Shown: positions 1-64,000 of the stretch, one piece after another | Position numbering within the stretch: position 1 is the stretch's first letter | Layout of the letters: every line of letters begins with the position of its first letter | The notes under the pieces: model-generated | The model's input: only the letters and a program-made list of their open reading frames with translations | Told to the model about the DNA's origin: nothing | Databases searched by the model: none | Made by a program: the position numbers and the translations under genes | Origin: Oscillospiraceae bacterium | GTDB taxonomy: Bacteria > Bacillota > Clostridia > Oscillospirales > CAG-272 | Reading direction: 5' to 3' | Length of the DNA stretch: 64,000 bases | NCBI GenBank assembly: GCA_015065105.1 | Contig: SVQZ01000002.1 | Location: 78,811-142,810 of the forward strand

Positions 1-1
1 T

Positions 2-787
2 GCAAAAGAAGAAGATAAAAAGGACGAATATATAGAAGCCGTAAAGCTTTTGCCCGAAATATGCAAGGATGTATTTGATAAAAGAGAATTTGAGAGAATA
101 ATTTCAACTCATATCGAAGAAGGCTGTCCCTCGCTTCATCATTCGGAACTGTTCAGGGAGAAGTACCATCCTTGTTACCGGGTTATTTTAAGCGAGTATG
201 CGGATATTATTCCCCTGCTTTGCGAAATAGAGAAAAGGGAAGAATGTATAGTTGCAATAGACGGCAAGGCTGCTTCGGGTAAGAGTACTCTCGGTAAGCT
301 TTTGTCACAGATATATTCGGCAGATCTTATACATATGGACGATTATTTTCTGCCTCCCGAAAGAAAAACCAAAGAAAGGCTTTCGGAAGCGGGCGGTAAC
401 GTTGACTATGAAAGATTTGCCTGTGAGCTGCTTGTTCCTTTGGTAAACGAGGGACGGTATATAAGCCGTCCATACCGTTGCCACGGCGGATATTATGAGC
501 AACCCAAGGAAAAGAAAAGGTCAAAGATAACGGTGATAGAGGGTTCATACAGCCTTCATCCCGAGCTTTACCGTCACTATGATATAAAGATATTCATTGA
601 TCTGGATCCCAGGATGCAATCTGAACGTATAAAGAAACGAGATCCTGAAATGTACGAAAGATTCATTTCAGAATGGATCCCCTTGGAAAACAGATATTTT
701 GAGGAAACGAATATAGAAAAAAGGTGCGATATCAAATTGATATCAAAGAAAAACTATCGCATGGAGGTAATAAAAAATGAAAAATAA
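2..787 (+). CDS. P-loop uridine/nucleoside kinase-family protein (5' end runs off the window)
   Basis: The frame of ORF 50..787 stays open back to base 2, so the listed TTG is probably internal. Walker A 'DGKAASGKSTLGKLL' followed by 'IHMDDYF', as in uridine-kinase-like proteins. Confidence 0.6.
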   Translation, partial: AKEEDKKDEYIEAVKLLPEICKDVFDKREFERIISTHIEEGCPSLHHSELFREKYHPCYRVILSEYADIIPLLCEIEKREECIVAIDGKAASGKSTLGKLLSQIYSADLIHMDDYFLPPERKTKERLSEAGGNVDYERFACELLVPLVNEGRYISRPYRCHGGYYEQPKEKKRSKITVIEGSYSLHPELYRHYDIKIFIDLDPRMQSERIKKRDPEMYERFISEWIPLENRYFEETNIEKRCDIKLISKKNYRMEVIKNEK

Positions 788-1295
788 TGCAGTTTATAAA
801 TTAGTAGTTTCGGCGCTATGTCTTGCCCTTTGTATTCTTTTACCCTTTTTAACCGGACAGATACCCGAGGTAGGCAATATGCTTTGCCCTATGCACCTTC
901 CTGTATTCATATGCGCCTTTCTTTGCGGCCCCTTTTATGCTCTTGCCGTAGGTCTTGTTGCCCCTGTTATGAGAAGTCTTCTTTTCAGCATGCCCCCTCT
1001 TTTCCCAACTGCGGTTTCCATGAGCTTTGAGCTTTGCAGCTACGGACTTTTTGCGGGACTTATATATAAGCTTTTACCAAAAAAGGTATATAATATCTAT
1101 ATTTCGCTTATCTGTGCAATGCTTGTGGGCAGAGTGGTTTTGGGTATAGTCAATACAATACTTTTAGGTTCGGAATATTCCTTTGATGCATTCCTCGCGG
1201 GTGCCTTTATTCAGGCTGTTCCCGGAATAATCCTCCAGATAGTTCTGATACCCATATTGGTGATGGCAGTAAATAAAGTGAATAAAAAAGGATAA
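777..1295 (+). CDS. ECF-transporter S-component-like integral membrane protein
   Basis: 172 aa, about 5-6 hydrophobic helices. The N-terminal 'LPFLTGQIP...PMHLPVFICAFLCGP' pattern is typical of ECF substrate-capture subunits. Start overlaps the upstream kinase stop. Confidence 0.5.
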   Translation: MKNNAVYKLVVSALCLALCILLPFLTGQIPEVGNMLCPMHLPVFICAFLCGPFYALAVGLVAPVMRSLLFSMPPLFPTAVSMSFELCSYGLFAGLIYKLLPKKVYNIYISLICAMLVGRVVLGIVNTILLGSEYSFDAFLAGAFIQAVPGIILQIVLIPILVMAVNKVNKKG

Positions 1296-1304
1296 AATGA
1301 CAGC

Positions 1305-1336
1305 AAAAACCAAGGCTTATTTGCCTTGGTTTTTTG
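1305..1336 (+). terminator. Rho-independent terminator after the ECF S-component gene
   Basis: Stem CCAAGGC (1310-1316) pairs with GCCTTGG (1323-1329), followed by a T-run. Confidence 0.6.
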
Positions 1337-1337
1337 G

Positions 1338-1516
1338 TTTTTTAATTTATAGGAAATTGCTGTGCCTCGTGAGATCGAAGAATCGGTTGATCACTAATTG
1401 TTGGGGCGGAATTCGGTGCGCCCGGCGGCGCTTTTTAATTTATAGTAAATTACTCCGCCTCGTGAGATCGAAGAAGCGGTTGATCACTAATTGTCGGGGC
1501 GGAATTGGGTGCGGCA
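1338..1516. repeat. Tandem duplication (2 x ~93 bp) of an intergenic element ending in a GC hairpin plus T-run
   Basis: Unit 'TTTTTAATTTATAG.AAATT.C....GCCTCGTGAGATCGAAGAA.CGGTTGATCACTAATTGT.GGGGCGGAATT.GGTGCG' occurs at ~1338 and ~1432. A shortened third copy lies at 55511-55560. Confidence 0.7.
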
Positions 1517-1887
1517 ACTTGCCGCTGCTTGTTTATAAATTCTTTGAGCTTTTCCACAGTTTCATCGCTTATATAATGCTCAATACGGCAGGCATCCTCT
1601 TCCGCGGTCTGTTTGGATACCCCGATAAGAGTAAGAGCCTTCATAAGCACACCGTGGCGCTCATATACGCTCTCTGCCATGCTTTTTCCGGTGTCGGTCA
1701 GCTGAATGTACCCTTCTTTATTGATGGTTATAAGACCGCCGTTTTTAAGTATTCCTATGGCACGGCTTACACTTGGCTTTGAGTAGCCCGTATGATTTGC
1801 TACGTCTATCGAGCGTACATTTGCTTTTTGATTTGAAAGGACGAGTATCGTTTCAAGATACATCTGTCCCGATTCATGTATATTCAT
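1450..1887 (-). CDS. DtxR/MntR-family metal-dependent transcriptional regulator
   Basis: N-terminal 'QMYLETILVL...VRSIDVANHTGYSKPSVSRAIGILK' winged-helix region plus a DtxR dimerisation region. The C-terminal ~25 aa are translated from the tandem repeat. Confidence 0.8.
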   Translation of the reverse strand: MNIHESGQMYLETILVLSNQKANVRSIDVANHTGYSKPSVSRAIGILKNGGLITINKEGYIQLTDTGKSMAESVYERHGVLMKALTLIGVSKQTAEEDACRIEHYISDETVEKLKEFINKQRQVAAPNSAPTISDQPLLRSHEAE

Positions 1888-1889
1888 TT

Positions 1890-3128
1890 TTATTCCTCAC
1901 TTGTTTTCAAAAGAAATTCGGGGAGAAATTCTTCGTCTATTATATCTCTTGTAAGATCGCACAAGCCCTCATAGCTTGTGTTTATACCGTAGCAGTCACG
2001 TCCTAAAACTGACGCAAGGTCATCGGTATAATCACGCAGAAAATAAAGCTTTGAATTATAGTAGCTCGGACCGAAATGGTGGATCGTAGGCTCGAAAATG
2101 ACGTTTTCAATGGTGATATCGCCGTTTTTCTTAACTATATCGAATTTTGCCATACCGCCGAGCATATTTGCCGCCTTAGTCATTACCGCAACGAAATCGC
2201 CCAAGGAATATATACAGAGGGTACGGTTTCCGTCATCAGATTCGAACCATTCGATGGGCTGTAAAACGTGGGGGTGAGTACCGATTATAACGTCAACTCC
2301 CTCGTCACACATCATCTGTGCAAGCTGCTTTTGTTCTTCGTTTGGTGTAAATGAGTTTTCAACTCCCCAATGCACCGATACCATAGTAACGTCTGCAAGA
2401 GAATGGACTCTGCGGATATCCTTACGCATGGTCTCCATATCGATATAGGGAACTACCGCCTCGGAAGCAGATGAGGGAGAGATCCCGTTGGTGCTGTAGG
2501 TATAGGAAAGGAGCGCTATGGAAATGCCGTTCTTTTCTATAATACAGGGCTCAAGATATGCTTCCTCATTTTCATATCCGCCAATCATGGTTATCTCTTC
2601 TTTTGAATTCCAATAGTCAATGGTGTCTTCAAGTCCGGAAGAGCCCATGTCAAGCATATGATTGGTCGCTACGTTGACAACGTCAAAGCCTATCTCTATA
2701 AGCTGGTCTCCCAAATGCTGCGGAGTGTTGAAGCAGGGGTAATCGCTGTATCCGTATTCCTTGCCTGCCATTACGGTCTCCTGATTTATATACGAAATAT
2801 CAGCCTTTGCTATTTCGTCTGAAACCTCTTCGTATATAGGCATGAAGTTGTATTCGGGATAGTCTTGATTTGCGCGCTTTTGAGCATCGGTAAAGGCACA
2901 ATGATACATTATATTGTCACCGACAGCGAGAAAGCTCACCCTTGATTCACCCTTTTGGAGATCGGGACGGACAGTATCCGGGTCTGTTATATCACCTATT
3001 ATAAAATCCGTGACCTTACTTGCATTTTCAAGGGAGGAGGGCTTGGAGCTATCCTTCTTTTTATTGCAACCGTTAAAGGATACTAAAATCAAGATTACCG
3101 CGAGTAAAAGCGCTAACGATCTTTTCAT
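1890..3128 (-). CDS. CapA-family (poly-gamma-glutamate synthesis-like metallophosphatase) lipoprotein
   Basis: Lipobox 'SFNGC', 'FLAVGDNIMY', 'ATNHMLDMG', 'GTHPHVLQPIE'. Confidence 0.75.
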   Translation of the reverse strand: MKRSLALLLAVILILVSFNGCNKKKDSSKPSSLENASKVTDFIIGDITDPDTVRPDLQKGESRVSFLAVGDNIMYHCAFTDAQKRANQDYPEYNFMPIYEEVSDEIAKADISYINQETVMAGKEYGYSDYPCFNTPQHLGDQLIEIGFDVVNVATNHMLDMGSSGLEDTIDYWNSKEEITMIGGYENEEAYLEPCIIEKNGISIALLSYTYSTNGISPSSASEAVVPYIDMETMRKDIRRVHSLADVTMVSVHWGVENSFTPNEEQKQLAQMMCDEGVDVIIGTHPHVLQPIEWFESDDGNRTLCIYSLGDFVAVMTKAANMLGGMAKFDIVKKNGDITIENVIFEPTIHHFGPSYYNSKLYFLRDYTDDLASVLGRDCYGINTSYEGLCDLTRDIIDEEFLPEFLLKTSEE

Positions 3129-4120
3129 TATTTCACCTCAAGTTTTTCAAAAATCAGATCAAATACCGGAGATAAGATGTTTGCAAAGTGTTCAAAGGTT
3201 GAGTCTATGGGATGAATGCCGTCTGCGGTCGATTCACGTATAGAAAGGTTACCGTAAGCATAGCTTCCGTCAAAGAAATATACGTTTTCATCACCCTCGC
3301 GCTGAGCTTCTGAATAGGTATGGTATATAACGTCCCTTCTCAAAGCGTTGTTTACAGGGTCGTTTGCAAAATCAGGCTTTGAGAGAATAAGTACGGGGAG
3401 CTTTGGATGTACCTCTCTTATTCTTTTGAAGAAGCGCTGATGTCTTTCCTCTAATTCCTCGGCTGTGGATGCGTTGTGATCGTAGCCGTAAACAAGCATG
3501 GTCATATCTATCTTGTTGATATGGTCGGCAACAGCTACTTCGCCTCTGCATCCGCCCGCAAAGCCGTAGTTATAGTAATCAAAGCCGTATTTACGGGAAA
3601 GCCGCTCGGGAAAGGTGTTATGCGGGGATGAGGCCGCTACACCGTTTGTTATTGATGAGCCGTAGAAGACAACGGGCTTTGTTATTTTATAGTCCTTCGC
3701 TTCTCTTATTTCTGCATTGTCTTCAATGGCAATATCCATCGATCTTACTGTTGTATATATGGGTAGAAGGATCGTTATTTCGGAATATCCCTCGTTGTTT
3801 TCGATAACAAAGCGGTATTTGGTATCACCGTCATTTTCGGGGGAATAGGTTTTTGTATATCTATTATTTAAATAAACCGCACAGCCTGCCTGCCCCGAAA
3901 GGGTAAATATACCGAGCCGTTCATAGGGACAAAGGGAGACCGAAACCTCAATGCTTTTGGAGTCGGTGGCAAATCTTACCCTGCCGCCGGCACTGAAGCC
4001 GGAGGAAAGGGTCGCGGCAACGTGGTTTAGTGTTTCGTGAAAGCCGTCGGGCAGTCTGCGGAAATCCTTTGTCAGTCCGTGGAGCTTTACAGGATAGTCA
4101 TTGTGTGTAAAGTGCTTCAT
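3128..4120 (-). CDS. SGNH/GDSL-family hydrolase
   Basis: 'VFYGSSITNG' block I and a C-terminal 'DGIHP' block V. Confidence 0.7.
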   Translation of the reverse strand: MKHFTHNDYPVKLHGLTKDFRRLPDGFHETLNHVAATLSSGFSAGGRVRFATDSKSIEVSVSLCPYERLGIFTLSGQAGCAVYLNNRYTKTYSPENDGDTKYRFVIENNEGYSEITILLPIYTTVRSMDIAIEDNAEIREAKDYKITKPVVFYGSSITNGVAASSPHNTFPERLSRKYGFDYYNYGFAGGCRGEVAVADHINKIDMTMLVYGYDHNASTAEELEERHQRFFKRIREVHPKLPVLILSKPDFANDPVNNALRRDVIYHTYSEAQREGDENVYFFDGSYAYGNLSIRESTADGIHPIDSTFEHFANILSPVFDLIFEKLEVK

Positions 4121-5256
4121 TATATCTTTTCTCCGAGTATATTTATATATTTATTATAGAATGAGGTATAATATCCGCCGTCAAGAGCGTCTCTTATCTT
4201 CTGCATGAGATCGTTATAAAAATAAAGGTTATGAAGAACGCAGAGACGGGGGCCGAGTACTTCTCTTGCCTTGAAGAGGTGGCGTATATATGCCTTGGAA
4301 TAATGCTGACAGGCAGGACATTTACAGTCGGGATCGATGGGAGTGTCGTCAAGAAGATATTTTTCGTTCATAACGTTGATCTTGCCCTTCCAGGTGAAGA
4401 GATTACCGTGGCGCGCGTTACGGCTGGGCATAACGCAGTCAAAGAAATCAACGCCTCTGTAAACCGCCTCAAGGATATTGCAGGGTGTTCCTACACCCAT
4501 GAGATATCTGGGCTTATCGGCGGGCATATGAGGCTCTACCGCATCGATGATACGGTACATTTCCTCTGCCTCCTCGCCAACGGCAAGACCGCCGATAGCG
4601 TAACCGTCAAGATCGAGCTTGGCTATCTCCTGCATATGGGAGATTCGAAGATCCTCGTATGTGCCTCCCTGGTTTATACCGAAGAGCATCTGCTCCTTGT
4701 TGATGGTAGAGGGAAGGGGATTGAGTCTTGCCATTTCCGCCTTGCATCTGTGAAGCCAGCGGGTGGTTCGTTCACATGATTTTTTAACGTAATCGTAGGG
4801 GGCGGGATTTTCTACGCATTCGTCGAATGCCATTGCGATGGTGGATGCAAGATTAGACTGAATCTGCATACTTTCCTCAGGTCCCATGAATATCTTTTTG
4901 CCGTCCATATGGGACGCAAAATACACACCCTCCTCCTTTATTCGGCGGAGCTTTGCAAGGGAATATACCTGAAATCCGCCGCTGTCTGTAAGTACAGGCT
5001 TATCCCAGTTAAAAAATTTGTGGATGCCGCCGAGGTCATGTATAAGACCGTCGCCGGGACGGATATGAAGATGGTAGGTGTTGGAGAGCTCTACCTGACA
5101 GTTGATCTCGCGAAGATCCATTGTGGAAACTCCGCCCTTTATAGCGGCAGAAGTACCTACGTTCATGAATACGGGGGTCTGGATAGTGCCGTGAGGTGTT
5201 TCAAACTGACCTCTGCGTGCCCTTCCTTCCTGTGTTAATAATGTGAATTTTCCCAT
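4120..5256 (-). CDS. tgt: Queuine tRNA-ribosyltransferase (tRNA-guanine transglycosylase)
   Basis: 'TPVFMNVGT', 'LTDSGGFQV', and the 'CxCxxC...H' zinc site (CKCPACQHYSKAYIRHL). Confidence 0.95.
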   Translation of the reverse strand: MGKFTLLTQEGRARRGQFETPHGTIQTPVFMNVGTSAAIKGGVSTMDLREINCQVELSNTYHLHIRPGDGLIHDLGGIHKFFNWDKPVLTDSGGFQVYSLAKLRRIKEEGVYFASHMDGKKIFMGPEESMQIQSNLASTIAMAFDECVENPAPYDYVKKSCERTTRWLHRCKAEMARLNPLPSTINKEQMLFGINQGGTYEDLRISHMQEIAKLDLDGYAIGGLAVGEEAEEMYRIIDAVEPHMPADKPRYLMGVGTPCNILEAVYRGVDFFDCVMPSRNARHGNLFTWKGKINVMNEKYLLDDTPIDPDCKCPACQHYSKAYIRHLFKAREVLGPRLCVLHNLYFYNDLMQKIRDALDGGYYTSFYNKYINILGEKI

Positions 5257-5258
5257 TT

Positions 5259-7211
5259 TTATATCCTCTTGAATTGTTTTTCCATTTCTTTTTTTGTTAG
5301 CTCTATGGCAACAGGTCTGCCGTGGGGGCAGAATTTTATATCGGGCAGAGAAAGGAGATTATCGCATATCCATTTTACGTGATGAGAGTCCTCTATTCTG
5401 CCTGCCTTGATAGCAGCCTTACAGGATGCCTGATAAAGCGCTCTTTCAAGGAAAGAGTTTCTTGTTATTGTTGTGTCTCCCATGCCGAGAGAAAGCTGCT
5501 GAGCTAAAATTTCAAGCATATCTCTTGCAGCCTCTTCGGTGAGCTGTGCGGGAATACCCGTAACCGAAAGAGTATAGGATCTTGCATTCTTTTCATAATC
5601 AAAGCCTATCGACCTGATGTCCTCGTCGTTATCCTCTATTGCTGCAAATTCATTCGGAGAAAGAGTTAACTCTATAGGGAACATCAGCATCTGATAAGAT
5701 ACGTCGCCCTTTTGCATATTCCGCTTCATCTGCTCGAAGATTATGCGCTCGTGGGCGGCATGCTTATCTATCATAAGCATTTTATCCGCAAGCTCTACGA
5801 AAACGTAAGAGTTGAATGCTTCTCCTATTATCTTATAATAGGGTATGGCACTCTTTTCGACCTTGCGTGTAAGGGGAGTTTCGGAATATGTTATAGGTGC
5901 ATTTTCTTTTTCTTCTTTCGGTATTTCTTCAGTTTCATTTTCTTTTGGAGCCGATTCTACGGTAAAGACTTTGGGTTCTTCGATTATTACAGGCATTTTT
6001 ACCTCTACCGAAAAATCCTTTTCAGGCTCGGATTCGGCAATATATACCGTTTCCTGTTCGGGTGTTTCGGAAGGCCTTTCCTCGGGCTCAAAGAAAACCT
6101 TTTGCTCGGGCTTTTGAGAAAGCACCTTGTCGGCATGGTCATATATCGGAACAAAAGCGTTTTTGAGCCTTATATCCTCATAGCTTAAGGAAGAAGGCTC
6201 GATCTTCATTTCGGGACGGTGTACCGAATTTTCAAGCGCGTTACGTGCGGCACAATAGACCGCATCGAATATCTTTTTTTCGTCAGAGAATTTAACCTCG
6301 AGCTTTGTGGGGTGAACGTTAACATCCACAAAGGCGGGGTGTATTTTTATATTTAGCACACAGCAGGGGAATTTGTCGTTCGGGATAAAGGATTCGTATG
6401 CCTGCTCCATGGCTGACATTGCAGTTCTTGAACGTACGTATCTGCCGTTGATAAAGTAGTTCTGAAAATTTCTGTTTGAACGGACGTTATCCGGCTGACC
6501 GATAAAACCGTAAACCGAAATACCCTCCATTAGGGTCTCTACCCGTATAAGCTTTTTTGAAAACTCTCTTCCCAATACTGCATATATCGTTGCGTAAAGA
6601 TCGCCCTTGCCGTCGGTCATATAGCGAAGCTGTCCGTCTGTAATAAGCTTGAATGAGATCTCGGGATGTGAAAGAGCTATCTTTTCCACAACAGCACAGC
6701 AAGCCATACCCTCGCTTACATCTCTTTTTAAGAATTTTCTTCTTGCGGGTACGTTTGCAAAAAGCTCTTCAACGATTACAGTGGTACCCACTTGACAGCC
6801 TGCAGAAGTTACCGAGGTTACGGTACCGCCCTCGCTTACGAGTACCGTTCCCATATCCGCTTCGTGAGGCCGGGTCATTATTCTCAATTTTGATACGGCG
6901 GAAATTGCCGCAAGAGCTTCGCCTCTGAAGCCCAGGGTCGTGATGCCGTCAAGATCGGTCGCGTATTTTATCTTACTTGTTGCATGACGGAGGATACAAA
7001 CAGAAACGTCTTCCTCGCTCATGCCGCATCCGTCATCGGTTATACGGATAAAGGAAACACCGCCGCGCTTGAGTTCTACGGTTATATTCTTTGCACCCGC
7101 ATCTATAGCGTTTTCAAGAAGCTCCTTTACAGCTGATGCGGGTCGGTCAACTACCTCGCCTGCCGCAATAAGGTTTGCTACCTTAAAATCAAGCTGATTT
7201 ATTATGCCCAT
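5259..7211 (-). CDS. mutL: DNA mismatch repair protein MutL
   Basis: N-terminal GHKL ATPase 'IAAGEVVDRPASAVKELLENAIDAG', and a C-terminal endonuclease-type region 'DKHAAHERI'. Confidence 0.95.
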   Translation of the reverse strand: MGIINQLDFKVANLIAAGEVVDRPASAVKELLENAIDAGAKNITVELKRGGVSFIRITDDGCGMSEEDVSVCILRHATSKIKYATDLDGITTLGFRGEALAAISAVSKLRIMTRPHEADMGTVLVSEGGTVTSVTSAGCQVGTTVIVEELFANVPARRKFLKRDVSEGMACCAVVEKIALSHPEISFKLITDGQLRYMTDGKGDLYATIYAVLGREFSKKLIRVETLMEGISVYGFIGQPDNVRSNRNFQNYFINGRYVRSRTAMSAMEQAYESFIPNDKFPCCVLNIKIHPAFVDVNVHPTKLEVKFSDEKKIFDAVYCAARNALENSVHRPEMKIEPSSLSYEDIRLKNAFVPIYDHADKVLSQKPEQKVFFEPEERPSETPEQETVYIAESEPEKDFSVEVKMPVIIEEPKVFTVESAPKENETEEIPKEEKENAPITYSETPLTRKVEKSAIPYYKIIGEAFNSYVFVELADKMLMIDKHAAHERIIFEQMKRNMQKGDVSYQMLMFPIELTLSPNEFAAIEDNDEDIRSIGFDYEKNARSYTLSVTGIPAQLTEEAARDMLEILAQQLSLGMGDTTITRNSFLERALYQASCKAAIKAGRIEDSHHVKWICDNLLSLPDIKFCPHGRPVAIELTKKEMEKQFKRI

Positions 7212-7236
7212 TGGCTGTATCTCCTTTCGTTTTTAT

Positions 7237-9825
7237 TTATCCTAAAATCTTCTTGATATCCGCTATAAGATTCAATGCATCAAGAGGGGTCAGGATATTA
7301 AGATCTGTGTTCTTGAGCTTATGTATTGCTTCGTCCTTTGCGAAATCCTCAAAGGTGAGATTTAATTCGTTATCATCCTCTTTTAATTCGGGAATTCGCT
7401 TGTTTTCCGTTTCGATATTTGTAAGAACTTCCTTTGCGCGTTTGATAACAGGGTTGGGAACCCCTGCTAATTTTGCAACCTCTATACCGTAGCTTTCGTC
7501 GGTTGCTCCCTTTACTATTTTTCTTAAGAAGGTTATGTCGTCACCGCGCTTCTTTGCGGCTATATTGTAATTTCTTACACCCTCTACTTCCCCTTCAAGA
7601 GCTGTAAGCTCATGATAGTGAGTTGCGAAAAGAGTTTTTGCTCCTATCTTCTGTGATGAGGTATATTCAACTACCGCTCTTGCGATACTCATACCGTCAT
7701 AGGTAGATGTACCTCTGCCTATTTCGTCATATATAATAAGGCTTCGCTTGGTTGCGTTCTTCAAAATATACGCAACCTCATTCATTTCAAGCATAAAGGT
7801 GGACTGACCCGATGCAAGGTCATCGCTTGCGCCCACACGGGTGAAGATCTTATCCACAATACTCACCCTTGCTTCCTGTGCGGGAACGAATGATCCTACC
7901 TGAGCCATTAACGTTATAAGAGCAACCTGACGCATAAAGGTGGATTTACCTGCCATATTGGGGCCTGTAATGAGTATCATGCGGTTGTGGGCTGTATCAA
8001 GAAGAGTGTCGTTAGGAACGAAATATCCGTCACGGGTGAATTTTTCAACTACGGGATGGCGTCCCTCTTTTATCGTTATAACGTCGCTGTAATCTACCTC
8101 AGGACGTACGTAATTGTTTTGTGCCGCCACGGTTGCGAGTGAAAGATAGGTGTCAAGGGTGGCAAGTGCGCCTGCGGTGGTCTGTATGCGCTTTACGTTA
8201 TCGGTTTTTGATATTTCGGAGCATATCTCCATAAATAGCTGGTATTCCAATGCAGCCAACTTGTCGGAGGCTCCCAATACCGATGATTCAAGCTCCTTTA
8301 ATTCCTCGGTGATATATCTCTCACAGTTTGTGAGAGTCTGCTTACGCATATACGTCCCGGGCGCCATGGAGGTATAGGATTTCGATATCTCTATATAGTA
8401 GCCGAATACACGGTTATATCCTATCTTGAGCTTGGGAATACCCGTTGCTTCTCGCTCTCTTGCTTCGATTTCCCTGATATAGTCTTTGCCTCCGTTTTTT
8501 ATGGCATTGAGACGGTCAACCTCTGCGTTATAGCCCTCGCGTATCATTCCGCCCTCGCGCACCGAGAAGGGCTGATCCTTTTCAACTATGGCACGTTCGA
8601 TAAGGTTATAGAGATCCTCAAGAGTATCAAGCTTATTGTATATACTGTTTATCTCGTTGCTTTTTCCGTTGGATAAAAGCTCCTTTATCTTCGGAATTAT
8701 CGAAAGAGTAGCAGAAACAGCCTTAAGGTCTCTTGCATTTGCAGAACCGTAAACTATTTTGGACATAAGTCTTTCAAGATCGAGAACTCCTCTTAAAAGC
8801 TCGGATATCTCGTCTCGCAGCATCATATCTGCGAATAATTCCTCAACTGCATTCTGACGTCTTACTATCTGATTGGTGTTTACAAGGGGCTGCTCTATCC
8901 ATTTTCTGAGCATTCTTGCGCCTGCAGAGGTACAGGTCTTATCAAGTACCCCAAGGAGGCTTCCGCGTTTTTCCTTTGAGCGCATGGTTTCGCAAAGCTC
9001 AAGGTTGCGACGGGTGTTGGAGTCCATTTCAAGATATCTGCCGCTTTGGTATATGTTTATATCTTTGATATAGGAAATTTCTGTTTTCTGTGTTTCTAAA
9101 ATGTAATCTATGAGCGCGCCTACCGAAGAGCAGAGCACTGCGTCCGAACGAAGAGTGTCAAGCGCTTCGTCCTTAAAGCATCTGTCGATAAGTACCTTTA
9201 CTTTTGATATTTCAAAGCGGTCATGTTGGGAATCGGTTACGAAGGCATTTAATCTCTGGTCGAGAAAAATGCTGAGCTCGGGAGCATCGTAGCGTCTTAT
9301 ATTCATTATCGCTTCTGCGGGTGCATATGCAGCAAGTTCATTTATAAGACGGGTGATACAATCCTTGCCCTCAAATTTTGTTACCGCCATGTCTCCTGTT
9401 GAGATGTCGGCGAAGGAAACACCGATCTCACCCTTTAAAAAGCATATCGAGCAGAGATAATTGTTTTTTGTGTCGCTTGGGATATTCTGACCGATAACGG
9501 TACCGGGAGTTACTATTCTCGTTACCTCGCGGCGCACAAGCCCCTTTGCCTGGGAGGGATCCTCTGTCTGTTCGCAGACTACGACTTTATAGCCCTTGTT
9601 CACGAGTCTTCCGATATAGGTCTCTGCCGCATGGTAGGGAACACCGCACATAGGGGCACGTTCTGCTTCTCCGCAGTCTCTTCCTGTTAAGGTAAGCTCT
9701 AATTCCCTGGATGCAGTCTTTGCGTCCTCAAAGAACATCTCATAGAAATCGCCCAGGCGGTAGAGAAGTATTGAATCTTTATAATCCTCCTTAACAGCTA
9801 AATACTGCTCCATCATAGGGGTCAT
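7237..9825 (-). CDS. mutS: DNA mismatch repair protein MutS
   Basis: 'TPMMEQYL', 'GDFYEMF', Walker A 'GPNMAGKST', 'DEIGRGTSTYDG'. Confidence 0.95.
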   Translation of the reverse strand: MTPMMEQYLAVKEDYKDSILLYRLGDFYEMFFEDAKTASRELELTLTGRDCGEAERAPMCGVPYHAAETYIGRLVNKGYKVVVCEQTEDPSQAKGLVRREVTRIVTPGTVIGQNIPSDTKNNYLCSICFLKGEIGVSFADISTGDMAVTKFEGKDCITRLINELAAYAPAEAIMNIRRYDAPELSIFLDQRLNAFVTDSQHDRFEISKVKVLIDRCFKDEALDTLRSDAVLCSSVGALIDYILETQKTEISYIKDINIYQSGRYLEMDSNTRRNLELCETMRSKEKRGSLLGVLDKTCTSAGARMLRKWIEQPLVNTNQIVRRQNAVEELFADMMLRDEISELLRGVLDLERLMSKIVYGSANARDLKAVSATLSIIPKIKELLSNGKSNEINSIYNKLDTLEDLYNLIERAIVEKDQPFSVREGGMIREGYNAEVDRLNAIKNGGKDYIREIEAREREATGIPKLKIGYNRVFGYYIEISKSYTSMAPGTYMRKQTLTNCERYITEELKELESSVLGASDKLAALEYQLFMEICSEISKTDNVKRIQTTAGALATLDTYLSLATVAAQNNYVRPEVDYSDVITIKEGRHPVVEKFTRDGYFVPNDTLLDTAHNRMILITGPNMAGKSTFMRQVALITLMAQVGSFVPAQEARVSIVDKIFTRVGASDDLASGQSTFMLEMNEVAYILKNATKRSLIIYDEIGRGTSTYDGMSIARAVVEYTSSQKIGAKTLFATHYHELTALEGEVEGVRNYNIAAKKRGDDITFLRKIVKGATDESYGIEVAKLAGVPNPVIKRAKEVLTNIETENKRIPELKEDDNELNLTFEDFAKDEAIHKLKNTDLNILTPLDALNLIADIKKILG

Positions 9826-9840
9826 GTTAAATTCCTCCGT

Positions 9841-11232
9841 TTAAATAAGTTCTCCAAAGAGAGAATAGGTCTCTGCCTCTGTTATCATAACGTTGACAAA
9901 GCTTCCGATAAGACTCTCGCCGCCCTTGAAATGTACGAGACGGTTCTTTTCGTTTCTGCCTGTCAGCATGGTCTTGTCTGTTTTGCTCCAGCCCTCTACA
10001 AGCACCTTTGTGGGCTTTTGCTCATACGTTCTGTTTCTCGTTATTGAGATCTCGTTTTGTGTGTCTAAAAGTCTTTGGAATCTTTCGCCCTTTACGTCAT
10101 CGGGAATCTGACCCTCCATTTCTGCGGCAGGTGTACCCTTGCGGGGCGAATAGATGAAAGAATAAATATTGTCAAAGCCGACAGCTTTGAGAATATCGAG
10201 AGTTTCTTCAAATTCTTCCTCTGTTTCGGTGGGGAAGCCGACGATAATATCGGTAGTGAGCCCGATATCCGGCATTTTTTCACGCATATATCCGACAAGG
10301 GAAAGGTATTTTTCTCTTGTATATTTACGGTTCATCTTATCAAGAACACGGTTGCTGCCTGCCTGCAGGGGAAGATGGAAATGCTTTGCTATCTTTTCCT
10401 CGCTTGCCATGGTATCGATGAGCTTATGGGTGGCATCCTTCGGGTGGCTTGTCATAAAGCGGATAATGAAATCCCCTTCGATAGCACATATATCCTTTAA
10501 AAGATCTGAAAAATCGTAGTCTTCATCAAGATCCTTTCCGTAGGAATTAACGTTCTGTCCGAGAAGCGTTATCTCCTTATACCCCTTTGATACAAGCTCT
10601 TTTGCTTCACGGAGAATATCCTCCTTTAAGCGGCTTCTTTCTCTTCCGCGTACATAGGGAACGATACAGTACGTACAGAAATTATTGCAGCCGTACATAA
10701 CCGAAAGCCATGCCTTAAAGGGGTTTTCACGGTGCTGAGGAAGTCCCTCGGGAATATTACCCTTGCTTTCGGGATCGAGTGCGAACTGACGTTTCTGCTT
10801 TGTGATCCTTGTATAGAGTATTTCGGGAAAACGATATACCATGGAGGTATCGAAAAGTATATCAACGTAAGGGTAACTGTGCTTTATAGCCTCGGCGCGG
10901 TGCTTCTGGGTTACCATGCATCCGCAGATGGCGATAATAAGAGACGGGTTCTTTGCTTTTAAATGTTTACACTGTCCCGTTATCGAAAGAGCCTTTTTTT
11001 CTGCGTGCTCGCGGATGGCACAGGTGTTTATTATGATAAGATCCGCTTCGTCCTTTTCATTTGTAACGCTGTAGCCCATTTCCTTTGCCATACCGATAAG
11101 TCTTTCGCTGTCCGCTTCGTTCTGCTGACAGCCGAAGGTGAGGGCATATACCTTTTTACCTTCTCCGATGAGTGAGCTTATCCTGTGCATATAGCCATAC
11201 TGCTTGTCTATTTCTTTTTTCTCAATTCTCAT
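9841..11232 (-). CDS. miaB: tRNA-i6A37 methylthiotransferase MiaB
   Basis: UPF0004 domain 'TFGCQQNEADSE', radical-SAM 'GCNNFCTYCIVP', TRAM C-terminus. Confidence 0.9.
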   Translation of the reverse strand: MRIEKKEIDKQYGYMHRISSLIGEGKKVYALTFGCQQNEADSERLIGMAKEMGYSVTNEKDEADLIIINTCAIREHAEKKALSITGQCKHLKAKNPSLIIAICGCMVTQKHRAEAIKHSYPYVDILFDTSMVYRFPEILYTRITKQKRQFALDPESKGNIPEGLPQHRENPFKAWLSVMYGCNNFCTYCIVPYVRGRERSRLKEDILREAKELVSKGYKEITLLGQNVNSYGKDLDEDYDFSDLLKDICAIEGDFIIRFMTSHPKDATHKLIDTMASEEKIAKHFHLPLQAGSNRVLDKMNRKYTREKYLSLVGYMREKMPDIGLTTDIIVGFPTETEEEFEETLDILKAVGFDNIYSFIYSPRKGTPAAEMEGQIPDDVKGERFQRLLDTQNEISITRNRTYEQKPTKVLVEGWSKTDKTMLTGRNEKNRLVHFKGGESLIGSFVNVMITEAETYSLFGELI

Positions 11233-11233
11233 A

Positions 11234-12211
11234 TTATTTCTCCGTGAACAGTTCTTTAGCTCCCTCGGTCATAAAAAGACCGTTATCGGTTACGAAAAGA
11301 GCCTCAAAATCGTATATATTGCTTTCGTAAAGCTCGAGGCTTTTTTCAAAGCCCATTACGAAAAGTGCGGTGGAGAGTGCATCTCCCAACGCACCGTCGC
11401 GGGTATATACCGCAACACTGTGTACTCCGTTATCTACCGGATACCCTGTTTTTGTGTCAAATATGTGATGGTATCTTACACCGTCTTTTTCAAAAAATCT
11501 TTCATAATCTCCCGAAACGGAAACGTAGCCTCCGTCTATTCTGAAATAGCCGATGACATCGTTTGTATCAAAAGGATCCTTGATACCTATTTCCCATTTT
11601 AAGCCGTCCGGCTTTTTTCCCCATACGCCTACGTTACCTCCGAAGGAGATCATTCCGTATTCGGTATCCTTTGCAAGAAGCTCTGCGGCTTTTTGCAGAG
11701 AATAGCCCTTGGCGACACCGCCGAGGTCTATTTTGATATCGGAGGATGCTTTTTTTAGAGTGTTTTTTTCTGTGGACAAAAGGGAATAGTCGGTTTTTTT
11801 AAGTGCAGAGGATATCTCCTCATCTGTAGGAAGATATCCGCCGTTGGTTATATCCCAGAGCTCTGTCAGATAAAGACAGGTAGGATCGTAAGCTCCGTTC
11901 GTATTCTTTGAAACGTCAAGAGCTGTTGATATAAGAGAAAAGGCATCGGGCGAAAGCTCAAGCTTGTCCTTGCTTTTATTGAAAAGAGACACTTCGCTTT
12001 CCTTTTTTGTTACAGAAAGGGAGTTTTCATAAAAATATATCAGCTCCTCAGCCTTTGATAAAAGCTCTTCGGCATTTTTTGTGTTTTGGGGAATGTTAAG
12101 AGATATCACCGTGTTCATTGCGTATATATCGCGGACGGCATAGCCCTTTTCAAAGGAGCATCCCGTTAACATGAATATAAGAGAGATAAGTATAAGTAAA
12201 AATTTACGCAT
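11234..12211 (-). CDS. apbE: FAD:protein FMN transferase (ApbE family) lipoprotein
   Basis: Lipobox 'LTGC', plus 'DPTCL', 'DLGGVAKGY', 'SVSGDYERF'. Confidence 0.85.
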   Translation of the reverse strand: MRKFLLILISLIFMLTGCSFEKGYAVRDIYAMNTVISLNIPQNTKNAEELLSKAEELIYFYENSLSVTKKESEVSLFNKSKDKLELSPDAFSLISTALDVSKNTNGAYDPTCLYLTELWDITNGGYLPTDEEISSALKKTDYSLLSTEKNTLKKASSDIKIDLGGVAKGYSLQKAAELLAKDTEYGMISFGGNVGVWGKKPDGLKWEIGIKDPFDTNDVIGYFRIDGGYVSVSGDYERFFEKDGVRYHHIFDTKTGYPVDNGVHSVAVYTRDGALGDALSTALFVMGFEKSLELYESNIYDFEALFVTDNGLFMTEGAKELFTEK

Positions 12212-12722
12212 GGTTAAATACCCTAAGCTTTGAAAGGGGAGTTATAATAGCTCCCGTGATAAGTCCGAATATGAGGGCAAATATAAGAAGTAACGGAAGA
12301 TATGAAAAAATTCCGGGGTTTTCCAATATTACTGCTGCCGCAACGCATTGCCCGAGGTTATGTAAGGATGCCGACAGCACAGAAATACCGTAAAAGCTGA
12401 AATGCTTTTTCAATATCATGGAAATAACCATACCGAAATATGCAAGAACGGCTCCCGAAAGAGAAAAGAAAAAGGAGTTTAGGTTACCGAAAAGCAGGGC
12501 GGTAAGACATATACGTGTAAAGCTGACTATTGCCGCGTCAAAAGGTGAAATTGCAAAGAAGCAGAGAGTTACCGCAACGTTTGCCAGCCCTAATTTCGCG
12601 CCGGGAAGCGTAACGATAAGAGAAAGGGGCAATATCGCCTCTATATAAGAGAGCATCATTGCAACACATAGAAGCATTGCATCAAGGGTGAGACGCTTAA
12701 CCCGCGACGAAATCATAGCCAT
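12204..12722 (-). CDS. Gx-transporter / heptaprenyl-diphosphate-synthase-component-I-like membrane protein
   Basis: 172-aa polytopic protein in the usual NusG-II / Gx transporter / ApbE gene order. Confidence 0.6.
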   Translation of the reverse strand: MAMISSRVKRLTLDAMLLCVAMMLSYIEAILPLSLIVTLPGAKLGLANVAVTLCFFAISPFDAAIVSFTRICLTALLFGNLNSFFFSLSGAVLAYFGMVISMILKKHFSFYGISVLSASLHNLGQCVAAAVILENPGIFSYLPLLLIFALIFGLITGAIITPLSKLRVFNHA

Positions 12723-13068
12723 CCTCCTTCCCCTCTATTTCAAGGATGACCCTTGCGGGAACACAGGCGATAAGCTGACCCTTTTTCGATATCCTGCCGC
12801 TGTGGACGCAGGTCTTATCGGGGCAATCGGAGCTTTTTACTCTGACAGAACCGTTTTTTACCTCAATCTTAAGAGTGTATGAGCCTGATTCTATTTCAAA
12901 TTCGTCGTCCTTATCCAAAGGATATTGAGTTTTTTGCGTTCCTACGCTTACCGAAAGTGTTCCGGCATCCTCTTTTTTAGGTGCCGAAAAGCAGAAAAAC
13001 AGGGTAAGCGCGGCAATAAAAACCAATGATATTACCACAATATCCCCGAGTTTTATTTTCTCCTTCAT
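12697..13068 (-). CDS. NusG domain II-containing membrane-anchored protein
   Basis: An N-terminal TM helix, then the beta-rich 'KTCVHSGRISKKGQLIACVPARV' motif. Confidence 0.65.
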   Translation of the reverse strand: MKEKIKLGDIVVISLVFIAALTLFFCFSAPKKEDAGTLSVSVGTQKTQYPLDKDDEFEIESGSYTLKIEVKNGSVRVKSSDCPDKTCVHSGRISKKGQLIACVPARVILEIEGKEDGYDFVAG

Positions 13069-13237
13069 AAGCGTTTCCTTTACATAAGTATAATTATATA
13101 TATTATATCAAAAAATTAAGAAAATTACAAGAGGGCAGAGGGAATAATTGTGTTGTAATTGTAAATACTCTGACAAAAAGCTGCTTGTTGAAAGAGTGTT
13201 TCTCGCTTGCGCCTGTTTGTGTTTTTTACCGTATAAA

Positions 13238-13268
13238 ACAAAAACAGCCTATCCTTTGGATAGACTGT
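13238..13268 (-). terminator. Terminator downstream of tRNA-Leu
   Basis: Hairpin CAGCCTATCC / GGATAGACTG with one mismatch. An A-run on the + strand gives a T-run on the - strand. Confidence 0.6.
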
Positions 13269-13271
13269 TTG

Positions 13272-13356
13272 TGGTGCGAGAAACGGGACTTGAACCCGTA
13301 CGGTGTGAACCACACGCCCCTCAAACGTGCGCGTCTGCCAGTTCCGCCACTCTCGC
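13272..13356 (-). tRNA. tRNA-Leu (anticodon GAG), class II with long variable arm, encoded CCA
   Basis: Reverse complement reads GCGAGAG...CACGT-TTGAGGG-GCGTG...GGTTCAAGTCCCGTTTCTCGCACCA (85 nt). Anticodon loop is TT-GAG-GG and the T-loop is GGTTCAAGTCC. Confidence 0.9.
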
Positions 13357-13388
13357 ATATCAAACACCGCTCTTGCAGTGCGGATATG

Positions 13389-13417
13389 AGTATATCACAC
13401 ATTAAAGTAAATGTCAA
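13389..13417 (-). promoter_or_regulatory. Sigma-70-type promoter for tRNA-Leu
   Basis: On the - strand: TTGACA, 17 nt, TATACT, about 30 nt upstream of the tRNA 5' end. Confidence 0.55.
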
Positions 13418-13457
13418 CCCCTTTTTTGAATTTTTTTCGATTTTTTTTGAAGAACAA

Positions 13458-13496
13458 TAAAAAGTCCGCGATATTAGCAAAATCACGGACTTTTTG
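13458..13496 (-). terminator. Bidirectional-looking terminator ending the cmr operon
   Basis: GTCCGCGAT / ATCACGGAC stem (one mismatch) flanked by an A-run and a T-run, 14 nt after the DEDDh gene stop. Confidence 0.6.
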
Positions 13497-13509
13497 TATT
13501 ATTAAAGAA

Positions 13510-14037
13510 TTAAGCACCTGAGTACTTTTTATCTTTAATTATCTTGAAAATAGCGGCAACATCATTCATTGCATCATGTGAAACAAGCTCATAGCCGGCC
13601 AACTTCATTCTGTTTGAGTTTTTTTCATGATTTTGTGCTACCAGCATACTTTCAAGGTCATAGACGGGAAAAGGAGAATAAGGTATTCTTTGATCCCGAT
13701 CAAGCATTATACACTTATAAAATATACCGCTTTCAACCGGGTATGGAACATCGGTTAAAACAGAATAATCCTTATAATATTTTAGATAAAACTCCCAAAA
13801 TGCACTAAGCAGTTCTTCTGACGAGTCAAAAAACATTTCTGCATTTTTTAAAGTGTCAAAAACATTTTCTTTTGTCCATGGATCACTTATTTCATCAATT
13901 TTGATGTTTCTTGCGCCGTAAAAAGAATCTATTTCCCTTGTTTTATAACATACCTTTACGGCAATGCTCAGTACATCACCGTAAAGACCGTCGGTTTCCG
14001 CATCGATTATAAACAATTTGTCGTTTAAATACTTCAT
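13510..14037 (-). CDS. DEDDh-type 3'-5' exonuclease (DnaQ/oligoribonuclease-like), last gene of the cmr operon
   Basis: ExoI 'FIIDAETDG' and ExoIII 'SHDAMNDV' (H-x4-D). I place the start at the ATG at 14037 (MKYLNDK...), 7 nt after the cmr6 stop. The track's GTG at 14103 would overlap cmr6 by 59 nt. Confidence 0.7.
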   Translation of the reverse strand: MKYLNDKLFIIDAETDGLYGDVLSIAVKVCYKTREIDSFYGARNIKIDEISDPWTKENVFDTLKNAEMFFDSSEELLSAFWEFYLKYYKDYSVLTDVPYPVESGIFYKCIMLDRDQRIPYSPFPVYDLESMLVAQNHEKNSNRMKLAGYELVSHDAMNDVAAIFKIIKDKKYSGA

Positions 14038-14044
14038 TTGTTTC

Positions 14045-14899
14045 TTAGTCAGCTTTTTTAGTTTCGTCTGAAAGTACCCCGAAACCAACGTTGGTTTTGG
14101 CACCTATACCGAAATCCTTCAGGATGATTTTGAAAAGCTCTTTCTTATTTTCAGCACTTATAATACCGTCATGTAAAGAAAAAGAAAACTCAAATTCTAC
14201 GTTTGGTTTAACCTTAACAAGAGTTAACGGAACGGGATTTTTCGTTTCATCCGCTCCATGAGGAGTTATTGCTTCAAGAGCTATTATTGAATTATTATCG
14301 GTAACGACAGGATAAGAATCATAAAACGTATCTCTTTGACACATCGGCAGATTCTTTTTTTGCAGTTTATTATTAACGGTTTCCTCAACGACACCTTCGA
14401 ATATTTCTTCTTCAAGCTTTTCTATATCGACATCACCGGTAAGCTTCAAATTTTCTCTTAAGACTAATGAAACATAGTCTTTGTGGGAAAATGCGCTTCT
14501 TAAAGTTCCCTTGATCGAAGATCCGGGTATATAGGGCAAACCGGTTACGTAATCAAAACTGAATCCGAGCCCGATCTCTCCCTTTCCTCCGTAACCGTGA
14601 GCATATCCTAAACCGATCAATAAACCGGGATATGCGGTTTTTAATGAGAAACGGTAGTCATCGTTTTTATAAACCGATAATTTCGGAGGCGAGATTTTTA
14701 AAAATGCCCTGTTTCTTGAAGCAAAGAAATCCGATCTCTTTTCTTCATATTTGTTGAATACTATAATTGACTTATTTGCTCTATAGTCCCAAAACGGTTT
14801 TGTAAAAGAAACGTTATCATAGTATTCAACGTTGAATGCGTAATGCAGATTTTTTGTTTCAAATCTGAATTCACTTTCTTGTGAATTATTATTTTCCAT
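14045..14899 (-). CDS. cmr6: Type III-B RAMP protein Cmr6
   Basis: 'GLPYIPGSSIKGTLRSAF' and a C-terminal G-rich loop 'GAKTNVGFGVL'. The ATG at 14899 is preceded by AAGGGAG; the track start at 14920 is a TTG. Confidence 0.8.
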   Translation of the reverse strand: MENNNSQESEFRFETKNLHYAFNVEYYDNVSFTKPFWDYRANKSIIVFNKYEEKRSDFFASRNRAFLKISPPKLSVYKNDDYRFSLKTAYPGLLIGLGYAHGYGGKGEIGLGFSFDYVTGLPYIPGSSIKGTLRSAFSHKDYVSLVLRENLKLTGDVDIEKLEEEIFEGVVEETVNNKLQKKNLPMCQRDTFYDSYPVVTDNNSIIALEAITPHGADETKNPVPLTLVKVKPNVEFEFSFSLHDGIISAENKKELFKIILKDFGIGAKTNVGFGVLSDETKKAD

Positions 14900-14912
14900 A
14901 AAATTCACTCCC

Positions 14913-15314
14913 TTAAACAATTTTATACAGATTCATAGCAAGCTTTAAAGCTATAGCCGCGTTATATATTTCTTCTTTAACTTCGGATTCATTGGGTGCT
15001 TTGTCAACATAATCGTATAATGCAGTTTGGGGGATATTGTTGAAATCGGTACCGTTCAAATTATCGTTTATAAGAACGTAGATGATCTTGATCAACGTAT
15101 CTCTGCTTTTTAAAGCGCCCTCCTGCTTAGAGTAAAAAGCAACGGCTGCCTTAAGACTGCCCATTGCTATAGCTGCACCGAAGGAGGAAATATATCCGCG
15201 AAATGTTTTACTGATCTCGGTGAGCTTGGTGTCTTCATTTAGCTTGGCGATTCCGGCATTCTTTAAAGCTTCGTATGCCTTTGGGATAAGCTCCTCTATA
15301 CGTTTTTTGTTCAC
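14913..15314 (-). CDS. cmr5: Type III-B small subunit Cmr5 (Cas11 family)
   Basis: 133-aa helical protein between cmr4 and cmr6, with 'FRGYISSFGAAIAMGSL'. The GTG start overlaps the cmr4 stop (GTGA). Confidence 0.7.
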   Translation of the reverse strand: MNKKRIEELIPKAYEALKNAGIAKLNEDTKLTEISKTFRGYISSFGAAIAMGSLKAAVAFYSKQEGALKSRDTLIKIIYVLINDNLNGTDFNNIPQTALYDYVDKAPNESEVKEEIYNAAIALKLAMNLYKIV

Positions 15315-16075
15315 TTTGTTTTCTCCTCCAATACACTAACTTCGCAAAGTCCGTAGCCTATACTTGCATTACCGCCGAATTGAATTACGTTTAACTTTTT
15401 TAAATGTTTGATAAACTTGTTAAGAAGCTTCTTGTTACTGTATGAGGTGGTTACCGTAACGTAAAAAACGCTCTGATGAGGAACGATCTCTTCATACCAA
15501 AGGTTATCGCTTTTACCGTTTTCAAGTTTGTTTCTTGCTATTACGGGAAGTGATATAGATCTATAATCGCTGTCATTCATAACAAGGAGATGGTTGATTC
15601 CGAAAACATCTTTCAGACCGTTTGTGACAGGGCAGGTAATGCCTTCAACACAGTTGTTGCCGGGGATGTTCGTTACAAGATCAGCTTTAAGACTGATGCC
15701 CGCGTTCAAGGACAACGACAGATCGTTGAATATATCAATGGCACGTTGTGTGGTTACGAGTTCGTAAGGGTTGGTACCCTTTGACGAACGCATGGGACGT
15801 GCAATGATATTTGCACTTAAAAATTTAAGCTTACCGGGAGCACCGTCTCCCTCTGCACCGAAAACGTTGTTCAAATCATCGAAGCCTGTATTTCTGAATG
15901 CTTCTCTGAATGCGCCCTTAACTCCGCTTGAATTGATGGTAGGATAACCGGTAACGGGATCTTTTTCCACACTGTTGTCAATAATATCAAAGTTTTCATC
16001 ACCGTTTCCAACGTAAAGATTTGTTAAACATCTTAATTTTAATATTTTTGTGTACATACGTGCTTTTGTGTACAT
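15311..16075 (-). CDS. cmr4: Type III-B backbone RAMP Cmr4 (Cas7 family)
   Basis: 'NLYVGNGDENFDIIDNSVEKDPVTGYPTINSSGVKGAFREAF' (acidic residue in the catalytic loop is present) and a C-terminal 'GGNASIGYG' loop. GGAGG RBS upstream. Confidence 0.85.
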   Translation of the reverse strand: MYTKARMYTKILKLRCLTNLYVGNGDENFDIIDNSVEKDPVTGYPTINSSGVKGAFREAFRNTGFDDLNNVFGAEGDGAPGKLKFLSANIIARPMRSSKGTNPYELVTTQRAIDIFNDLSLSLNAGISLKADLVTNIPGNNCVEGITCPVTNGLKDVFGINHLLVMNDSDYRSISLPVIARNKLENGKSDNLWYEEIVPHQSVFYVTVTTSYSNKKLLNKFIKHLKKLNVIQFGGNASIGYGLCEVSVLEEKTK

Positions 16076-16078
16076 ATC

Positions 16079-17089
16079 TTAGCCTCCTAATTTAACCAAT
16101 TTATTCAGTCCGTACGTATCGTTATAAAAATAATCTTCGCTTGCAACGTCAAAATAGAATACGCTGCCTGCTTTAATAACGTTATAAAGCTTCTCGCTCG
16201 GTCTTATTTTTAATTTGTTGTTTGAATCGTAGCTTGAAGAAAGGGTTCTTAAAGTACCTGTTTTAACTATCGAGTAATCGGTATATTTTATATGCTTTTT
16301 CAATAAGAGATCGGAAAAAGCATACCAGACTCCGTCACCACAGACCTCTTCAATCTCTTTTGTTATATCATAAGAATCGCAAAGGGGCTCTGCGTTTAGT
16401 TTAAAACAGGATTTTTCACGTCCCATATAACAAACGGTATCGGAGATTTTCGTATCAAGCTCGGCTGCCACAGCAAAGCAATATTCTTTTTTAAGATACA
16501 TATACAGCTTTTTGAAGTATGCCTCGTCCTTTTTATTCTTATCTATTCCCACTCTTTCGCAAGATTCGAATATATCCGAAACAATAGCTTTATCAGATAT
16601 ACGCATATAGCTTGTTTCTCCCAAGAATCTTCCGTGGCTCTTGATGTCGTAATCTTTGGGGACATGTATGCTTCCGTGAGAGGTGGATATCACGGTATCT
16701 GACATTTCAAGAGGGGAATAAAAAGAGTGTACGGCATCGTGGTTTAAAGGGGCAGGGATGTATTTTTCCCCTTTATTATCCATAATAAACAAGGGTGAAA
16801 CCGAACGTATCTTTCCTAAGCGGTTATCGGCATCAACCATATATGCCTTTTCTCCGATCAGCTCGTTTTGTTTGCTTCTGTCCTCATAAACTCTATCGGT
16901 ATTCAAGAGGTAATTTTGCTCAAGAAGAACGTATCTCAGCATACCGAGAATAGTTGTCTGCGAGGGCAGAGGAAGAGAGGATATATAATAGCTTTCACTG
17001 ATAAGGCTTGAAGCTCCCGCTATACGGAAGGTGTTTTCGCCTCCGAAAAAGTACGGCTCCAAAGGAGTAAGCTTAATGAGATATTTCAT
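16079..17089 (-). CDS. cmr3: Type III-B Cmr3 (Cas5 family)
   Basis: N-terminus 'LTPLEPYFFGGENTF', and its position between cas10 and cmr4. Confidence 0.75.
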   Translation of the reverse strand: MKYLIKLTPLEPYFFGGENTFRIAGASSLISESYYISSLPLPSQTTILGMLRYVLLEQNYLLNTDRVYEDRSKQNELIGEKAYMVDADNRLGKIRSVSPLFIMDNKGEKYIPAPLNHDAVHSFYSPLEMSDTVISTSHGSIHVPKDYDIKSHGRFLGETSYMRISDKAIVSDIFESCERVGIDKNKKDEAYFKKLYMYLKKEYCFAVAAELDTKISDTVCYMGREKSCFKLNAEPLCDSYDITKEIEEVCGDGVWYAFSDLLLKKHIKYTDYSIVKTGTLRTLSSSYDSNNKLKIRPSEKLYNVIKAGSVFYFDVASEDYFYNDTYGLNKLVKLGG

Positions 17090-17091
17090 TC

Positions 17092-18801
17092 TTATTTACC
17101 TGCCTTTTCTATGAAGAATTTCGAGAGCCTTAAGATAGATTCAAAAGCCTTTACGTAATCGCCCTTATGCTCTGTGTCTGTCAGCATTATACGTCTTCGG
17201 CAGAGGATATTTTCAAAGAAACGGGAGGATATTTCTTTAATATCTTCATCCGTTAAACTGTTTATATCCGTTGCGGCATATACCGCTTTATCAATACGCT
17301 CTTTTACGACGGTTGTACTGCTCAGGCAAATTTCATCATTGTATTTTCCGATCTCTGTTATGATGGAATCGAACACGTCATCCGCGGCTCCGAGACCTTT
17401 AATAAACGATTTGATCGAATCGGCTTTTGATAAAGCCGAAGAAAGATCGCAGAGCTGAGAATTTTTAAAATCAATGATGTTTTTCTTTATTCCGGATAAA
17501 AAGTTTTCAAACTTCTTATGGGCGGTATTATCAAATATGTTGTCCATAAGGCAGGAAAGCGTTTCATCTCCGATGACGTTGTTAAATAAGGTTTTATTCT
17601 TTTCCAGCGCGTAAATTACAGAGTGAATGCCTTTGTTTTTGTCATCAGTATTGAGTGCCGGAGCGTAATAAGAGGAAAGAATACTTTTGAAGGATCCGAA
17701 TTCATCATTGGGTATAAGAAGCTTTATACCCTGTCCGCTTCCCTTCATAAAATCTATCATCATTGCATCTTTTCCGGGTACCGATTCTTTAACTTCATAA
17801 AGTGCGTTGATACTGCTGTTAAGAGTTTCGTAAAGAGGGAATTTTTCGTATCTTATCGCAATACCAAAGGAAACGGAGGGAGAATCATTATTGTTTGCCA
17901 CGGTATTTTTAAAGATTTCGCGTATATCATGACAAAGATCGAATACGGTTTTTTCATTTCTATATACAGGGGCAATGAAAAGCAGATCGTCTCCGCCCGC
18001 ATATACCGTCATTGCGCCGAATTCTGTTATCAGATCGTGCGCCTTTTGTGCGTAATCAAAGCAATTTTTCGAAAAATCGCTGACATTTTCATCTCCGATA
18101 CTGTTTATGTAGTTACCGATTCCGTCGCCGTCCGCTTCAACTACCGCAAAGTACTCACTTCTTTTTAAGCCGTCCTTTGTACCGGCAATGCTTACGATAT
18201 CACGGAATTTTTCTTGCTCTTTATCTAACAGCCAAAGATGGGGATAGGCATTAGCAACGTAGTTCTTGACAGAATCATTTCTGAACTTCCTGCCCTTGAA
18301 TATCAGCTTGAAGGGATTGTCGTTGGTTTCGCTGATGTTAGGAGAGGGCATTTGTTCAAGAGAATCGAGGATCTTTGAGATATTTAAAAATGCAGAGCCG
18401 TTTATTTTATCTTCCGGAAGGGTCGTCCAATGAATCTGGAGATACTGCTTGAGAAATTCCACCGTATGCTTATACTCTTCGGAATCCTTTATAAGCCCGA
18501 GAGCTGTTGTAACGGTCTCTGCCATTTCATTTTCCGATTTAAGAATAATATTTTCGATATCTATAGCTGAATCGATCTTAATGATGATTCTGTCGTGATA
18601 TCTTCCGATGCCGTCTTTGTAAACGGTATTATTGAAATGGGGCGATAATATCGTTACCTCTGGATTTGAAGGGAGGTTACGGCATATTGTCTCGGTCAGT
18701 CCCGAGAACATCTTGCTGGCAAACCACATCGCCGCAGGGGAATGAGCAAGCAATAACGTGTCAAAGATAGGACCTATGGTTATACCGATATATTCAGCCA
18801 T
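17092..18801 (-). CDS. cas10: Cas10/Cmr2, short form (~569 aa) with intact GGDD palm and no evident HD domain
   Basis: 'VVEADGDGIGNYI' and 'VYAGGDDLLFIAP'. The probable start MAEYIGITIGPIF at 18801 follows the cmr1 stop closely, whereas the track start at 18921 overlaps cmr1. Only ~300 aa precede GGDD. Confidence 0.85.
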   Translation of the reverse strand: MAEYIGITIGPIFDTLLLAHSPAAMWFASKMFSGLTETICRNLPSNPEVTILSPHFNNTVYKDGIGRYHDRIIIKIDSAIDIENIILKSENEMAETVTTALGLIKDSEEYKHTVEFLKQYLQIHWTTLPEDKINGSAFLNISKILDSLEQMPSPNISETNDNPFKLIFKGRKFRNDSVKNYVANAYPHLWLLDKEQEKFRDIVSIAGTKDGLKRSEYFAVVEADGDGIGNYINSIGDENVSDFSKNCFDYAQKAHDLITEFGAMTVYAGGDDLLFIAPVYRNEKTVFDLCHDIREIFKNTVANNNDSPSVSFGIAIRYEKFPLYETLNSSINALYEVKESVPGKDAMMIDFMKGSGQGIKLLIPNDEFGSFKSILSSYYAPALNTDDKNKGIHSVIYALEKNKTLFNNVIGDETLSCLMDNIFDNTAHKKFENFLSGIKKNIIDFKNSQLCDLSSALSKADSIKSFIKGLGAADDVFDSIITEIGKYNDEICLSSTTVVKERIDKAVYAATDINSLTDEDIKEISSRFFENILCRRRIMLTDTEHKGDYVKAFESILRLSKFFIEKAGK

Positions 18802-19945
18802 CGTTACGTTCCTCCGCGAAAAAATTATTATATCCGTGAAATACGCGAGAATACCTCTCATTATTTTTCGAAACAGGGAAATAATTATTAAAGAATGCTT
18901 CCAAAAAATTGTCTGTGTCAAAATTATCCGGGGTCTTCATGGAAACAAATTCATTTGTTTTTTTATTGAAAAATTTAAAGGTCTGTATTTCTTCGTTGCT
19001 TAAAATACGTTGATTTATATTTTTGCCGATAATATAAACATTATTTTCTATTATTTTGAAAAAGACAGGAGAGGGAAGCCTTTCTATTCTCAGATTATCC
19101 TTATTAGATCTTGTGTTGCTTATCTGAACGGTGAAGCCTTCCTTTTTGAATCTGATAATTTCTCCCATGCCGAGCAGGCATCTGACGTACCTATGATCAT
19201 TTGCCGTTTTTTGGTTTATTCTTCTGGAATATTTCCAAGGTCTTATACAGGTTGATTCGTTATTTATATTTTCTAAATATTTGAAAAGAAAGGACCCTTC
19301 AAAATCATCATTTATTCGGCATCCCGATTTCATAACAGAATACAGGATTTTGATCTTATCAAAAGTGGTTCTTTTGAAATGATCATTATCATTAACAGAA
19401 AATCCGTAACATGCTCTTGAATTATATTTACGGCAAAGAATCTGCGGTATATTATCCGGTTTTGCAGAAGGGTAATCATTTATCTTTTGAACGGTAAAGC
19501 TTCCGAAGCCCTTGTTTTGCATTCTTCCGAAGTTTGTAACAATGAAAAAGTCGCAGATATTGTGGAGAATGACTTCGGTTAGTTCGGAATTAAAGCAGAT
19601 GAGAGTCATTGTACAGGTATTACAGAAAACGAATCTTGCTTTTATAGAATCCTTACCCATGTTTCCGTAATAAATTCCGCGTTCCGGAGGATCGATATCT
19701 TCAACTTTTTCGGAGTATTCAAATCTGAGCTTATAATTAAGGGCTTTGGGCAGCTTGGAGTTGTCTGCCTTTACTCCGAAACCGACGAGCCAGTTCTCGG
19801 GAACCTTGCCGTTTAAACGTTCAATTATGAATTTGTCCAATTTTGGCTTGACTTCGCTTGCTCTGAGGGTAGCTCCCGATTCATTCGCCTGAAAATGAAT
19901 GAGGGGGGTATGCTGCTTTAACTCAATAACGGTTTTGAAATTCAT
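18794..19945 (-). CDS. cmr1: Cmr1-like RAMP protein (first gene of the type III-B operon)
   Basis: The position, the size (383 aa), the N-terminal 'TPLIHFQ...ATLRASEVKPKL' and the G-rich loop 'NFGRMQNKGFGSF' all fit. Assignment is by context plus RAMP motifs. Confidence 0.6.
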   Translation of the reverse strand: MNFKTVIELKQHTPLIHFQANESGATLRASEVKPKLDKFIIERLNGKVPENWLVGFGVKADNSKLPKALNYKLRFEYSEKVEDIDPPERGIYYGNMGKDSIKARFVFCNTCTMTLICFNSELTEVILHNICDFFIVTNFGRMQNKGFGSFTVQKINDYPSAKPDNIPQILCRKYNSRACYGFSVNDNDHFKRTTFDKIKILYSVMKSGCRINDDFEGSFLFKYLENINNESTCIRPWKYSRRINQKTANDHRYVRCLLGMGEIIRFKKEGFTVQISNTRSNKDNLRIERLPSPVFFKIIENNVYIIGKNINQRILSNEEIQTFKFFNKKTNEFVSMKTPDNFDTDNFLEAFFNNYFPVSKNNERYSRVFHGYNNFFAEERNDG

Positions 19946-20016
19946 TTTACATCCTTTCTTAACGTTAGATTTTTTCTTGTATATTTTAGCTAATTTTTTC
20001 GACCTCGTTTTTATTT

Positions 20017-20045
20017 AGTGTACTACATTATACATAAAATGTCAA
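20017..20045 (-). promoter_or_regulatory. Candidate promoter of the cmr operon
   Basis: On the - strand: TTGACA, 17 nt, TACACT, about 70 nt upstream of the cmr1 ATG. Confidence 0.35.
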
Positions 20046-20123
20046 TATTGTTACGAAAATTTGTATTGCAGATTAATAAATCCGATATAAGTCGAAATTT
20101 AAATTTTCTGTATATATAAAACA

Positions 20124-20152
20124 ACCCGTCTGCTGTTTTTTCGCAGACGGGT
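20124..20152. terminator. Hairpin terminator between array 1 and the cmr operon
   Basis: Perfect 10-bp stem ACCCGTCTGC / GCAGACGGGT with T-rich flanks on both strands. Confidence 0.65.
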
Positions 20153-20183
20153 AATTTTGTTTTTATTATTTTGATGAATATAA

Positions 20184-20762
20184 AAATTAAAGTATTAAAG
20201 ACAAAGTGCGACAGGAGTTTTAAATGATGGTGAAACCGAAGATGCAGCGGCCATGTATCAATTCCTATAAGGTAATGTGCGACGTAACACAAATAGTGAA
20301 ACAAAAAGTAAAGCTCCAAAGCGTTCCGTATCAATTCCTATAAGGTAATGTGCGACATAATTCTCCTATTTGGAATAGGATTAGCTATTTACAAACTAAT
20401 AAGGTTCTTTATAAACCTTGTTAGAAAAACTCGGGATGATCTTGTATCAATTCCTATAAGGTAATGTGCGACATACTTGTGCAATATGTGGTAAGAAATT
20501 TAATATACGTATCAATTCCTATAAGGTAAGGTGCGACGAATATTGTGTATATAATGTTCGGTGTATCTATATGCATGATAGTATCAATTCCTATAAGGTA
20601 ATGTGCGACGCTGATGAAGTCAGAACCTATAATCCGTACCAGAAAAGCTTTGATAAGCTTAAGTATAAATTCCTATAAGGTAATGTGCGACAGGACACAC
20701 TCACATGGCAAAGGCAAACAAAGAACTCTCTACGTATAAATTCCTATAAGGTAATGTGCGAC
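20184..20762 (-). CRISPR. CRISPR array 1 (8 repeats, the distal one degenerate), transcribed leftward from the leader at 20763-20854
   Basis: 29-nt repeats (+ strand GTATCAATTCCTATAAGGTAATGTGCGAC) at 20255, 20328, 20444, 20509, 20581, 20663 and 20734, plus a degenerate remnant ending ...AAAGTGCGAC at 20212. Spacers are 42, 44, 87, 36, 43, 53 and 42 nt. In crRNA sense the repeat is GTCGCACATTACCTTATAGGAATTGATAC, which ends like the ATTGAAAC-type 8-nt tag. Confidence 0.95.
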
Positions 20763-20854
20763 AACTGTAAAATCAAGGGTTGTCAATAGTATTATACAAT
20801 AAACACTGTAAAAAGTCAAGGAAAAGTCGGTCGGTCAAATTTAGAATATTCAAT
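20763..20854 (-). promoter_or_regulatory. CRISPR leader 1 with promoter (TTGACT-17-TATAAT on the - strand; + strand coordinates 20814-20819 and 20791-20796)
   Basis: 92 nt, reverse-complement identical to 21572-21663 except for 2 mismatches. It abuts the first repeat. Confidence 0.8.
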
Positions 20855-20867
20855 TGGTAAATAAAAA

Positions 20868-21092
20868 ATGTTAAATGAAATTCTTGATTTCACGTATTCG
20901 GATGACAAAGGGGTGTATTTGAACTATAACGGAAAAAGGATGTTTGTATCGGCATTTTATAAAAAACTTTATGAAAAAATAACCGTATCAGACAAAACGC
21001 TCAGTTATATGGAGCTTATACGTATAGAAATACAGAAGCTTATCGAATATATAAATAACGGTACGGCATATATACCATATAAGTACTATTGA
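20868..21092 (+). pseudogene. cas1: cas1 remnant (C-terminal ~74 codons only)
   Basis: 'GKRMFVSAFYKKLYEKI...SYMELIRIEIQKLIEYINNGTAYIPYKYY' resembles the Cas1 C-terminal helices. The frame is closed by a stop 2 codons upstream, and leader 1 occupies the place of the missing ~250 codons. cas2 follows 15 nt downstream. Confidence 0.65.
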
Positions 21093-21107
21093 ACGGGAGG
21101 CAAAAGA

Positions 21108-21368
21108 ATGTATATTATTTTAACGTATGATATAGCCACCGTTAAAATATCCAAGGTAAGAAAGGTTTGTAAAAAATATCTTCGTCATATTCAAAAGTCT
21201 GTTTTTGAAGGGAGCTTAACCTGCTCTCAACTGAAGCTGTTGAAAAAGGAGCTTAAGCCTTTAATTTCTCCGCAAACGGACAGCATAATAATATATGAAT
21301 TTGAAAATTTAAAATTCACTTCTAAAGAACAGCTGGGAGTATCCAACGAATACACGAATGTTATCTGA
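21108..21368 (+). CDS. cas2: CRISPR-associated endoribonuclease Cas2
   Basis: 86 aa, 'MYIILTYDI...KVRKVCKKYLRHIQKSVFEG' ferredoxin-fold pattern. Confidence 0.85.
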   Translation: MYIILTYDIATVKISKVRKVCKKYLRHIQKSVFEGSLTCSQLKLLKKELKPLISPQTDSIIIYEFENLKFTSKEQLGVSNEYTNVI

Positions 21369-21571
21369 GTGGGGTAAAGCCTTATCTCTGTTTGAATATT
21401 CAGACTCTTCTATGCTTAACAATCTGTAAATCCGGAAAAAGTCGGTCGATCGGTTTGCCGAGTATTTATAAGGGTAAGTTAGCTCCCAAAGGGTGATATT
21501 TCTGCTAAAAAACGGTTTTTACACAGAAAAAGTCGGTCGGTCATAAAGCCTTTTTTTATATCGGCTTAAAT

Positions 21572-21663
21572 ATTGAATATTCTAAATTTGACTGACCGAC
21601 TTTTCCTTGACTTTTTACAGTGTTTATTGTATAATACTATCGACAACCCTTGATTTTACAGTT
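21572..21663 (+). promoter_or_regulatory. CRISPR leader 2 with promoter (TTGACT 21607-21612, 17 nt, TATAAT 21630-21635)
   Basis: Inverted copy of leader 1, ending directly at the first repeat of array 2. Confidence 0.8.
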
Positions 21664-22242
21664 GTCTCACCTTACCTTATAGGAATTGATACTTTTTACA
21701 ATGTGCGGCTTAGTGTGCTATATTTTTTATTATTGTCTCACCTTACCTTATAGGAATTGATACTTGTCCAATCTTTCATCTTGCATGCCTCCAAAATAAT
21801 TTATTCGTCGCACATTACCTTATAGGAATTGATACCCTTTCGCTTTGCAGCTTCAAGGATAGAATCTTCATCAAGTCGCACCTTACCTTATAGGAATTGA
21901 TACGCGATCCTTATTTTCTTTATCTTCATGATGTATTTACCTCCTCTTAAAAGATACGTCGCACATTACCTTATAGGAATTGATACAAAAGAAATCCAGG
22001 TTTTCTACTCTCACGAAGTGAACGGATTTCAGAAATAGTTACTTCGTGCGTTGCACCTTACCTTATAGGAATTGATACAACATTGGCCATACAATAGATC
22101 TAGAAGCATTTGACGGTGCATAGTATGCAATGTCGCACATTACCTTATAGGAATTGATACTTTATAGAGGAAAAATGGAAAACTGGCAAGGAAAAAACCT
22201 ATTAGATATAGCGTCGCACATTACCTTATAGGAATTGATTAC
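21664..22242 (+). CRISPR. CRISPR array 2 (8 repeats), transcribed rightward
   Basis: Repeats at 21664, 21735, 21807, 21875, 21958, 22050, 22132 and 22213; the last carries a 1-nt insertion (GATTAC). Consensus is GTCGCACATTACCTTATAGGAATTGATAC, with GTCTCACC / GTCGCACC / GTTGCACC variants. Spacers are 42, 43, 39, 54, 63, 53 and 52 nt. Confidence 0.95.
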
Positions 22243-22321
22243 GGTGACGGGCATTGTAAGAGCAGCGCATTGATCTATAACTTAATTTCACGTTATTCTA
22301 TATATTTAAAGCAGGTTTGAG

Positions 22322-23032
22322 ATGCAGATAAAGCTATTTTTTAAAACCGAGCCGGGCTTTTCTCTGCCCTTTAATTACAATCATCAGCTTCAAAGCGGTA
22401 TATACAGAAAGCTCGGTGAGATAGGGAGATCGGATTTTATTCATGACGTCGGATATACAAGCAAGCACTTCAAGGGCTTTGTTTTCGGCTCGGTCAACGG
22501 CGATCTTTCGGTGAAAGAAAAAAAGCTGGTGTTTGGAAAATCCTTATTCTTTGAGCTCAGATCCTTTTCCTATGAATTTTGCGATGATATTCAGAGAAGC
22601 TTTGAGAGGTTTCCGTATATGAAGCTTTTTGATACCGAGCTCGGTTTATCGGATATGAAGCTCGGCAATGTTCATATCAACAGCGAAAGGGCGGAATTTT
22701 GCGCGCAGACTCCGGTGATAGTGCATAAAAGAACACAGGACGGTAAGACTGTATATTATTCGCCGGATGATGAAGAGTTTCTGCCCGGTTTAAAGGAGAA
22801 TTTTATAAAGAAGTATTCTGCTCTTACAGGTAAAGAGGCTTCCGGAATATCTATCGATACCTTCGGTAATTACAAGAAAACGGTAACGAATTATAAGGGA
22901 ACCTGGATAAATGCCTACAAAACGAATTTTATTATATCGGGGGATAGCGAGAGCCTTGAATTTATTTATAATACGGGGCTCGGTGCAAAAAACTCCCAGG
23001 GCTTCGGAATGCTTGATCTCTTGCAGTCTTAA
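22322..23032 (+). CDS. cas6: CRISPR repeat endoribonuclease Cas6
   Basis: 236 aa, 'PFNYNHQLQSGIYRKL' and a C-terminal G-rich loop 'GLGAKNSQGFGML'. Confidence 0.85.
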   Translation: MQIKLFFKTEPGFSLPFNYNHQLQSGIYRKLGEIGRSDFIHDVGYTSKHFKGFVFGSVNGDLSVKEKKLVFGKSLFFELRSFSYEFCDDIQRSFERFPYMKLFDTELGLSDMKLGNVHINSERAEFCAQTPVIVHKRTQDGKTVYYSPDDEEFLPGLKENFIKKYSALTGKEASGISIDTFGNYKKTVTNYKGTWINAYKTNFIISGDSESLEFIYNTGLGAKNSQGFGMLDLLQS

Positions 23033-23137
23033 ATAAACCGAATATATGGAAACGGCAGTATGCCTGACAGCAATAGCAGTATTATCCGTACTAATACAAA
23101 GACCTGTACAAAGACGTACCTTCCCATGAGGTGATCT

Positions 23138-24364
23138 ATGAGATTTGCAATTATCGGAGACCTCCAGTATTGGAAAGCGGAGGTTGAAGAGCTTTCTTTC
23201 AAGATGGAGCAGATAAGGAAATATAAGCCGGATTTTTCCTTTGTAATGGGTGATGTCGGCGGTTCGCAGATGAGAAGCGAGGCGGGATTGCTCGAAACAA
23301 AGGAATACGTTTCAATGGCGGGGTGTCCCTTTCATCTTATCTACGGCAACCATGACGTTGAATACTGGCCTGACAACAGATTTGAATATGACCCCGAGAG
23401 TACCTACCGAAGGGTCTTTGAAGAGTCACCTTATATCTCCTATATTTTTGACGGTGTGCTCTTCGTCTGTCTTTCGATAGAGCGTCAGCCGTATGAGAGC
23501 TTTATTACACCCTATACCGTTTATATTTCGGACGCTCAGTATGAGTGGGCGAAAGATGTCATAGAAAAGAACAGAGATATCCCCTGTGTTATGATCGCCC
23601 ATGCTCCCGTTGCGGGCTCGGGTCTTCGCTGTGAGAGACCGATGCATAATGCGGCTCTTGACACGTATCTCGACCAGACCTTTAAAGCGGAGCGTTGGGT
23701 GAAGCTTTTGAGAGATAATCCTCAGATCAGAGTCTGGGTAAGCGCTCATTTTCATATGGGCCACGATTATGAAAGCGCCATTACCGAAAGGGAGGGTGTT
23801 GTACATATCTCTTCGGGAGTTATGACCTGCTGTACCCGTGACGAAAGGGCTCATACGAGAATTATCGATATAACCGAAGATAAAAGGCTTTTGGTTTATA
23901 CCCTTGATCATAATAATGACGGTGAGCTTATTCTTGATGCTGAAATAGATCTTTACGGTAAGGAAAAAAGCAAGGGCAGGATAAAGCGTCCGCAAAGGCA
24001 TGAGATACTTATCGGTGACGGCGATATGCCGGAATCATTGTGGTATGATGAAAGGCATAAGAGCTATTATGTTTCAACAGAAAAGGGAATGCTTTGGGAA
24101 TTTTCGGAGGAGCTTTGTGATTTCTGCGGCGCTCTTTCCTACGAGAAAAAGGTTTCCGGGCTTTTTCTGGAGAATGATATGCTTGTGCTGGAATATGCGG
24201 ACAAAACTGCCGTATCTCTTGACCTTACCTCACGAAAAAGATGGCAATATAAGGATTCTCTGCCCCGGGAGCTTAATATTTGTTCCTCTGTTTTCGGCAA
24301 AAAGCTTCCTTATGTGAGCTATGATACCTACCCTTCAAAAGAAGGGATATATATTAAATTTTAG
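23138..24364 (+). CDS. Calcineurin-like metallophosphoesterase with a ~120-aa uncharacterised C-terminal domain
   Basis: Motifs 'IIGDLQY', 'VMGDVGG', 'YGNHDVEY', 'IAHAPV', 'SAHFHMGHD'. There is no terminator between cas6 and this gene, and a GAGGTGA RBS precedes it. Confidence 0.75.
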   Translation: MRFAIIGDLQYWKAEVEELSFKMEQIRKYKPDFSFVMGDVGGSQMRSEAGLLETKEYVSMAGCPFHLIYGNHDVEYWPDNRFEYDPESTYRRVFEESPYISYIFDGVLFVCLSIERQPYESFITPYTVYISDAQYEWAKDVIEKNRDIPCVMIAHAPVAGSGLRCERPMHNAALDTYLDQTFKAERWVKLLRDNPQIRVWVSAHFHMGHDYESAITEREGVVHISSGVMTCCTRDERAHTRIIDITEDKRLLVYTLDHNNDGELILDAEIDLYGKEKSKGRIKRPQRHEILIGDGDMPESLWYDERHKSYYVSTEKGMLWEFSEELCDFCGALSYEKKVSGLFLENDMLVLEYADKTAVSLDLTSRKRWQYKDSLPRELNICSSVFGKKLPYVSYDTYPSKEGIYIKF

Positions 24365-24375
24365 AAATAAATTTT

Positions 24376-24412
24376 ACACCCTGCGTTGTAAAAAACGCAG
24401 GGTGTTTTTTTG
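24376..24412 (+). terminator. Rho-independent terminator after the metallophosphoesterase gene
   Basis: 12-bp stem ACACCCTGCGTT / AACGCAGGGTGT followed by T7. Confidence 0.8.
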
Positions 24413-24496
24413 CTGTCGATTTATGGGGAACGATTTTCAGGGGGGTACCCTACCGAAACGCAAAATCGTATGTTATGATAGATGCGAGGTGGTGAG

Positions 24497-24976
24497 ATGC
24501 ATCTGTTTGCAGAGATAAAAAACGATTACGTAACGGGCAGTGAAAGCTACAAGGCTCTTGCAAAAAAATATTCGGCGGATTATTCCGAGATCCTTTTGAC
24601 TGCAAGGGAAGAGGGTTGGGCGGAACAGAGAAGGGAATTCAGAAATTCTGCACAGTATTGTGAAAAAAGGCTTGAGGAGGTAACGCTTAAGCTTATCCGA
24701 AAGCTTGAAAGGGCAATTGACGAGCTTGACAGCTACGTTACAACGGTGCATATCAAGGAAAAGAATACCGAATATGACGAGGAAGGCAAAAAGGCTGTTT
24801 TTGAGAGGGTAGTGGAGAGTGAAGAGATATGCATCAAGAAGGGTCTTATAGACAGAACTGCCATAAAGCAGCTGGCGGCAACGATCAAGGAGCTCAAAGG
24901 CAGGGATATGCAGGAGGAGGAAGCCGAGGGAGTTGAGGTGATACTCAGCGATGAGGCGAGGGAGCTTGCAAAATGA
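24497..24976 (+). CDS. Phage terminase small subunit
   Basis: 'MHLFAEIKNDYVTGSESYKALAKKYS...' HTH-like N-terminus and an acidic C-terminus. Stop overlaps the terL start. The ATG at 24497 is preceded by GAGGTGG. Confidence 0.6.
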   Translation: MHLFAEIKNDYVTGSESYKALAKKYSADYSEILLTAREEGWAEQRREFRNSAQYCEKRLEEVTLKLIRKLERAIDELDSYVTTVHIKEKNTEYDEEGKKAVFERVVESEEICIKKGLIDRTAIKQLAATIKELKGRDMQEEEAEGVEVILSDEARELAK

Positions 24977-26355
24977 AAAGACATATTATCGGAAAACCGA
25001 ATGAAAAGCAGGTCTTATTTATGCAGGATTCTCACAGGTATATAGCCTTCGGCGGAGCAAGAGGCGGAGGTAAGAGCTGGGCGGTCAGAGCCAAAGCAAA
25101 GCTTCTTTGCTTTAACTATCCCGGAATAAGGATACTTATTGTAAGGCGGACCTATCCCGAGCTTTACAACAACCATATCAACATACTCCGCCGTGAGCTT
25201 GCGGGCTCGGTAAAATATAATGACAAGGAAAAGCTTATGACATTTGAGAATTCAAGTACCATAAGCTTTTCTTACTGTGCACATGATAAGGATCTTGACA
25301 GACTGCAGGGTGTGGAATACGATGTGATTTTTCTTGACGAGGCTACACAGCTTTCCGAGTTTCAGATGAGAGCTATATGTGCCTGCGTACGTGCGGTGAA
25401 CGATTACCCTAAACGTGTATATTACACCTGCAATCCGGGAGGAAAGGGTCATTCTTATATAAAGAGGCTCTTTATAGACCGTAGATATGAGGACGGGGAA
25501 AATCCGAAGGATTACTTCTTTATTCAGTCCCTTGTTACCGATAATACGGCTCTTATGGATGCCGACCCCGATTACATAAAGCAGCTTGACGCTCTTCCCG
25601 CAAAGCTTAAGGACGCATGGAGATACGGCGACTGGAATATTTTTGAGGGTCAGTTCTTTGAGGATTTCAGAGATGATCCCGAACATTATGACGACCGCCG
25701 TTATACCCACGTTATACCGGCCTTTGAAGTCCCTTTTGGGTGGAATATCTACCGTTCCTACGACTTCGGCTATAATAAGCCCTTTTCATGTGCATGGTGG
25801 GCTGTTGATTATGACGGTATTATCTATCGTATCCTTGAGCTTTACGGCTGTACCAAGAATCCAAATGAGGGTGTTAAATGGACTCCCGACCGACAGTTTG
25901 AAGAGATCGCAAGGGTGGAAAGTGAGCATCCCTGGCTTAAGGGCAAGCAGATACAGGGTGTTGCCGATCCTTCTATATGGGATACATCGCGGGGAGAGAG
26001 CGTAGCTGATACCGCTGCCCGTTACGGAATCTATTTTACCCCGGGAGATAACAAGCGGATAGCCGGTTGGATGCAGATGCATTACCGTCTTTCCTTTGAC
26101 AGCCGGGGTTATCCCATGATGTATATCTTTGATAACTGTAAGGCGTTTATCAGAACTCTGCCCCTGCTGACCTTCAGCGAGGTTAATCCCGAGGATCTTG
26201 ATTCCTCGCTGGAGGACCATTGTGCAGATGAGGCCCGTTATTTCTGTATGATGAGACCTATCTCTCCCACCGCTTTGCACACGGCATCAAAGCCCTGTGA
26301 CGACCCCTTAAATTTGATGAATGCGGCCGCAAAAAACAAAATGAGGAGGATATGA
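24973..26355 (+). CDS. Phage terminase large subunit
   Basis: Walker A 'GGARGGGKSWA', Walker B 'VIFLDEATQ', and C-terminal nuclease acidic residues. Confidence 0.85.
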   Translation: MKRHIIGKPNEKQVLFMQDSHRYIAFGGARGGGKSWAVRAKAKLLCFNYPGIRILIVRRTYPELYNNHINILRRELAGSVKYNDKEKLMTFENSSTISFSYCAHDKDLDRLQGVEYDVIFLDEATQLSEFQMRAICACVRAVNDYPKRVYYTCNPGGKGHSYIKRLFIDRRYEDGENPKDYFFIQSLVTDNTALMDADPDYIKQLDALPAKLKDAWRYGDWNIFEGQFFEDFRDDPEHYDDRRYTHVIPAFEVPFGWNIYRSYDFGYNKPFSCAWWAVDYDGIIYRILELYGCTKNPNEGVKWTPDRQFEEIARVESEHPWLKGKQIQGVADPSIWDTSRGESVADTAARYGIYFTPGDNKRIAGWMQMHYRLSFDSRGYPMMYIFDNCKAFIRTLPLLTFSEVNPEDLDSSLEDHCADEARYFCMMRPISPTALHTASKPCDDPLNLMNAAAKNKMRRI

Positions 26356-28097
26356 TGTTTAAATTTAAAAAAGAAGAAAAAACAGACCTGAAGCTACCTA
26401 TAGGGGAAGAGGAAATTCTTCTTGCCCGGCAGACTCTTCAGAAATACAAGAGAGATAAAACAAATCTTGAGCAAAAGATAATTTCAAACGAGGATTGGTG
26501 GAAGCTTCGTCATTGGGAAACGATGCGTAAGGATAAAAATGAATACAGTCCTGCCTCTGCCTGGCTCTGGAACGTCATCGTTTCGAAGCACGCAGAAACG
26601 ATGGATTCCTATCCCGAGCCCATAATACTACCCCGTATGCCTGATGACAGCGAGGAGGCAAAAAAGCTTTCTTCTGTAGTTCCTCTTATACTTGAGCAAA
26701 ACGATTTTGAAAGCGTGTATTCAGACGTTCAATGGTATAAGCTCAAGCAGGGAACGGGAGCCTACGGTATATTCTGGGACGTTGGTAAAAACGGAGGACT
26801 TGGCGATATCTCTATCAAAAAGGTAGATATTCTTTCTCTTTTCTGGGAGGGAGGAGTAAATGATATCCAGGATTCAAAGAATTTGTTTTATGTAAATCTC
26901 TGCGATAACGATACCCTTGTTTCTCTTTATCCCGAGCTTTCCGGGAGAATGGGCTCGGATGCAACGGAGATCGCAAAATACCGTTATGACGATAACGTTG
27001 ACGTGAGCGGAAAAAGTGCTGTGGTCGATTGGTATTATAAGAAGACGGTAAATCAGAGAACGGTGCTTCATTACTGTAAATTCGTGGGAGATACGCTTTT
27101 GTTTTCAACAGAGAATCTTCCGGATCAGTATCCGAACGGTTGGTATGACCACGGCCTTTATCCCTTTGTTTTCGATCCCTTATTTTCTATTGAGGGTACC
27201 CCCTGCGGTTACGGGTATATAGACATTGCAAAGGATACCCAGATGCAGATAGACCTCCTTAGCCGTTCTATTGTAAACAATGCCATGCTTGCCTCCAAGC
27301 CGAGATATTTTATAAGAGGCGACGGTAGTGTAAACGAGGAGGAGTTTGCCGATTGGACGAAGGATTTTGTTCATACCAACGGTAATCTTGCAAAGGACAG
27401 CATTCTTCAGATAGAGGTCAACCCCATCAACAGTATTTACGTTAATATACTTAACCACAAGATAGACGAGATAAAGGAGACTCTCGGAAACCGTGATTCT
27501 GCCAACGGCGGTATAAACAGCGGTGTTACTGCCGCCTCTGCCATTGCCGCATTGCAGGAGGCGGGAAGTAAGCTTTCGCGAGATTCCACAAGAGCGGCAT
27601 ACCGTGCCTACCGTCTCGTTATCATACAATGCGTTGAGCTTATAAGACAGTTCTACGATTTTCCCAGATTTTTCAGAATCATAGGAAAAACGGGAGAAAA
27701 TGAATTTACCTCCTATTCAAATAAGGGTATAACCATCAGGAGCCAGGGCGAGAGCTTCGGTGTGGATATGGGTATGCGTCTCCCCTTGTTTGATATTGAA
27801 ATAAACGCACAAAAGTGTAATCCTTATTCGAAAATGTCTCAAAATGAGCTTGCTCTTCAGTTCTACAATCTGGGCTTTTTCGAGGTGGACAGAGCTCAAA
27901 GCGCTTTAGCTTGTCTTGAAATGATGGATTTTGCCCATAAGGACAGCGTTGTTGCCCGTATAACAGGAAATTATGAAAAAAAGAGAAAAAGTGAGCTTTC
28001 AAGGGCTGTGTTACCTGCCAAAAGGGTGACTCTTCCGAAGGAAGCAAGCGCTGTAGAACGGGCAAGAGCGGTGAGTGCAGAGGGGGTGATACCGTGA
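26352..28097 (+). CDS. Phage portal protein
   Basis: 581 aa directly after terL with overlapping start and stop; size and position are typical of a portal. Confidence 0.7.
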   Translation: MMFKFKKEEKTDLKLPIGEEEILLARQTLQKYKRDKTNLEQKIISNEDWWKLRHWETMRKDKNEYSPASAWLWNVIVSKHAETMDSYPEPIILPRMPDDSEEAKKLSSVVPLILEQNDFESVYSDVQWYKLKQGTGAYGIFWDVGKNGGLGDISIKKVDILSLFWEGGVNDIQDSKNLFYVNLCDNDTLVSLYPELSGRMGSDATEIAKYRYDDNVDVSGKSAVVDWYYKKTVNQRTVLHYCKFVGDTLLFSTENLPDQYPNGWYDHGLYPFVFDPLFSIEGTPCGYGYIDIAKDTQMQIDLLSRSIVNNAMLASKPRYFIRGDGSVNEEEFADWTKDFVHTNGNLAKDSILQIEVNPINSIYVNILNHKIDEIKETLGNRDSANGGINSGVTAASAIAALQEAGSKLSRDSTRAAYRAYRLVIIQCVELIRQFYDFPRFFRIIGKTGENEFTSYSNKGITIRSQGESFGVDMGMRLPLFDIEINAQKCNPYSKMSQNELALQFYNLGFFEVDRAQSALACLEMMDFAHKDSVVARITGNYEKKRKSELSRAVLPAKRVTLPKEASAVERARAVSAEGVIP

Positions 28098-28420
28098 TAA
28101 TTGCAGAGTATGACAAGAGCCGTATAGAGTTAAAGCTTTCGGGTCATGCAAATTATGCCCGCAAGGGAGAGGATATAGTTTGTGCCGCGGTATCAGCCTT
28201 GGCTTTTACCTATGCGGAGCATAACGGAGGTTATACCGAGAATAACGGTGCTATGGTGATCAAGGCAGTAAGCAGAGATCCTGTAGAGGAAAGGATCCTT
28301 GACGTTATAATAGGCGGATTAAGGATGATTTCAAGAGAGTATCCCGACAATCTTTTGATCAAAGAGAATATACAGAGACACGCAGGAGAGACTGCAGAAA
28401 GGAAAGAGCATGAAATATAG
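28094..28420 (+). CDS. Prp-like cysteine protease (ribosomal-processing protease family, phage type)
   Basis: 'SGHANYARKGEDIVCAAVSAL' contains the His/Cys dyad pattern of Prp. It sits between the portal and scaffold genes. Confidence 0.7.
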   Translation: MIIAEYDKSRIELKLSGHANYARKGEDIVCAAVSALAFTYAEHNGGYTENNGAMVIKAVSRDPVEERILDVIIGGLRMISREYPDNLLIKENIQRHAGETAERKEHEI

Positions 28421-29183
28421 ATTCAGGCTTCAGTATTTCGCCGAGGAGGCGGAGAAAAATGAAAATACGGGCGGTAAACCTACCCTTGACGCCGAAGGGG
28501 AAGCAGTGAACATAAAAACTGATTTTGACGAGCTTATACGCGGGGAATACCGCGATGAATACAGCAAAAGGGTTGAGGATATCGTCAAAAACAGACTTAA
28601 GGATCACTCGGAATTAAAGAAAAATCTCGGAGATATCACCTCTGCTCTTACAGAATTAAAAAACGAGCTCGGAATAGAGGCAGAAGGGGTTGACGGGATA
28701 ATCGCAGAGCTTAAGGAGCATATCCGAAAGGAAAAGGGCGACGTTGATGCGAAGGGTGCAGATACCCGTGAAAAAAAGGAGAACGCTCCCCCCTTGGTTA
28801 ATTCGGAGAATGCCGGAAACACTATGGCAAAGCTTTTAAAGGGCTGTGATGAAACAAAGGAATTGTATCCGCAGTTTGATATTAAGAAGGAATTTTCCAA
28901 CCCTGATTTCAGAAGAATACTCAAGCTTACCGATAACGATCCCAAAAAGGCCTTTGAGATACTGCATCATGATGAGATAATAGCCGGCGTTATAAAGGAT
29001 ACGGCAAGAATGACCGAAGAACGTCTGGCGGGCAGTATAGCATCAAGGGCGGCAAGACCGGCGGAGGGCGCTCAAAGCGCCGCAAGTGCCGTTTATATAA
29101 ACCGCGATCCTAAGTCCTTGTCCAAAGCGGACAGGGCGGATATTAAAAAAAGAGTACGCAGAGGCGAAAGAATAGTCTGGTAG
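28410..29183 (+). CDS. Phage scaffolding protein
   Basis: Charged, coiled-coil-rich 257-aa protein immediately upstream of the capsid gene. Confidence 0.55.
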   Translation: MKYRFRLQYFAEEAEKNENTGGKPTLDAEGEAVNIKTDFDELIRGEYRDEYSKRVEDIVKNRLKDHSELKKNLGDITSALTELKNELGIEAEGVDGIIAELKEHIRKEKGDVDAKGADTREKKENAPPLVNSENAGNTMAKLLKGCDETKELYPQFDIKKEFSNPDFRRILKLTDNDPKKAFEILHHDEIIAGVIKDTARMTEERLAGSIASRAARPAEGAQSAASAVYINRDPKSLSKADRADIKKRVRRGERIVW

Positions 29184-29209
29184 CTCTGCGAAAAAGAAAG
29201 GAAAAAGAT

Positions 29210-30454
29210 ATGGAATTAGTTTTTGATATTCAGGCATTTGCCAATGCAAACGTACAGACAACAGCTGCAAACGAATCGGGAAACGATTTAAGTCCCGCAA
29301 TGAAGGAGTATTACGATACTGAGCTTCTTGAAAACGCAAAGGAAGAGCTGTTTTTTAATCAGTTCGGTAAGGTACAGTCTCTTCCCGAGGGTAACGGAAA
29401 GAAGGTAGAGTGGAGAAAGTTCGACACCTTCGGCAAGGCTACAACACCTCTCGAGGAAGGTGTTACTCCCGACGGTAATACAATGAACATGAAGAGTGTT
29501 GAGGCTCAGGTAGAGCAGTACGGCGATTATACCACCGTATCCGATATGCTCGATCTTACCGCCGTTGACGACGTTATCCTCTCCTGCACCGAGGAGCACG
29601 GAACCCAGGCCGGCCTTACCCTTGATACTCTTACAAGAAATGAGATATGCAAGGGCACTAACGTTTCCTTTGCGCCCAGAAACGTTGACGGTGTTGAGGT
29701 GCCCGTCAGCCTCCGTTATGAGCTTGATTCAAGCGCAAAGCTTACCTCCACTGTTGTAAACAAGGCAGTTACCAAGCTTAAGAAGAATAAGACACCCAAG
29801 ATAAACGGCAAGTATATCGCTATTATCCATCCTTCTGTTTCCGAGGATCTGCGCGAGTCCGAGGGCTGGATAGAAGCTCACAAGTACGCTGCTGTTACCG
29901 AGATCTTCAACGGCGAGATAGGTGAGCTTCACGGTGTAAGATTTATCGAATCCAATGAGGCCCCCATATTCAAGGGTGGGGATCTTATTCCCGGTGTTAC
30001 AAGAAATCTCACCGTTTCCTCCGATGTATCTTCTTCCTATACTATCACCGTAGGTACTATCGAGGGTCTTAGCTCTGTAGTAAACAGATACGTGCTTATC
30101 AACGGCGAAAAATACAAGGTTACCGGCTTCAACGGTACAAACAAGATAATTCTTGATGCAGCGGTTACCCTTAAGTCGGGTGATAACATTTATCCCGGTG
30201 AAGGCGGTGCTAAGGGCTGTGCTGTTTACGGTTGTATCTTCTTTGGCAGAGACGCTTACGGAAGAGTTGAACTTTCCGGCGGAGCCATGGAGATGATCGT
30301 TAAGTCAAAGGGCTCCGCAGGAACAGCAGACCCCTTGAATCAGCGTTCTACCGTTGGTTGGAAGGCGGCACACGCAGCGGCTATTCTTTACGAGGAAAGA
30401 CTTCTTCGCGTTGAATGCGGTTCATCCTACAGCGAAACCGACGAGGCTAACTAA
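29210..30454 (+). CDS. Phage major capsid protein (HK97-fold type)
   Basis: 414 aa, 'FNQFGKVQSLPEGNGKKVEWRKF...EGVTP', and its position after the scaffold gene. Strong RBS. Confidence 0.75.
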   Translation: MELVFDIQAFANANVQTTAANESGNDLSPAMKEYYDTELLENAKEELFFNQFGKVQSLPEGNGKKVEWRKFDTFGKATTPLEEGVTPDGNTMNMKSVEAQVEQYGDYTTVSDMLDLTAVDDVILSCTEEHGTQAGLTLDTLTRNEICKGTNVSFAPRNVDGVEVPVSLRYELDSSAKLTSTVVNKAVTKLKKNKTPKINGKYIAIIHPSVSEDLRESEGWIEAHKYAAVTEIFNGEIGELHGVRFIESNEAPIFKGGDLIPGVTRNLTVSSDVSSSYTITVGTIEGLSSVVNRYVLINGEKYKVTGFNGTNKIILDAAVTLKSGDNIYPGEGGAKGCAVYGCIFFGRDAYGRVELSGGAMEMIVKSKGSAGTADPLNQRSTVGWKAAHAAAILYEERLLRVECGSSYSETDEAN

Positions 30455-30474
30455 AAAAGGAGGAAAGAAAGAGT

Positions 30475-30678
30475 ATGAATAAGGCAACCGAAACAGTTAA
30501 GATAAAGCTTCCCCGTATCAGCGGAAAGGACGAATCTGTTTTCGTTTCTGTGGGAGACCTTAATTGGAGGATCCGCCGCGGCTTTGAGGTGGAGATTCCT
30601 CTTTGTGCATATGACGTTTTGCTTAATGCTGAGATCGCAGAGGATAACGCCATTGCTTTTATGGAAGAGGTACTTTAA
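30475..30678 (+). CDS. Small phage-module protein, unknown function
   Basis: 67-aa ORF with a GGAGG RBS, in register with the module. Confidence 0.5.
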   Translation: MNKATETVKIKLPRISGKDESVFVSVGDLNWRIRRGFEVEIPLCAYDVLLNAEIAEDNAIAFMEEVL

Positions 30679-30734
30679 GAACTGTGAGAGGAGGGAGGGC
30701 TTGCCCTCCCTTCTGTTAAAGAAAGGAGTATAAT

Positions 30735-31097
30735 ATGACGGTAGGTGAAATAATCAGTAATGTCGAAAAGCAAAGACCGGGTTGTAATCTGGTCAGATAT
30801 GATTTCATCGATGAAATAAACCGTATAGAGACGGAAATTTATGAAAATATTCTTTCATGTCATGAGGGTGAACATATCTGTTATACGGTTACTTTGGATT
30901 CGGATACAGTCAGCGTTCCCGAAATGTTTTGCGAGCTCTACATTTACAGGATCCTCGCCAAGATAGATCTTCATAACGGAGATATAAAAAGATATACCAA
31001 TAATATGCTGCTTTACAATAACCTTATGAGCAGCTTTACGGATTGGTATAACCGCGGCAATATGCCAAAGCAAAGATCAAAAATGAGGTGGTTCTGA
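30735..31097 (+). CDS. Phage-module protein, unknown function (candidate head completion/adaptor)
   Basis: 120-aa ORF with an AGGAG RBS. Its stop overlaps the next start (TGATG). Confidence 0.5.
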   Translation: MTVGEIISNVEKQRPGCNLVRYDFIDEINRIETEIYENILSCHEGEHICYTVTLDSDTVSVPEMFCELYIYRILAKIDLHNGDIKRYTNNMLLYNNLMSSFTDWYNRGNMPKQRSKMRWF

Positions 31098-33016
31098 TGT
31101 ATTTGCCAAAGCTTGTACAGTACCGCTCCAAGAGACACACCGTAAGCGAATTTAAGGGGATCAACCGTCAAAGGGTATGTGCTGACGGCGAGCTTTATGA
31201 TGCTCTTAATATGTGCAGTAAGGATTTTCCCTTGCTTTCAAGTATGCCGAAAAGTCATATTGTGAAAAGCTTCCCCTATGCCAAAGAAAATAACACCCTG
31301 CTTTTTTATAATGAGGGTGTCGGGGTGGTGTACGGTAACGGTAAGTATTGTACTCTAAATTTTAAGGATGAGGATATTACGTCCTTTGAATTCGGAGAAG
31401 CGTATAACAGCGCAAATATTCTGAATTTCAATAAAAAGACTCTTTTTATAAATAAGGATAAAAGATATGAGTTTGATCCCGAAACGAATACTCTTGATGA
31501 AATGGGATATTCTTTTTTTGCAGAGTATGAAAAGAAGGGATCGGGCGGAAAAAGAAAGCGGGTAAGGCTCAGCTTTGTTTATGACGATCTTTCGGAAATA
31601 GGAAGATTCGGCAGCGGACAGGAGGACAGTCCGTTTCCCTCGGATGCATCGGTAGGAGACTGCTTTGTACGTTATTTAAGCTTTTACCGGCTGGTGTCAA
31701 AGGATTCTCAAGGAGCTTCAAACGAGTGGGATTATATACCTTCACTCCGTCTTCGTGTTGATATAGCCGAGGATCACAGAAAATTCAAGGAGGGTGACTA
31801 TATACAGTTAAAAGGACTTCGATATTGGAAATGGAGCATCAGAAGTCTTCCCGATCTTGAACGCTGTTTTCGTATAGATTCGGTAGATGAAGAGGGAAGG
31901 TATATAACCGAGCCTGTAGCCACCTTTACCGATATGTTCAATATCCTTACCTCATTAAAATTTCCAAGTAACGATATATACGGATATGACGACCCCTATA
32001 TAGATAATGCAGGTAATGATCTTTATCTTCTCGAGGCTGAGATATCCGCAGGAATGCCCGAGCTCGATTTCGTTTTGGGTAATGCCAACCGCGTTTGGGG
32101 GTGCAGTAACGAAAGGGGAGAGATATATGCCTGCGAGTTAGGAAATGCCCGTAACTGGAATGTTTTTGAGGGTATTGCATCGGACAGCTATGCTGTGAGT
32201 GTAGCAACTCCCGGTGATTTTACCGCTTCGGTATCATATCTCGGTACCCCCGTTTTCTTTAAGGAAAACGAAATGATCGTAATAAACGGAAGCCGTCCCT
32301 CAAGCTTTTCCTTACAGAGCTATTCCTACAGAGGCGTAAGCTCCGACTCACCCAACGGGGTATGTGTTGTAAACGATATCCTGTATTATAAGTCGGGAGA
32401 CGGTATATATGCATATTCGGGTTCAAGACCTCTTTGTGTTTCGGAAAAATTAGGCAGTTTAATAAAGGAGCTTTACTCTGTATCCATGGAGGGGGAGGGT
32501 GATCTTCTTTTCCTTTCGGGAGAATCTGAAAATGGCAGCGTTCATCTGGTTTACGATACTAAGCGCAACGTCTGGCACCGTTACAAAAGGGGACACACCT
32601 ACGGATATATCAAATATCCCGATGCTACCCTTGAAATATGCGAGCATGAGGGTATGCCCGTCGCCTTTACTCTTTTTAACGGAATTCCCGGAGAGTTTAA
32701 CGCAGAAGATCCGATTTCGGCAGATACGAAATGGCTTTGGGAAAGCGGAGATATATTTTACAATACGTCTAACCGTAAATACGTAAGACAAATCGAGCTC
32801 GATACAGAAGCAGAGGGTGCAAGTGATCTTTATATCTCCTATAACGGCGGAAGCTATAAGCATATAGGCCGCTTTCCTCCCCACAAAAGGGGTTGCTGTG
32901 ATATTACCCTTTTTCCTTGGCGCTGTGATTATTTCAGAATAAGGATGCAGGGAGAGGGAGATTTTGTGTTATATACGGTAACAAAGGAGATCGAGGAGGC
33001 AGAGGAGAATGGCTGA
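31097..33016 (+). CDS. Large phage-module structural protein, unknown function
   Basis: ~639 aa from the ATG at 31097 (GAGGTGG RBS), translationally coupled to the upstream ORF. I recognise no motif. Confidence 0.55.
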   Translation: MYLPKLVQYRSKRHTVSEFKGINRQRVCADGELYDALNMCSKDFPLLSSMPKSHIVKSFPYAKENNTLLFYNEGVGVVYGNGKYCTLNFKDEDITSFEFGEAYNSANILNFNKKTLFINKDKRYEFDPETNTLDEMGYSFFAEYEKKGSGGKRKRVRLSFVYDDLSEIGRFGSGQEDSPFPSDASVGDCFVRYLSFYRLVSKDSQGASNEWDYIPSLRLRVDIAEDHRKFKEGDYIQLKGLRYWKWSIRSLPDLERCFRIDSVDEEGRYITEPVATFTDMFNILTSLKFPSNDIYGYDDPYIDNAGNDLYLLEAEISAGMPELDFVLGNANRVWGCSNERGEIYACELGNARNWNVFEGIASDSYAVSVATPGDFTASVSYLGTPVFFKENEMIVINGSRPSSFSLQSYSYRGVSSDSPNGVCVVNDILYYKSGDGIYAYSGSRPLCVSEKLGSLIKELYSVSMEGEGDLLFLSGESENGSVHLVYDTKRNVWHRYKRGHTYGYIKYPDATLEICEHEGMPVAFTLFNGIPGEFNAEDPISADTKWLWESGDIFYNTSNRKYVRQIELDTEAEGASDLYISYNGGSYKHIGRFPPHKRGCCDITLFPWRCDYFRIRMQGEGDFVLYTVTKEIEEAEENG

Positions 33017-33185
33017 CAGCTTTTTCAAAAAAATAGACAGAAGAGCAGATCATAAGCAGATGATAGAATATTTCGATTATCTTGCCGAAAGGCTTTCCTA
33101 TATTCTTGAAAATATCGACGAGGAAAATCTTTGCGAGGATCTTTCGAAAAAAATAAAAGGAGAAAACAGCGATGAGCAGAAATAA
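33009..33185 (+). CDS. Possible 58-aa ORF (below the track cutoff)
   Basis: The ATG at 33009 overlaps the stop of the 642-aa ORF, and its stop overlaps the start of the next ORF. 'MADSFFKKIDRR...' is preceded by GGAGGCAGAGGAG. Confidence 0.35.
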   Translation: MADSFFKKIDRRADHKQMIEYFDYLAERLSYILENIDEENLCEDLSKKIKGENSDEQK

Positions 33186-33804
33186 CGATTACTACGTTAG
33201 CAAAAACAAAAGCCCCGCATCTTCATCGGGGACTGCCGAAAGGCCGGAAAAATATGATTCTGAATACGCTTCTCTTGCCAAAGAGGTTATAAACGAATAT
33301 CTTTCGAGAGAGGATTTTGACTATAACGTAAATACCGACAAGATCTATAAGCAGTATGCGGATAAATATAAAAGAGAAGGGGAAAGCGCAATGCGGGACA
33401 CGATCGCTTCCGCTTCGGCTCTTACGGGAGGATACGGAAACTCCTATGCCGTTACTGCGGGAAGCCAGGCGTATCAGGGGTATCTTGAAAAGCTTAACGA
33501 TATTATCCCCGAGCTTGAAAAAAGAGCCTTTGAGAGATATACTGCGGGTGAGAAAAGCATTAAGGACAAGCTTTCGGCATTGAGTGAATTTGATGATGCC
33601 GAATATGAAAAATACAGAGATTCCATGGAGGATTATTTTGAGGACAGGGAGTTCTACGAGGACAATTACCGATACAGAGAGGATGCGGACATGGAAATGT
33701 ATCAGGCACTTTACGATTATATTCTTGAAAGTGAGCAGCTTTCAAACGAAAGACAGAAGATTGCAAATGATTATAAGGTAGGATTACTTAATGCCTATAA
33801 CTGA
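33172..33804 (+). CDS. Phage-module protein, unknown function (Tyr/Glu/Asp-rich)
   Basis: 210-aa ORF with a GGAG RBS; last gene of the module. Confidence 0.55.
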   Translation: MSRNNDYYVSKNKSPASSSGTAERPEKYDSEYASLAKEVINEYLSREDFDYNVNTDKIYKQYADKYKREGESAMRDTIASASALTGGYGNSYAVTAGSQAYQGYLEKLNDIIPELEKRAFERYTAGEKSIKDKLSALSEFDDAEYEKYRDSMEDYFEDREFYEDNYRYREDADMEMYQALYDYILESEQLSNERQKIANDYKVGLLNAYN

Positions 33805-33879
33805 CGTAACAACGGTTCAGACCTGCAGTGAAGCAGGGCATGAAGGCTATGTAAAGCTTTTTGTTCTAATTCCCGATAT

Positions 33880-33910
33880 AAAAAAGAAAAGGAGCGATTT
33901 TTCGCTCCTT
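33880..33910 (-). terminator. Terminator of the ylxM-ffh-rpsP-KH operon
   Basis: 9-bp stem AAGGAGCGA / TCGCTCCTT, with an A-run on the + strand. Confidence 0.7.
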
Positions 33911-34148
33911 ATCTTATATCAACGTTTACTTTCTTACCGCACTGGGTAGCGGCAGCCTTCATGATAAGACGAAGGCTTCTGGCAATCTTGCCATGTTTAC
34001 CGATAACCTTACCCATGTCGGAAGGGTTAACGTTAAGGGTAAGAGTAACTGTGTCACCCTTTTCCTCTTCAGTTATAACCACTTCGTCGGGATATACGAC
34101 TATGGGTTTCACCATGTCGGCAAGGATCGTCTTAAAATCCGCCATCAT
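33909..34148 (-). CDS. KH-domain RNA-binding protein (YlqC family)
   Basis: 79 aa, 'GKVIGKHGKIARSLR' GxxG KH motif, downstream of rpsP. Confidence 0.85.
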   Translation of the reverse strand: MMADFKTILADMVKPIVVYPDEVVITEEEKGDTVTLTLNVNPSDMGKVIGKHGKIARSLRLIMKAAATQCGKKVNVDIR

Positions 34149-34155
34149 CCTTTAA

Positions 34156-34401
34156 TTACTTGATGATATCGGACTTCTTAAGAAGAGACTTAACAGTTTC
34201 GGTGGGCTGAGCGCCGTCAGCGATCCACTTGTTAGCCTTATCTGCGTCGATCTTGATTTCCGCAGGGTTAGTCATGGGGTTGTAGTAACCGATCTCTTCG
34301 ATGAATCTACCGTCACGGGGAGAACGGGAATCTGCAACTACTACACGGTAAAAGGGAGCCTTCTTTGCGCCCATTCTCTTAAGTCTGATTTTAACTGCCA
34401 T
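34156..34401 (-). CDS. rpsP: 30S ribosomal protein S16
   Basis: '[35 protein letters not shown]'. Confidence 0.95.
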
Positions 34402-34445
34402 TTTGATTTTCCTCCAAAATAAATATATATTGTTTTTTATCTATA

Positions 34446-35774
34446 TCAGAAAGGAAGTCTGAACTTACCTTTTCTTCCGAATTTACCGCTTGATAACTGC
34501 TTCATCATCTTGCGGGTCTGTTCAAACTGCTTAAGCAGCTTGTTTACTTCCTCAACGGTATTGCCGCTGCCTGCCGCGATTCTGCGCTTGCGTTGGAAGT
34601 TGATAATGTCGGGATTATGTCTTTCCTTGGGTGTCATGGAAAGAATAATAGCCTCGACTCTTGAAAGAGCCTTTTCGTCAATTTTTGCATCCTTTAATGC
34701 ACCGGGCTTAACTCCGGGCATCATACCTAGGAGCTGTTCCATAGAGCCCATATTTCTTATCTGCTTGAACTGATCGAGATAATCCTCCAAGGTGAAGGTG
34801 TTTTCTCTCATCTTCTTCTCAAGCTCGGCTGCCTTCTTTTCATCGAAGGTCTGCTCTGCCTTTTCTATAAGAGAGAGAACGTCGCCCATACCCAAGATCC
34901 TTGAAGCCATACGGTCGGGATGGAAGGGCTCGATCATATCGAGCTTTTCGCCTGTACCGATAAACTTTATCGGCTTGCCCGTTACGTGTCTTACCGAGAG
35001 TGCCGCACCGCCTCGGGTATCACCGTCAAGCTTGGTAAGGATAACACCTGTTACGTCGAGCAGATTATTGAAGCTTTCCGCAACGTTAACCGCGTCCTGA
35101 CCTAACATTGCATCTATTACAAGAAGGATCTCGGTGGGATCTACCGAATCCTTGATGTTTTTTAATTCCTGCATCATGGTTTCATCGATATGCAATCTAC
35201 CTGCAGTATCAATGAATACCATATCGTTTCCGTTTTTCTTTGCGTATTCGATAGCCGCCTTGGAGATATCAACGGGATTTGCTTTATCTCCCATTTCAAA
35301 AACAGGTATATCGAGCTGAGCACCAACGACCTTTAACTGCTGGATAGCGGCAGGACGGTAAACGTCACAGGCTACGAGCAAGGGCTTCTTTCCCTGCTTT
35401 TTATACATACCTGCAAGCTTTGCGCTGTGTGTTGTTTTACCGGAGCCCTGCAGACCGACCATCATTATAACTGTGGGAGGTGCAGAGGAGATAGTCAATT
35501 TGGATTGGGTTCCGCCCATTAAAGCGGTAAGCTCCTCGTTTACTATCTTTATTATCATCTGACCCGGCATAAGGCTTTCAAGAACGTCTGTACCAACGGC
35601 ACGTTCGGTAACCTTTTTCACAAACTCCTTAACGACCTTGAAGTTTACGTCAGCTTCGAGCAACGCGAGCTTTACCTCTCGCATACCCTCCTTGACGTCG
35701 GCTTCGGTCAGCTTACCTTTGTTTTTGAATTTTTTGAAGGCTTCGGATAATTTATCTGATAAATTTCCAAACAT
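34446..35774 (-). CDS. ffh: Signal recognition particle protein Ffh
   Basis: 'GLQGSGKTT', 'DTAGRL', 'TKLDGD', and an M-domain with a Met-rich C-terminus. Confidence 0.95.
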   Translation of the reverse strand: MFGNLSDKLSEAFKKFKNKGKLTEADVKEGMREVKLALLEADVNFKVVKEFVKKVTERAVGTDVLESLMPGQMIIKIVNEELTALMGGTQSKLTISSAPPTVIMMVGLQGSGKTTHSAKLAGMYKKQGKKPLLVACDVYRPAAIQQLKVVGAQLDIPVFEMGDKANPVDISKAAIEYAKKNGNDMVFIDTAGRLHIDETMMQELKNIKDSVDPTEILLVIDAMLGQDAVNVAESFNNLLDVTGVILTKLDGDTRGGAALSVRHVTGKPIKFIGTGEKLDMIEPFHPDRMASRILGMGDVLSLIEKAEQTFDEKKAAELEKKMRENTFTLEDYLDQFKQIRNMGSMEQLLGMMPGVKPGALKDAKIDEKALSRVEAIILSMTPKERHNPDIINFQRKRRIAAGSGNTVEEVNKLLKQFEQTRKMMKQLSSGKFGRKGKFRLPF

Positions 35775-35786
35775 AATATTCCTTCC

Positions 35787-36107
35787 TTATGAAAGCTTTT
35801 TCAGCCTTTCGATTATATCCTTCGGATCGGCCTTTCCCGATTCAAGCTGATCTGCAATATCGGAGATCTCTTCCTTCATTTCCTCAAATCGGCGTAAAAG
35901 ACCTAATTTATCTTCAAGATTTTTTAATATTGCTTCACTTTTTACCAATCTGTCACGCACTCCGGGACGGGTGAGACCTGTTATATCCGAGATCTCGCCT
36001 AAGGAAAGATCCTCGTTATAATAAAGCTCAACGGCCTCCCTCTGCTTATCGGAAAGCATTTCTCCGTAAAAATCAATGAGTAAAGACATACTCACATTCT
36101 TATCCAT
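35787..36107 (-). CDS. ylxM: YlxM/UPF0122 putative DNA-binding protein
   Basis: 'LIDFYGEMLSDKQREAVELYYNEDLSLGEI'. I take the start at the internal ATG (MDKNVSM...). Confidence 0.8.
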   Translation of the reverse strand: MDKNVSMSLLIDFYGEMLSDKQREAVELYYNEDLSLGEISDITGLTRPGVRDRLVKSEAILKNLEDKLGLLRRFEEMKEEISDIADQLESGKADPKDIIERLKKLS

Positions 36108-36215
36108 TTCCACGGCATATCTCTCCTTTTTTAGGTGTAAAGCGAAACGCATTACACAGTATATCATAGAGATTTACATTTGTCAATAGTAAAGTTGTAA
36201 ACAAGAGGTTAATAA

Positions 36216-36243
36216 CAAAGGCTCCCTTTCGGAAGCCTTTATA
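36216..36243 (-). terminator. Terminator downstream of groEL
   Basis: AAAGGCT.CC / GGAAGCCTTT hairpin, with a T-rich run on the - strand. Confidence 0.6.
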
Positions 36244-36319
36244 TTTGTTTTATTTCGGGAACTGAATAAACAAGATTCGCTTACTTAACACCCGAAGCGT
36301 GGCTGCGGCAGCTTGCCGA

Positions 36320-37960
<1,641 letters not shown>

Positions 37961-37976
37961 TTAATACCTCCGTAAA

Positions 37977-38285
<309 letters not shown>

Positions 38286-38300
38286 TCAATATTATATGAT

Positions 38301-38327
38301 TTAGCACTCTCGGGTTTTGAGTGCCAA
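38301..38327 (-). promoter_or_regulatory. CIRCE operator (HrcA binding site) upstream of groES
   Basis: TTAGCACTC-N9-GAGTGCCAA, one mismatch from the consensus TTAGCACTC-N9-GAGTGCTAA. Confidence 0.85.
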
Positions 38328-38452
38328 ACACAAAAGTAATTGTACCACAAGGGTAATAAAAATCAATAGATTTAGGCTTGTATTTACACATATTTAACAT
38401 TTTATGCAATAGTTTCTTAAATATAAATATAATGTAAGAAAGGAGCGATAAA

Positions 38453-39739
38453 ATGAGTATTGTAAAAACTTTGAATGAATTTATTCTTTCACCCGCGGTG
38501 TATGCCGTTCTCTTTATTTGTGCCCTTGTTATTTTTCTTCGGATAAGGGGGAGCGGTCTGCTTTCGCCTGTAAAAATAGTTAAGGGAATAGCAGAAAGCG
38601 GCGGAGGTATCCGTTCCTCCTTTCGCGCTCTGACTGTAGCTCTTGCGGGTACGCTCGGTGTGGGTAATATAGTGGGGGTCGCCACAGCAATACATATGGG
38701 GGGCGCCGGCGCGGTGTTCTGGATGCTGCTTTCCGCCTTTGTCGCCATGATAATCAAATATGCAGAGATCGTTCTTGCCTTGAAGTTCAGAGTAAAGGAC
38801 GTTCGGGGATATCACGGAGGAGCGGCATATTATATATCGATGGGCTTGGGTAAAAGGGGGTTAGCGCTCTTCTTTTCTCTTCTTTGTATTATTGCCTCCT
38901 TTACTTTAGGAAATATGATACAGGTCAATGCTGTATCGCAGGCTGCCGAGAGCCGCATCGGTATTCCGCCGTTGGTTACCGGCGCCGTTATCGCACTACT
39001 CTCCTATACCGTAATATATAAGGGCATAAAAGGGATCGCCGATATCACAATGAAGCTTATTCCCATACTTTCTGTTTCCTTTGTTCTATTATCTCTTTGT
39101 GTGATAATTGCGAATGTAAAAGTTATTCCGGATATCTTTTCCCGTATAATAGAAGATGCGTTTAAAAGGGATTGCGCATTTGGGGGAATTATGGGATTTT
39201 TGCTTATGAGGTCGCTTCGTTACGGTGTGGTCAGGGGTATAGGCTCAAATGAAGCGGGGTGCGGTACTGCTCCTACCGCCCATGCAACAGCCGAGTCGGT
39301 TACTCCCGAGGCACAGGGCTATTGGGGACTTATAGAGGTGTTTGTTGACACCGTTGTTATCTGTACTCTTACCGCGCTGGTCATACTAATATATCCCGAA
39401 AACATTCCTTCAAAGGACGGTATGGTGCTTGCAATATCCTCTTTTGAAGCCTTTTACGGAGAAGCGGCGGGGTATCTGCTTACCGCGGCGATATTCTTCT
39501 TTGCCTTTTCTACCGTTATATCCTGGTCCTATTATGCAGTTGAAAGCATACGGTTTATAACGAAGAAGGATATCTGTATAAAGATTTATATAACGGTATA
39601 TTGTCTTACCTGTATTCTCGGTGCGGTGATGAGACTTGAAGCGGTATGGGAGCTTTCCGATATGACCGTATCTCTTATGACCATTATAAACTGTAGCTGT
39701 GTGATCCTTTTGTCGAAAAAGCACTTGAAGTTTAAATAA
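38453..39739 (+). CDS. Alanine/glycine:cation symporter (AGCS family), paralog 1
   Basis: 'FRALTVALAGTLGVGNIVGVATAI..GGAGAVFWM' signature; polytopic. Confidence 0.85.
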   Translation: MSIVKTLNEFILSPAVYAVLFICALVIFLRIRGSGLLSPVKIVKGIAESGGGIRSSFRALTVALAGTLGVGNIVGVATAIHMGGAGAVFWMLLSAFVAMIIKYAEIVLALKFRVKDVRGYHGGAAYYISMGLGKRGLALFFSLLCIIASFTLGNMIQVNAVSQAAESRIGIPPLVTGAVIALLSYTVIYKGIKGIADITMKLIPILSVSFVLLSLCVIIANVKVIPDIFSRIIEDAFKRDCAFGGIMGFLLMRSLRYGVVRGIGSNEAGCGTAPTAHATAESVTPEAQGYWGLIEVFVDTVVICTLTALVILIYPENIPSKDGMVLAISSFEAFYGEAAGYLLTAAIFFFAFSTVISWSYYAVESIRFITKKDICIKIYITVYCLTCILGAVMRLEAVWELSDMTVSLMTIINCSCVILLSKKHLKFK

Positions 39740-39780
39740 AAATATAGTATCATATAGTTATCAAGTACGAGAGGTTTAAA

Positions 39781-40314
39781 ATGAAGGTATTTACAGAAAA
39801 AGCATTAATTGAAAGAGGGATAAAGGAATATGCCTTTATAGATCCTAAAAATCTGGAATTCAGCGAGGATATACAAAAGCTCTGCAATAACGGAGCCTGC
39901 CGTATGTACAACAAGACCTGGGCATGCCCTCCTGCTATAGGAGATGCGGAGGAATGCAGAAAAAGATGTAACGGATATAGAGAAGCTCTCTTGTTTTCCT
40001 CGGTATATGAGCTTGAGGATTCCTTTGATTATGAGGGAATGGTTGATGCGGGCGTAAGATTCAGAGAGCTGTGTGATGAGCTTTATCTTCTTTGCGGGGC
40101 AGACAGCCAAAAGTATCTCGTGCTCTGTAACGGAGCCTGTATCAGATGTGAAAAATGTACGTATCCCGATTCTCCCTGCCGTTTCCCCGAAAAGCTCTTT
40201 CTTTCTCTTGAGGGACATGGCATAAACGTTTCGTTGCTGGCTAAATCCTGCGGTATGAAATATATTAACGGTAAGGATACCGTTACATATTTCGGAATGA
40301 TACTTTGTAAGTGA
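39781..40314 (+). CDS. DUF2284-type Cys-rich metal-binding protein
   Basis: 'CNNGACRMYNKTWACPP' and 'CIRCEKCTYPDSPCRFP'. Confidence 0.7.
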   Translation: MKVFTEKALIERGIKEYAFIDPKNLEFSEDIQKLCNNGACRMYNKTWACPPAIGDAEECRKRCNGYREALLFSSVYELEDSFDYEGMVDAGVRFRELCDELYLLCGADSQKYLVLCNGACIRCEKCTYPDSPCRFPEKLFLSLEGHGINVSLLAKSCGMKYINGKDTVTYFGMILCK

Positions 40315-40370
40315 ACCATACAAAGTCTTGAGTTTAATAACAAAAAGCAGAGAACGGTCGTTCTCTGCTT

Positions 40371-40644
40371 CAGCTTGTCGATAAACTTATCGACAAGCTG
40401 TCAGGCTTCGAAAAAGGAAGCGTAGGTTTTCGTGAAAAGGGGACGTAGGCGTACTATGTACGGTAGAGCCCCTTTTCACGGAAAAGTGTGAAATAGCGGT
40501 GTGAACTCGACGTTTACACCGCTATTGAATAGTTATTCAACTTTATCAGGAGTTGTGAAGCTTATTTTCTAATTAATTTATTGGGCGTCTTAAACTTAAA
40601 AAAAGAATTTCTTCACACGTCCGACCGACTTTTTCGACAGTCTG
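40371..40644 (+). mobile_element. 274-bp non-coding TIR-bounded element (MITE-like), copy 1, flanked by a duplicated 26-bp terminator hairpin
   Basis: Termini are CAGCTTGTCGATAAACTT... and ...AAAAAGTCGGTCGG-type, reading CAGACTGTCGAAAAAGTC on the reverse complement (imperfect TIR CAGnnTGTCGAnAAAnT). Flanks AAGCAGAGAACGGTCGTTCTCTGCTT (40345-40370) and AAGCAGAGAACAGTCGTTCTCTGCTT (40645-40670) are direct repeats. Internal hairpins have 11-12-bp stems. There is no ORF. Confidence 0.8.
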
Positions 40645-40675
40645 AAGCAGAGAACAGTCGTTCTCTGCTTTAATA

Positions 40676-41944
40676 TTATTTGTCTATTGTTGAAAAACTC
40701 ATAAATATCTTTGCCGCCTGCGCTCTTGAAACAGTCATTTTGGGGCTGATAGTATTTTCTTTTTCGGAGGTAGATCCGAGAATACCGCAGGAAATTGCCC
40801 AAATAATACTGTCTTTTGCCCAATCCGCCGTCTCGTACATATCTGTATAGCAGGGAAGAATACTGTCGGTATTTTTTTCGGGAGATGCAAATCTGTAAAG
40901 TACCGTTGCAAGCTCCTGGCGGCTTATAGCCTTACCCTTGCCGAAGCATCCCTGTCCTGTTCCGAGCATTATACCTGAATCTCTTGCCCATTCGACGGCA
41001 GAAGCATACCATTCGCCTTGTTTTATATCCCTGAACGAAGGAGCACGGCTTTCGTATTTGGTAAGATCCGCATCTGCATATCTTGCAAGAATGAGAACAA
41101 ACTGTTCTCTTGTAAGCTTTGATAAGGGTGCAAAGAGTCCTTTATCTGTTCCATTCATATAACCCCTTTCGAAGCAATATGAAACACCCTCATAATACCA
41201 TGAGTCTTTTGAAACGTCGGGGAATCTTGTTTCTCTTAAAGATACTGTATATTCGGCAGTATGCCCCATATAATAAAAGTTTACCTTATGGATTCCGGGC
41301 TTTACCGGGATATCCGGGCTTAATATGGTGTACCTGTAGCCGTCTATCAAAGTTGTGTCATTCGGAGGGGTGCAGATCTTTTCCTCACCGTTCTTATAAT
41401 GGATAACAAAGGAAAAACCGTAAAGATCGGTAGGCCAGAAGAGATAGCTGTCCTCCTCTTCGTTATAAAAACCGTAGCTGTCGTCTCCGTATATATACTC
41501 TCTTTCGGGAGGAGTCAGGGTCTCTATATATTCGATCGGATTAGGGATCAGCTCAACGGGAAGCTTTGCTGTATGATCAAGATATTCAACGGTTATGTAA
41601 TTATCCTTGCCGACAAGCCATGGGTCGGTTATCTGATAGTTACCGAACCATTTGAACATAATGCCGTCAACACTCCTTGTTATACTCGAAAGCTTGTATG
41701 AGCCGTCCGAATAGGTGATCCTCATAATAATGTCGTCGGGCATGATGAAATCATAATAATATATCTCTTCGTAGCTTCCCGTTTCGGGATCTAATTTTTT
41801 TATAAATTCACCGTATGCGTTTTCGAGACAGGTGATCTTGCCCGATTCCACTTCTATTCCTGTGACCTCTGCCTCTGCGGATACGCTGAAGCCGAGCAGG
41901 AATATAAAAGTAATAACAGTAATTAAGAATATTACTTTTTTCAT
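40676..41944 (-). CDS. Secreted cell-wall protein with three C-terminal SLH repeats
   Basis: Signal peptide. SLH repeats 'FPDVSKDSWYYEGVSYCFERGYMNG', 'FRDIKQGEWYASAVEWARDSGIMLG' and 'YTDMYETADWAKDSIIWAISCGILG'. Confidence 0.8.
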   Translation of the reverse strand: MKKVIFLITVITFIFLLGFSVSAEAEVTGIEVESGKITCLENAYGEFIKKLDPETGSYEEIYYYDFIMPDDIIMRITYSDGSYKLSSITRSVDGIMFKWFGNYQITDPWLVGKDNYITVEYLDHTAKLPVELIPNPIEYIETLTPPEREYIYGDDSYGFYNEEEDSYLFWPTDLYGFSFVIHYKNGEEKICTPPNDTTLIDGYRYTILSPDIPVKPGIHKVNFYYMGHTAEYTVSLRETRFPDVSKDSWYYEGVSYCFERGYMNGTDKGLFAPLSKLTREQFVLILARYADADLTKYESRAPSFRDIKQGEWYASAVEWARDSGIMLGTGQGCFGKGKAISRQELATVLYRFASPEKNTDSILPCYTDMYETADWAKDSIIWAISCGILGSTSEKENTISPKMTVSRAQAAKIFMSFSTIDK

Positions 41945-43110
41945 TTTAAGAAGCCGCTTTCGTCGATTACTTTAACTACCTCCTCGAGCTTTTCGGGAGG
42001 TAATACAAGGGCGAAGCGTACGTAGCCCTCACCGTGAGGCCCGAAGGCTGATCCGGGTGTTGCTATAACCCCGGTGGCTTTTGCAAGCTCGGTGCAGAAA
42101 TCCGCGGAGCTTGTAAAGCCCTTGGGAAGCGGCGCCCATACAAACATGGTTCCGTCGCTGTCAGGGATATTCCAGCCTAATTTGCGAAGACCGCCGCAAA
42201 GAGCGTCACGGCGTTTCTGGTATTCCTTGCATTGCTCCTTTACCATATCACGGGGGCCTGTTAATGCCGCTGCTGCCGCCTTTTGGATCGGGGTGAATAC
42301 ACCGAAATCATACTGGGAGCGAAGCATTTTCATAGCATCTATAATACCCTTATGACCTATAAGAAAGCTCATGCGCGCGCCCGTAACGTTGAAGGATTTG
42401 GAAAGGGAGAAGAATTCAGCGCCTACCTCTTTTGCGCCCTTGAGGGAAAGGAAGGAAAATCCTTCTCTTTCATCAAAGATAATATCCGAATACGCGCAGT
42501 CGTTTATAATAATAAAACCGTACTTTTTTGCATATTCGATAAGCTCGTAATATACCTCTTTTGATGCCGCCGCACCAACAGGATTTGAGGGGTAAGAGAC
42601 TACCATGTACTTTACTTTTTTCAGAATTTCGGGATCGATAAGATCAAGGCGGGGCATAAAATCATTTTCCTTTGTGAGCGGATAATATTCTATCTGTGCC
42701 TCTCCGAAATAAGCGCCCACCTCGAATACGGGATAACCGGGATCAGGAAGAAGAACAAGGTCCCCCTTGTTGCATATCGCAAGACCCAGATGACCCATAC
42801 CTTCCTGGCTTCCGTTAACTTCAACTATCATATCGGGGGTTATTTCGGTATTAAATCTTGTTTTGTAATACGTACATACCGCTTCTAAAAGCTCGTCGCA
42901 TTCGCGAAGCGAATACTTCCAGCTTTCCGGATCCCTTGCGGATTCCAGAAGAGCATCGATTATATGCTTCGGAGGAGTAAAATCGGGGGTGCCGATAAAA
43001 AGGTTATATACCTTTCTTCCTTCCTTGATAAGCTTGTCCTTTTCGGCATTGAGAGCCGCAAATATTCCTGTTTTAAAATAATCAAGGCGCTGTGCCTGTC
43101 TGATTTCCAT
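41941..43110 (-). CDS. Class I/II PLP-dependent aminotransferase
   Basis: 'SLSKSFNVTGARMSF' (PLP lysine) and 'YPSNPVG'. I take the start at MEIRQAQRL. Confidence 0.8.
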   Translation of the reverse strand: MEIRQAQRLDYFKTGIFAALNAEKDKLIKEGRKVYNLFIGTPDFTPPKHIIDALLESARDPESWKYSLRECDELLEAVCTYYKTRFNTEITPDMIVEVNGSQEGMGHLGLAICNKGDLVLLPDPGYPVFEVGAYFGEAQIEYYPLTKENDFMPRLDLIDPEILKKVKYMVVSYPSNPVGAAASKEVYYELIEYAKKYGFIIINDCAYSDIIFDEREGFSFLSLKGAKEVGAEFFSLSKSFNVTGARMSFLIGHKGIIDAMKMLRSQYDFGVFTPIQKAAAAALTGPRDMVKEQCKEYQKRRDALCGGLRKLGWNIPDSDGTMFVWAPLPKGFTSSADFCTELAKATGVIATPGSAFGPHGEGYVRFALVLPPEKLEEVVKVIDESGFLK

Positions 43111-43218
43111 GGTAATTCCTCCAAGTGTATTGTCAAATTTCATTATAACACACATCTTTTAGAATATCAACCGTTAAAAATAAATATCCACCCGTTATTT
43201 AAAACGGGTGGATCGGAA

Positions 43219-45837
43219 TCATTGTTCTGTTGTATTTGCGTTGTCATTATGACATATAAAGTAAAGTCTCTGGAGATTTACCGCTAACTGTCCTCTTGAT
43301 GCTGAATCATCATACATTCCGTAGAACTTGGAGTGATTGGACGCATGGAGAAGCTGCTCTGTTATACAGTAGTGCAATGCTTCCATCTTGTGGCGGGGAA
43401 CCTCGGGATGTTCGGCGCAAAGCTCATCAATGGTCTCTGCGTCGATGTTTGAGTTAACGTCAAATCCGTAATATTCAAGATACTTAAACATTGCATAGGA
43501 TATTTCCCCGTAAGAGATACAGGCATCCTTCCAGGTTATGTCATCGGTTATGCCGATCGAGATTGCCCAAGCAAGGGAATCGGAGTATTCGGTATTGTTT
43601 TCGATTGCGGGAGAACCGGACATACGGTAAAGAATATCGATAACCGTTGTGTATGCTTCTGAACGGCCTGCACCGAATTCGGTCTTGGAATCTGCCTCCA
43701 TATAGCCGTTGTTGACCATGAAGTTTACTGCGGATTCGATATAAACGCTGGAGATATCGGTATAGTTTACGCTTGCCGCAGAGGCATACTCGGATGTGGT
43801 ATTGAATACGTGTGCATAATAGTCTGTTTCAAGTATTGCACTTGAAAGTCTGAACATATTCTTTACGTAGTTATTATACTCGTTTATTGTACTCTGATCT
43901 ACCTTTGAGCCGTCGTGGGCTGTAGCCGTACCTGTGGTTGCATTATACTTAAATTCCGAAGTGATATAGCTTTGGTCTGAAAGTACGGCAATATGAGGTG
44001 CATCGGAAAGAACGTCCTTACCTACCAAAAGTCTTGAATCATACTCTATGCCTAAAAGATTCAATACAGTGGGGAGAATGTCAACGGAGCTGCAATAGTC
44101 GTTTACTTCAACTGCCTTTGTTCCGATCTTTTCTTCCATACCGGGAACGTAGCAGATAAAGGAGTTACGGTATTTTTCAAATGCTTCGTCAACCTCATAG
44201 CCTGCCAATTCTCTGTACTGCTCTATGGTAAGACCGTAGGGATAATGGTCTGCTGTGAGAACGATCATTGTATTGTCAGCCTTGCCTGATTCTTCAAGAC
44301 GTGCAAGGATCTCCTGAAGTGCATATTCGAGCTCAAGGTTGCAGGCAATATATGCCTTAACTTCATCGGAATAGGGAAGATGCTCTACCTTATCTCTGTT
44401 TTTTGCACTCATCTGGTTATCCCAGCTGTACTGATAGTGACCGCTGTAGGTCATATAGTATGCATGGAAGGGCTCCTCGCTTGCCAAATATTCATCGATA
44501 GAAGCCTTTACCATCTCAAGGTCGGAGGAGGGTGTGCCTACCTCCATGTTGAGACCGCAGCCTATTGCCTTAAAGTCATAACCCATATTCAAATGGGAAA
44601 TATTTCTGTCATAGAAGGTGCCGAAATAATTATGGTATGCATAGCTGTTATAGCCCGCATTCTTACAAGCGTTTCCGAGACAGTAGGGAAGATAGTTTCC
44701 GATAGAATCGTCAAAGCTTGAGGATACCTTCGTTCTTGACATATTGGGGAGAAGACCCATACACATGGTATATTCTCCGTTGGTCGTGGTATTCGGGAAT
44801 GAATTGTAGAAATTCTTGAATACAAATCCCTCGTTGCTCAATTTATAAAGGGCGGGAGTAAGCTCTTCACTTATAACCAATGGTGAGAATGCCTCGGCGC
44901 AAAGAGATATGATGTTATAATCCTTTGCTATTCCGGTGTATTCATGCTTGGAGGTCGAGGAGATGGTTGAAAGATATTCATCGATATGCTTGATCTGCTC
45001 ATCGTCGGTCATGTCTTTCAGCTCTGTGAAATTGATATCCAAAAGATTTTTAGGACTGTCCGCATCGCCGTAGTTGTCAAGATTTGTTTCAAGGAATACA
45101 ACGTTGCTCTTGCCTGCGTTCAAAAATCCTCTTGATTCCTGAACTGCCGTAACCGCAACACCTAAGTTTTTAACGCTTACGGTGGTTGAGGTATCGGTGC
45201 CTACAAGAATTGCATATGCCGAAGCGGGGGAGGTGTTATGTGTGTGTAACACTATAACGGCGGAAATGGTAAACAGCGCAACTATAGCGGCTACCATAGG
45301 TATCTGGATAAGTGTTACCCGCTTTGTTTTGATGACCTTGGTAAAGAAAAGCACTGCTGTTGCAGGAACAGGCAATAAAAGAAGTATAAAGGGAAAGATA
45401 TGAGTCTTTATTGCAAATAATACCTGCTCGCTGTAATTGGTAACTGCACCTGTTCCCATAGTAAAATAAGAAACAGGCATAAGCTCCTGAAAGACACAGT
45501 AGAATACGAACTGTACTTCAAAATATACAACAAGAAGTATGATAAGCAAAAGACCTATGATCCTGTTTACCTTTTCGGTAGCAAGGGTAGAGATAAAATA
45601 GAGTATTCCGCCCGAAACAGCTGCGAAAAGTATGGGATATACTATTCTTGCATCTGCACTTTTGAAGATCGAGAAATGGAGAACAAGCTCTAAATAAATG
45701 AAGGTAAGCATGAAATAACCTATTGTTATAAGCTTGTTTTTCCAGTTGTCGTTCCAATTGTTCTTTATTGTATGTAATTTACTTTTCTTTTCTGTATTGT
45801 TTTCCTTTTGGGGTTGTTTTTTTAATTCATTATACAT
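43219..45837 (-). CDS. LTA-synthase/sulfatase-family membrane protein with a C-terminal wall-binding-like extension
   Basis: Five N-terminal TM helices and an extracellular sulfatase-type domain ('LTADHYPYG'). 872 aa. Confidence 0.7.
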   Translation of the reverse strand: MYNELKKQPQKENNTEKKSKLHTIKNNWNDNWKNKLITIGYFMLTFIYLELVLHFSIFKSADARIVYPILFAAVSGGILYFISTLATEKVNRIIGLLLIILLVVYFEVQFVFYCVFQELMPVSYFTMGTGAVTNYSEQVLFAIKTHIFPFILLLLPVPATAVLFFTKVIKTKRVTLIQIPMVAAIVALFTISAVIVLHTHNTSPASAYAILVGTDTSTTVSVKNLGVAVTAVQESRGFLNAGKSNVVFLETNLDNYGDADSPKNLLDINFTELKDMTDDEQIKHIDEYLSTISSTSKHEYTGIAKDYNIISLCAEAFSPLVISEELTPALYKLSNEGFVFKNFYNSFPNTTTNGEYTMCMGLLPNMSRTKVSSSFDDSIGNYLPYCLGNACKNAGYNSYAYHNYFGTFYDRNISHLNMGYDFKAIGCGLNMEVGTPSSDLEMVKASIDEYLASEEPFHAYYMTYSGHYQYSWDNQMSAKNRDKVEHLPYSDEVKAYIACNLELEYALQEILARLEESGKADNTMIVLTADHYPYGLTIEQYRELAGYEVDEAFEKYRNSFICYVPGMEEKIGTKAVEVNDYCSSVDILPTVLNLLGIEYDSRLLVGKDVLSDAPHIAVLSDQSYITSEFKYNATTGTATAHDGSKVDQSTINEYNNYVKNMFRLSSAILETDYYAHVFNTTSEYASAASVNYTDISSVYIESAVNFMVNNGYMEADSKTEFGAGRSEAYTTVIDILYRMSGSPAIENNTEYSDSLAWAISIGITDDITWKDACISYGEISYAMFKYLEYYGFDVNSNIDAETIDELCAEHPEVPRHKMEALHYCITEQLLHASNHSKFYGMYDDSASRGQLAVNLQRLYFICHNDNANTTEQ

Positions 45838-45959
45838 TCAAATAACCTCGTTTTTTGAATATTTTTCATGATATTCGACAAGTTATTTTAACATAAAATT
45901 ATTAATAATAATAGTTATTAATGTTAATAATGGAGAATGGGAATTTGTAATGATTTGAA

Positions 45960-47369
45960 TCAGTTCCAATAATCAACTTTATGCTCAAGGTCTATATTTT
46001 TTGCCAGGAACACGGGATTTTTACCCTCTTTTCTCTGTTTTTCATAGTCCTTCAATGCTCTGAATGCATATTTTCCGAGTATAATGATAACAGGAATATT
46101 GATGAAGGTCATAAGAGCCATCAGAATGTCGGCGATATTCCATAAAAGACCCGCTTTAAGTCCTGCGCCTGCGAAAATAAGCAAGGACGCAATAATATAG
46201 TATATGCTGTTGAAAAGCTTTCCGGGAACACGGCCGAACATGAAGAAGAAGGCTTTGTCAACATAGAAAAGATTTCCTATAAGTGTAGTAAATGCAAAGA
46301 GTACCATCGCAACGGTGATGAATACAGGTCCGAAACCGCCCAAGGCATTCTGAATGCATTTCTGAACGTAGTCGGCACCCTCAAAGGTCGCAGCAGGGGC
46401 TACTCCCGAGCCCAGGCACATGAATGCGGTTGCGGAACAGATAACAATTGTATCGATGAATACCGAAAGCACCTGAACCAAGCCCTGCTTTACGGGATGG
46501 GAAACATCTGCGGAGGCGGAAGCATTGGGAGCTGAGCCCACGCCTGCTTCGTTTGAGAAAAGACCTCTTCTCATACCGTAGATAAGGCAGGAGCCGGTAA
46601 AGCCTCCGAAGATAGATCTGAAATCAAAGGCTTCGGTGAATATCTTCTTTAAAATTTCGGGAAGTATGTTTATATTCAGGCAGATAACGAGAAGAGCAAC
46701 AAGAATATACGCAACACCCATTATGGGAACAAGAAAAGAGGTTGCACCGAGGATCCTCTTGCCGCCGCCGAAAAGACAGAAAGCAACCAAAAGAGCAACG
46801 GCTCCGCCTATTATCCAGGGGGTGACGCCTTTGTCATAAAAGCTATATACCGCAAATGTTGACTGAAGGTTAAAGGAGGCGAGCATATTGAAGCCGACTG
46901 CGTAGGTGAGTATTAGTAAAACAGAGAAAATGATCGCAAGAGGCCTGCATTTAAGCGCGGTCTGAATATAATACGCGGGACCTCCGTAGCTTGCATCGGG
47001 GCCTTTCTTTTTATAGATCTGTGCAAGGGTGCTTTCCGCAAAAGCGGATGCGGAACCGATTATTGCAATTACCCACATCCAGAAAACAGAGCCGTAACCG
47101 CCGAGACAGAGGGCGGTGGCAACACCTATGATATTACCCGTACCTACTCTTGATGCAGTAGAGACCATAAGAGCCTGGAAGGATGAAACCCCGTTCTTAT
47201 CCTTTGGCTTTTCGGTTACCGCACGTAACTGCTCGGGCAAAAGGCGGAACTGTGCAAATTTTGTACGTACCGTAAAATAGATACCGCCTATAAGCAAAAT
47301 TACAACGAGAATATAATTTGATATTATGTTGTTTGATCTGCCTATTAAGTCATTGATAAATTCAAACAT
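45960..47369 (-). CDS. Alanine/glycine:cation symporter (AGCS family), paralog 2
   Basis: 'FQALMVSTASRVGTGNIIGVATAL..GGYGSVFWMW'. I take the start at MFEFINDL, because the upstream ATGs fall within or next to a TTGCAT-17-TATAAT promoter. Confidence 0.85.
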   Translation of the reverse strand: MFEFINDLIGRSNNIISNYILVVILLIGGIYFTVRTKFAQFRLLPEQLRAVTEKPKDKNGVSSFQALMVSTASRVGTGNIIGVATALCLGGYGSVFWMWVIAIIGSASAFAESTLAQIYKKKGPDASYGGPAYYIQTALKCRPLAIIFSVLLILTYAVGFNMLASFNLQSTFAVYSFYDKGVTPWIIGGAVALLVAFCLFGGGKRILGATSFLVPIMGVAYILVALLVICLNINILPEILKKIFTEAFDFRSIFGGFTGSCLIYGMRRGLFSNEAGVGSAPNASASADVSHPVKQGLVQVLSVFIDTIVICSATAFMCLGSGVAPAATFEGADYVQKCIQNALGGFGPVFITVAMVLFAFTTLIGNLFYVDKAFFFMFGRVPGKLFNSIYYIIASLLIFAGAGLKAGLLWNIADILMALMTFINIPVIIILGKYAFRALKDYEKQRKEGKNPVFLAKNIDLEHKVDYWN

Positions 47370-47466
47370 ATTTCTTCTCTTTTCTATAGATTTTGGCATA
47401 TTATAGCATATATACACATTATATGCAAGTTACAACGGCTTCCTTTACCGAAAGCCGTTGTAATAT

Positions 47467-48696
47467 TTACGAATTTTTAATTTTATCCCAATATGCCTTT
47501 GCGGCCTGCTCGGTCTTGTTCTCTGCATATTCGTAGTATTTTGCCCCCAAAAGATCGTTGGGAAGATATTGCTGCTTTACGTAATGACCGGGATAATCAT
47601 GGGGGTATTTATAGTTATCGTAGCGGTTAGAGGGTCTCATATGGTCGGGGATGTTTTGCCCCTTTCCTTTTTCGATATCCTCTGCCGCCGCGGCATAGGC
47701 AAGATATGCGGAATTTGACTTGGGTGCGGTTGCAAGCAGTATTGCCGCATTTGCAAGAGGTATGCGTGCCTCGGGCATACCGAGATCAAAGGCTGACTGT
47801 ACGCAGGCACGTACTATCGATGCCGCCTGAGGGTATGCAAGGCCTATATCCTCGCTTGCTATGACCTGCAGACGTCTGCAAACTCCTATAAGGTCTCCGC
47901 CCTCAAGGGCTTTTGCAACGTAAAATATTGTTGCATCGGGATCAGAGCCGCGGATAGACTTTTGTATTCCGGAAAGAATGTCATAATGAACGGTCCCCGA
48001 TTTATCAAAGCTTCCCACGACCTTGGGTGCAAAGGTCTTTACTCCCTCGGCGGTTATAACGTCGTCGGAAACGTGATATACGTTTTCAAGATAGTTAAGG
48101 CTTCGTCTTACATCCCCCGCACCTATCTCTGCGATATATGTAAGGGCGTCACTGTCCGCAGTCTTTTTTACGGGCGAATCTTCGTTTAAAATGTCAAGGG
48201 CCCGCTTTAATGCGGGGATTATATCGTCTGTACCCACCGATTTGAATTCAAAGGTAGCGCTTCTTGAAATGATAGCGTTGTAAACGTATAAATGGGGATT
48301 TTCGGTGGTTGAGGCGATAAGAGTTATCCTTCCGTCCTCCATGTATTCAAGCAGGGATTGCTGCTGCTTTTTATTAAAATACTGGATCTCATCAAGATAT
48401 AACAGAATGCCGCCTGCACCGAAAAGCGAGGAGGTCTCGGCAATTACCTCGCGTACGTCAGAAAGGGAAGCGGAGGTTGCGTTTAAACTGCGCAGAGTCA
48501 TACCCGACTGTGCGGCTATTATATTTGCTGCGGTGGTCTTTCCCGTACCGGGAGGACCCCAGAATATCATATTGGGGAGGTAGTTGCTTTCAACTATACG
48601 GCGTATAGCACCCCTTTCTCCGAAAAGGTGCTTCTGACCAACCATATCGTCAAAGCTCTGCGGACGGATCCGGTCCGCTAAAGGTCTGTTTGACAT
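47467..48696 (-). CDS. rarA: Replication-associated recombination protein A (RarA/MgsA AAA+ ATPase)
   Basis: 'LADRIRPQSFDDMVGQKHL', Walker A 'GPPGTGKTT', 'LYLDEIQYFNKKQQ'. Confidence 0.9.
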   Translation of the reverse strand: MSNRPLADRIRPQSFDDMVGQKHLFGERGAIRRIVESNYLPNMIFWGPPGTGKTTAANIIAAQSGMTLRSLNATSASLSDVREVIAETSSLFGAGGILLYLDEIQYFNKKQQQSLLEYMEDGRITLIASTTENPHLYVYNAIISRSATFEFKSVGTDDIIPALKRALDILNEDSPVKKTADSDALTYIAEIGAGDVRRSLNYLENVYHVSDDVITAEGVKTFAPKVVGSFDKSGTVHYDILSGIQKSIRGSDPDATIFYVAKALEGGDLIGVCRRLQVIASEDIGLAYPQAASIVRACVQSAFDLGMPEARIPLANAAILLATAPKSNSAYLAYAAAAEDIEKGKGQNIPDHMRPSNRYDNYKYPHDYPGHYVKQQYLPNDLLGAKYYEYAENKTEQAAKAYWDKIKNS

Positions 48697-48726
48697 AATT
48701 ATTACCTTTCATTTCGTAATAATAAA

Positions 48727-48755
48727 ATTATATATTAAAACGCAAATTATGTCAA
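48727..48755 (-). promoter_or_regulatory. Candidate rarA promoter
   Basis: On the - strand: TTGACA, 17 nt, TATAAT, between the left hairpin copy and the rarA ATG. Confidence 0.5.
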
Positions 48756-48788
48756 TATAAAAGGAGTTATATTTAAAGTATAACTCCT

Positions 48789-49062
48789 CAGACTGTCGAA
48801 AAAGTCGGTCGGACGTGTGAAGAAATTCTTTTTTTAAGTTTAAGACGCCCAATAAATTAATTAGAAAACAAGCTTCACAACTCCTGATAAAGTTGAATAA
48901 CTATTCAATAGCGGTGTAAACGTCGAGTTCACACCGCTATTTCACACTTTTCCGTGAAAAGGGGCTCTACCGTACATAGTACGCCTACGTCCCCTTTTCA
49001 CGAAAACCTACGCTTCCTTTTTCGAAGCCTGACAGCTTGTCGATAAGTTTATCGACAAGCTG
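48789..49062 (-). mobile_element. 274-bp non-coding TIR-bounded element, copy 2 (inverted relative to copy 1), flanked by a duplicated 27-bp hairpin
   Basis: Its reverse complement matches 40371-40644 with one mismatch in my by-eye alignment (A/G in GTGAAGCTT[A/G]TTTTC). Flanks AGGAGTTATATTTAAAGTATAACTCCT occur at 48762-48788 and 49063-49089. The right copy contains the last codons and the stop of the aminotransferase gene. Confidence 0.8.
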
Positions 49063-49073
49063 AGGAGTTATAT

Positions 49074-49922
49074 TTAAAGTATAACTCCTGTTTCATCATA
49101 GATCTTTTTAAGGAAAAGCTCTTGGATCTTATTGGCGGTTGCCCGGTCCTTTCCGCCCACAGCCTTGCCGTCTATATCATAAACGAGGATAACGTTCTTT
49201 GTGGTGGAGCAGAGCAGGATTTCATCTGCATCCAATACCTCGTTTACGGTAAATACTCTTTGCTCTGTCAGAATACCGTTTTTATCACAAAGCTCCTTGA
49301 TTATCGCTCTTGTTATGCCGGGAAGGATAAGCTCGTCAAGAGGGGGCATTATGACCTTGCCGTTCTTGATTATGAGAATGCTTGAATGAGCTGCCTCGGT
49401 TACGCGCTCCCCTCTATGCATAAGTGCTTCGGTATAGCCCTCCTCGGTTGCCTTTTGTGCGGCAAAAACGTTGGGCAGAAGATTTACGGTTTTGATATTA
49501 CAGTATTTAAATCGCATATCCTCCATAGAAAGAAGGGATGCACGCTTGTCCTTTGCGGGAAGCGGGCAGCTTTTTACGAACATAAGAAGATTTGGCTTTA
49601 CCGATTCGGGAAATTCATGCTTGCGGGGAGCGTTTCCGCGGGAAACCTGTATATAGAGCATGGTTGTGCCCATATCCGCCATAGAGAGGAGCTTGTCTAT
49701 CTCTGTCTTAAGTGCTTCTCTGTCCATATTAAAGCTGATGCTTGTCAGCTCGCAGCTTCGGTAGAGTCTGTCAAGATGCATATCAAGGGTGAAGGGCTTG
49801 CGGTCAAGAACGAGAATTGCGTCATATACCGCATCCCCGAAATATATTGAGCGCTCCGACATCGGAACGGTCATTGTGTCAAAATCTCCGAAGGTCCCAT
49901 TAAAATAAGCATTATTTTTCAT
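49074..49922 (-). CDS. Class IV aminotransferase (D-amino-acid / branched-chain type)
   Basis: 282 aa, 'RSIYFGDAVYDAI', 'NIKTVNLLPNV', fold-type IV pattern. Confidence 0.7.
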   Translation of the reverse strand: MKNNAYFNGTFGDFDTMTVPMSERSIYFGDAVYDAILVLDRKPFTLDMHLDRLYRSCELTSISFNMDREALKTEIDKLLSMADMGTTMLYIQVSRGNAPRKHEFPESVKPNLLMFVKSCPLPAKDKRASLLSMEDMRFKYCNIKTVNLLPNVFAAQKATEEGYTEALMHRGERVTEAAHSSILIIKNGKVIMPPLDELILPGITRAIIKELCDKNGILTEQRVFTVNEVLDADEILLCSTTKNVILVYDIDGKAVGGKDRATANKIQELFLKKIYDETGVIL

Positions 49923-50044
49923 TTTTATGCCTCGTTTGTTTTTGTAATTGAGAATATTATATATTATGTTTCAAATCAAGTCAATGATAATATTATAAAT
50001 GAAAATCTTTTTTTAAGAAAATTTCAAAAACCCCTTGCCAAATC

Positions 50045-50073
50045 GAAAATGATATGCTATAATACCTTTTGTT
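50045..50073 (+). promoter_or_regulatory. Promoter of tRNA-Ser
   Basis: TTGCCA, 17 nt, TATAAT, ending 10 nt before the tRNA 5' end. Confidence 0.6.
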
Positions 50074-50083
50074 CAGCGAATAC

Positions 50084-50174
50084 GGAGAAGTACTCAAGTC
50101 GGTGAAGAGGCGCCCCTGCTAAGGGTGTAGGTCGAGCAATCGGCGCGAGAGTTCGAATCTCTCCTTCTCCGCCA
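50084..50174 (+). tRNA. tRNA-Ser (anticodon GCT), class II, encoded CCA
   Basis: GGAGAAG acceptor pairing with CTTCTCC, anticodon loop CT-GCT-AA, long variable arm, T-loop GGTTCGAATCT... (GAGAGTTCGAATCTCTC). Confidence 0.9.
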
Positions 50175-50175
50175 G

Positions 50176-50206
50176 AAAAAACCTCATCGAAAGATGAGGT
50201 TTTTTC
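50176..50206 (+). terminator. Terminator after tRNA-Ser
   Basis: AACCTCATC-GAAA-GATGAGGTT followed by a T-run. Confidence 0.8.
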
Positions 50207-50282
50207 AATAAAACAAGCTTCCTTGACGGATTTGTGAAATACGTCGCTGTGCATGAAATTAAAGAAAGCAAAAGGCAAAACA

Positions 50283-51011
50283 ATGAAATATCTTTTCTTT
50301 GACTATGACGGAACTCTTGCATATAACGGTAAAATATCCGAAGCTAACATAAAGGCTCTTGAAAAGGCAAGGGCCGCAGGACATAAGATATTTTTGCATA
50401 CCGGCAGAAGTAAAGCGAACGTCCCCGATGAGGTTTTTTATGATATCGTATGGGACGGAATGATCTGCGGTAAGGGATACATGGAATATAACGGAAGAGT
50501 ACTTTTTGAATATACACTTTCATCCGACGTGCTTATACGTGCCCTTAAATACTGTGACGAAAAGGATGTACGCATACTCTGGGAAGGAGTTGAAAGGGTA
50601 TATTCAAACAGACCAAACGAATGGCTTGTTGATATTTATGAGCACCTTTTGGCGGCGGACTCTCTTCGTATAACCAACCTTCAGATCGCCGGACCCATGC
50701 CCGAAAGGGATAAAGCTCTCTTTTCCGACGTTGAACTCTGCTGTTTTTCCGGTTATTCCGAGATATCGCCGAAGGGGATTACAAAATCTACAGGGCTGAA
50801 GATTTTTGAAAAGGAGATCGGGGTATCCCACAGTGATATAATAGTTTTCGGAGACAGCGAAAACGATCTTGAAATGGTTGAGTATGCCGAGACCTCGGTT
50901 ATTATGAACCATGCTCCCTCGATGCTTTGGAAATATGCTGCTCTTCGTACCGATTCGGATGAGAACGGCGTTGCAGAGGGGATAGAGAAGATATTATTTA
51001 ATACTAAGTGA
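50283..51011 (+). CDS. Cof-type HAD-IIB family hydrolase
   Basis: 'MKYLFFDYDGTL' (DxD motif I) and 'FGDSENDLEM' (motif IV). The alternative upstream start at 50253 adds 10 aa. Confidence 0.8.
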   Translation: MKYLFFDYDGTLAYNGKISEANIKALEKARAAGHKIFLHTGRSKANVPDEVFYDIVWDGMICGKGYMEYNGRVLFEYTLSSDVLIRALKYCDEKDVRILWEGVERVYSNRPNEWLVDIYEHLLAADSLRITNLQIAGPMPERDKALFSDVELCCFSGYSEISPKGITKSTGLKIFEKEIGVSHSDIIVFGDSENDLEMVEYAETSVIMNHAPSMLWKYAALRTDSDENGVAEGIEKILFNTK

Positions 51012-51158
51012 AAAAACAGCACCCGACGGAAGGGAGCTTCTTTGCGAAGCATCTTCGGACGGGTGCATTTTTGATCTATAGGAAAACACTCTGCTTCGTG
51101 CAGGCCGTTTGCGCTAAGGAAAACAGCAAGATCAGGCGCTTGCATTTAAAGGGGAATA

Positions 51159-52904
51159 TTAAGAAAAAATAACAGAAACCTCGTTGGATACTATTTTATT
51201 GCCTGAGCTGTCTGTTACTGTTATACGATAACGTCCGTTATAATCTCTGTCCTCTTTATCGGATAAAAACGTTTCGTTCATGGTATAAGAGTCTTTTGTT
51301 TCGATTTTAATCGTTGACCATTTGTTTCGTCTGTCGCTGTAGTATTCTATCTTGTAGGTATAAGGCGGTATGCCGAAATCGGAAGCTAATTTGATATAAA
51401 GATAAACGTCCTCTCTCACGTCGGTGACACGGATCTCATCGGGAAGATCGTTAGCGAATGCCAAACCGGTGAGAAGGAATTTTGTTTCGGGAGAATAAGC
51501 AAAATCACCGTTTGAATCGGTAACCTTGCAACGGAATGTATCATAGTATTCCGCTATACAGCCCGATACGGTTACGGTAAAGGAATCGGCATCCGATTCA
51601 CCGAATTCGAAACGCTCAATAGTTGAAACAGAGATCCATTCACCGCCTGTGCAGTCATATACCTCCCATTCGTAGGTGTAGGGGGCGCTTCCGCCCATGG
51701 CGTCGGCATTAAGAACGCTGTTGCCGTTCGGTTCGATATCAATGACCTTATCCTCATAACCAAACCAAAGGGGGAAGCTGACGAAAACGGTTTCGGAGAT
51801 AAGGATCCCGCCCTTCGTGTCGGCGGCTACACATCTGAATTCTGCGTTGTTTTTTCTGTGTTCTTCATTTGCCGTAAAGCTGTATTCGGAGTCATTTGCT
51901 CCGAAAATATCAGTAAAATCAGAATCGGCACCGTACTTTATCTGCCACTGATAGCTAACGGAAGGCTTACCGCCTGCGGTTTCGAATTTGAATGTAACGG
52001 TGTCGCCGATATTTGCATCAACGGCTTCAGGATTACTTATTATTACGAAAGGATCGGGAACGAGCAGGGGAAGAGCACGCTCTTCGGCCGTACCGCAGAC
52101 ACCGCATACTCTCACCTCAACACCCTCGGTATCATAGGTAGGTGCAAGGGTCTCTTCCCAATTACCGAAGCTGTGGTCTGTTACGGGAATGGCTGTTGTT
52201 TCTGTTTCACCGCATTCACAGCTTCTTGTACGGATACCCTCGGTCAGACAGCTTGAGGGGAGGGTGATCTCCCATTCGCCGAATGAATGCTCATGGGGAG
52301 CTTCCTTAAAGCATCTGTAAAGGAAGGTAACGATCTGAGCTCGGTTACAGTTCATTGCGGGACTGAAGCTTTTGTTACCCGTACCTGTTGTAATACTATT
52401 TTCAACCGCCCAGAGAACGGCCTTGAGATAATAGGCGTTTTCGTTTACGTCGGCAAAGGGGTTTTCACCTTCTGCCTCGGGAGTACCCATGGCTCTCCAA
52501 AGGAAGGTAACGATCTGAGCTCGGTTGCAATTCGTTACGGGGCTGAAGCTTCCGTTGCCTGTGCCTGCCGTAACACCTGCCTCAACTGCCCAGAGTACAG
52601 CCTTGTAATAATAGGCATCCTCGGATACGTCATTAAAGCTCATTATGTCAGAGCCGGGCTCGGGCGAACCGGCGGCGCGCCATAAGAAGGTTACTGCCTG
52701 GGCACGGTTACAGCTTGTTGCAGGGCTGAATTTACCGTTGCCCGTACCTGTTGTTATCTCCTTATTTACCGCCCATGCAACCGCTTCTGCATAATAAGCA
52801 TCTTCGGGAACGTCGGAGAATGCGGGAGTGTCTGCCATAACGGAGATTGGCAGGCAAAGCGCCGCAAACAAAAATACCAAAACAAGCGATAAAAATCTTT
52901 TCAT
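51159..52904 (-). CDS. Secreted protein with three N-terminal SLH repeats and repeated Ig-like/beta-sandwich modules
   Basis: Signal peptide. Three near-identical SLH units ('F.DV.E.AYY..AV.WAV...ITTGTGNG.FSP...CNRAQ.VTFLWRA'). Confidence 0.8.
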   Translation of the reverse strand: MKRFLSLVLVFLFAALCLPISVMADTPAFSDVPEDAYYAEAVAWAVNKEITTGTGNGKFSPATSCNRAQAVTFLWRAAGSPEPGSDIMSFNDVSEDAYYYKAVLWAVEAGVTAGTGNGSFSPVTNCNRAQIVTFLWRAMGTPEAEGENPFADVNENAYYLKAVLWAVENSITTGTGNKSFSPAMNCNRAQIVTFLYRCFKEAPHEHSFGEWEITLPSSCLTEGIRTRSCECGETETTAIPVTDHSFGNWEETLAPTYDTEGVEVRVCGVCGTAEERALPLLVPDPFVIISNPEAVDANIGDTVTFKFETAGGKPSVSYQWQIKYGADSDFTDIFGANDSEYSFTANEEHRKNNAEFRCVAADTKGGILISETVFVSFPLWFGYEDKVIDIEPNGNSVLNADAMGGSAPYTYEWEVYDCTGGEWISVSTIERFEFGESDADSFTVTVSGCIAEYYDTFRCKVTDSNGDFAYSPETKFLLTGLAFANDLPDEIRVTDVREDVYLYIKLASDFGIPPYTYKIEYYSDRRNKWSTIKIETKDSYTMNETFLSDKEDRDYNGRYRITVTDSSGNKIVSNEVSVIFS

Positions 52905-53173
52905 TATTTTTCTCCTGTATTATATTTATGGTTCGGTTCTTATAATGTAATCACTATCATTATAACACAGAATGAAAAGAAATTCTACAGTTTTCTAAAA
53001 AAAGTAACAAAACGGTTTTGTGTGTATCTGTTAAAAAAGCGCCGCAGGGCGTACCGGAATCCGCTTTTTTCTTGCGGTGAAAACAACTTACACGAAACTA
53101 AGCGGCTTCCGACTGTATAAAAAGAAGAGGTATTTTATATAGGAAAATCGTAAGAATATTCAAGATTTATTTA

Positions 53174-53202
53174 TTTACAAACCCCGAAAGCTGTGATATA
53201 AT
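53174..53202 (+). promoter_or_regulatory. Candidate promoter of the glycyl-radical enzyme gene
   Basis: TTTACA, 17 nt, TATAAT, 38 nt upstream of the ATG (GGAGG RBS). Confidence 0.5.
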
Positions 53203-53240
53203 ATAAATATACGATTATTTTCAGAGCCAAGGAGGCAATT

Positions 53241-55415
53241 ATGGACGAAAGACTTAAGTTAGACCCGTTAGCATACGGATTTTTCAAAAACAAGGACGGT
53301 GAGCTTGCGGAGCGCATTGCGGATGCACTTCTCGAAGGCTCTAAGAATATTGAGATCGCCTTTAACAGACATCTGCTTCCTCATGTTTGGTGCCACGTAA
53401 GCGGCGGCGCGGGTTTCAGCTACGAATATTCCCTTGATTATAATTTCAGTGCCGACAGACACGAAAAGAGAAAAGAAGAAAATCCCGAGCATGCCGATTA
53501 TCTCGACGAGGTTTGGAGAGAGTTCCGCTTTTTCCACGACGGATGTTACCGCCACAACTATACTCCGTGGCAAGGGCAGATGCGCGATTCGGGAGCTATG
53601 TGGGGCGGTACATGGGAAGGCCACTCCAATCCCGATTTCGGCAGAATTATAAACCTTGGTACCAACGGTATCCGTAAGCTTATTGCAGATGCAAAGGAAA
53701 AGAATACGTACGATTCGGATTGGTTCTACCGTGCTCTTGAAAAGACCCTTGATGCGATAGATAATTTCGGCGACAGATTCCGTGAGCTTGCAAAAAAGCT
53801 TGCATTTGAATCTGAGGATCCCAAGGAAAAGAGAAGATACGAAAGAACTGCCGAAGCGTTTGAGGTGATTCCCCGTGAGCCTGCATACGATTTTAATTCC
53901 GCAGTTCTTGCATTCTGGTTCATCTTCTCCTTCGACGGAGTTGATTCGCCCGGACGCTTTGACCAATATATGTACCGTTGCTATGCGGTAGAGCAGGATA
54001 AGGAAGAAAGAGCTGAAATGCTTGAGCGTCTTTGGGAGACCTTCCATGATACCCGTACATGGAATCTCTGTCTTGCAGGCTCGGATGAAAATTGGAATGA
54101 TACTGCAAACGAGCTTACCTTTGATATCCTTAAGTTAGCGGCTGAAAAGAAATATGAAACTCCCAATATTACTCTCCGTATTCACAGAAATACATCTGAG
54201 GAGCTCTGGGAACAGATCGCGAAAACTACCGCTTCGGGTATCGGTATGCCTGCCCTTTATAACGACGAGATAGTTTGCCCCGCCCTTGAAGCTATAGGTA
54301 TTCCTCCTGTACACAGCCATGAATACTGCATGAACGGCTGTAATCAGATAGATATTTTCGGTAAGAGCCATATGGGTCTTGAGGACGGCGAGGTCTTCTT
54401 TGCCAAGTGTCTTGAATATACACTTCATAACGGAAAGAATGCGCTTAACGGTAATGTTGAAACTCTTACTACCGGTGATGCCCGTAGATTTGAAAGCTAT
54501 GAAGAGCTTGAAAATGCGTTCTACAAGCAGCTTGAATACGCAACCTTCCTTGCCTGCACCTGGGCGAACTCCGCGCAGGCACACAGAGCAAAGTATAAGC
54601 CCAATCCCCTTCGTTCCTGCCTTATCGAGGGATGTATAGAAAAGGCGAGGGATTACCGTAACGGCGGACCGCTCTACGGTCACGGCCAGATACTTGCAGA
54701 GGGCATTGCCGATGCGGGCGACAGCCTCTATGCGGTAAAGAAGCTTGTTTTTGACGAAAAGAAATATACAATGGATGAGCTTATCACAGCTCTTGAAGCA
54801 AACTTTGAGGGTTATGAAAAGCTGAGAACCGAGTTTGCTAATTGCGAAAAGTTTGGTAATGACTGCGAAGAGGTAGATAATATAACCTCAAAAATGCTTA
54901 ACCGCTTCTTTACCGTTCTTAAAAGAACGAATACATACCGCGGCGGTATCTATACAGGCGGATGCAGTCCCTTCTCCCGTGCCGCAGGCTACGGAAGACA
55001 GCTTGCCGCAATGCCCAACGGCAGAAAGGCAAATGATCCCATCATCGCTGACAGTACCGGACCTGTTCCCGGCTGTGCAAATAACGGCCCTACCGCAATT
55101 CTTAATTCTGTTCTTAAATTCGACCATTGGAATGCGGGAAGCGGATTTATCCTTAACGTTAAATTCGATAAAAACTTCTTTGATACCGAAGAGGGAAGAG
55201 CAAACTTCGTTGCTCTTGCGAAGGCATATTTCGGAATGGGCGGTCAGCAGCTTACCTCTACCGTTGTTGATCCCCAAGAGCTTCTTGATGCTCTTGAGCA
55301 TCCCGAAAATCATAAAGACCTTATCGTTCGTGTCGGCGGTTTCTCCGCAAAGTTCGTTGAGATCGACCGCGGTTTACAGGAAAACGTTATTAAACGTGCT
55401 ATGATGAACGAATAA
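53241..55415 (+). CDS. Pyruvate formate-lyase-like glycyl radical enzyme, unknown substrate
   Basis: C-terminal glycyl-radical fingerprint 'LIVRVGGFSAKFVEI'. Candidate Cys loop 'YCMNGCNQID'. 724 aa. Confidence 0.8.
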   Translation: MDERLKLDPLAYGFFKNKDGELAERIADALLEGSKNIEIAFNRHLLPHVWCHVSGGAGFSYEYSLDYNFSADRHEKRKEENPEHADYLDEVWREFRFFHDGCYRHNYTPWQGQMRDSGAMWGGTWEGHSNPDFGRIINLGTNGIRKLIADAKEKNTYDSDWFYRALEKTLDAIDNFGDRFRELAKKLAFESEDPKEKRRYERTAEAFEVIPREPAYDFNSAVLAFWFIFSFDGVDSPGRFDQYMYRCYAVEQDKEERAEMLERLWETFHDTRTWNLCLAGSDENWNDTANELTFDILKLAAEKKYETPNITLRIHRNTSEELWEQIAKTTASGIGMPALYNDEIVCPALEAIGIPPVHSHEYCMNGCNQIDIFGKSHMGLEDGEVFFAKCLEYTLHNGKNALNGNVETLTTGDARRFESYEELENAFYKQLEYATFLACTWANSAQAHRAKYKPNPLRSCLIEGCIEKARDYRNGGPLYGHGQILAEGIADAGDSLYAVKKLVFDEKKYTMDELITALEANFEGYEKLRTEFANCEKFGNDCEEVDNITSKMLNRFFTVLKRTNTYRGGIYTGGCSPFSRAAGYGRQLAAMPNGRKANDPIIADSTGPVPGCANNGPTAILNSVLKFDHWNAGSGFILNVKFDKNFFDTEEGRANFVALAKAYFGMGGQQLTSTVVDPQELLDALEHPENHKDLIVRVGGFSAKFVEIDRGLQENVIKRAMMNE

Positions 55416-55449
55416 GAGTTATCCTCGGATTCCAAAGTAAGATAAAAAT

Positions 55450-55497
55450 AACAGAGAATGCTCGTGTGTGGTTTATACGATCCATTCTCTGTTTTTA
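55450..55497 (+). terminator. Terminator after the glycyl radical enzyme gene
   Basis: AACAGAGAATG / CATTCTCTGTT 11-bp stem with a long loop, followed by T5. Confidence 0.5.
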
Positions 55498-55510
55498 TAT
55501 TATTGTAAAC

Positions 55511-55560
55511 CGCCCTGCTTTGTGCGAGGGGAAAATCCGGTGTGCCCGGCGGTGCTTTTA
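55511..55560. repeat. Shortened third copy of the 1338-1516 repeat family
   Basis: 'GGGGAAAATCCGGTGTGCCCGGCGGTGCTTTTAACGTTTTA' compared with 'GGGGCGGAATTCGGTGCGCCCGGCGGCGCTTTTTAATTTATA'. Confidence 0.6.
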
Positions 55561-55602
55561 ACGTTTTAAGAATTATGCTTTTGATTTACATCGGTAAATT
55601 TG

Positions 55603-56412
55603 TCATTGCAACAGCATTTTTTTGATATTTTCTTCAAAGCTTTTTGAATCAAGAAGGAGCATCTTATCTCTGTAATAGACACTTCCGTATTCAAAATCAA
55701 CATTTTCAACTTTTATTGCTTTTTCACTTGCAAGGGTGGTCCAGTCATCCGAAAAGAAATAGTATCCGTCGGCGGTCTTTTCTATTTGCGGATGATAAGG
55801 ATATTCTGTAGAATAAGGGGTCTGACGTTTTGTTTCGCCTTCGGCGGTATCTGCATTAAGGGCAAGTATTGCAATATCTTCACCGACATCTCTTATCGGA
55901 ATGAGGTATTTATGGCCCTTATTCATATAAAACTGCTCGCCGCAGAATAATTGCATATCCTCAATAAGAATCTTTTCTCCTGCGGTAAAATCACCGCTCC
56001 ACACTCTTTCAATTTCAAATTCATATATCACGCTTACGGTATAGCAATACGCTCTGTCATTTTCCGAAAATTTTGAGCTTCTTACACTGTATTCATAGGT
56101 CTTTTCATAAAGGCTTGTAACCCTTCCCTCTATGAAAGCACAGTCCTTTGTAAATGATTCGTAAAATGGAGCGATATCACCTGTCGCTAAGCCTTGGGTT
56201 GTAGATTCCGAAGGTATAAAAGCCTTATTTTCTCCGTAAAAGGAAAGATCTGAGTATGATACGGGTGACGTATAGCTTGTTTTTTCATTTTTTTGAATTG
56301 CTTTTGTTTCTTTACGGGTTTTCGTTTCTTTTTCAAGAATATTTTTTTGTACGCACCCGCACAGTATCAACATAACAGCGGTCAACAATACGATTATTTT
56401 TTTGAATGACAT
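55603..56412 (-). CDS. Lipoprotein, unknown function
   Basis: Signal peptide with lipobox 'LILCGC'. I recognise no domain. Confidence 0.6.
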   Translation of the reverse strand: MSFKKIIVLLTAVMLILCGCVQKNILEKETKTRKETKAIQKNEKTSYTSPVSYSDLSFYGENKAFIPSESTTQGLATGDIAPFYESFTKDCAFIEGRVTSLYEKTYEYSVRSSKFSENDRAYCYTVSVIYEFEIERVWSGDFTAGEKILIEDMQLFCGEQFYMNKGHKYLIPIRDVGEDIAILALNADTAEGETKRQTPYSTEYPYHPQIEKTADGYYFFSDDWTTLASEKAIKVENVDFEYGSVYYRDKMLLLDSKSFEENIKKMLLQ

Positions 56413-56491
56413 ATTTTCACCTCCTGACCATAAAGTAGCAATTTAATGAAAAAGGTCACAAAAAGCACGTTTGAAAACGTGCTTTTTGAAT

Positions 56492-57316
56492 TTATTCTTT
56501 CTTGTTTGCAATACCGTATTTACCCGAAACTCTGTATATCCAGATGCCGAGACCGAGATACGCCAGGGCCTCAAGAAATATAGGAAGCCAGAACATGCCG
56601 CTTGCTCCGAAATGATTTTTGGAATAATAAAAAATGCGGACTATCGTATAGAATACTGTGTAAAGGCAGAAGATGAGCCCCGGTGCAAAGGAAAGGATCA
56701 TAAGCTTGCTTCTCGGGCGTTTCAGCGCAACGGGAATTGTCAGGATCATTAACAAACCAAGGCAGAGTATTGTAGTAATATATAATCCTATAACAGTAAA
56801 AAACCATAATCCTTGGAATGCCATATAATTAAAACTTCTTGAAGAAGTGAGATAATCGATAATATATCTAATGAGATAAATTATGTTGGGAATCATTAAC
56901 AGGAAGATTCCTGCGGTAAGACCGAATCCCGAATGCTTTACAAAGAGCATAACGGCTATTGCGATAAACAGAAAGAACTCTATGTACATTAATGCAGTAC
57001 CCAATATATCGTACTTATTAAAGAAATAATTGATAAACCAACTTTTGATACCTGTTAAATTAACGTTTCCGTTAAGTATATTCCGGTAAAATGAGAGTAT
57101 AAAACTGTATGAAATATTGAATAAGGGATAAAGAAAGAAGAGGAATGCCGCAAAGCAGAAGGGTTTCTTTATTTTTGCGGGAACAGGCGCTTCTATGAGT
57201 ACAGGCTCTTCCTTTACAGGCTCGGGTTTAACGCTTTCCTGCTGTATTGAAATTCCGCACTTTCCGCAGAATTTTGCACCATTGGGAATATCGGTTTGAC
57301 AGTTGGGACATTTCAT
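56492..57316 (-). CDS. Zinc-ribbon domain-containing polytopic membrane protein
   Basis: 'MKCPNCQTDIPNGAKFCGKCG' followed by about 6 TM helices. Confidence 0.7.
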   Translation of the reverse strand: MKCPNCQTDIPNGAKFCGKCGISIQQESVKPEPVKEEPVLIEAPVPAKIKKPFCFAAFLFFLYPLFNISYSFILSFYRNILNGNVNLTGIKSWFINYFFNKYDILGTALMYIEFFLFIAIAVMLFVKHSGFGLTAGIFLLMIPNIIYLIRYIIDYLTSSRSFNYMAFQGLWFFTVIGLYITTILCLGLLMILTIPVALKRPRSKLMILSFAPGLIFCLYTVFYTIVRIFYYSKNHFGASGMFWLPIFLEALAYLGLGIWIYRVSGKYGIANKKE

Positions 57317-57509
57317 GAGTTTTCTCCTTTCAAAACTATAGATTTAATAATTCTTTCTCTTTCTTTTCGGATATGTCTTTTATATCCCGGCTCATATCAA
57401 AAGCATTCAAGTATTTTTTTCATTATATCATATCTTTTCCTCTGAATCAACTGTATATTTATATTTATTCAGAGAATAATATAAAAAAATATATTTTCGG
57501 AGGTCATAT

Positions 57510-58565
57510 ATGAAAGGCTTTGCAATGAAAAAGATAGGTGAGGTTGGATGGATAGAAAAGGACAAGCCGAAATGCGGTCCGCTTGATGCCTTGGTAACAC
57601 CTATTGCCATATCCCCCTGTTCCTCGGACGTGCATACGGTATGGAAGGGAGCATTGGGCGAAAGAAGGGATATGATACTCGGACACGAGGCTGTGGGAGT
57701 GGTTGCCGAGGTCGGAGAATTGGTGAGGGATTTTCACGTTGGTGATAAGGTAGTGGTTCCTGCAATTACTCCCGATTGGAATTCGATCGAAGCTCAGGGC
57801 GGATATTCGATGCATTCGGGCGGTATGCTCTCGGGTTGGAAATTTTCAAATTTTAAGGACGGGGTTTTTGCCGAATATTTTCACGTGAACGATGCCGACG
57901 GTAATATGGCACATCTGCCCGAGGGGGTTTCGCCCGAGGCGGCGGTAATGCTGTGTGATATGATACCTACGGGTTTTCACGGGGCAGAGCTTGCCGAAGT
58001 TGAATACGGGGATACGGTATGTGTCATCGGTATAGGACCTGTAGGGCTGATGTCGGTTGCCGGAGCCTGTCTTAGGGGTGCCTCCCGCGTTATCGCGGTG
58101 GGCTCGCGTCCGGATTGTATTAAGGTTGCGAAGGAATACGGAGCGACCGATATTGTAAATTACCGTAATGGCTCTATTCTTGAACAGGTGATGCATTTAA
58201 CGGATAATAAGGGTGTTGAGCGCGTGATAGTTGCGGGCGGAGATAACGATACCTTTATTGATGCGGTAAGAATGTTAAAGCCGGGCGGTAAAATAGGAAA
58301 CGTAAATTATCTCGGTGAGGGGGATTACGTTAAGATCCCACGGCTTGATTGGGGTAACGGTATGGGTCATAAATCTATTTCGGGCGGACTTATGCCGGGC
58401 GGACGGCGCCGTGTTGAAAAATTAGCGTCTCTTATCAAATACGGTAAGCTCGATCCTACAAAGCTTTTGACACACCATTTCGAGGGCTTTGAAAATGTTG
58501 AAAAGGCATTGCTTTTGATGAAGGATAAGCCGAAAGACATTATTAAACCCGTTGTTGTGATATAA
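57510..58565 (+). CDS. adh: NADP-dependent secondary-alcohol (isopropanol) dehydrogenase, zinc MDR family
   Basis: Near-collinear resemblance to the Thermoanaerobacter/C. beijerinckii secondary ADH as I recall it: 'MKGFAM..IG.VGWIEK', 'GHEAVG', 'GIGPVGLM', 'KDKPKD.IKPVV'. Confidence 0.9.
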   Translation: MKGFAMKKIGEVGWIEKDKPKCGPLDALVTPIAISPCSSDVHTVWKGALGERRDMILGHEAVGVVAEVGELVRDFHVGDKVVVPAITPDWNSIEAQGGYSMHSGGMLSGWKFSNFKDGVFAEYFHVNDADGNMAHLPEGVSPEAAVMLCDMIPTGFHGAELAEVEYGDTVCVIGIGPVGLMSVAGACLRGASRVIAVGSRPDCIKVAKEYGATDIVNYRNGSILEQVMHLTDNKGVERVIVAGGDNDTFIDAVRMLKPGGKIGNVNYLGEGDYVKIPRLDWGNGMGHKSISGGLMPGGRRRVEKLASLIKYGKLDPTKLLTHHFEGFENVEKALLLMKDKPKDIIKPVVVI

Positions 58566-58580
58566 ATTTTAAAAGACTAC

Positions 58581-59423
58581 TTAGCTGTCTAAGTAGTCTT
58601 TTAATGCTTTCATATTAACAAGTGCGGCTTTTCTGCCCAGCTTATATCCCAATTTCATTTTTTCCTTGTTCTTTTCGGTCCTGCCTATAGCTAAAGGTAC
58701 CTCGGGGGCAATGACGAATACCTTGCCCTCCTTTTCAAGACTGCATATAAGATCAAGAGCCTCGTTATACCTTTCGTGACGGTGCTTTAAAGCCTCGAAA
58801 AGCTCGGGATATCTGGCATATTTAAGTCTCATTGCCGTAAGCATACTTTCGGGCTTTTTACGGTAATTACGGTCACGGGTCAGCACCACAACGTTTTTGT
58901 CACAGCCTAAGCTCATAGAAAATTCTATCGGAACCGAATCGGTAATACCGCCGTCAAGATACGGCTTTTTATTGATATAAACGAACTTTGAAACAAGGGG
59001 CAGGGAGCTCGATGCCCTTATCCATTCAACGTCCTTGAAAAGATCCCTTATCCTCGGATAACACGCCTTCCCGCTTGTACAGTCTGTAACGCTTACATAA
59101 AAATCGGTCTTGCTTCTTTTAAATTCCTCGTTGTCCACAGGGTATAGCTTTTCGGGAATGTCGTGAAAAACGAACTGCTCACCGAAAAGATTACCTGTTT
59201 TAACAAGACTTTTTAAGCTGCAGTATTCGGGATCGTCGAGATAATCGGTACATACCGAAAAGGCTCTGCCCTTTTGCTTTGCGAGATAACTGCAGGCATG
59301 ACAGGCTCCGGCAGATACTCCCGTTACCTTGTCAAACTCTATTCCTTTTTCCAAAAATACGTCTATTACACCGGCGGTGAAAACTCCGCGGAGTCCTCCG
59401 CCCTCAAGAACAAGACCTTTCAT
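58581..59423 (-). CDS. Patatin-like phospholipase
   Basis: 'LEGGGLRGVF' oxyanion motif, 'GVSAGA' (GxSxG), 'DGG' Asp motif. Confidence 0.85.
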   Translation of the reverse strand: MKGLVLEGGGLRGVFTAGVIDVFLEKGIEFDKVTGVSAGACHACSYLAKQKGRAFSVCTDYLDDPEYCSLKSLVKTGNLFGEQFVFHDIPEKLYPVDNEEFKRSKTDFYVSVTDCTSGKACYPRIRDLFKDVEWIRASSSLPLVSKFVYINKKPYLDGGITDSVPIEFSMSLGCDKNVVVLTRDRNYRKKPESMLTAMRLKYARYPELFEALKHRHERYNEALDLICSLEKEGKVFVIAPEVPLAIGRTEKNKEKMKLGYKLGRKAALVNMKALKDYLDS

Positions 59424-59890
59424 CAGTTATCTCTTACCTTCTTTAAAAGTGCTTTGCAGCCTTCGGTGATATCCTTGTAAACTCCCGAAAAATCTCCTGA
59501 ATACCATGGGTCTTCGACGTCTCTTTCATTCTCTGTGAAAGAAAGAAGCTTTACTACCTTATTTTCGGGATCACCGTTTAAAATACGTTTTGCATTTCTT
59601 AAATTCGCCGAGTCCATTACGGCAAAGATATCGTATTTGTTATAATCCGAGAGCTTTAATTGTATCGCACTCTTACCTTCACAGCTTATACCGTGGGCGG
59701 CAAGTTCGCGCTTTGCGGGAGGATAAACCGGATTACCCCTGCCGCCGTATATCTCCTCGGTGCTTGTGGCGGAGGAGGCTATTACAAAAAGCTCCTTATC
59801 ATAGGAATCCTTTATCATGTCTTTGAGTATAAATTCCGCCATCGGACTTCTGCATATGTTTCCGTGGCAAACGAACATTATTCTGTACAT
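59423..59890 (-). CDS. Low-molecular-weight protein-tyrosine phosphatase
   Basis: 'VCHGNICRSPMAE' (C-x5-R-S) and 'DPWY' Asp loop. Confidence 0.9.
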   Translation of the reverse strand: MYRIMFVCHGNICRSPMAEFILKDMIKDSYDKELFVIASSATSTEEIYGGRGNPVYPPAKRELAAHGISCEGKSAIQLKLSDYNKYDIFAVMDSANLRNAKRILNGDPENKVVKLLSFTENERDVEDPWYSGDFSGVYKDITEGCKALLKKVRDN

Positions 59891-60495
59891 AAAACCTTAC
59901 TTCTGATCTCCTTCGCTATTTCCTCGGGAGATCTTGACGCATCAATGATCAAAATGTTTTCCTCGTCCTTAAGCTTTTCAAAAAGCATATAGAAATTGTC
60001 TCTTATCCTTTTTTGCTGTTCAAGCTGCTCAAAGATCTCGGTCTCGCCTCTGTTTTTCACTCTTTCCATCGATATTTCGCAGGGAAGATCGAGAAAGATA
60101 TGAAGATCCGGTCTTGCAAGCTCACGCGCCTTGCGGTTTACCTCGATCACCCAGTCTATATCACAGTTGAGCCCTTGATATGCATAGGAGGAAAGATAGT
60201 ATCTGTCGCAAAGCACGGTATTCCCTTTGCTTAAAAGATCGAGTATTCCGCCTTCTGCGGTGATATGGTCAAGGCGGTCCGCCGCAAAAAGAGGCGCTAT
60301 GGCTCTGTGGTCTGTTATACGCTCACCCTTGAGATAACTGCGCAAGAGCTTTCCTATATCTGCGTCGGTGGGCTCTTTGGTGAGAGCGACCCTTATGCCT
60401 GCCTCCTCGAGGGCGTTGGCTAAAAGAGCTATCTGCGTGCTTTTTCCGCTTCCGTCAGTGCCTTCGAAGGCTATAAAGGCATTTTTCTTTATCAC
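59878..60495 (-). CDS. tmk: dTMP kinase
   Basis: 'FIAFEGTDGSGKSTQ', 'DRYYLSSYAYQ'. Confidence 0.9.
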   Translation of the reverse strand: MIKKNAFIAFEGTDGSGKSTQIALLANALEEAGIRVALTKEPTDADIGKLLRSYLKGERITDHRAIAPLFAADRLDHITAEGGILDLLSKGNTVLCDRYYLSSYAYQGLNCDIDWVIEVNRKARELARPDLHIFLDLPCEISMERVKNRGETEIFEQLEQQKRIRDNFYMLFEKLKDEENILIIDASRSPEEIAKEIRSKVLCTE

Positions 60496-60565
60496 GGTTT
60501 TTGTCTCCTTGATATGTAATGATTATTACTATGGGGTGTCGCCGCGGCAACACCCCGTATGATAA

Positions 60566-60781
60566 TTAAAACTCTAATTCTTCCTGATCGTCATCAGAAA
60601 GGAAGATATCATCAAACTCGTCGGCATCGAAATCGTCGTCTGCGAAATCGAATGAGTCTGTCTTTGCCTTGCGAAGCTTTTTATTATACTTCTTGTAGAT
60701 AACTGTTGCGGCAAGAGCGATAGCTGCAATTGCGCCCAAAACCACGATAACTGTTACAAGGGTGTTGTTCTTCTTTTTCAT
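60566..60781 (-). CDS. Small single-pass membrane protein with a strongly acidic C-terminal tail
   Basis: 71 aa: one TM helix, a Lys-rich linker, then 'DFADDDFDADEFDDIFLSDDDQEELEF'. GGAGAG RBS. Confidence 0.5.
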   Translation of the reverse strand: MKKKNNTLVTVIVVLGAIAAIALAATVIYKKYNKKLRKAKTDSFDFADDDFDADEFDDIFLSDDDQEELEF

Positions 60782-60952
60782 AACTTTTCTCTCCCTTTTC
60801 GTTTCTTTTGGGAAAAACCTTCCCTTATAAATTGATTATATCACATTATTTATGATATGTAAATATTTTTTTAAGTATATTTTTGAAAATTTTATATATT
60901 ATATTCTTATAAAAAGTTGCATTTTTTATTCAGTTGTGTTATACTGATATTT

Positions 60953-61996
60953 ATGAAAAAAGAAATTCTTTCCATGACTATTGAAGAGCTTGAAGAAATG
61001 CTTGTGTCAATAGGTGAAAAAAAGTATAAGGCCAAACAGATATTTGCATGGCTTCATAAGGGTGCTTGCTTTGAAGAGATGAGCGACCTTTCAAAAAAAA
61101 CAAGAGAAAAGCTCGATGAGCTTACCGTTCTTAATTATCCGAAAATAGAGCAGAAGCTTGTTTCTGCTATCGACGGTACGGTAAAGTATCTTTTCGCCAT
61201 GTATGACGGTCAGCTGATTGAAAGCGTTGTTATGCGCTATAAGCACGGTAACAGTATCTGTATTTCAAGTCAGGCAGGATGCCGTATGGGCTGTAAGTTC
61301 TGCGCCTCTACCTTGGGAGGCCGAGCAAGAGATTTAAGTGCGGGTGAAATTCTTTCCCAGGTCATCACGGCGCAGAAGGATCTCGGAGAGCGAATCGACA
61401 ATATTGTTATGATGGGTATAGGCGAGCCCCTTGACAATTACGATAACGTTATACGTTTTCTTACTCTTGTGGGGGCAAAGGGCGGACTTAATATCGGTTA
61501 CCGCCATATATCCCTTTCCACCTGCGGTCTTGTTGATAAAATAGACCGTCTGGCAGAAGAAAACTATCCCATAACCCTTTCCATATCCCTTCACGCGTCA
61601 AGCGATGAGGAGAGAAGCGAGATAATGCCGATAAATAACAAGTGGGGCGTTGACGAGCTTCTTATGGCGTGCAGAAGATATTTTGACAAAACGGGCAGAC
61701 GAATATCCTTTGAATATACCCTTATTCAGGGTAAAAACGATTCGCCCTTTCATGCGAAAAAATTAGCAAAGCTTCTTTTGAAATATTTTGACAAAGCTCC
61801 CTTCCACGTAAACCTTATTCCTGTAAACGAAGTAAAGGAAAGAGGCTTTAAGCAGGGAAGCGAAAAGAGCATACAGACCTTTGTATCCATACTTGAGCAA
61901 AACGGTGTAAATGCCACAAGGCGGCGCCGTTTGGGCTCTGATATAAACGCATCCTGCGGACAGCTTCGTGCAGGTGCAGGGAGCGCAAAGAATTGA
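60953..61996 (+). CDS. rlmN: 23S rRNA/tRNA (adenine-C2)-methyltransferase RlmN (radical SAM)
   Basis: 'YKAKQIFAWLHK', 'SSQAGCRMGCKFCAS', 'SCGQL'. The ATG at 60953 lies 7 nt after a TATACT -10 box. Confidence 0.9.
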   Translation: MKKEILSMTIEELEEMLVSIGEKKYKAKQIFAWLHKGACFEEMSDLSKKTREKLDELTVLNYPKIEQKLVSAIDGTVKYLFAMYDGQLIESVVMRYKHGNSICISSQAGCRMGCKFCASTLGGRARDLSAGEILSQVITAQKDLGERIDNIVMMGIGEPLDNYDNVIRFLTLVGAKGGLNIGYRHISLSTCGLVDKIDRLAEENYPITLSISLHASSDEERSEIMPINNKWGVDELLMACRRYFDKTGRRISFEYTLIQGKNDSPFHAKKLAKLLLKYFDKAPFHVNLIPVNEVKERGFKQGSEKSIQTFVSILEQNGVNATRRRRLGSDINASCGQLRAGAGSAKN

Positions 61997-62028
61997 TCTT
62001 ATTGAATAATTGTAACGGAGGTGATACA

Positions 62029-62823
62029 GTGTATTTCTACGGCAAAACGGATATAGGAAAAATGAGATCTACAAACCAGGATAATTTTCTGACCATGAGA
62101 CTCTGCGACAACGTTGTGGTATTCGTGCTTTGCGACGGTATGGGCGGTACCAACGGCGGTAATATTGCGTCAAGTCTTGCCATAAGGTCCTTTGCCGAAT
62201 ATATCGAGCAGTCGCTTTCTGAACATATAGACGTCAATACCGACCTTTGTAATACAGAGGGCTTGAGCTTCACCTCTATTTTAGCTGACGCTGTATCTGC
62301 GGCAAACAAGGCTGTATATTCAAGAGCTCATGAAAGCTCTGAGCTTGCCAACATGGGAACCACCCTTGTGGCGGCGATAGCCGTTGAGGATAAGCTTTAC
62401 GTTGCAAACGTTGGAGACAGCAGACTGTATTGTCTTGAGGGTGAGGAGCTCACACAGCTGACCCATGACCATTCCTACGTGCAGATGCTTGTTGATATGG
62501 GGCATATCACAAAGGAAGAGGCGGCAAATAATCCGAGAAAGAATATACTTACAAGAGCTGTCGGTACTGAGCCTGCGGTTGAAAGCGACGTGATGGAGCA
62601 TATTCTTCCGTCCTGCGGTTCGTATATATTCCTTTGCTCTGACGGCTTGTACAATTTTATTTCGGATGACGAGCTTCTCGAAATTATGTACACCGACAGC
62701 GGAGATTATGACGACGAAGATTACGAAGCGGAGCTTGCGTACAAAACCGAAAAGCTTGTTGACGTTGCAAACGCAAACGGCGGTGCAGACAATATAACGA
62801 TCATTTTAATCAAGATCCTTTAA
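62029..62823 (+). CDS. stp: PP2C-family Ser/Thr protein phosphatase (Stp)
   Basis: 'GKTDIGKMRSTNQDNF', 'LCDGMGG', 'ANVGDSRLY', 'GGADNITIIL'. The GTG at 62029 is preceded by GGAGGTG. Confidence 0.85.
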   Translation: MYFYGKTDIGKMRSTNQDNFLTMRLCDNVVVFVLCDGMGGTNGGNIASSLAIRSFAEYIEQSLSEHIDVNTDLCNTEGLSFTSILADAVSAANKAVYSRAHESSELANMGTTLVAAIAVEDKLYVANVGDSRLYCLEGEELTQLTHDHSYVQMLVDMGHITKEEAANNPRKNILTRAVGTEPAVESDVMEHILPSCGSYIFLCSDGLYNFISDDELLEIMYTDSGDYDDEDYEAELAYKTEKLVDVANANGGADNITIILIKIL

Positions 62824-62839
62824 TTACAGGGAGAGAAAA

Positions 62840-64000
62840 ATGAATTCATTTGAAAAATATGTGGGTCAGGTTTTTGACAACAGATATAAAATAACAAAAA
62901 TACTCGGTATAGGCGGTATGGCGGTAGTGTTTGAGGCCTTCGACACAAAACTCAACCGTATAGTTGCTCTTAAGATGCTTAAGGATGAGATATCCAACGA
63001 TTCTCAGTCTGTAAAGCGTTTTATAAATGAGTCCAAGGCCGTTTCCATGCTTTCACATCCCAATATTGTAAGCATATATGACGTTTCGGTTAAGGATAAT
63101 CTTAAGTATATAGTTATGGAAAGAGTTGACGGTATAACTCTTAAGAGCTATATGTCCCAGAAGGGTGCTTTGAGTGCCGCTGAATCGATAAACTATATTG
63201 AGCAGATATTGCGTGCTCTTGAGCACGCTCATTCAAAGGGCATAATCCACAGAGATATAAAGCCCCAGAATATAATGCTTCTTAAAAACGGAAGAATAAA
63301 GGTTACCGATTTCGGTATCGCGAAGCTTCCCAATGCCGAAACGGTTACAATGACCGACAAAGCGATAGGTACAGTTTATTATATCAGCCCCGAGCAGGCA
63401 AGCGGCAAGGAGATAGACCAGCGAAGCGATCTTTATTCTCTTGGTGTTATGATGTATGAGATGCTTACAGGACAGCTCCCCTTTGATGCGGAAAGCCCCG
63501 TTTCGGTTGCATTGATGCAGGTAAATAACAGACCCAAGCCTCCCCATGAGATAAAGGAGGATATTCCGAAGGGCCTGGAGCAGATAATCATGCTTGCCAT
63601 GGAAAAGCAGAGAGAACGCCGTTTCCAGAATGCATCCCAGATGCTTCGTCACGTTCTTCAGCTTAAAGCGGCTCCCGATTACGTATTTAAGACCAAGCGC
63701 ACAGAAACAAAAAAAGATGATAAGGATATGAAGAAAAAGGTTGTAAATAAAAAGGAAAAGCCCTCCAAGGAAAAGAGTAAAAATACAGATTCGTTGAGTA
63801 TGTTTCCTATTATCATGGGTGTATGTCTTGCATTTTTCGTTGTGGTTGCGGGATGCGGAGTTTTCCTTATGAACGAATTTGTTCCCGAGCTGTTACCCCA
63901 ATTCCTGCAGTTCAAAGATATTGATGCGGAAAAGGAATACAGCACCGTTAAAGTTCCTAATCTTGAAGGGAATATTCTTACCGACGAATACCTTGCACAG
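62840..64000 (+). CDS. pknB: Ser/Thr protein kinase (PknB/PrkC type), 3' end beyond the window
   Basis: Not in the ORF track because no stop is reached. The ATG at 62840 gives 'ILGIGGMAVVFEA' (G-loop), 'HRDIKPQNIML', 'DFGIA' and 'SPEQA', then a TM segment. The frame is open to base 64000. Confidence 0.9.
   Translation, partial: MNSFEKYVGQVFDNRYKITKILGIGGMAVVFEAFDTKLNRIVALKMLKDEISNDSQSVKRFINESKAVSMLSHPNIVSIYDVSVKDNLKYIVMERVDGITLKSYMSQKGALSAAESINYIEQILRALEHAHSKGIIHRDIKPQNIMLLKNGRIKVTDFGIAKLPNAETVTMTDKAIGTVYYISPEQASGKEIDQRSDLYSLGVMMYEMLTGQLPFDAESPVSVALMQVNNRPKPPHEIKEDIPKGLEQIIMLAMEKQRERRFQNASQMLRHVLQLKAAPDYVFKTKRTETKKDDKDMKKKVVNKKEKPSKEKSKNTDSLSMFPIIMGVCLAFFVVVAGCGVFLMNEFVPELLPQFLQFKDIDAEKEYSTVKVPNLEGNILTDEYLAQ

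What the first reader, a model, noticed from the sequence alone, without database searches (positions are those of the whole stretch)
17092..18801. Compact, apparently HD-less Cas10 with intact GGDD, in a locus with no recognisable signal-sensing effector
The Cas10 starts (MAEYIGITIGPIF...) directly in palm-like sequence. Only ~300 aa precede 'YAGGDDLLF', and the total is ~569 aa. That seems too short to hold a ~200-aa HD domain plus Palm1. One 'YHDR' dipeptide exists at about residue 67, so HD loss needs structural confirmation. The 'EADGDGIG' and 'GGDD' motifs predict nucleotide-signal synthesis.

Between 13.4 and 24.4 kb there is no Csx1/Csm6/Can/SAVED/CARF, NucC or CorA-like ORF. The only non-core genes are a DEDDh exonuclease and a metallophosphoesterase.

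Established background, from memory: HD-less type III-B systems depend on second-messenger effectors. The Bacteroides fragilis CorA-type III-B makes SAM-AMP, which is removed by a dedicated phosphodiesterase or lyase.

Inference: either the effector is encoded elsewhere, or the locus is decaying (cas1 is already lost), or one of the two linked hydrolases is an unrecognised effector or signal-turnover enzyme.
Basis: partly seen in the sequence, partly recalled or inferred. Interest (0 to 1): 0.65.

Follow-up and report, generated by a model that had tools for sequence, protein, structure and literature searches.

The report
SAM-AMP-type Cmr locus lacking its CorA effector
This is an intact type III-B CRISPR system of the already characterised kind that signals with SAM-AMP; it keeps the signal-degrading DEDD nuclease but, unlike almost all its relatives, has no CorA membrane effector nearby, which is a modest curiosity rather than a new kind of system.

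Summary
The Cas10 (17092-18801, minus strand, 569 aa) has no HD domain and an intact GGDD motif. No effector gene lies in the locus or anywhere in the 64 kb window.

The compact form is not peculiar to this gene. It is the normal architecture of a large, known clade: Bacteroides fragilis-type Cmr2, with 359 relatives in species-representative genomes. The 'YHDR' peptide is not an HD motif. Its Asp (D70), together with E149, matches B. fragilis Cas10 D70/E151, the residues beside the amino-acid part of SAM. SAM-AMP synthesis is therefore predicted.

The 175-aa DEDDh gene after cmr6 belongs to the CRISPR-associated DEDD family. In relatives this gene sits beside, or is fused to, CorA. CorA is present in 68 of 80 related genome loci, and most of the other 12 are truncated contigs. 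It is absent here, even as a fragment.

The metallophosphoesterase is a conserved chromosomal neighbour, not a CRISPR gene.

A second strain has the same operon end: DEDD, terminator, then tRNA-Leu, with no CorA. Between the two strains the cmr and DEDD genes show purifying selection (pN/pS 0.35). The system is therefore maintained rather than plainly decaying. It probably uses a receptor encoded elsewhere, or RNA cleavage alone.

The parts
13272..13356 (-). tRNA-Leu(GAG). It marks the boundary of the locus, directly after the operon terminator.
   Evidence: ARAGORN. The same junction is present in strain L004.
13460..13496 (-). Hairpin plus T-run that ends the cmr-DEDD operon. No room or remnant for corA follows it.
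   Evidence: Read directly from the sequence. It is identical in L004.
13510..14037 (-). CRISPR-associated DEDDh exonuclease (175 aa from the ATG at 14037). It is the predicted SAM-AMP phosphodiesterase.
   Evidence: It is 53% identical to the DEDD that precedes CorA in L002 and 38% identical to the N-terminal part of the DEDD::CorA fusion in L001. Catalytic residues D12, E14, D96, H154 and D159 are conserved. The AlphaFold2 model (pLDDT 93.8) matches oligoribonuclease, REXO2 and RNase T.
14045..14899 (-). cmr6
   Evidence: TIGR01898 E=1.7e-30; PADLOC Cmr6.
14913..15314 (-). cmr5
   Evidence: PADLOC Cmr5 E=1.6e-39.
15311..16075 (-). cmr4, the backbone RNase subunit, with its catalytic Asp retained.
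   Evidence: TIGR02580 E=1e-34. The Asp in 'IID' aligns with the B. fragilis Cmr4 Asp that is replaced by Ala in the target-bound structures 9lq6-8.
16079..17089 (-). cmr3
   Evidence: Pfam Cas_Cmr3 E=4.8e-16; PADLOC Cmr3 E=5e-35.
17092..18801 (-). cas10/cmr2: 569 aa, HD-less, with GGDD at 269-272 and the SAM-site residues D70 and E149.
18794..19945 (-). cmr1
   Evidence: PADLOC Cmr1 E=4.9e-75.
20017..20151 (-). Hairpin terminator after array A (about 20125-20151), followed by promoter-like sites for the cmr operon.
   Evidence: Sequence. Promoter-like sites on the minus strand at 20054-20027 and 20045-20017. Conserved in L004.
20255..20762 (-). CRISPR array A: 7 repeats of GTCGCACATTACCTTATAGGAATTGATAC, transcribed towards cmr1.
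20763..20854 (-). Leader A, with a TTGACT-17-TATAAT promoter. It is an inverted copy of leader B.
   Evidence: Inverted repeat with arms 20734-20854 and 21572-21692, 121 nt, 96% complementary. Promoter match 11 of 12.
20868..21092 (+). cas1 remnant (74 aa). Only the C-terminal ~64 residues of Cas1 survive.
   Evidence: PADLOC Cas1 model positions 252-315 of 315, E=3e-10. Relatives carry a ~640-aa RT-Cas1 fusion.
21108..21368 (+). cas2, intact (86 aa).
   Evidence: PADLOC Cas2b E=7.9e-30.
21572..21663 (+). Leader B with promoter.
21664..22241 (+). CRISPR array B: 8 repeats, transcribed towards cas6.
22322..23032 (+). cas6
   Evidence: TIGR01877 E=1.4e-26; PADLOC Cas6b E=1.4e-51.

Best explanation
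**What it is**
The locus is a complete type III-B (Cmr) CRISPR system of the clade that signals with SAM-AMP, not with cyclic oligoadenylates. Its Cas10 has the clade's normal HD-less, ~480-600 aa architecture.

**How it most likely works**
1. Cas6 cuts crRNAs from two outward-facing arrays.
2. The Cmr1-6 complex binds a complementary foreign RNA, and Cmr4 cleaves it.
3. The activated Cas10 joins ATP to SAM to make SAM-AMP.
4. The DEDDh enzyme encoded after cmr6 hydrolyses SAM-AMP and resets the signal.

**What is unusual**
The receptor that relatives encode beside DEDD, the CorA-type membrane effector, is missing here. The operon ends with a terminator followed directly by tRNA-Leu. The metallophosphoesterase beyond cas6 is an unrelated chromosomal neighbour.

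**Shown versus inferred**
- Shown: the gene identities, the absence of an HD domain, the conserved catalytic and SAM-site residues, the absence of CorA from 64 kb, and purifying selection on the cmr and DEDD genes.
- Inferred: the SAM-AMP chemistry, the DEDD substrate, and what reads the signal.

**My commitment on the receptor**
- About 45%: a receptor encoded elsewhere in the genome.
- About 30%: no receptor, with immunity from RNA cleavage alone.
- The remainder: recent loss heading towards decay, or an unknown receptor.
For: **Cmr gene set.**

**HD-less Cas10.** Sequence alignment to B. fragilis Cmr2 runs from residue 2/3. The AlphaFold2 model and Foldseek search agree.

**SAM-site residues.**
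- D70 and E149 are invariant in 44 homologues and in all 86 family members retrieved.
- They align with B. fragilis D70/E151.

**Family link to CorA.**
- A CorA-like gene is present in 68 of 80 genome loci, plus L001, L002, L005 and L091.
- PADLOC CorA models confirm its identity, E=1e-52 to 1e-71.
- Streptococcus oralis loci, cited by Chi et al. as DEDD+CorA systems, fall in this family.

**DEDD.**
- It lies next to CorA in most loci and is fused to it in L001 and L046.
- Its catalytic residues and fold are intact.

**CorA absent here.** tblastn and a sensitive HMM search over the whole window found nothing.

**Metallophosphoesterase unrelated.**

**Maintained rather than decaying.**
- Strain L004 has the same DEDD-terminator-tRNA-Leu end and the same array-to-cmr1 upstream region.
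- L089 is 99.99% identical over cas6 to the head genes, so it is effectively the same strain.
- Pooled pN/pS against L004 is 0.35, P=1.5e-7.
- The Cmr4 catalytic Asp is intact.
- Promoters and terminators are well formed.
Against: - No biochemistry exists for this system. SAM-AMP synthesis is inferred from two conserved residues and clade membership.
- In the literature I could search, DEDD activity on SAM-AMP has not been shown for any member; only NrN and the lyase have been tested.
- In B. fragilis both CorA and the degrading enzyme are needed for immunity (PMC10600005). A CorA-less locus may therefore give little protection.
- The strain divergence used for pN/pS is small (dS 0.01-0.07). 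DEDD alone carries too few changes to test, and the cyclase site cannot be tested for constraint on this timescale.
- One retrieval pattern for related loci contained the HDR motif, so the invariance of D70 is partly by construction. E149 is not affected by this.
- The rest of the genome was not available, so an effector acting in trans is untested.
Confidence: 0.7

Rival explanations
1. The locus is decaying. CorA and RT-Cas1 have been lost, signalling now leads nowhere, and the remaining genes are intact only because the loss is recent.
For: - cas1 is reduced to a 74-aa remnant.
- CorA is absent although nearly all relatives have it.
- The layout is rearranged compared with the collinear cmr-DEDD-CorA-cas6 order of L001 and L002.
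- No spacer matches a known phage.
Against: - All seven cmr and DEDD genes, plus cas6 and cas2, are intact here and in strain L004.
- L004 shares the same DEDD-terminator-tRNA end.
- Pooled pN/pS is 0.35 (P=1.5e-7), or 0.23 outside two mosaic patches in cas10.
- Promoters, leaders and terminators are intact.
- The two strains carry different spacers in array A, so the array has turned over.
Confidence: 0.2
2. The system works without any signal receptor. Immunity comes from Cmr4 cleavage of target RNA alone. SAM-AMP synthesis is vestigial, and DEDD is kept either to remove a useless or harmful by-product or for another task such as trimming crRNA 3' ends.
For: - The Cmr4 catalytic Asp is retained.
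- There is no effector within 64 kb.
- DEDD has the fold of 3'-5' exoribonucleases that trim short RNAs.
- crRNA trimming by an accessory nuclease (NYN) is documented in the B. fragilis system (PMC11346440).
Against: - In B. fragilis, plasmid immunity required the cyclase, CorA and NrN (PMC10600005), so RNA cleavage alone was not enough there.
- GGDD, D224/D226, D70 and E149 are all retained, although the time since CorA loss is unknown.
Confidence: 0.3
3. One of the two linked hydrolases is itself the effector. The 408-aa metallophosphoesterase would be a new signal-activated effector, or DEDD a signal-activated nuclease.
For: - The metallophosphoesterase lies 105 nt downstream of cas6 on the same strand.
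- It has an uncharacterised ~200-aa C-terminal half.
Against: - No homologue of the metallophosphoesterase occurs in any of the 85 related CRISPR loci retrieved.
- Its orthologues (54-75% identical) sit in genomes without cas genes. L088 has the same mutS-miaB-ApbE-NusG_II neighbourhood, and L090 has the same head-gene cluster.
- It has no PADLOC hit.
- DEDD is a small single-domain enzyme with no sensor domain.
- In relatives DEDD accompanies an effector rather than replacing it: CorA in most loci, a CARF-PD-DExK protein in L095, and a 4TM protein in L102.
Confidence: 0.05
4. This Cas10 makes cyclic oligoadenylates rather than SAM-AMP, and its effector is an unlinked CARF or SAVED protein.
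For: - Some family members are linked to CARF-PD-DExK nucleases: L002 upstream, L063 and L095.
- Hoikkala et al. 2024 raise the possibility that some CorA proteins respond to other signals (PMC11229360).
Against: - D70 and E149 are conserved as in the enzyme shown experimentally to make SAM-AMP, and the nearest relatives (L005, L001, L002) all encode CorA.
- The linked turnover enzyme is of the CorA-associated DEDD family, not a ring nuclease.
Confidence: 0.1

Closest known systems
Bacteroides fragilis type III-B Cmr/CorA/NrN SAM-AMP system (Chi et al. 2023, PMC10600005; structures 9LQ5-9LQ8)
   Same: - The Cas10 is HD-less and starts directly in Palm1.
- It has GGDD and the D70/E151-equivalent acidic residues.
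- B. fragilis Cmr2 is the best sequence and structure match.
- The Cmr1-6 set is complete, Cas6 is present, and a dedicated small-molecule phosphodiesterase is encoded in the operon.
   Different: - There is no CorA gene in cis.
- The degrading enzyme is a DEDDh-fold protein, not the DHH-family NrN.
- Cas10 sequence identity is only about 17-18% over the structural alignment.
- No NYN gene is present.
- cas1 is truncated.
Streptococcus oralis / Syntrophothermus-type III-B loci with DEDD + CorA (named in Chi et al. 2023), and the gut and rumen Firmicutes loci L001, L002, L005 and L091
   Same: - Same Cas10 family.
- Same DEDD family: 38-54% identical in L001, L002 and L091.
- DEDD sits directly after cmr6 in L001, L002 and L091.
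- Same Cas6 family.
   Different: - Those loci have CorA immediately beside DEDD or fused to it. Here the operon terminates after DEDD.
- Their adaptation module is an intact RT-Cas1 plus Cas2.
- This Cas10, like L004 and L005, has a longer and divergent C-terminal helical domain of about 125 aa.
Effector-less, HD-less, cyclase-positive type III loci (133 loci in Hoikkala et al. 2024, PMC11229360)
   Same: The Cas10 is nuclease-deficient with an intact cyclase, and no known effector lies in the locus. Those authors proposed signalling in trans to another locus.
   Different: Here the signal type can be predicted as SAM-AMP, and the signal-degrading enzyme is retained although the receptor is gone. 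I did not find that combination described.
Vibrio metoecus type III-B with NucC (also an HD-less Cmr2)
   Same: An HD-less Cas10 that relies on signalling.
   Different: Per Chi et al. 2023, V. metoecus Cmr readily makes an ATP-derived product. That it makes cA3 for NucC is from my memory, not from a tool result. The window Cas10 instead carries the acidic SAM-site residues, and a second HD-less Cmr2 structure (9arw) matches far more weakly than B. fragilis Cmr2.

Membership tests
Type III-B (Cmr) CRISPR-Cas | Cas10/Cmr2 together with Cmr1, Cmr3, Cmr4, Cmr5 and Cmr6 in one operon. | tested here: met
   Pfam, NCBIfam and PADLOC hits for all six genes.
Type III-B (Cmr) CRISPR-Cas | A CRISPR array and Cas6 for crRNA production. 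| tested here: met
   Two arrays (7 and 8 repeats) with promoter-bearing leaders, plus cas6.
HD-nuclease Cas10 | An N-terminal HD phosphohydrolase domain of about 200 aa. | tested here: not met
   - The protein starts in Palm1.
- It aligns from residue 3 to residue 2 of the HD-less B. fragilis Cmr2.
- The structure matches HD-deleted P. furiosus Cmr2 and leaves the HD domain of the full-length protein uncovered.
- The His of 'YHDR' is variable in the family.
SAM-AMP-synthesising Cas10 (CorA-1 cluster, Chi et al. 2023) | An intact GGDD cyclase motif and the Palm2 metal-binding Asp residues. | tested here: met
   GGDD at 269-272, with D224 and D226 invariant.
SAM-AMP-synthesising Cas10 (CorA-1 cluster, Chi et al. 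2023) | Two conserved acidic residues in the acceptor site, equivalent to B. fragilis D70 and E151. | tested here: met
   Window D70 and E149 align with them (positions counted by hand) and are invariant in the family.
SAM-AMP-synthesising Cas10 (CorA-1 cluster, Chi et al. 2023) | Production of SAM-AMP from ATP and SAM on target RNA binding. | not testable with these tools
   Needs reconstitution and LC-MS.
CorA-type SAM-AMP signalling system (Cmr + CorA + degrading enzyme) | A CorA-family membrane effector encoded in the locus. | tested here: not met
   There is no CorA in any frame of the 64 kb window. The operon ends at a terminator and tRNA-Leu.
CorA-type SAM-AMP signalling system (Cmr + CorA + degrading enzyme) | A linked SAM-AMP-degrading enzyme (NrN, DEDD or SAM-AMP lyase). 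| tested here: met
   A DEDD-family gene follows cmr6. It is homologous to the DEDDs beside or fused to CorA, including those in S. oralis loci.
DEDDh 3'-5' exonuclease superfamily (RNase T / oligoribonuclease / REXO2-like) | The catalytic residues D, E, D, H and D in three Exo motifs. | tested here: met
   D12, E14, D96, H154 and D159 are conserved.
DEDDh 3'-5' exonuclease superfamily (RNase T / oligoribonuclease / REXO2-like) | The RNase H-like exonuclease fold. | tested here: met
   AlphaFold2 model with pLDDT 93.8. Foldseek top hits are oligoribonuclease, REXO2 and RNase T, with TMq 0.53-0.68.
DEDDh 3'-5' exonuclease superfamily (RNase T / oligoribonuclease / REXO2-like) | Hydrolysis of SAM-AMP, the family-specific substrate. 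| not testable with these tools
   Not shown experimentally for any DEDD member in the literature I could search.
CRISPR-associated accessory gene (applied to the metallophosphoesterase at 23138-24364) | Recurrent linkage to cas genes across lineages. | tested here: not met
   It occurs in 0 of 85 related loci. Orthologues in L086, L088 and L090 have no cas neighbours.

The most novel reading that the evidence does not exclude
The CorA-less Cmr + DEDD module is a working system in its own right, maintained by selection. Either SAM-AMP is read by a receptor of a kind not yet recognised and encoded elsewhere in the genome, or the target-activated cycle itself is the output. In that cycle Cas10 makes SAM-AMP and DEDD splits it back to SAM and AMP, which drains ATP or perturbs SAM pools. 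Distant relatives pair DEDD with non-CorA partners: a 4TM membrane protein in L102 and a CARF-PD-DExK nuclease in L095. This hints that the DEDD-linked signal is not tied exclusively to CorA.
Probability: 0.12. Interest if true: 0.7.

Novelty: new variant of a known kind. Interest (0 to 1): 0.3.

Why it matters
The Cas10 adds nothing new. It is one more member of the B. fragilis-type SAM-AMP synthase clade.

The modest value lies in the configuration. The signal maker and the signal remover are kept under purifying selection while the only known receptor is missing. If a complete genome shows CorA elsewhere, this is a clean natural example of the inter-locus signalling proposed for effector-less type III loci. 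If it shows none, the locus is a test case for two questions: whether SAM-AMP has other receptors, and whether a Cmr complex is worth keeping for RNA cleavage alone.

It also flags the DEDD family as a still untested SAM-AMP phosphodiesterase. Here the enzyme can be studied free of its usual partner.

Tried and rejected
**Longer Cas10 start.** The ORF can be extended to a TTG at 18921 (609 aa). I rejected this start. It overlaps cmr1, no homologue has the extension, and 40 extra residues could not hold an HD domain.

**'YHDR' as a degenerate HD motif.** Rejected. The His varies and the Asp is the SAM-site residue.

**Hidden or pseudogenised corA.**
- tblastn with the L001 and L002 CorA proteins found nothing.
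- hmmsearch --max against all six-frame fragments found nothing.
- A search for window proteins with a large soluble N-terminal domain followed by C-terminal TM helices flagged only the partial ORF at 62840-64000. I read it as a PrkC-type kinase from its position after a PP2C-like gene; I did not test this.

**Other effectors in the window.** Pfam and PADLOC scans of the remaining unannotated ORFs gave only housekeeping hits, plus a weak generic patatin match at 58581-59423.

**Metallophosphoesterase as an accessory gene.** Rejected on synteny.

**Phage-borne CRISPR.** Rejected. The locus DNA has no match in the phage database, and the window is chromosomal (mutS, mutL, miaB, groEL, ffh).

**Spacer targets.** No self-match in the window and none in 50,697 phage records.

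**More strains.** An exact-match scan of metagenome contigs for the DEDD-terminator junction found nothing.

**The rest of the genome.** It could not be recovered.

**L005 as a second locus of the same genome.** L005 is CorA-positive with a Cas10 59% identical to this one. It was assembled from a different run (SRR28204465) than L004 (SRR28204466), and neither protein was found in the other run. This is weak evidence against the idea.
Full report
**What is there**

The minus strand between 13.5 and 19.9 kb carries one tight operon:
- cmr1 (18794-19945)
- cas10/cmr2 (17092-18801)
- cmr3 (16079-17089)
- cmr4 (15311-16075)
- cmr5 (14913-15314)
- cmr6 (14045-14899)
- a DEDDh-type gene (13510-14037)

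Pfam, NCBIfam and PADLOC profiles identify every cmr gene. Upstream lie two CRISPR arrays with the repeat GTCGCACATTACCTTATAGGAATTGATAC: 7 repeats at 20255-20762 and 8 repeats at 21664-22241. The arrays face outward from a central segment. That segment is flanked by a 121-nt, 96% complementary inverted copy of the leader, and each leader copy carries a TTGACT-17-TATAAT promoter.

The central segment holds an intact cas2 (21108-21368). It also holds a 74-aa ORF (20868-21092) that matches only the last ~64 positions of Cas1 models. Relatives carry a ~640-aa RT-Cas1 fusion there. cas6 (22322-23032) follows array B.

The window is chromosomal. mutL, mutS, miaB, ApbE and NusG_II lie on one side, and ffh and groEL on the other. 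The locus abuts tRNA-Leu at 13272-13356. Its G+C content is 33-39%, against 43-45% in the flanks.

**The Cas10**

- The protein is 569 aa.
- EADGDGIG is at residues 222-229 and GGDD at 269-272.
- Residue 3 aligns with residue 2 of the 600-aa B. fragilis Cmr2, PDB 9lq5 chain B. I identified that chain by counting its GGDD to D328/D329. PMC13294483 names 9LQ8, which holds the same chain B sequence, as the B. fragilis complex.

An AlphaFold2 model built on 44 homologues is confident, with pLDDT 89.2 and pTM 0.90. Its best PDB matches are the four B. fragilis Cmr2 chains, with query-normalised TM-score 0.64-0.67. Next come the HD-deleted P. furiosus Cmr2 constructs. Full-length P. furiosus Cmr2 is only partly covered, with target-normalised TM-score 0.38-0.39. 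There is therefore no HD domain.

The sequence also shows no cysteine between residues 130 and 216, so a zinc-finger D2 insert is absent too. This contributes to the small size.

None of this is peculiar to this gene.
- A PADLOC Cas10b model of 487 positions covers residues 3-449 at E=7.5e-52.
- The protein database holds hundreds of 480-530-aa relatives from gut and rumen Firmicutes.
- 359 relatives were confirmed in one-genome-per-species contigs, including Streptococcus oralis and S. mitis, Lachnospiraceae and Oscillospiraceae.

**The 'YHDR' peptide**

It is not an HD motif. In the family alignment D70, R71 and E149 are invariant. Across 86 family members the preceding His is H, P, N, A or Y, while the Asp never changes.

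A profile alignment to B. fragilis Cmr2 places window D70 on B. fragilis D70 and window E149 on B. fragilis E151. Chi et al. 2023 showed that the D70N/E151R double mutant abolishes SAM-AMP synthesis and shifts the enzyme towards pppApA. [quoted passage not shown]

One caveat applies. One of the two retrieval patterns contained 'HDR', so D70 invariance is partly by construction. E149 is free of that bias. On this basis the enzyme is predicted to make SAM-AMP. That is an inference, not a demonstration.

**The DEDDh gene**

Its real start is probably the ATG at 14037 (MKYLNDK..., 175 aa).
- It is 53% identical to the 172-aa gene that follows cmr6 in L002.
- It is 38% identical to the N-terminal part of a 729-aa protein in L001.
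- In L002 the next gene is a CorA-like protein. In L001 the rest of the fusion is one. Both have two C-terminal TM helices and match PADLOC CorA models at E=1e-52 to 1e-71.

An HMM built from these DEDD sequences also finds the 170-aa genes in S. oralis loci. Chi et al. name that species as carrying DEDD next to CorA.

The catalytic residues D12, E14, D96, H154 and D159 are conserved. The AlphaFold2 model (pLDDT 93.8) matches oligoribonuclease, REXO2 and RNase T, the same folds Chi et al. report for the CRISPR-associated DEDD. I found no paper that tested this activity for DEDD itself.

**The missing effector**

In 80 related genome loci, an iterated CorA HMM finds a CorA-like gene in 68. Of the 12 without it, 10 are contigs that end too close to the cas genes to be informative. 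The closest relatives all have it:
- L005 (59% identical Cas10): CorA upstream of cmr1.
- L001 (51%): CorA fused to DEDD.
- L002 (42%): CorA after DEDD.
- L091: CorA after DEDD.

In the window, tblastn and a maximally sensitive HMM search of every six-frame fragment find no CorA, whole or partial, in 64 kb. After DEDD come a hairpin with a T-run and then tRNA-Leu. The other ORFs in the window are housekeeping genes or phage head genes.

An independent survey seeded with DEDD in metagenome contigs gave CorA in 15 of 19 loci with enough flanking DNA. Two CRISPR-linked exceptions pair DEDD with something else:
- L095: a CARF-PD-DExK nuclease.
- L102: a PADLOC '4TM effector'.

**The metallophosphoesterase**

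It has no homologue in any of the 85 related CRISPR loci retrieved by then. Its full-length orthologues (33-75% identical) occur in Oscillospiraceae and Clostridia MAGs, in contexts without cas genes.
- L088 has mutL-mutS-miaB-ApbE-Hpre-NusG_II, then a different variable insert that includes a HEPN AbiU2 gene, then the metallophosphoesterase.
- L090 has the metallophosphoesterase followed by the same phage head-gene cluster as the window.
- L086 has yet another context.

It is a conserved chromosomal gene at the edge of a variable insertion spot, not part of the CRISPR system.

**Decay or function**

L004 comes from another sequencing run and is 98% identical over 6.95 kb. It has the same array-terminator-promoter-cmr1...DEDD-terminator-tRNA-Leu order. 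L089, from a JGI metagenome, is 99.99% identical over cas6 to the head genes.

Between the window and L004 every gene is intact. Pooled pN/pS over cmr1-6 and DEDD is 0.35, with binomial P=1.5e-7. Outside two patches of cas10 (residues 76-111 and 166-198) it is 0.23. In those patches both synonymous and non-synonymous changes are concentrated, which suggests a recombined segment.

The Cmr4 catalytic Asp is present. It aligns with the residue mutated to Ala in the target-bound B. fragilis structures. The two strains carry different spacers at the cmr1-proximal end of array A.

These points argue that the CorA-less system is maintained. Divergence is small, however (dS 0.01-0.07), so constraint on the cyclase site itself cannot be judged.

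**Most likely mechanism**

- Shown: the parts list and their intact catalytic residues.
- Inferred from the characterised B. fragilis system: crRNA-guided binding of foreign RNA, Cmr4 cleavage, Cas10-catalysed SAM + ATP to SAM-AMP + PPi, and DEDD hydrolysis of SAM-AMP.
- Unknown: what, if anything, senses SAM-AMP.

Hoikkala et al. 2024 found 133 HD-less, cyclase-positive loci without effectors. Such loci are 2.57-fold more likely to share a genome with another type III locus. I therefore favour a receptor encoded elsewhere (about 45%). RNA cleavage-only function comes next (about 30%), then recent loss on the way to decay (about 20%). The remaining ~5% covers a novel receptor or the futile SAM-AMP cycle as output. 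I put that reading at about 12% when it is scored separately, because an unrecognised receptor encoded elsewhere also falls within the 45%.

**Verdict**

The headline feature, a compact HD-less Cas10, is ordinary for a known, widespread clade. One of the two candidate hydrolases is already a recognised family, and the other is irrelevant. What remains is a rare CorA-less variant of the SAM-AMP type III-B system.

Noticed in passing
window 24482-33804 (+): A ~9.3 kb cluster holds only phage head and packaging genes: small and large terminase, a P22/SU10-type portal, a Prp peptidase, the major head protein and a 642-aa 'internal virion protein'. No integrase, tail, lysis or replication genes are present. 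The same cluster in the same order follows the metallophosphoesterase orthologue (75% identical) in L090, between it and KhpA/rpsP. It looks conserved across species, perhaps a domesticated capsid or GTA-like element, rather than a decaying prophage.
   Followed up: partly
window 17092-18801, Cas10 residues 76-111 and 166-198: Of 34 amino-acid differences between the window and strain L004, 24 fall in these two patches. Synonymous changes are also concentrated there, which suggests a recombined mosaic segment in an otherwise 98-99% identical operon.
   Followed up: partly
L102 7628-8985; L095 6180-8824; L038 7855-10598: DEDD homologues in type III-B loci are sometimes paired with partners other than CorA. 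L102 has a 279-aa PADLOC '4TM effector' directly after DEDD, next to an RT-PrimPol protein and Cas1. L095 has a CARF-PD-DExK nuclease two genes downstream of DEDD. L038, a Dialister MAG, has an unannotated 740-aa protein between cmr6 and DEDD.
   Followed up: partly
window 13069-23137 compared with L088 5917-10000: The interval between NusG_II/tRNA-Leu and the metallophosphoesterase seems to be a variable insertion spot. It holds the CRISPR locus here. In a related genome with the same flanking synteny it holds a SulP transporter, a HEPN AbiU2 gene, DUF6809 and DUF960.
   Followed up: no
window 20255-22241: Spacer lengths are unusually uneven: 36-63 nt, plus one 87-nt interval that may hide a degraded repeat. 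The repeats nearest both leaders are the variant ones (GTCTCACC... in array B...AATTTATAC in array A). Strain L004 carries different spacers in array A even though cas1 is truncated here.
   Followed up: no
L029 (Lachnospiraceae MAG), 7652-14884: This is a second family member with no CorA or DEDD within 10 kb upstream or 7.5 kb downstream of cas10. A 429-aa protein with a hydrophobic, signal-peptide-like N-terminus follows cmr6.
   Followed up: no
window 1339-1537: A tandem repeat of period 93 nt with about 2 copies and 82-91% matches. It is unrelated to the CRISPR locus.
   Followed up: no
L086 6185-9514: In one related genome the metallophosphoesterase orthologue (72% identical) lies next to an 808-aa SLH-metallophosphoesterase protein and a 1109-aa protein with TIR and WD40/beta-propeller domains.
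   Followed up: no

Follow-up and report, generated by a model that had tools for sequence, protein, structure and literature searches.

A type III-B CRISPR locus with two outward-facing arrays and a Cas1 remnant in a gut Oscillospiraceae bacterium

In an uncultured gut Oscillospiraceae/Clostridia bacterium, a type III-B (Cmr) CRISPR-Cas island retains two outward-facing arrays, cas2, cas6 and its effector genes, while a 74-codon piece of the Cas1 C-terminus is what is left of its spacer-writing enzyme. Judging from the closest relatives, that enzyme was probably an RT-Cas1 fusion of ~635 aa, and we incline to the view that its gene was removed by one deletion, running from the distal part of leader 1 into RT-cas1, when two arrays were already present in the ancestor. 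The locus is a fairly ordinary, well-documented instance of a CRISPR system losing spacer acquisition. Coordinates refer to the analysed 64,000-nt stretch of DNA (the window).

The island, its arrays and their leaders

The island sits between a tRNA-Leu gene (13272-13356) and a conserved metallophosphoesterase gene (23138). Because nine genomes of the same genus lack it and carry unrelated cargo at this site, we take it to have been acquired horizontally by its Oscillospiraceae host. A phage-borne CRISPR system was considered and rejected: the left flank is chromosomal (MutS, MutL, MiaB), the metallophosphoesterase gene on the right is syntenic in congeners, and the junction pattern is absent from IMG/VR. 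Pfam and NCBIfam matches together with gene order delimit an effector operon on the minus strand (13510-19945), which comprises a cmr1-like gene (18794-19945), cas10/cmr2 (17092-18801; Cmr2, 81.6 bits against a cut-off of 79.4), cmr3 (16079-17089; Pfam Cas_Cmr3, 59.6 against 21), cmr4 (15311-16075; Cmr4, 120.8 against 87), a cmr5-like gene (14913-15314), cmr6 (14045-14920; Cmr6, 106.6 against 51.1) and a terminal ORF of 197 aa (13510-14103); the cmr1-like and cmr5-like ORFs have no family match. The cas6 gene (22322-23032, plus strand, 236 aa; PF01881, 98.9 bits; TIGR01877, 94.2 bits against 58.65) follows array 2 on its strand, and cas10/cmr2, cmr3, cmr4, cmr6 and cas6, all found here, define the locus as type III-B. 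The order of the cmr genes is identical in strains L004, L005 and L009. Compared by gene layout only, the operon resembles the SAM-AMP-signalling Cmr system of the B. fragilis type (Chi et al. 2023, PMC10600005) in its compact Cas10 without a recognisable HD domain, its cmr3-6 genes and its small operon-end ORF.

Array 1 (20184-20762, minus strand) consists of seven good repeats (20255-20762) and a degenerate terminal repeat (20184-20212; 17/29 matches), and array 2 (21664-22241, plus strand) of eight repeats, the final one being degenerate at its 3' end. In the direction leading away from each leader, the repeat reads GTCGCAC(A/C)TTACCTTATAGGAATTGATAC, closing with the 8-nt tag ATTGATAC or ATTTATAC. 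This tag, together with the degenerate repeats at the outer ends of both arrays, agrees with outward transcription. Both are arrays with a leader, having regular repeats, unique spacers, an AT-rich promoter leader and a degenerate far-end repeat. The two leader-proximal repeats carry G25T in array 1 and G4T plus C8 in array 2. Past the array 1 trailer, a hairpin with a T-run (20127-20155, minus strand) reads as a likely terminator, and the promoter scan places promoter-like sites of the cmr operon itself after it, at 20054-20017.

Spacers measure 36-87 nt in array 1 and 39-63 nt in array 2, an unusually variable length (36-87 nt). No spacer is common to the two arrays, and a genome search found no second copy or self match of any. 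Searched for targets against 50,697 records of phages, the spacers gave no significant match (best E 0.3), nor did the 87-nt and 63-nt spacers have an exact 24-mer match in IMG/VR. Further arrays of the same repeat, or other CRISPR-like arrays, were not found elsewhere in the genome, the other array candidates being rejected as ~95-nt tandem repeats.

The truncated leader 1 (20763-20854, minus strand) and the proximal part of leader 2 (21572-21663, plus strand) are reverse complements with two mismatches in 92 nt (positions 22 and 70). They belong to an inverted repeat of 121 nt with arms at 20734-20854 and 21572-21692, 96% complementary and far above chance, which holds three further mismatches in the first repeats; the leader homology stops abruptly at 20854/21572. 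Each leader has a TTGACT-17-TATAAT promoter (11/12), at 20819-20791 on the minus strand (-35 box 20819-20814, -10 box 20796-20791) and at 21607-21635 on the plus strand, and these were the best two sites of the region in a promoter scan. By sequence, then, both leaders retain strong outward promoters. In these respects, namely one repeat in opposite orientations in two outward-facing arrays, nearly identical inverted leaders and an outward promoter in each, the coordinates and structures of the preliminary description were confirmed.

The motif AAAGTCGGTCGGTC occurs at 20823, 21438 and 21529 and, inverted, at 21590, with six matches in the window against 0.29 expected. Leader 2 has two forward copies in its distal part (21369-21571, plus strand; copies at 21438-21451 and 21529-21542) and an inverted copy beside the promoter in its proximal part (21590-21603), while leader 1 has a single, promoter-proximal copy (20823-20836), which is the inverted one, and lacks the forward copies. 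In two intact lineages among the human-gut relatives, leaders carry one or two forward copies (-134 to -281) and one inverted copy beside the -35 box (-69 to -79). Leaders of the L013 and L035 types share the layout of leader 2, and that of the relative L008 has a weaker analogue of the motif pair. A motif of 12-17 nt that recurs, forward and inverted, ahead of the promoter thus appears to be a conserved leader feature of the RT-Cas1 family. The two extra copies, previously described as decayed, are therefore part of this feature, and it is leader 1 that has lost them.

The Cas1 remnant and its intact relatives

Between the leaders, an ORF of 74 codons (20868-21092, plus strand) corresponds by sequence to the final stretch of the Cas1 domain, ~70 residues long. 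In agreement with the preliminary description, it matches the Cas1 C-terminus and nothing else of the protein (TIGR03641, E 4.4e-10, model positions 258-322/324; TIGR00287, E 1.8e-7; residues 242-311/315 of PDB 2yzs and 250-317/322 of 4wj0). Its scores lie below the Cas1 cut-offs (39.4 bits vs 304.1; 30.5 vs 71.7) and Pfam PF01867 does not match it, so that it does not count as a full-length Cas1. The last of the metal-binding catalytic residues of Cas1 lies within a D-x-x-E/D-x-F-(K/R)-P motif. Since the corresponding motif, LD(I/F)(S/A)(E/D)(I/L)FKP, maps ~20 residues upstream of the stub Met (alignment A2), the stub is predicted to lack it, and the catalytic part of Cas1 is absent. Neither a Shine-Dalgarno sequence, on reading the sequence, nor a rightward promoter, in the promoter scan, was found upstream of the stub. 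By comparison, the neighbouring cas2 (21108-21368, plus strand, 86 aa) is intact, as had been stated, scoring above the cut-offs of PF09827 (73.4 bits vs 23.8; profile 1-71/74) and TIGR01573 (50.1 vs 24.5) and being preceded at 7 nt by a strong ribosome-binding site, GGGAGG.

The junction of leader 1 with the stub (20854-20867, plus strand) is real and flush. Homology between the leaders stops at 20854; the 14 nt that follow, TTGGTAAATAAAAA, encode L-V-N-K-K in a three-frame translation set beside RT-Cas1 C-termini, matching the family consensus LVN(K/R)KM, in a frame shifted by one from that of the stub. An A-run is one A short, which brings a TAA (20862-20864) into frame with the stub ATG and accounts for the closed frame two codons upstream that had been reported. 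Alignments of RT-Cas1 proteins to this region by tblastn begin at 20865. Independent assemblies from ENA, JGI and Logan show the same arrangement, and an identical junction is present in the diverged strain L012, indicating that the structure is not an assembly artefact, an alternative that the preliminary description had raised.

A second cas1 or RT-Cas1 sequence was not found in the 97.7%-complete genome. In a genome-wide profile search, the best PF01867 hit had an E of 0.1 and TIGR03641 matched the stub alone; the stub was also the sole tblastn match of four RT-Cas1 proteins, with no RT or Cas1 N-terminal sequence recovered. No RT domain lies beside the stub or elsewhere in the genome, and the locus thus no longer encodes an RT-Cas1 fusion. 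Within this genome, the locus therefore appears unable to acquire spacers by itself, as had been predicted for the case that no other cas1 exists.

The closest full-length relatives of the stub are all RT-Cas1 fusions of 630-645 aa, found with a near-identical repeat, and for this reason we consider the stub to descend from RT-Cas1. The earlier view that cas1 was destroyed holds as to the loss, although the gene was most likely such a fusion and not a plain cas1. In L008, the order is RT-cas1 (635 aa)-cas2-leader-array; its repeat, GTAACACCTTACCTTTGAGGAATTGATAC, is 25/29 identical to the C8 variant, and residues 569-634 of its RT-Cas1 align with the stub at 45% identity. More generally, type III RT-Cas1-Cas2 modules of gut Clostridia/Bacteroides (L008, L013, L023, L035) share with this locus a repeat family (…TACCTTACCT…GGAATTGA(T/A)AC), an 86-aa Cas2 (48-53% identity; 51-53% for the closest, likewise of 86 aa), the last ~70 residues of fusions of 630-665 aa (40-45% identity to the stub), and the leader layout, a motif pair upstream of -35, with arrays flanking the integrase genes. 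Unlike them, the locus has lost the RT domain and ~490 further residues including the whole catalytic Cas1 core, and its arrays are divergent with one leader cut at -92, whereas theirs are direct. An RT-Cas1 fusion is also carried by the B. fragilis type III-B system (PMC5704556), and the origin of RT-using CRISPR systems has been treated elsewhere (PMC5513706).

Other type III loci that lack a functional adaptation module, and relics with a decayed cas1 beside an intact cas2, likewise retain effector genes, cas6 and arrays with cas1 lost or truncated. In the present locus the break is neither a frameshift nor an IS insertion: a leader is cleanly fused to what remains of the gene at its 3' end, within a pair of inverted leaders. 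Among the human-gut relatives, RT-cas1 frames are often broken, leaving ORFs of 78-516 aa (L015, L020, L024, L027, L030, L031, L032, L034). Searching species genomes with the stub and with Cas10 yielded no close relatives, and a homologue of the stub was absent from 40 relatives.

Strain differences and the origin of the arrangement

L004 and L005, at 100% and 99.99% identity, belong to the clone represented by the window, and their identical spacers were discounted as proof of frozen arrays. Strain L012 has the same junction as the window with different leader-proximal spacers and repeat variants, no visible spacer being common to the two, and in strain L009 the trailer-end spacers differ from those of the window. 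The stub-side leader of L012 equals window leader 2 at both variable positions, indicating that the ancestral leaders were 100% identical. The stub differs at 28/225 nt, compared with 3/200 in its flanks (Fisher p = 7e-6), and the diverged patch begins ~12 nt inside it. Two stub alleles are known; the frame is kept between them, and dN/dS is 0.13 (16 synonymous and 11 non-synonymous changes; P = 6e-6 vs neutrality). Another mosaic patch lies in cas10 (18084-18583; ~89% identity vs a background of 98-100%). From such patches we infer that the strain differences stem mainly from homologous recombination and not from acquisition at the locus.

We think a single deletion the probable origin of the arrangement, if by no wide measure. 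The ancestor would have been ordered array 1 <- leader 1 / RT-cas1 -> cas2 -> leader 2 -> array 2 -> cas6, the integrase genes being flanked on each side by an array with a near-identical leader, which is how intact relatives are built. One illegitimate deletion would have joined leader 1, 92 nt from its first repeat, to approximately codon 565 of RT-cas1, taking with it the RT domain, everything catalytic in Cas1 and the motifs of the distal leader, and leaving ~79 codons, and a later loss of 1 nt in the A-run would have produced the 74-codon ORF without a ribosome-binding site. The stub would then be a pseudogene remnant, both arrays may still supply crRNAs to Cas6 and Cmr, and the locus would defend but no longer learn. 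We favour the deletion because the arrays share no spacer and two-array relatives exist: L013 and L035 have an intact RT-cas1-cas2 flanked by arrays on both sides, and no acquisition after the loss of cas1 is required. Against it, divergent arrays around an intact RT-cas1 were not found in any relative; those of L013 and L035 are in direct orientation, and the divergent ancestor is thus itself conjectural. Among relatives, the intact genes and the two arrays of the ancestral arrangement were found, but not the divergent orientation. Moreover, arrays frozen after a deletion should have spacers in common, yet those of L012 and L009 differ, and an old pseudogene would not be expected to show a dN/dS of 0.13, except where its divergence arose in an intact gene and was imported by recombination.

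The preliminary description held an inverted duplication to be the simplest reading, in which leader 2 and its first repeat, or part of array 2, were copied inverted into RT-cas1, for example by replication template switching, founding array 1 and destroying the gene. The 121-nt, 96% inverted repeat with its abrupt end at 20854/21572 and the identity of the ancestral leaders judged from L012 speak for it, and an inverted array 1 demands some rearrangement anyway, the arrays of known intact relatives being direct. However, the arrays have no spacer in common, and all seven array 1 spacers would have been acquired after the loss of cas1 in a genome without cas1. The copy, complete with a trailer and terminator of its own, must also have inserted precisely ahead of the cmr operon. 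Near-identical leaders, for their part, are usual in two-array relatives (those of L013 are 94% identical across 285 nt and 100% identical in the proximal ~140 nt) and therefore do not imply a recent duplication. We rank this reading second, after the single deletion, and regard it as unlikely. An inversion followed by a deletion in an L013-like ancestor (leaderA-arrayA-RTcas1-cas2-leaderB-arrayB), in which leader A would have broken at -92 and RT-cas1 at codon ~565 and the inverted 5' part of RT-cas1 would have been lost later, begins with an architecture seen in relatives and yields the exact leader-stub junction, but needs two illegitimate events. A 5' remnant of RT-cas1 was found neither between the array 1 trailer and cmr1, a gap of only ~240 nt that holds a terminator and a promoter, nor elsewhere in the genome, and we give this route little credence.

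It is also improbable, though a shade less so, that the stub is functional: a 74-aa Cas1 C-terminal mini-protein under selection, for instance as a Cas2 partner or through coupled cas2 expression, with arrays that turn over via an integrase in trans or by recombination. The low dN/dS with the frame intact over 28 substitutions, and the different proximal spacers of L012 beside the same junction, would fit this, and with the diverged patch starting ~12 nt inside the stub, a donor with the same junction would be the easier recombination partner. Many ~74-aa homologues with the same start Met also occur among 1.84 billion representative proteins. These, however, mostly reflect gene calling or fragments, and a conserved 74-aa mini-gene family was rejected as a general claim: the homologues share a conserved internal Met as their start; L013, L014 and L018 have an intact 643-aa RT-Cas1 whose C-terminus is exactly P0266; P0292 falls into one cluster with a protein of 633 aa; and several others lie on contigs of 575-1046 nt. 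The absence of a ribosome-binding site and of an upstream rightward promoter weighs further against a functional stub, as does the number of known alleles, only two, and the low dN/dS may be inherited from an intact donor gene. There is a correspondingly small chance that the truncated arrangement is old and common to diverged lineages, with the stub peptide under purifying selection and arrays turning over without a resident integrase, through Cas1 in trans or recombination; if so, the 36-87 nt heterogeneity of spacers would be a trace of non-canonical acquisition. Returning to the single deletion, the paradox that each array seemed to have acquired spacers after its repeat diverged persists between strains, as in L012, and disappears for the structure, since the deletion needs no acquisition after the loss.

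Strains that have a dead junction in common and unlike spacers bear on whether recombination or acquisition reshuffles arrays in nature. The leader motif may serve to bind the integrase or a host factor, which would be relevant to RNA recording with Clostridial RT-Cas1-Cas2. Together, the locus offers a base-resolved case in which a type III system has dropped its spacer-writing enzyme and kept its arrays, predicted promoters, Cas6 and effector.

Architecture and genomic setting of the locus

The window contains, at 20184-22242, a pair of oppositely oriented CRISPR arrays that share a repeat family. Array 1, on the left and on the minus strand, comprises seven good repeats (20255-20762) and ends in a degenerate one with 17/29 matches (20184-20212), and array 2, on the right and on the plus strand (21664-22241), has eight repeats, the last of which is degenerate at its 3' end. 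Because the degenerate repeats occupy the outer ends, both arrays point outward, in agreement with the preliminary description of same-repeat arrays in opposite orientation. Read from the centre outward, the repeat is GTCGCAC(A/C)TTACCTTATAGGAATTGATAC with the terminal tag ATTGATAC; such tags remain on crRNAs after Cas6 processing. The two arrays have no spacer in common. Spacer lengths (20213-22212) are highly heterogeneous (36, 39, 42, 42, 42, 43, 43, 44, 52, 53, 53, 54, 63 and 87 nt), whereas the arrays of intact RT-Cas1 relatives have a repeat spacing of 61-77 nt, equivalent to spacers of roughly 32-48 nt. No spacer target was found in the source genome or in 50,697 phage records (best E 0.3), and the 87-nt and 63-nt spacers gave no exact 24-mer match in IMG/VR.

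A type III-B effector operon occupies the minus strand left of the arrays (cmr1-like, cas10/cmr2, cmr3, cmr4, cmr5-like, cmr6 and a small terminal ORF). A hairpin with a T-run comes after the trailer of array 1, and past it the cmr operon carries its own promoter-like sites. To the right of the arrays are cas6 and then a metallophosphoesterase gene. The chromosomal genes left of the locus encode MutS, MutL, MiaB, ApbE and Tgt, as well as tRNA-Leu(gag) (13272-13356), and the housekeeping proteins fall into clusters of at least 90% identity with MAG proteins labelled Clostridia, Ruminococcaceae or Oscillospiraceae. Synteny of the tRNA gene and the metallophosphoesterase gene extends to same-genus genomes, where the cargo between them is unrelated: the interval corresponding to 13272-23138 holds a GH38 mannosidase in G001 (C33:32300-36700, L045), and an amidase and a GDSL protein in G007 (C10:84500-90300, L046). 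Since these syntenic flanks enclose unrelated cargo and no stub homologue was found among 40 relatives searched, the CRISPR-Cas block of roughly 9.7 kb is an island gained by horizontal transfer, within a variable region adjoining a tRNA gene. Directly right of the conserved metallophosphoesterase gene, outside the island, is a phage packaging and head module (24482-33804; terS-like, terL, portal, protease, scaffold-like, major head protein and internal virion protein); no integrase, tail or lysis genes were seen among the ORFs scanned.

The cas1 remnant and the gene it came from

Between leader 1 and cas2, an ORF of 74 codons (20868-21092) shows similarity to the very C-terminal end of Cas1 and to no other part of it (TIGR03641, E 4.4e-10, model positions 258-322 of 324), corresponding to residues 242-311 of 315 in structure 2yzs and 250-317 of 322 in 4wj0. 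In longer homologues the last conserved metal-binding motif lies about 20 residues upstream of the position of the stub Met, so the stub is without any catalytic residue. The adjacent cas2 (21108-21368) encodes a full-length Cas2 scoring above both family cut-offs and is preceded by a GGGAGG ribosome-binding site; none precedes the stub. Both the Cas1 fragment and the intact cas2 of the preliminary description are thus confirmed.

Leader homology stops at 20854, and the following TTG GTA AAT AAA AA reads L-V-N-K-K, one frame off the ATG, exactly continuing the family consensus …(F)(T/S)L(V/I)N(K/R)K-M-L-N…. The A-run at the junction is short by one A, which places a TAA in frame with the stub ATG. 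Leader 1 is therefore joined straight to RT-cas1 at about codon 565, without intervening filler DNA, and the 74-codon ORF owes its existence solely to a conserved internal Met that comes next. The same Met accounts for the many "proteins" of about 74 aa in metagenomic gene calls: P0266 corresponds to the C-terminal end of an intact ORF of 643 aa in the relatives' contigs L013, L014 and L018, and P0292 shares a cluster with a 633-aa protein. A conserved stand-alone mini-gene family was rejected on these grounds.

Of the Cas2 relatives with usable context, the closest (L008, 48% identity) has the order RT-cas1 (635 aa)-cas2-leader-array, with a repeat (GTAACACCTTACCTTTGAGGAATTGATAC) identical to that of the window at 25/29 positions, and residues 569-634 of its RT-Cas1 are 45% identical to the stub. 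RT-Cas1 proteins of L013, L023 and L035 align with the stub end to end at 40-45% identity, and among 1.84 billion representative proteins searched, nearly all full-length hits are 630-653 aa long. An RT-Cas1 fusion is also used by the type III-B system of B. fragilis (PMC5704556). From these matches and this parallel, the lost gene was most likely an RT-Cas1 fusion, of which about 560 codons would be missing. Among named Cas2 relatives, the closest one (51% identity; L007 1-1379 and L006, Lachnospiraceae MAG GCA_017521195.1) directly follows the trailer of an array with the repeat GTTGGGGAAGCCCGTTATAGGGCATTGAAAC; no cas1 was found between trailer and cas2 or in the ~10 kb that follow cas2 in L006.

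A second cas1 was sought in the whole genome (2.47 Mb, 64 contigs, 97.7% complete; the window is C45:78811-142810). The PF01867 profile gave a best E of only 0.1, TIGR03641 had no match besides the stub, and tblastn with four full-length RT-Cas1 proteins matched the stub alone, in line with the proposed loss of cas1. No further array of the same repeat was found in the genome, and its other periodic repeats were rejected as CRISPRs, being tandem repeats of about 95 nt; those at C64:9140-9430, C26:47699-48200 and C37:705-900 have units of about 80-95 nt with hairpin-like GC-rich cores. An assembly artefact was excluded: L004 (ENA, 100% identical to the window) and L005 (JGI, 99.99%) are independent assemblies of the same clone, and the junction is identical in the diverged strain L012. 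The identical Cas2 protein is encoded on 23 public contigs, and on every one of them the neighbouring gene products, the 74-aa ORF included, are the same.

Leaders and their motif pair

The inner array flanks form an inverted repeat of 121 nt (20734-20854 and 21572-21692, 96%), with two mismatches within the 92-nt leaders and three within the first repeats. Both leaders carry TTGACT-17-TATAAT aimed at their own array, as the preliminary description had it, and in a promoter scan of the region no other sites scored as well as these two.

Leader motif copies lie at 21438-21451, 21529-21542, 21590-21603 and 20823-20836. A motif pair is common to RT-Cas1-family leaders (the window, L013, L024, L026 and L035), with AAAAGTCGGTCG forward at -134 to -281 and CGACCGACTTTT inverted at -69 to -79, adjoining the -35 box. 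The forward motif, AAAAG(T/A)C(G/T)GTCG, is present in one or two copies per leader, with the inverted copy just upstream of the -35 box, and this layout recurs in nearly all scanned arrays with enough upstream sequence, from two distinct human-gut lineages (L013-type and L035-type); the L008 leader has a weaker analogue based on CCGTCGAT. Leader 2 has the full set (forward at -225 and -134, inverted at -69), and leader 1 retains the inverted copy only. Because relatives' leaders show the same layout, the two upstream copies, previously taken for decayed, form a conserved, probably functional part of leader 2, and leader 1 is a truncated leader. To our knowledge, this motif pair has not been described so far; it is a candidate site for the integrase, a host factor or a regulator. 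The motif (14-16 nt, GAAAAAGTCGGTCGGAC) also forms one terminus (40619-40632) of a MITE-like 274-bp element at 40345-40670 and occurs at 48801-48814; a 15-mer match by chance is unlikely in a 2.5-Mb genome.

Origin of the arrangement and variation among strains

In the intact relatives L013 and L035, arrays flank RT-cas1-cas2 on both sides, and the two L013 leaders have an identity of 94% across 285 nt, rising to 100% in the proximal ~140 nt. A pair of arrays whose leaders are nearly the same is thus the norm of the RT-Cas1 family and uninformative on recent duplication. The simplest history, which we hold with modest confidence to be the right one, is that divergent arrays were already both present in the ancestor and that a single deletion took out everything between a point 92 nt into leader 1 and codon ~565 of RT-cas1, as the lack of shared spacers suggests. 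Its weak point is that, among the relatives, none was found whose intact RT-cas1 sits between divergent arrays. The inverted duplication originally proposed is unlikely: it would require array 1 to fill up after loss of the integrase, and the unshared spacers and two-array relatives speak against it. Of this proposal the loss of cas1 stands, and the mechanism and the reading of the motif copies are wrong or unproven. Inversion plus deletion would begin with arrays in the direct orientation that relatives show, but it takes two events, and the 5' remnant of RT-cas1 was not found; we regard it as very improbable. Under the single-deletion history, all spacers and array-specific repeat variants would predate the loss of cas1, which removes the earlier paradox of acquisition without cas1 within this genome; it persists between strains.

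There, L012 has two leader-proximal spacers and repeat variants unlike those of the window, and its stub-side leader equals window leader 2 at both variable positions. L009, 97.6% identical over the cmr operon, differs in trailer-end spacers. The window and L012 differ at 28/225 nt in the stub, 2/105 in the leader and junction and 1/95 at the start of cas2 (Fisher p = 7e-6). The stub patch itself has a dN/dS of 0.13 (16 synonymous and 11 non-synonymous changes; P = 6e-6 against neutrality), in a comparison of the only two stub alleles known. An old truncation with a selected stub and array turnover continuing without a resident integrase could be read from these differences, and we consider it quite unlikely. 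The mosaic stub patch resembles a ~500-nt patch in cas10 (18084-18583) with ~89% identity between the window and L009 against a background of 98-100%, which points to recombination imports inside cas genes. Frequent homologous recombination among strains is the most economical reading of the strain differences: the stub segment would have been imported, its divergence having built up earlier in an intact gene, and recombination may spread the deletion allele or whole arrays. In human-gut relatives (L015, L020, L024, L027, L030, L031, L032 and L034), the RT-cas1 frame is often broken, with ORFs of 78-516 aa against 634-643 aa, and pseudogenisation of RT-cas1 seems frequent among them.

Follow-up and report, generated by a model that had tools for sequence, protein, structure and literature searches.

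The 64,000-nucleotide stretch of an Oscillospiraceae genome analysed here (the window) contains a short non-coding repeat whose two copies each lie between two direct copies of a complete hairpin, and the hairpins at the two sites are unrelated in sequence. This arrangement raises the question of what kind of element duplicates an entire palindrome upon insertion, and which enzyme moves it. A repeat search paired both copies as inverted arms of 276 nt, and reading of the two loci delimited a 274-bp element at positions 40371–40644 on the forward strand (copy 1) and 48789–49062 on the reverse strand (copy 2). The copies were 99.6% identical, corresponding to one mismatch (A/G near 40563), in full agreement with the original prediction of two inverted copies that differ at a single position. 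The longest open reading frame (ORF) within the element comprised 30 aa, for which the look-up for carrier contigs returned no record; the predicted lack of a transposase-sized ORF was thus borne out. The outer ends form imperfect terminal inverted repeats, as had been proposed, and match at 13 of 18 positions. The left terminus is indeed a palindrome, although its size had been given differently, as a perfect 12-bp stem: it spans 30 bp (40371–40400, +) with 14-nt arms and a 2-nt centre, and its predicted fold consists of a 13-bp stem and a 4-nt loop. Two end-like motifs, CAGCTTGTCGATAA and TTATCGACAAGCTG, are arranged head to head in this palindrome, and a third, CAGGCTTCGAAAAAGG, follows at 40402–40417 (+; element positions 32–47) and, as an inverted repeat, matches the right end best. 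The right terminal repeat, a family-wide 16-mer with the sequence CTTTTTCGACAGTCTG, occupies 40629–40644 (+), and an 18-mer end was confined to copies of the element (4 matches versus 0.1 expected). The further long internal hairpins of the prediction were real as well: H1 (40427–40484, +) has a conserved apical part (GGCGTAC..GTACG) and a basal stem that covaries among variants of the element, H2 (40492–40526, +) is formed by AATAGCGGTGT...ACACCGCTATT, and the RNA fold of the whole element had a z-score of –9.0 against shuffled sequences. An Rfam scan of the region yielded only sub-threshold chance matches (E 0.15–0.9), and no match to plasmids or phages was obtained with blastn. Two scans of viral contigs were discarded, since their matches were conserved coding sequence or chance. 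With terminal inverted repeats, a small size and no transposase ORF, the sequence has the features of a MITE, which supports its earlier description as a non-coding mobile element bounded by terminal inverted repeats.

Copy 1 is framed by two 26-bp hairpins at 40345–40370 and 40645–40670 with the sequence AAGCAGAGAAC[G/A]GTCGTTCTCTGCTT, the left and the right one differing at a single loop base (G versus A). The left hairpin constitutes the bidirectional terminator that separates DUF2284 (+) from SLH (–), and behind the right one comes the T-rich tail that belonged to the original terminator. The 27-bp hairpins on either side of copy 2, AGGAGTTATATTTAAAGTATAACTCCT, are identical to each other. 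In the proximal one (49063–49089), the loop includes the stop codon at which the class IV aminotransferase gene (49074–49922, –) ends. The distal one (48762–48788) continues into a T-rich tail, beyond which lies a perfect TTGACA-17-TATAAT promoter match upstream of the next gene (409 aa, with RuvB_N, AAA and MgsA_C domains). At both window sites, the T-rich tail follows the distal hairpin copy only.

To collect further copies, a left-end 20-mer was searched in 185,579 species-representative genomes. Out of 11 loci, two were real relatives. Locus L004 (Oscillospiraceae SIG480) carries a copy 84% identical to the window element, flanked by a duplicated 28-bp hairpin, AAGTCCTCAGGCATC[C/T]GCCTGAGGACTT. 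Locus L002 (Clostridia bacterium RGIG6372) holds a 251-bp variant whose ends are unchanged and whose interior has diverged; a 26-bp hairpin is duplicated at its flanks, AGAGGCTGTCCG[G/A]TCGGACAGCCTCT. The 30-bp left palindrome is identical in both variants. A full-length or autonomous element with this palindrome was not found by the 20-mer in the same 185,579 genomes, and a left-end 26-mer gave no matches in metagenome contigs. About 100 bp from the SIG480 copy, a tandem array of 183-bp units with G+C-rich hairpins (GCCCCCAAAAACTTTGTTTTCGGGGG...) was observed (L004 4495–5116).

Among contigs of the source organism, both window insertions were present in every sample, and contig ends often fell within the element, a usual effect of repeats present in several copies. 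One chimeric contig pointed to a third site in the source organism: the element was joined, on one side only, to yet another hairpin, (T)ACGGGCGGATATGAAATCCGCCCGT(A), and the right flank of copy 2 was thereby connected (L012, 19009–19310) to the hairpin TACGGGCGGATATGAAATCCGCCCGTA and to a different neighbouring gene (HATPase_c_5). The join itself arose by chimeric assembly across the repeat or by recombination between copies. In total, five independent sites each adjoined a different hairpin. Four of them had both flanks, with distinct duplications of 26, 27, 28 and 26 bp at unrelated positions, and the third site of the source organism was one-sided.

Neither window site yielded an exact empty allele, as all contigs with identical flanking proteins carried the insertions. 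The syntenic intergenic region (DUF2284/SLH or DUF2284/aminotransferase), however, contained a single terminator hairpin in two related species. Together with the several unrelated duplicated hairpins, this one-hairpin configuration indicates that the flanks are target-site duplications. The same conclusion had been drawn in the original prediction, which took the hairpins neither for element sequence nor for att cores, and it now extends to 15 or more independent family insertions with unrelated hairpins. When the flanks were tabulated, the presence of a hairpin held at every independent site recovered, and a single hairpin common to all copies, which would have spoken for a part of the element, was not seen.

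The right-end 16-mer is shared by all three variants and marks a large family in public metagenomes. A metagenome scan with this 16-mer returned at least 120 matches, which we examined for a perfect stem of at least 7 bp starting 0–3 nt outside the end, with 24000 random positions of the same loci as background. Such a hairpin was present at the end in 49 of the 120 matches listed, compared to 169 of the 24000 random positions (0.7%). Most family members among the matches listed were MITEs of about 170–280 bp, and at least 12 further complete MITEs (176–255 bp) had duplicated hairpin flanks. Across the family, duplications ranged from about 18 to 30 bp, in keeping with the size of the respective hairpin. 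Left-end palindromes analogous to that of the window element, with a different sequence, occurred in other MITE subfamilies (L052, L062). Two loci, L128 and L131, contained 66–67-bp derivatives of a related MITE that consist of little beyond the two terminal repeats and are still flanked by hairpins, and 221–223-bp elements of the same related group were seen at L138 and L145. Hairpin-duplicating IS1182 elements and MITEs are thereby documented as widespread in bacteria of the gut, the rumen and digesters.

The assignment to IS1182 came from relatives that encode a transposase. At L096 (660–2208), a 1549-bp element with the ends CAGGCTGTCGAAAAAGTG and CAGACTGTCGAAAAAGTG is flanked by a 21-bp hairpin duplication and carries one ORF of 481 aa. 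The product scored 387.5 bits on the NCBIfam model NF033551 ‘IS1182 family transposase’ (cut-off 270), has the Pfam domains DUF772, DDE_Tnp_1 and DDE_Tnp_1_6, and belongs to a group of more than 7000 homologues. A second element of 1525 bp, found at L169 in a public MAG between rpiB and rpmB, shows a 24-bp hairpin duplication; its transposase is 65% identical to that of L096 and has the same three Pfam domains according to precomputed annotation, the NCBIfam score being available for L096 only. The right end of the MITE is identical to the right end of L096 over 17 nt and to the left end of L169 (CAGACTGTCGAAAAAGTC) over 18 nt, so that both elements share the termini CAGrCTGTCGAAAAAGT with the MITE. 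In a third group of insertion sequences (L161–L168), hairpins were present at every flank, and one and the same hairpin was found to the left of the element on one contig and to the right on another. The termini of the lineage can be written as 5′-CAGnyTGTCGAwAAA...CGACAGTCTG-3′, and the autonomous elements possess a hairpin just inside their left end as well. The L096 element is apparently intragenic, as the flanking ORFs (307–678 and 2243–2569) resemble, by eye in their translations, a split tyrosine-recombinase (integrase) gene. Since this insertion lies in an apparent gene, at a palindrome of 19–21 bp, hairpin targeting may reach beyond terminators.

A tblastn search of the 64-kb window detected no IS1182 transposase. 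Because termini and hairpin duplication are common to the MITE and to the transposase-encoding elements L096 and L169, we infer that the 274-bp element is an IS1182-family MITE mobilised in trans; very probably, it is moved by a DDE transposase of this family whose gene resides in another part of the genome or on an incoming element. Action of an unknown transposase from elsewhere had been the second choice of the original prediction and turned out to be the correct reading, and autonomous relatives with matching termini, of the kind it had suggested looking for, were found in public metagenome data, none of them traceable to the source genome. Whole-hairpin duplication would appear to be a trait within the IS1182 family, judging from the loci analysed here and from the direct repeats of 0–60 bp that ISfinder is said to give for IS1182. 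Palindromic duplications of 26–28 bp can be regarded as the normal signature of one IS1182-family lineage, and there was no evidence for a new integrase.

The behaviour of this lineage has both a precedent and a counterpart in the literature. IS1272 and TnSha1, two members of the IS1182 family, insert into hairpins or terminators without specificity for primary sequence, and the hairpin is lost in the process (PMC4923244, PMC5678879); for the targeting of palindromes by this family, both papers refer to Siguier et al. 2015. The MITE resembles them in its choice of target and through the IS1182 transposase of its full-length relatives, and the extra left-end repeat of IS1272L (PMC5678879) is mirrored by the three left-end motifs described above. 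In contrast to IS1272 and TnSha1, which delete or replace the hairpin and leave no duplication, the present lineage duplicates it as a whole; the termini also differ, and the element of the window is non-coding. MITEPye1 of Paracoccus yeei, an IS1182-derived MITE, is similarly non-autonomous, with IS1182-like terminal repeats, no ORF, an intergenic location and a long stem-loop fold, but is flanked by ordinary 4-bp direct repeats instead of the 26–28-bp hairpins seen here (PMC11578231), while the present lineage comes from gut-associated Clostridia. Outside the family, IS1630 (IS30 family) produces 16–26-bp duplications of terminator-like inverted repeats (PMC3317919), and its targeting of inverted repeats is also apparent from the title of Calcutt 1999, cited in PMC7648426. 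ISMhom-1 behaves like IS1630 (PMC3317919, PMC7648426). The view that such long palindromic duplications lack a precedent was therefore overstated: IS1182 members were known to target hairpins or terminators (PMC4923244, PMC5678879), and IS1630 duplicates them.

A model for how a hairpin could be duplicated has been put forward for the IS1182 family: the transposon attacks the feet of a cruciform, and with the 5′ feet as the points of attack, duplication of the complete stem-loop is predicted (PMC5678879, Fig. 13, pathway b). We consider a mechanism of this type, acting at the feet of a cruciform, to be reasonably likely for the present lineage. The transposase would recognise no target sequence but a perfect palindrome of limited length, as a rule an intrinsic terminator (7–14-bp stem, 2–7-nt loop). 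The two 3′-OH ends of the element would then be joined to opposite strands at the feet of the palindrome, or at most 1–2 bp away, most plausibly while the palindrome is extruded as a cruciform and both feet are brought together. Repair synthesis over the two single-stranded hairpin arms would leave a complete hairpin on each side, and the copying of both arms would make the target-site duplication equal to the palindrome (18–30 bp) and variable from site to site. In this way, the hairpin beside each flanking gene would be regenerated, along with any stop codon within it, so that the insertion would leave coding sequence undamaged. As the proximal hairpin has no T-tail, transcription probably runs through the element as a 3′-UTR extension, with termination at the distal hairpin. 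One and the same transposase family can delete its target hairpin (IS1272) or duplicate it (present lineage), and this contrast makes it possible to compare the polarity of the cut sites at the hairpin feet. Matched ends of insertion sequences and MITEs, together with dozens of target hairpins, provide natural substrates for the reading of DNA shape by a DDE transposase. For annotation, these elements explain tandem terminators, 3′-UTR extensions and contig breaks in metagenome assemblies.

The internal hairpins deserve separate consideration, because a simple model of a trans-mobilised MITE does not require conserved and covarying structures in its interior. The check for covariation that had been suggested was carried out on single-sequence folds with manual comparison, since MAFFT misaligned the L002 variant, and it indicated that H1 and H2 covary among the three variants. 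The basal stem of H1 has an entirely different sequence in L002 with the pairing kept, and H2 shows two compensatory pairs when compared with L004; a terminator-like hairpin replaces H2 in L002. In five of six H1/H2 hairpins, the forward strand folded better than the complement by 4–9 kcal/mol, pointing to G-U pairs. These observations speak for an alternative in which the element is still an IS1182-type MITE, but its spread and conservation reflect a function of its own, either as a structured RNA of the forward strand (H1/H2) or as DNA hairpins engaged in a structure-for-structure transposition. Fold z-scores of –9 and –12 and the recurrence of left-end palindromes with a different sequence in other subfamilies point in the same direction. 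However, the comparison comprises three diverged variants only, no Rfam match was obtained, and the hairpin at the left end of the autonomous insertion sequences suggests that the structures may be inherited as 5′-UTR or read-through-blocking features. We therefore regard a function of its own as unlikely. H1 and H2 may be 5′-UTR structures inherited from the parent insertion sequence, for which the left-end hairpin of the autonomous elements speaks, or they may be functional themselves.

An origin of the MITE from an IS1630-type element of the IS30 family, which would target and duplicate terminator-like inverted repeats, was our initial lead; the insertion signature is identical (16–26 bp for IS1630, and likewise for ISMhom-1, with variable hairpin sequences). 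It was dropped when the transposase-bearing relatives proved to be of the IS1182 type: elements with the termini of the MITE encode DUF772/DDE_Tnp_1_6 transposases, and no IS30 element with these ends was present among the transposase-bearing elements recovered. IS1630 and ISMhom-1 moreover differ in their IS30-type transposase and their termini and have been described from mycoplasmas, which suggests convergent behaviour rather than membership. An IS30 parent is thus very improbable.

Even less probable is the mechanism that the original prediction had offered first, namely that Cas1–Cas2, a casposase or another cruciform-recognising integrase duplicates the palindrome in the manner of a CRISPR repeat. 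The geometry is formally the same, as casposons and Cas1–Cas2 also attack both sides of a segment in a staggered manner and duplicate it by fill-in, and the window does contain a CRISPR locus. Two divergent arrays (20255–20762 and 21664–22241) share the 29-nt repeat GTCGCACATTACCTTATAGGAATTGATAC and have spacers of irregular length (36–87 nt and 39–63 nt). They flank a centre (20764–21667) that comprises inverted ‘leaders’ of ~95 bp, a cas1 remnant (20868–21093) encoding the 74-aa C-terminal part of a type I-B Cas1, and an intact cas2 (21108–21368), and a cas6 gene follows at 22322–23032. This layout looks like an inverted duplication of leader and array that truncated cas1. Directly downstream of cas6, phage-like genes for a PBSX-type terminase large subunit, a Prp-like protease and an N4-gp56-type major capsid protein were observed (24973–30454), and contigs of relatives showed the same phage-like block upstream.

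A possible link between the locus and the MITE was a 15-nt motif, GAAAAAGTCGGTCGG, which is a subterminal part of the MITE right end. In addition to the MITE copies (40621–40635 and 48798–48812), it occurs four times around cas2 and the leaders (20820–20834, 21435–21449, 21526–21540 and 21592–21606), that is, six matches versus 0.18 expected. The count was significant, yet the similarity between MITE and leader ended at the motif, and the local alignment score of 31 lay within the upper tail of shuffled sequences (95th percentile 26, maximum 36), barely above chance. The link was therefore rejected; the motif could be a decayed end of a related transposon, a shared protein-binding site or chance. 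Further data spoke against a Cas1-type enzyme. Each autonomous relative carries a single IS1182 transposase gene and no Cas1 homologue, and the cas1 of the window is a mere fragment. No fixed length or sequence context of the duplicated segment was found, as the duplication follows each palindrome (18–30 bp), and the family is present in many metagenomes with no visible link to CRISPR. While Cas1–Cas2 acts on a fixed repeat beside a leader, any palindrome serves here, in combination with IS1182-type termini and an IS1182-type partner enzyme. The inference of a Cas1-like integrase is accordingly not supported. There is next to no chance, finally, that the flanking hairpins are att- or dif-like sites of a site-specific recombinase or a part of the element: integrated Xer-dependent elements are flanked by two dif-like sites, and the palindromes (26–28 bp, with 11–12-bp arms and a 2–6-nt centre) do resemble the 11-6-11 layout of dif, but a site-specific recombinase needs conserved arms, whereas the hairpins are unrelated between sites with no conserved recombination site at every junction, the site in related species contains one ordinary terminator, and the element possesses conserved termini of its own, inward of the hairpins.

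Given an IS1182-type MITE with target-site duplications, a last point concerns differences within the flanking hairpin pairs. Among the four copies with both flanks, three show a single transition between one hairpin and the other, at the palindrome centre (40356/40656 in the window, ~5203–5217 and 5506–5520 in L004, and the flanks of L002). In the wider family, where such differences were seen at L046, L048, L093, L131, L138 and L145, they again cluster in the loops, with loops of unequal length at the L046 insertion and an inverted loop at L048. Differences at the hairpin centre are too frequent for the age of the insertions, and error-prone or template-switching repair across hairpin-forming gaps would fit them. 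A more far-reaching possibility, which we consider doubtful, is that secondary structure is used on both partners: the terminal palindrome and H1/H2 would recognise or exchange with the target hairpin in a cruciform or single-stranded state, or would encode a small RNA for transposition, and the differences at the hairpin centre would be the footprint of template-switch repair. One insertion, represented by several loci (L131, L138 and L145), showed compensatory differences in the stem, with GCCGC..GCGGC in one hairpin copy and GCCAC..GTGGC in the other.
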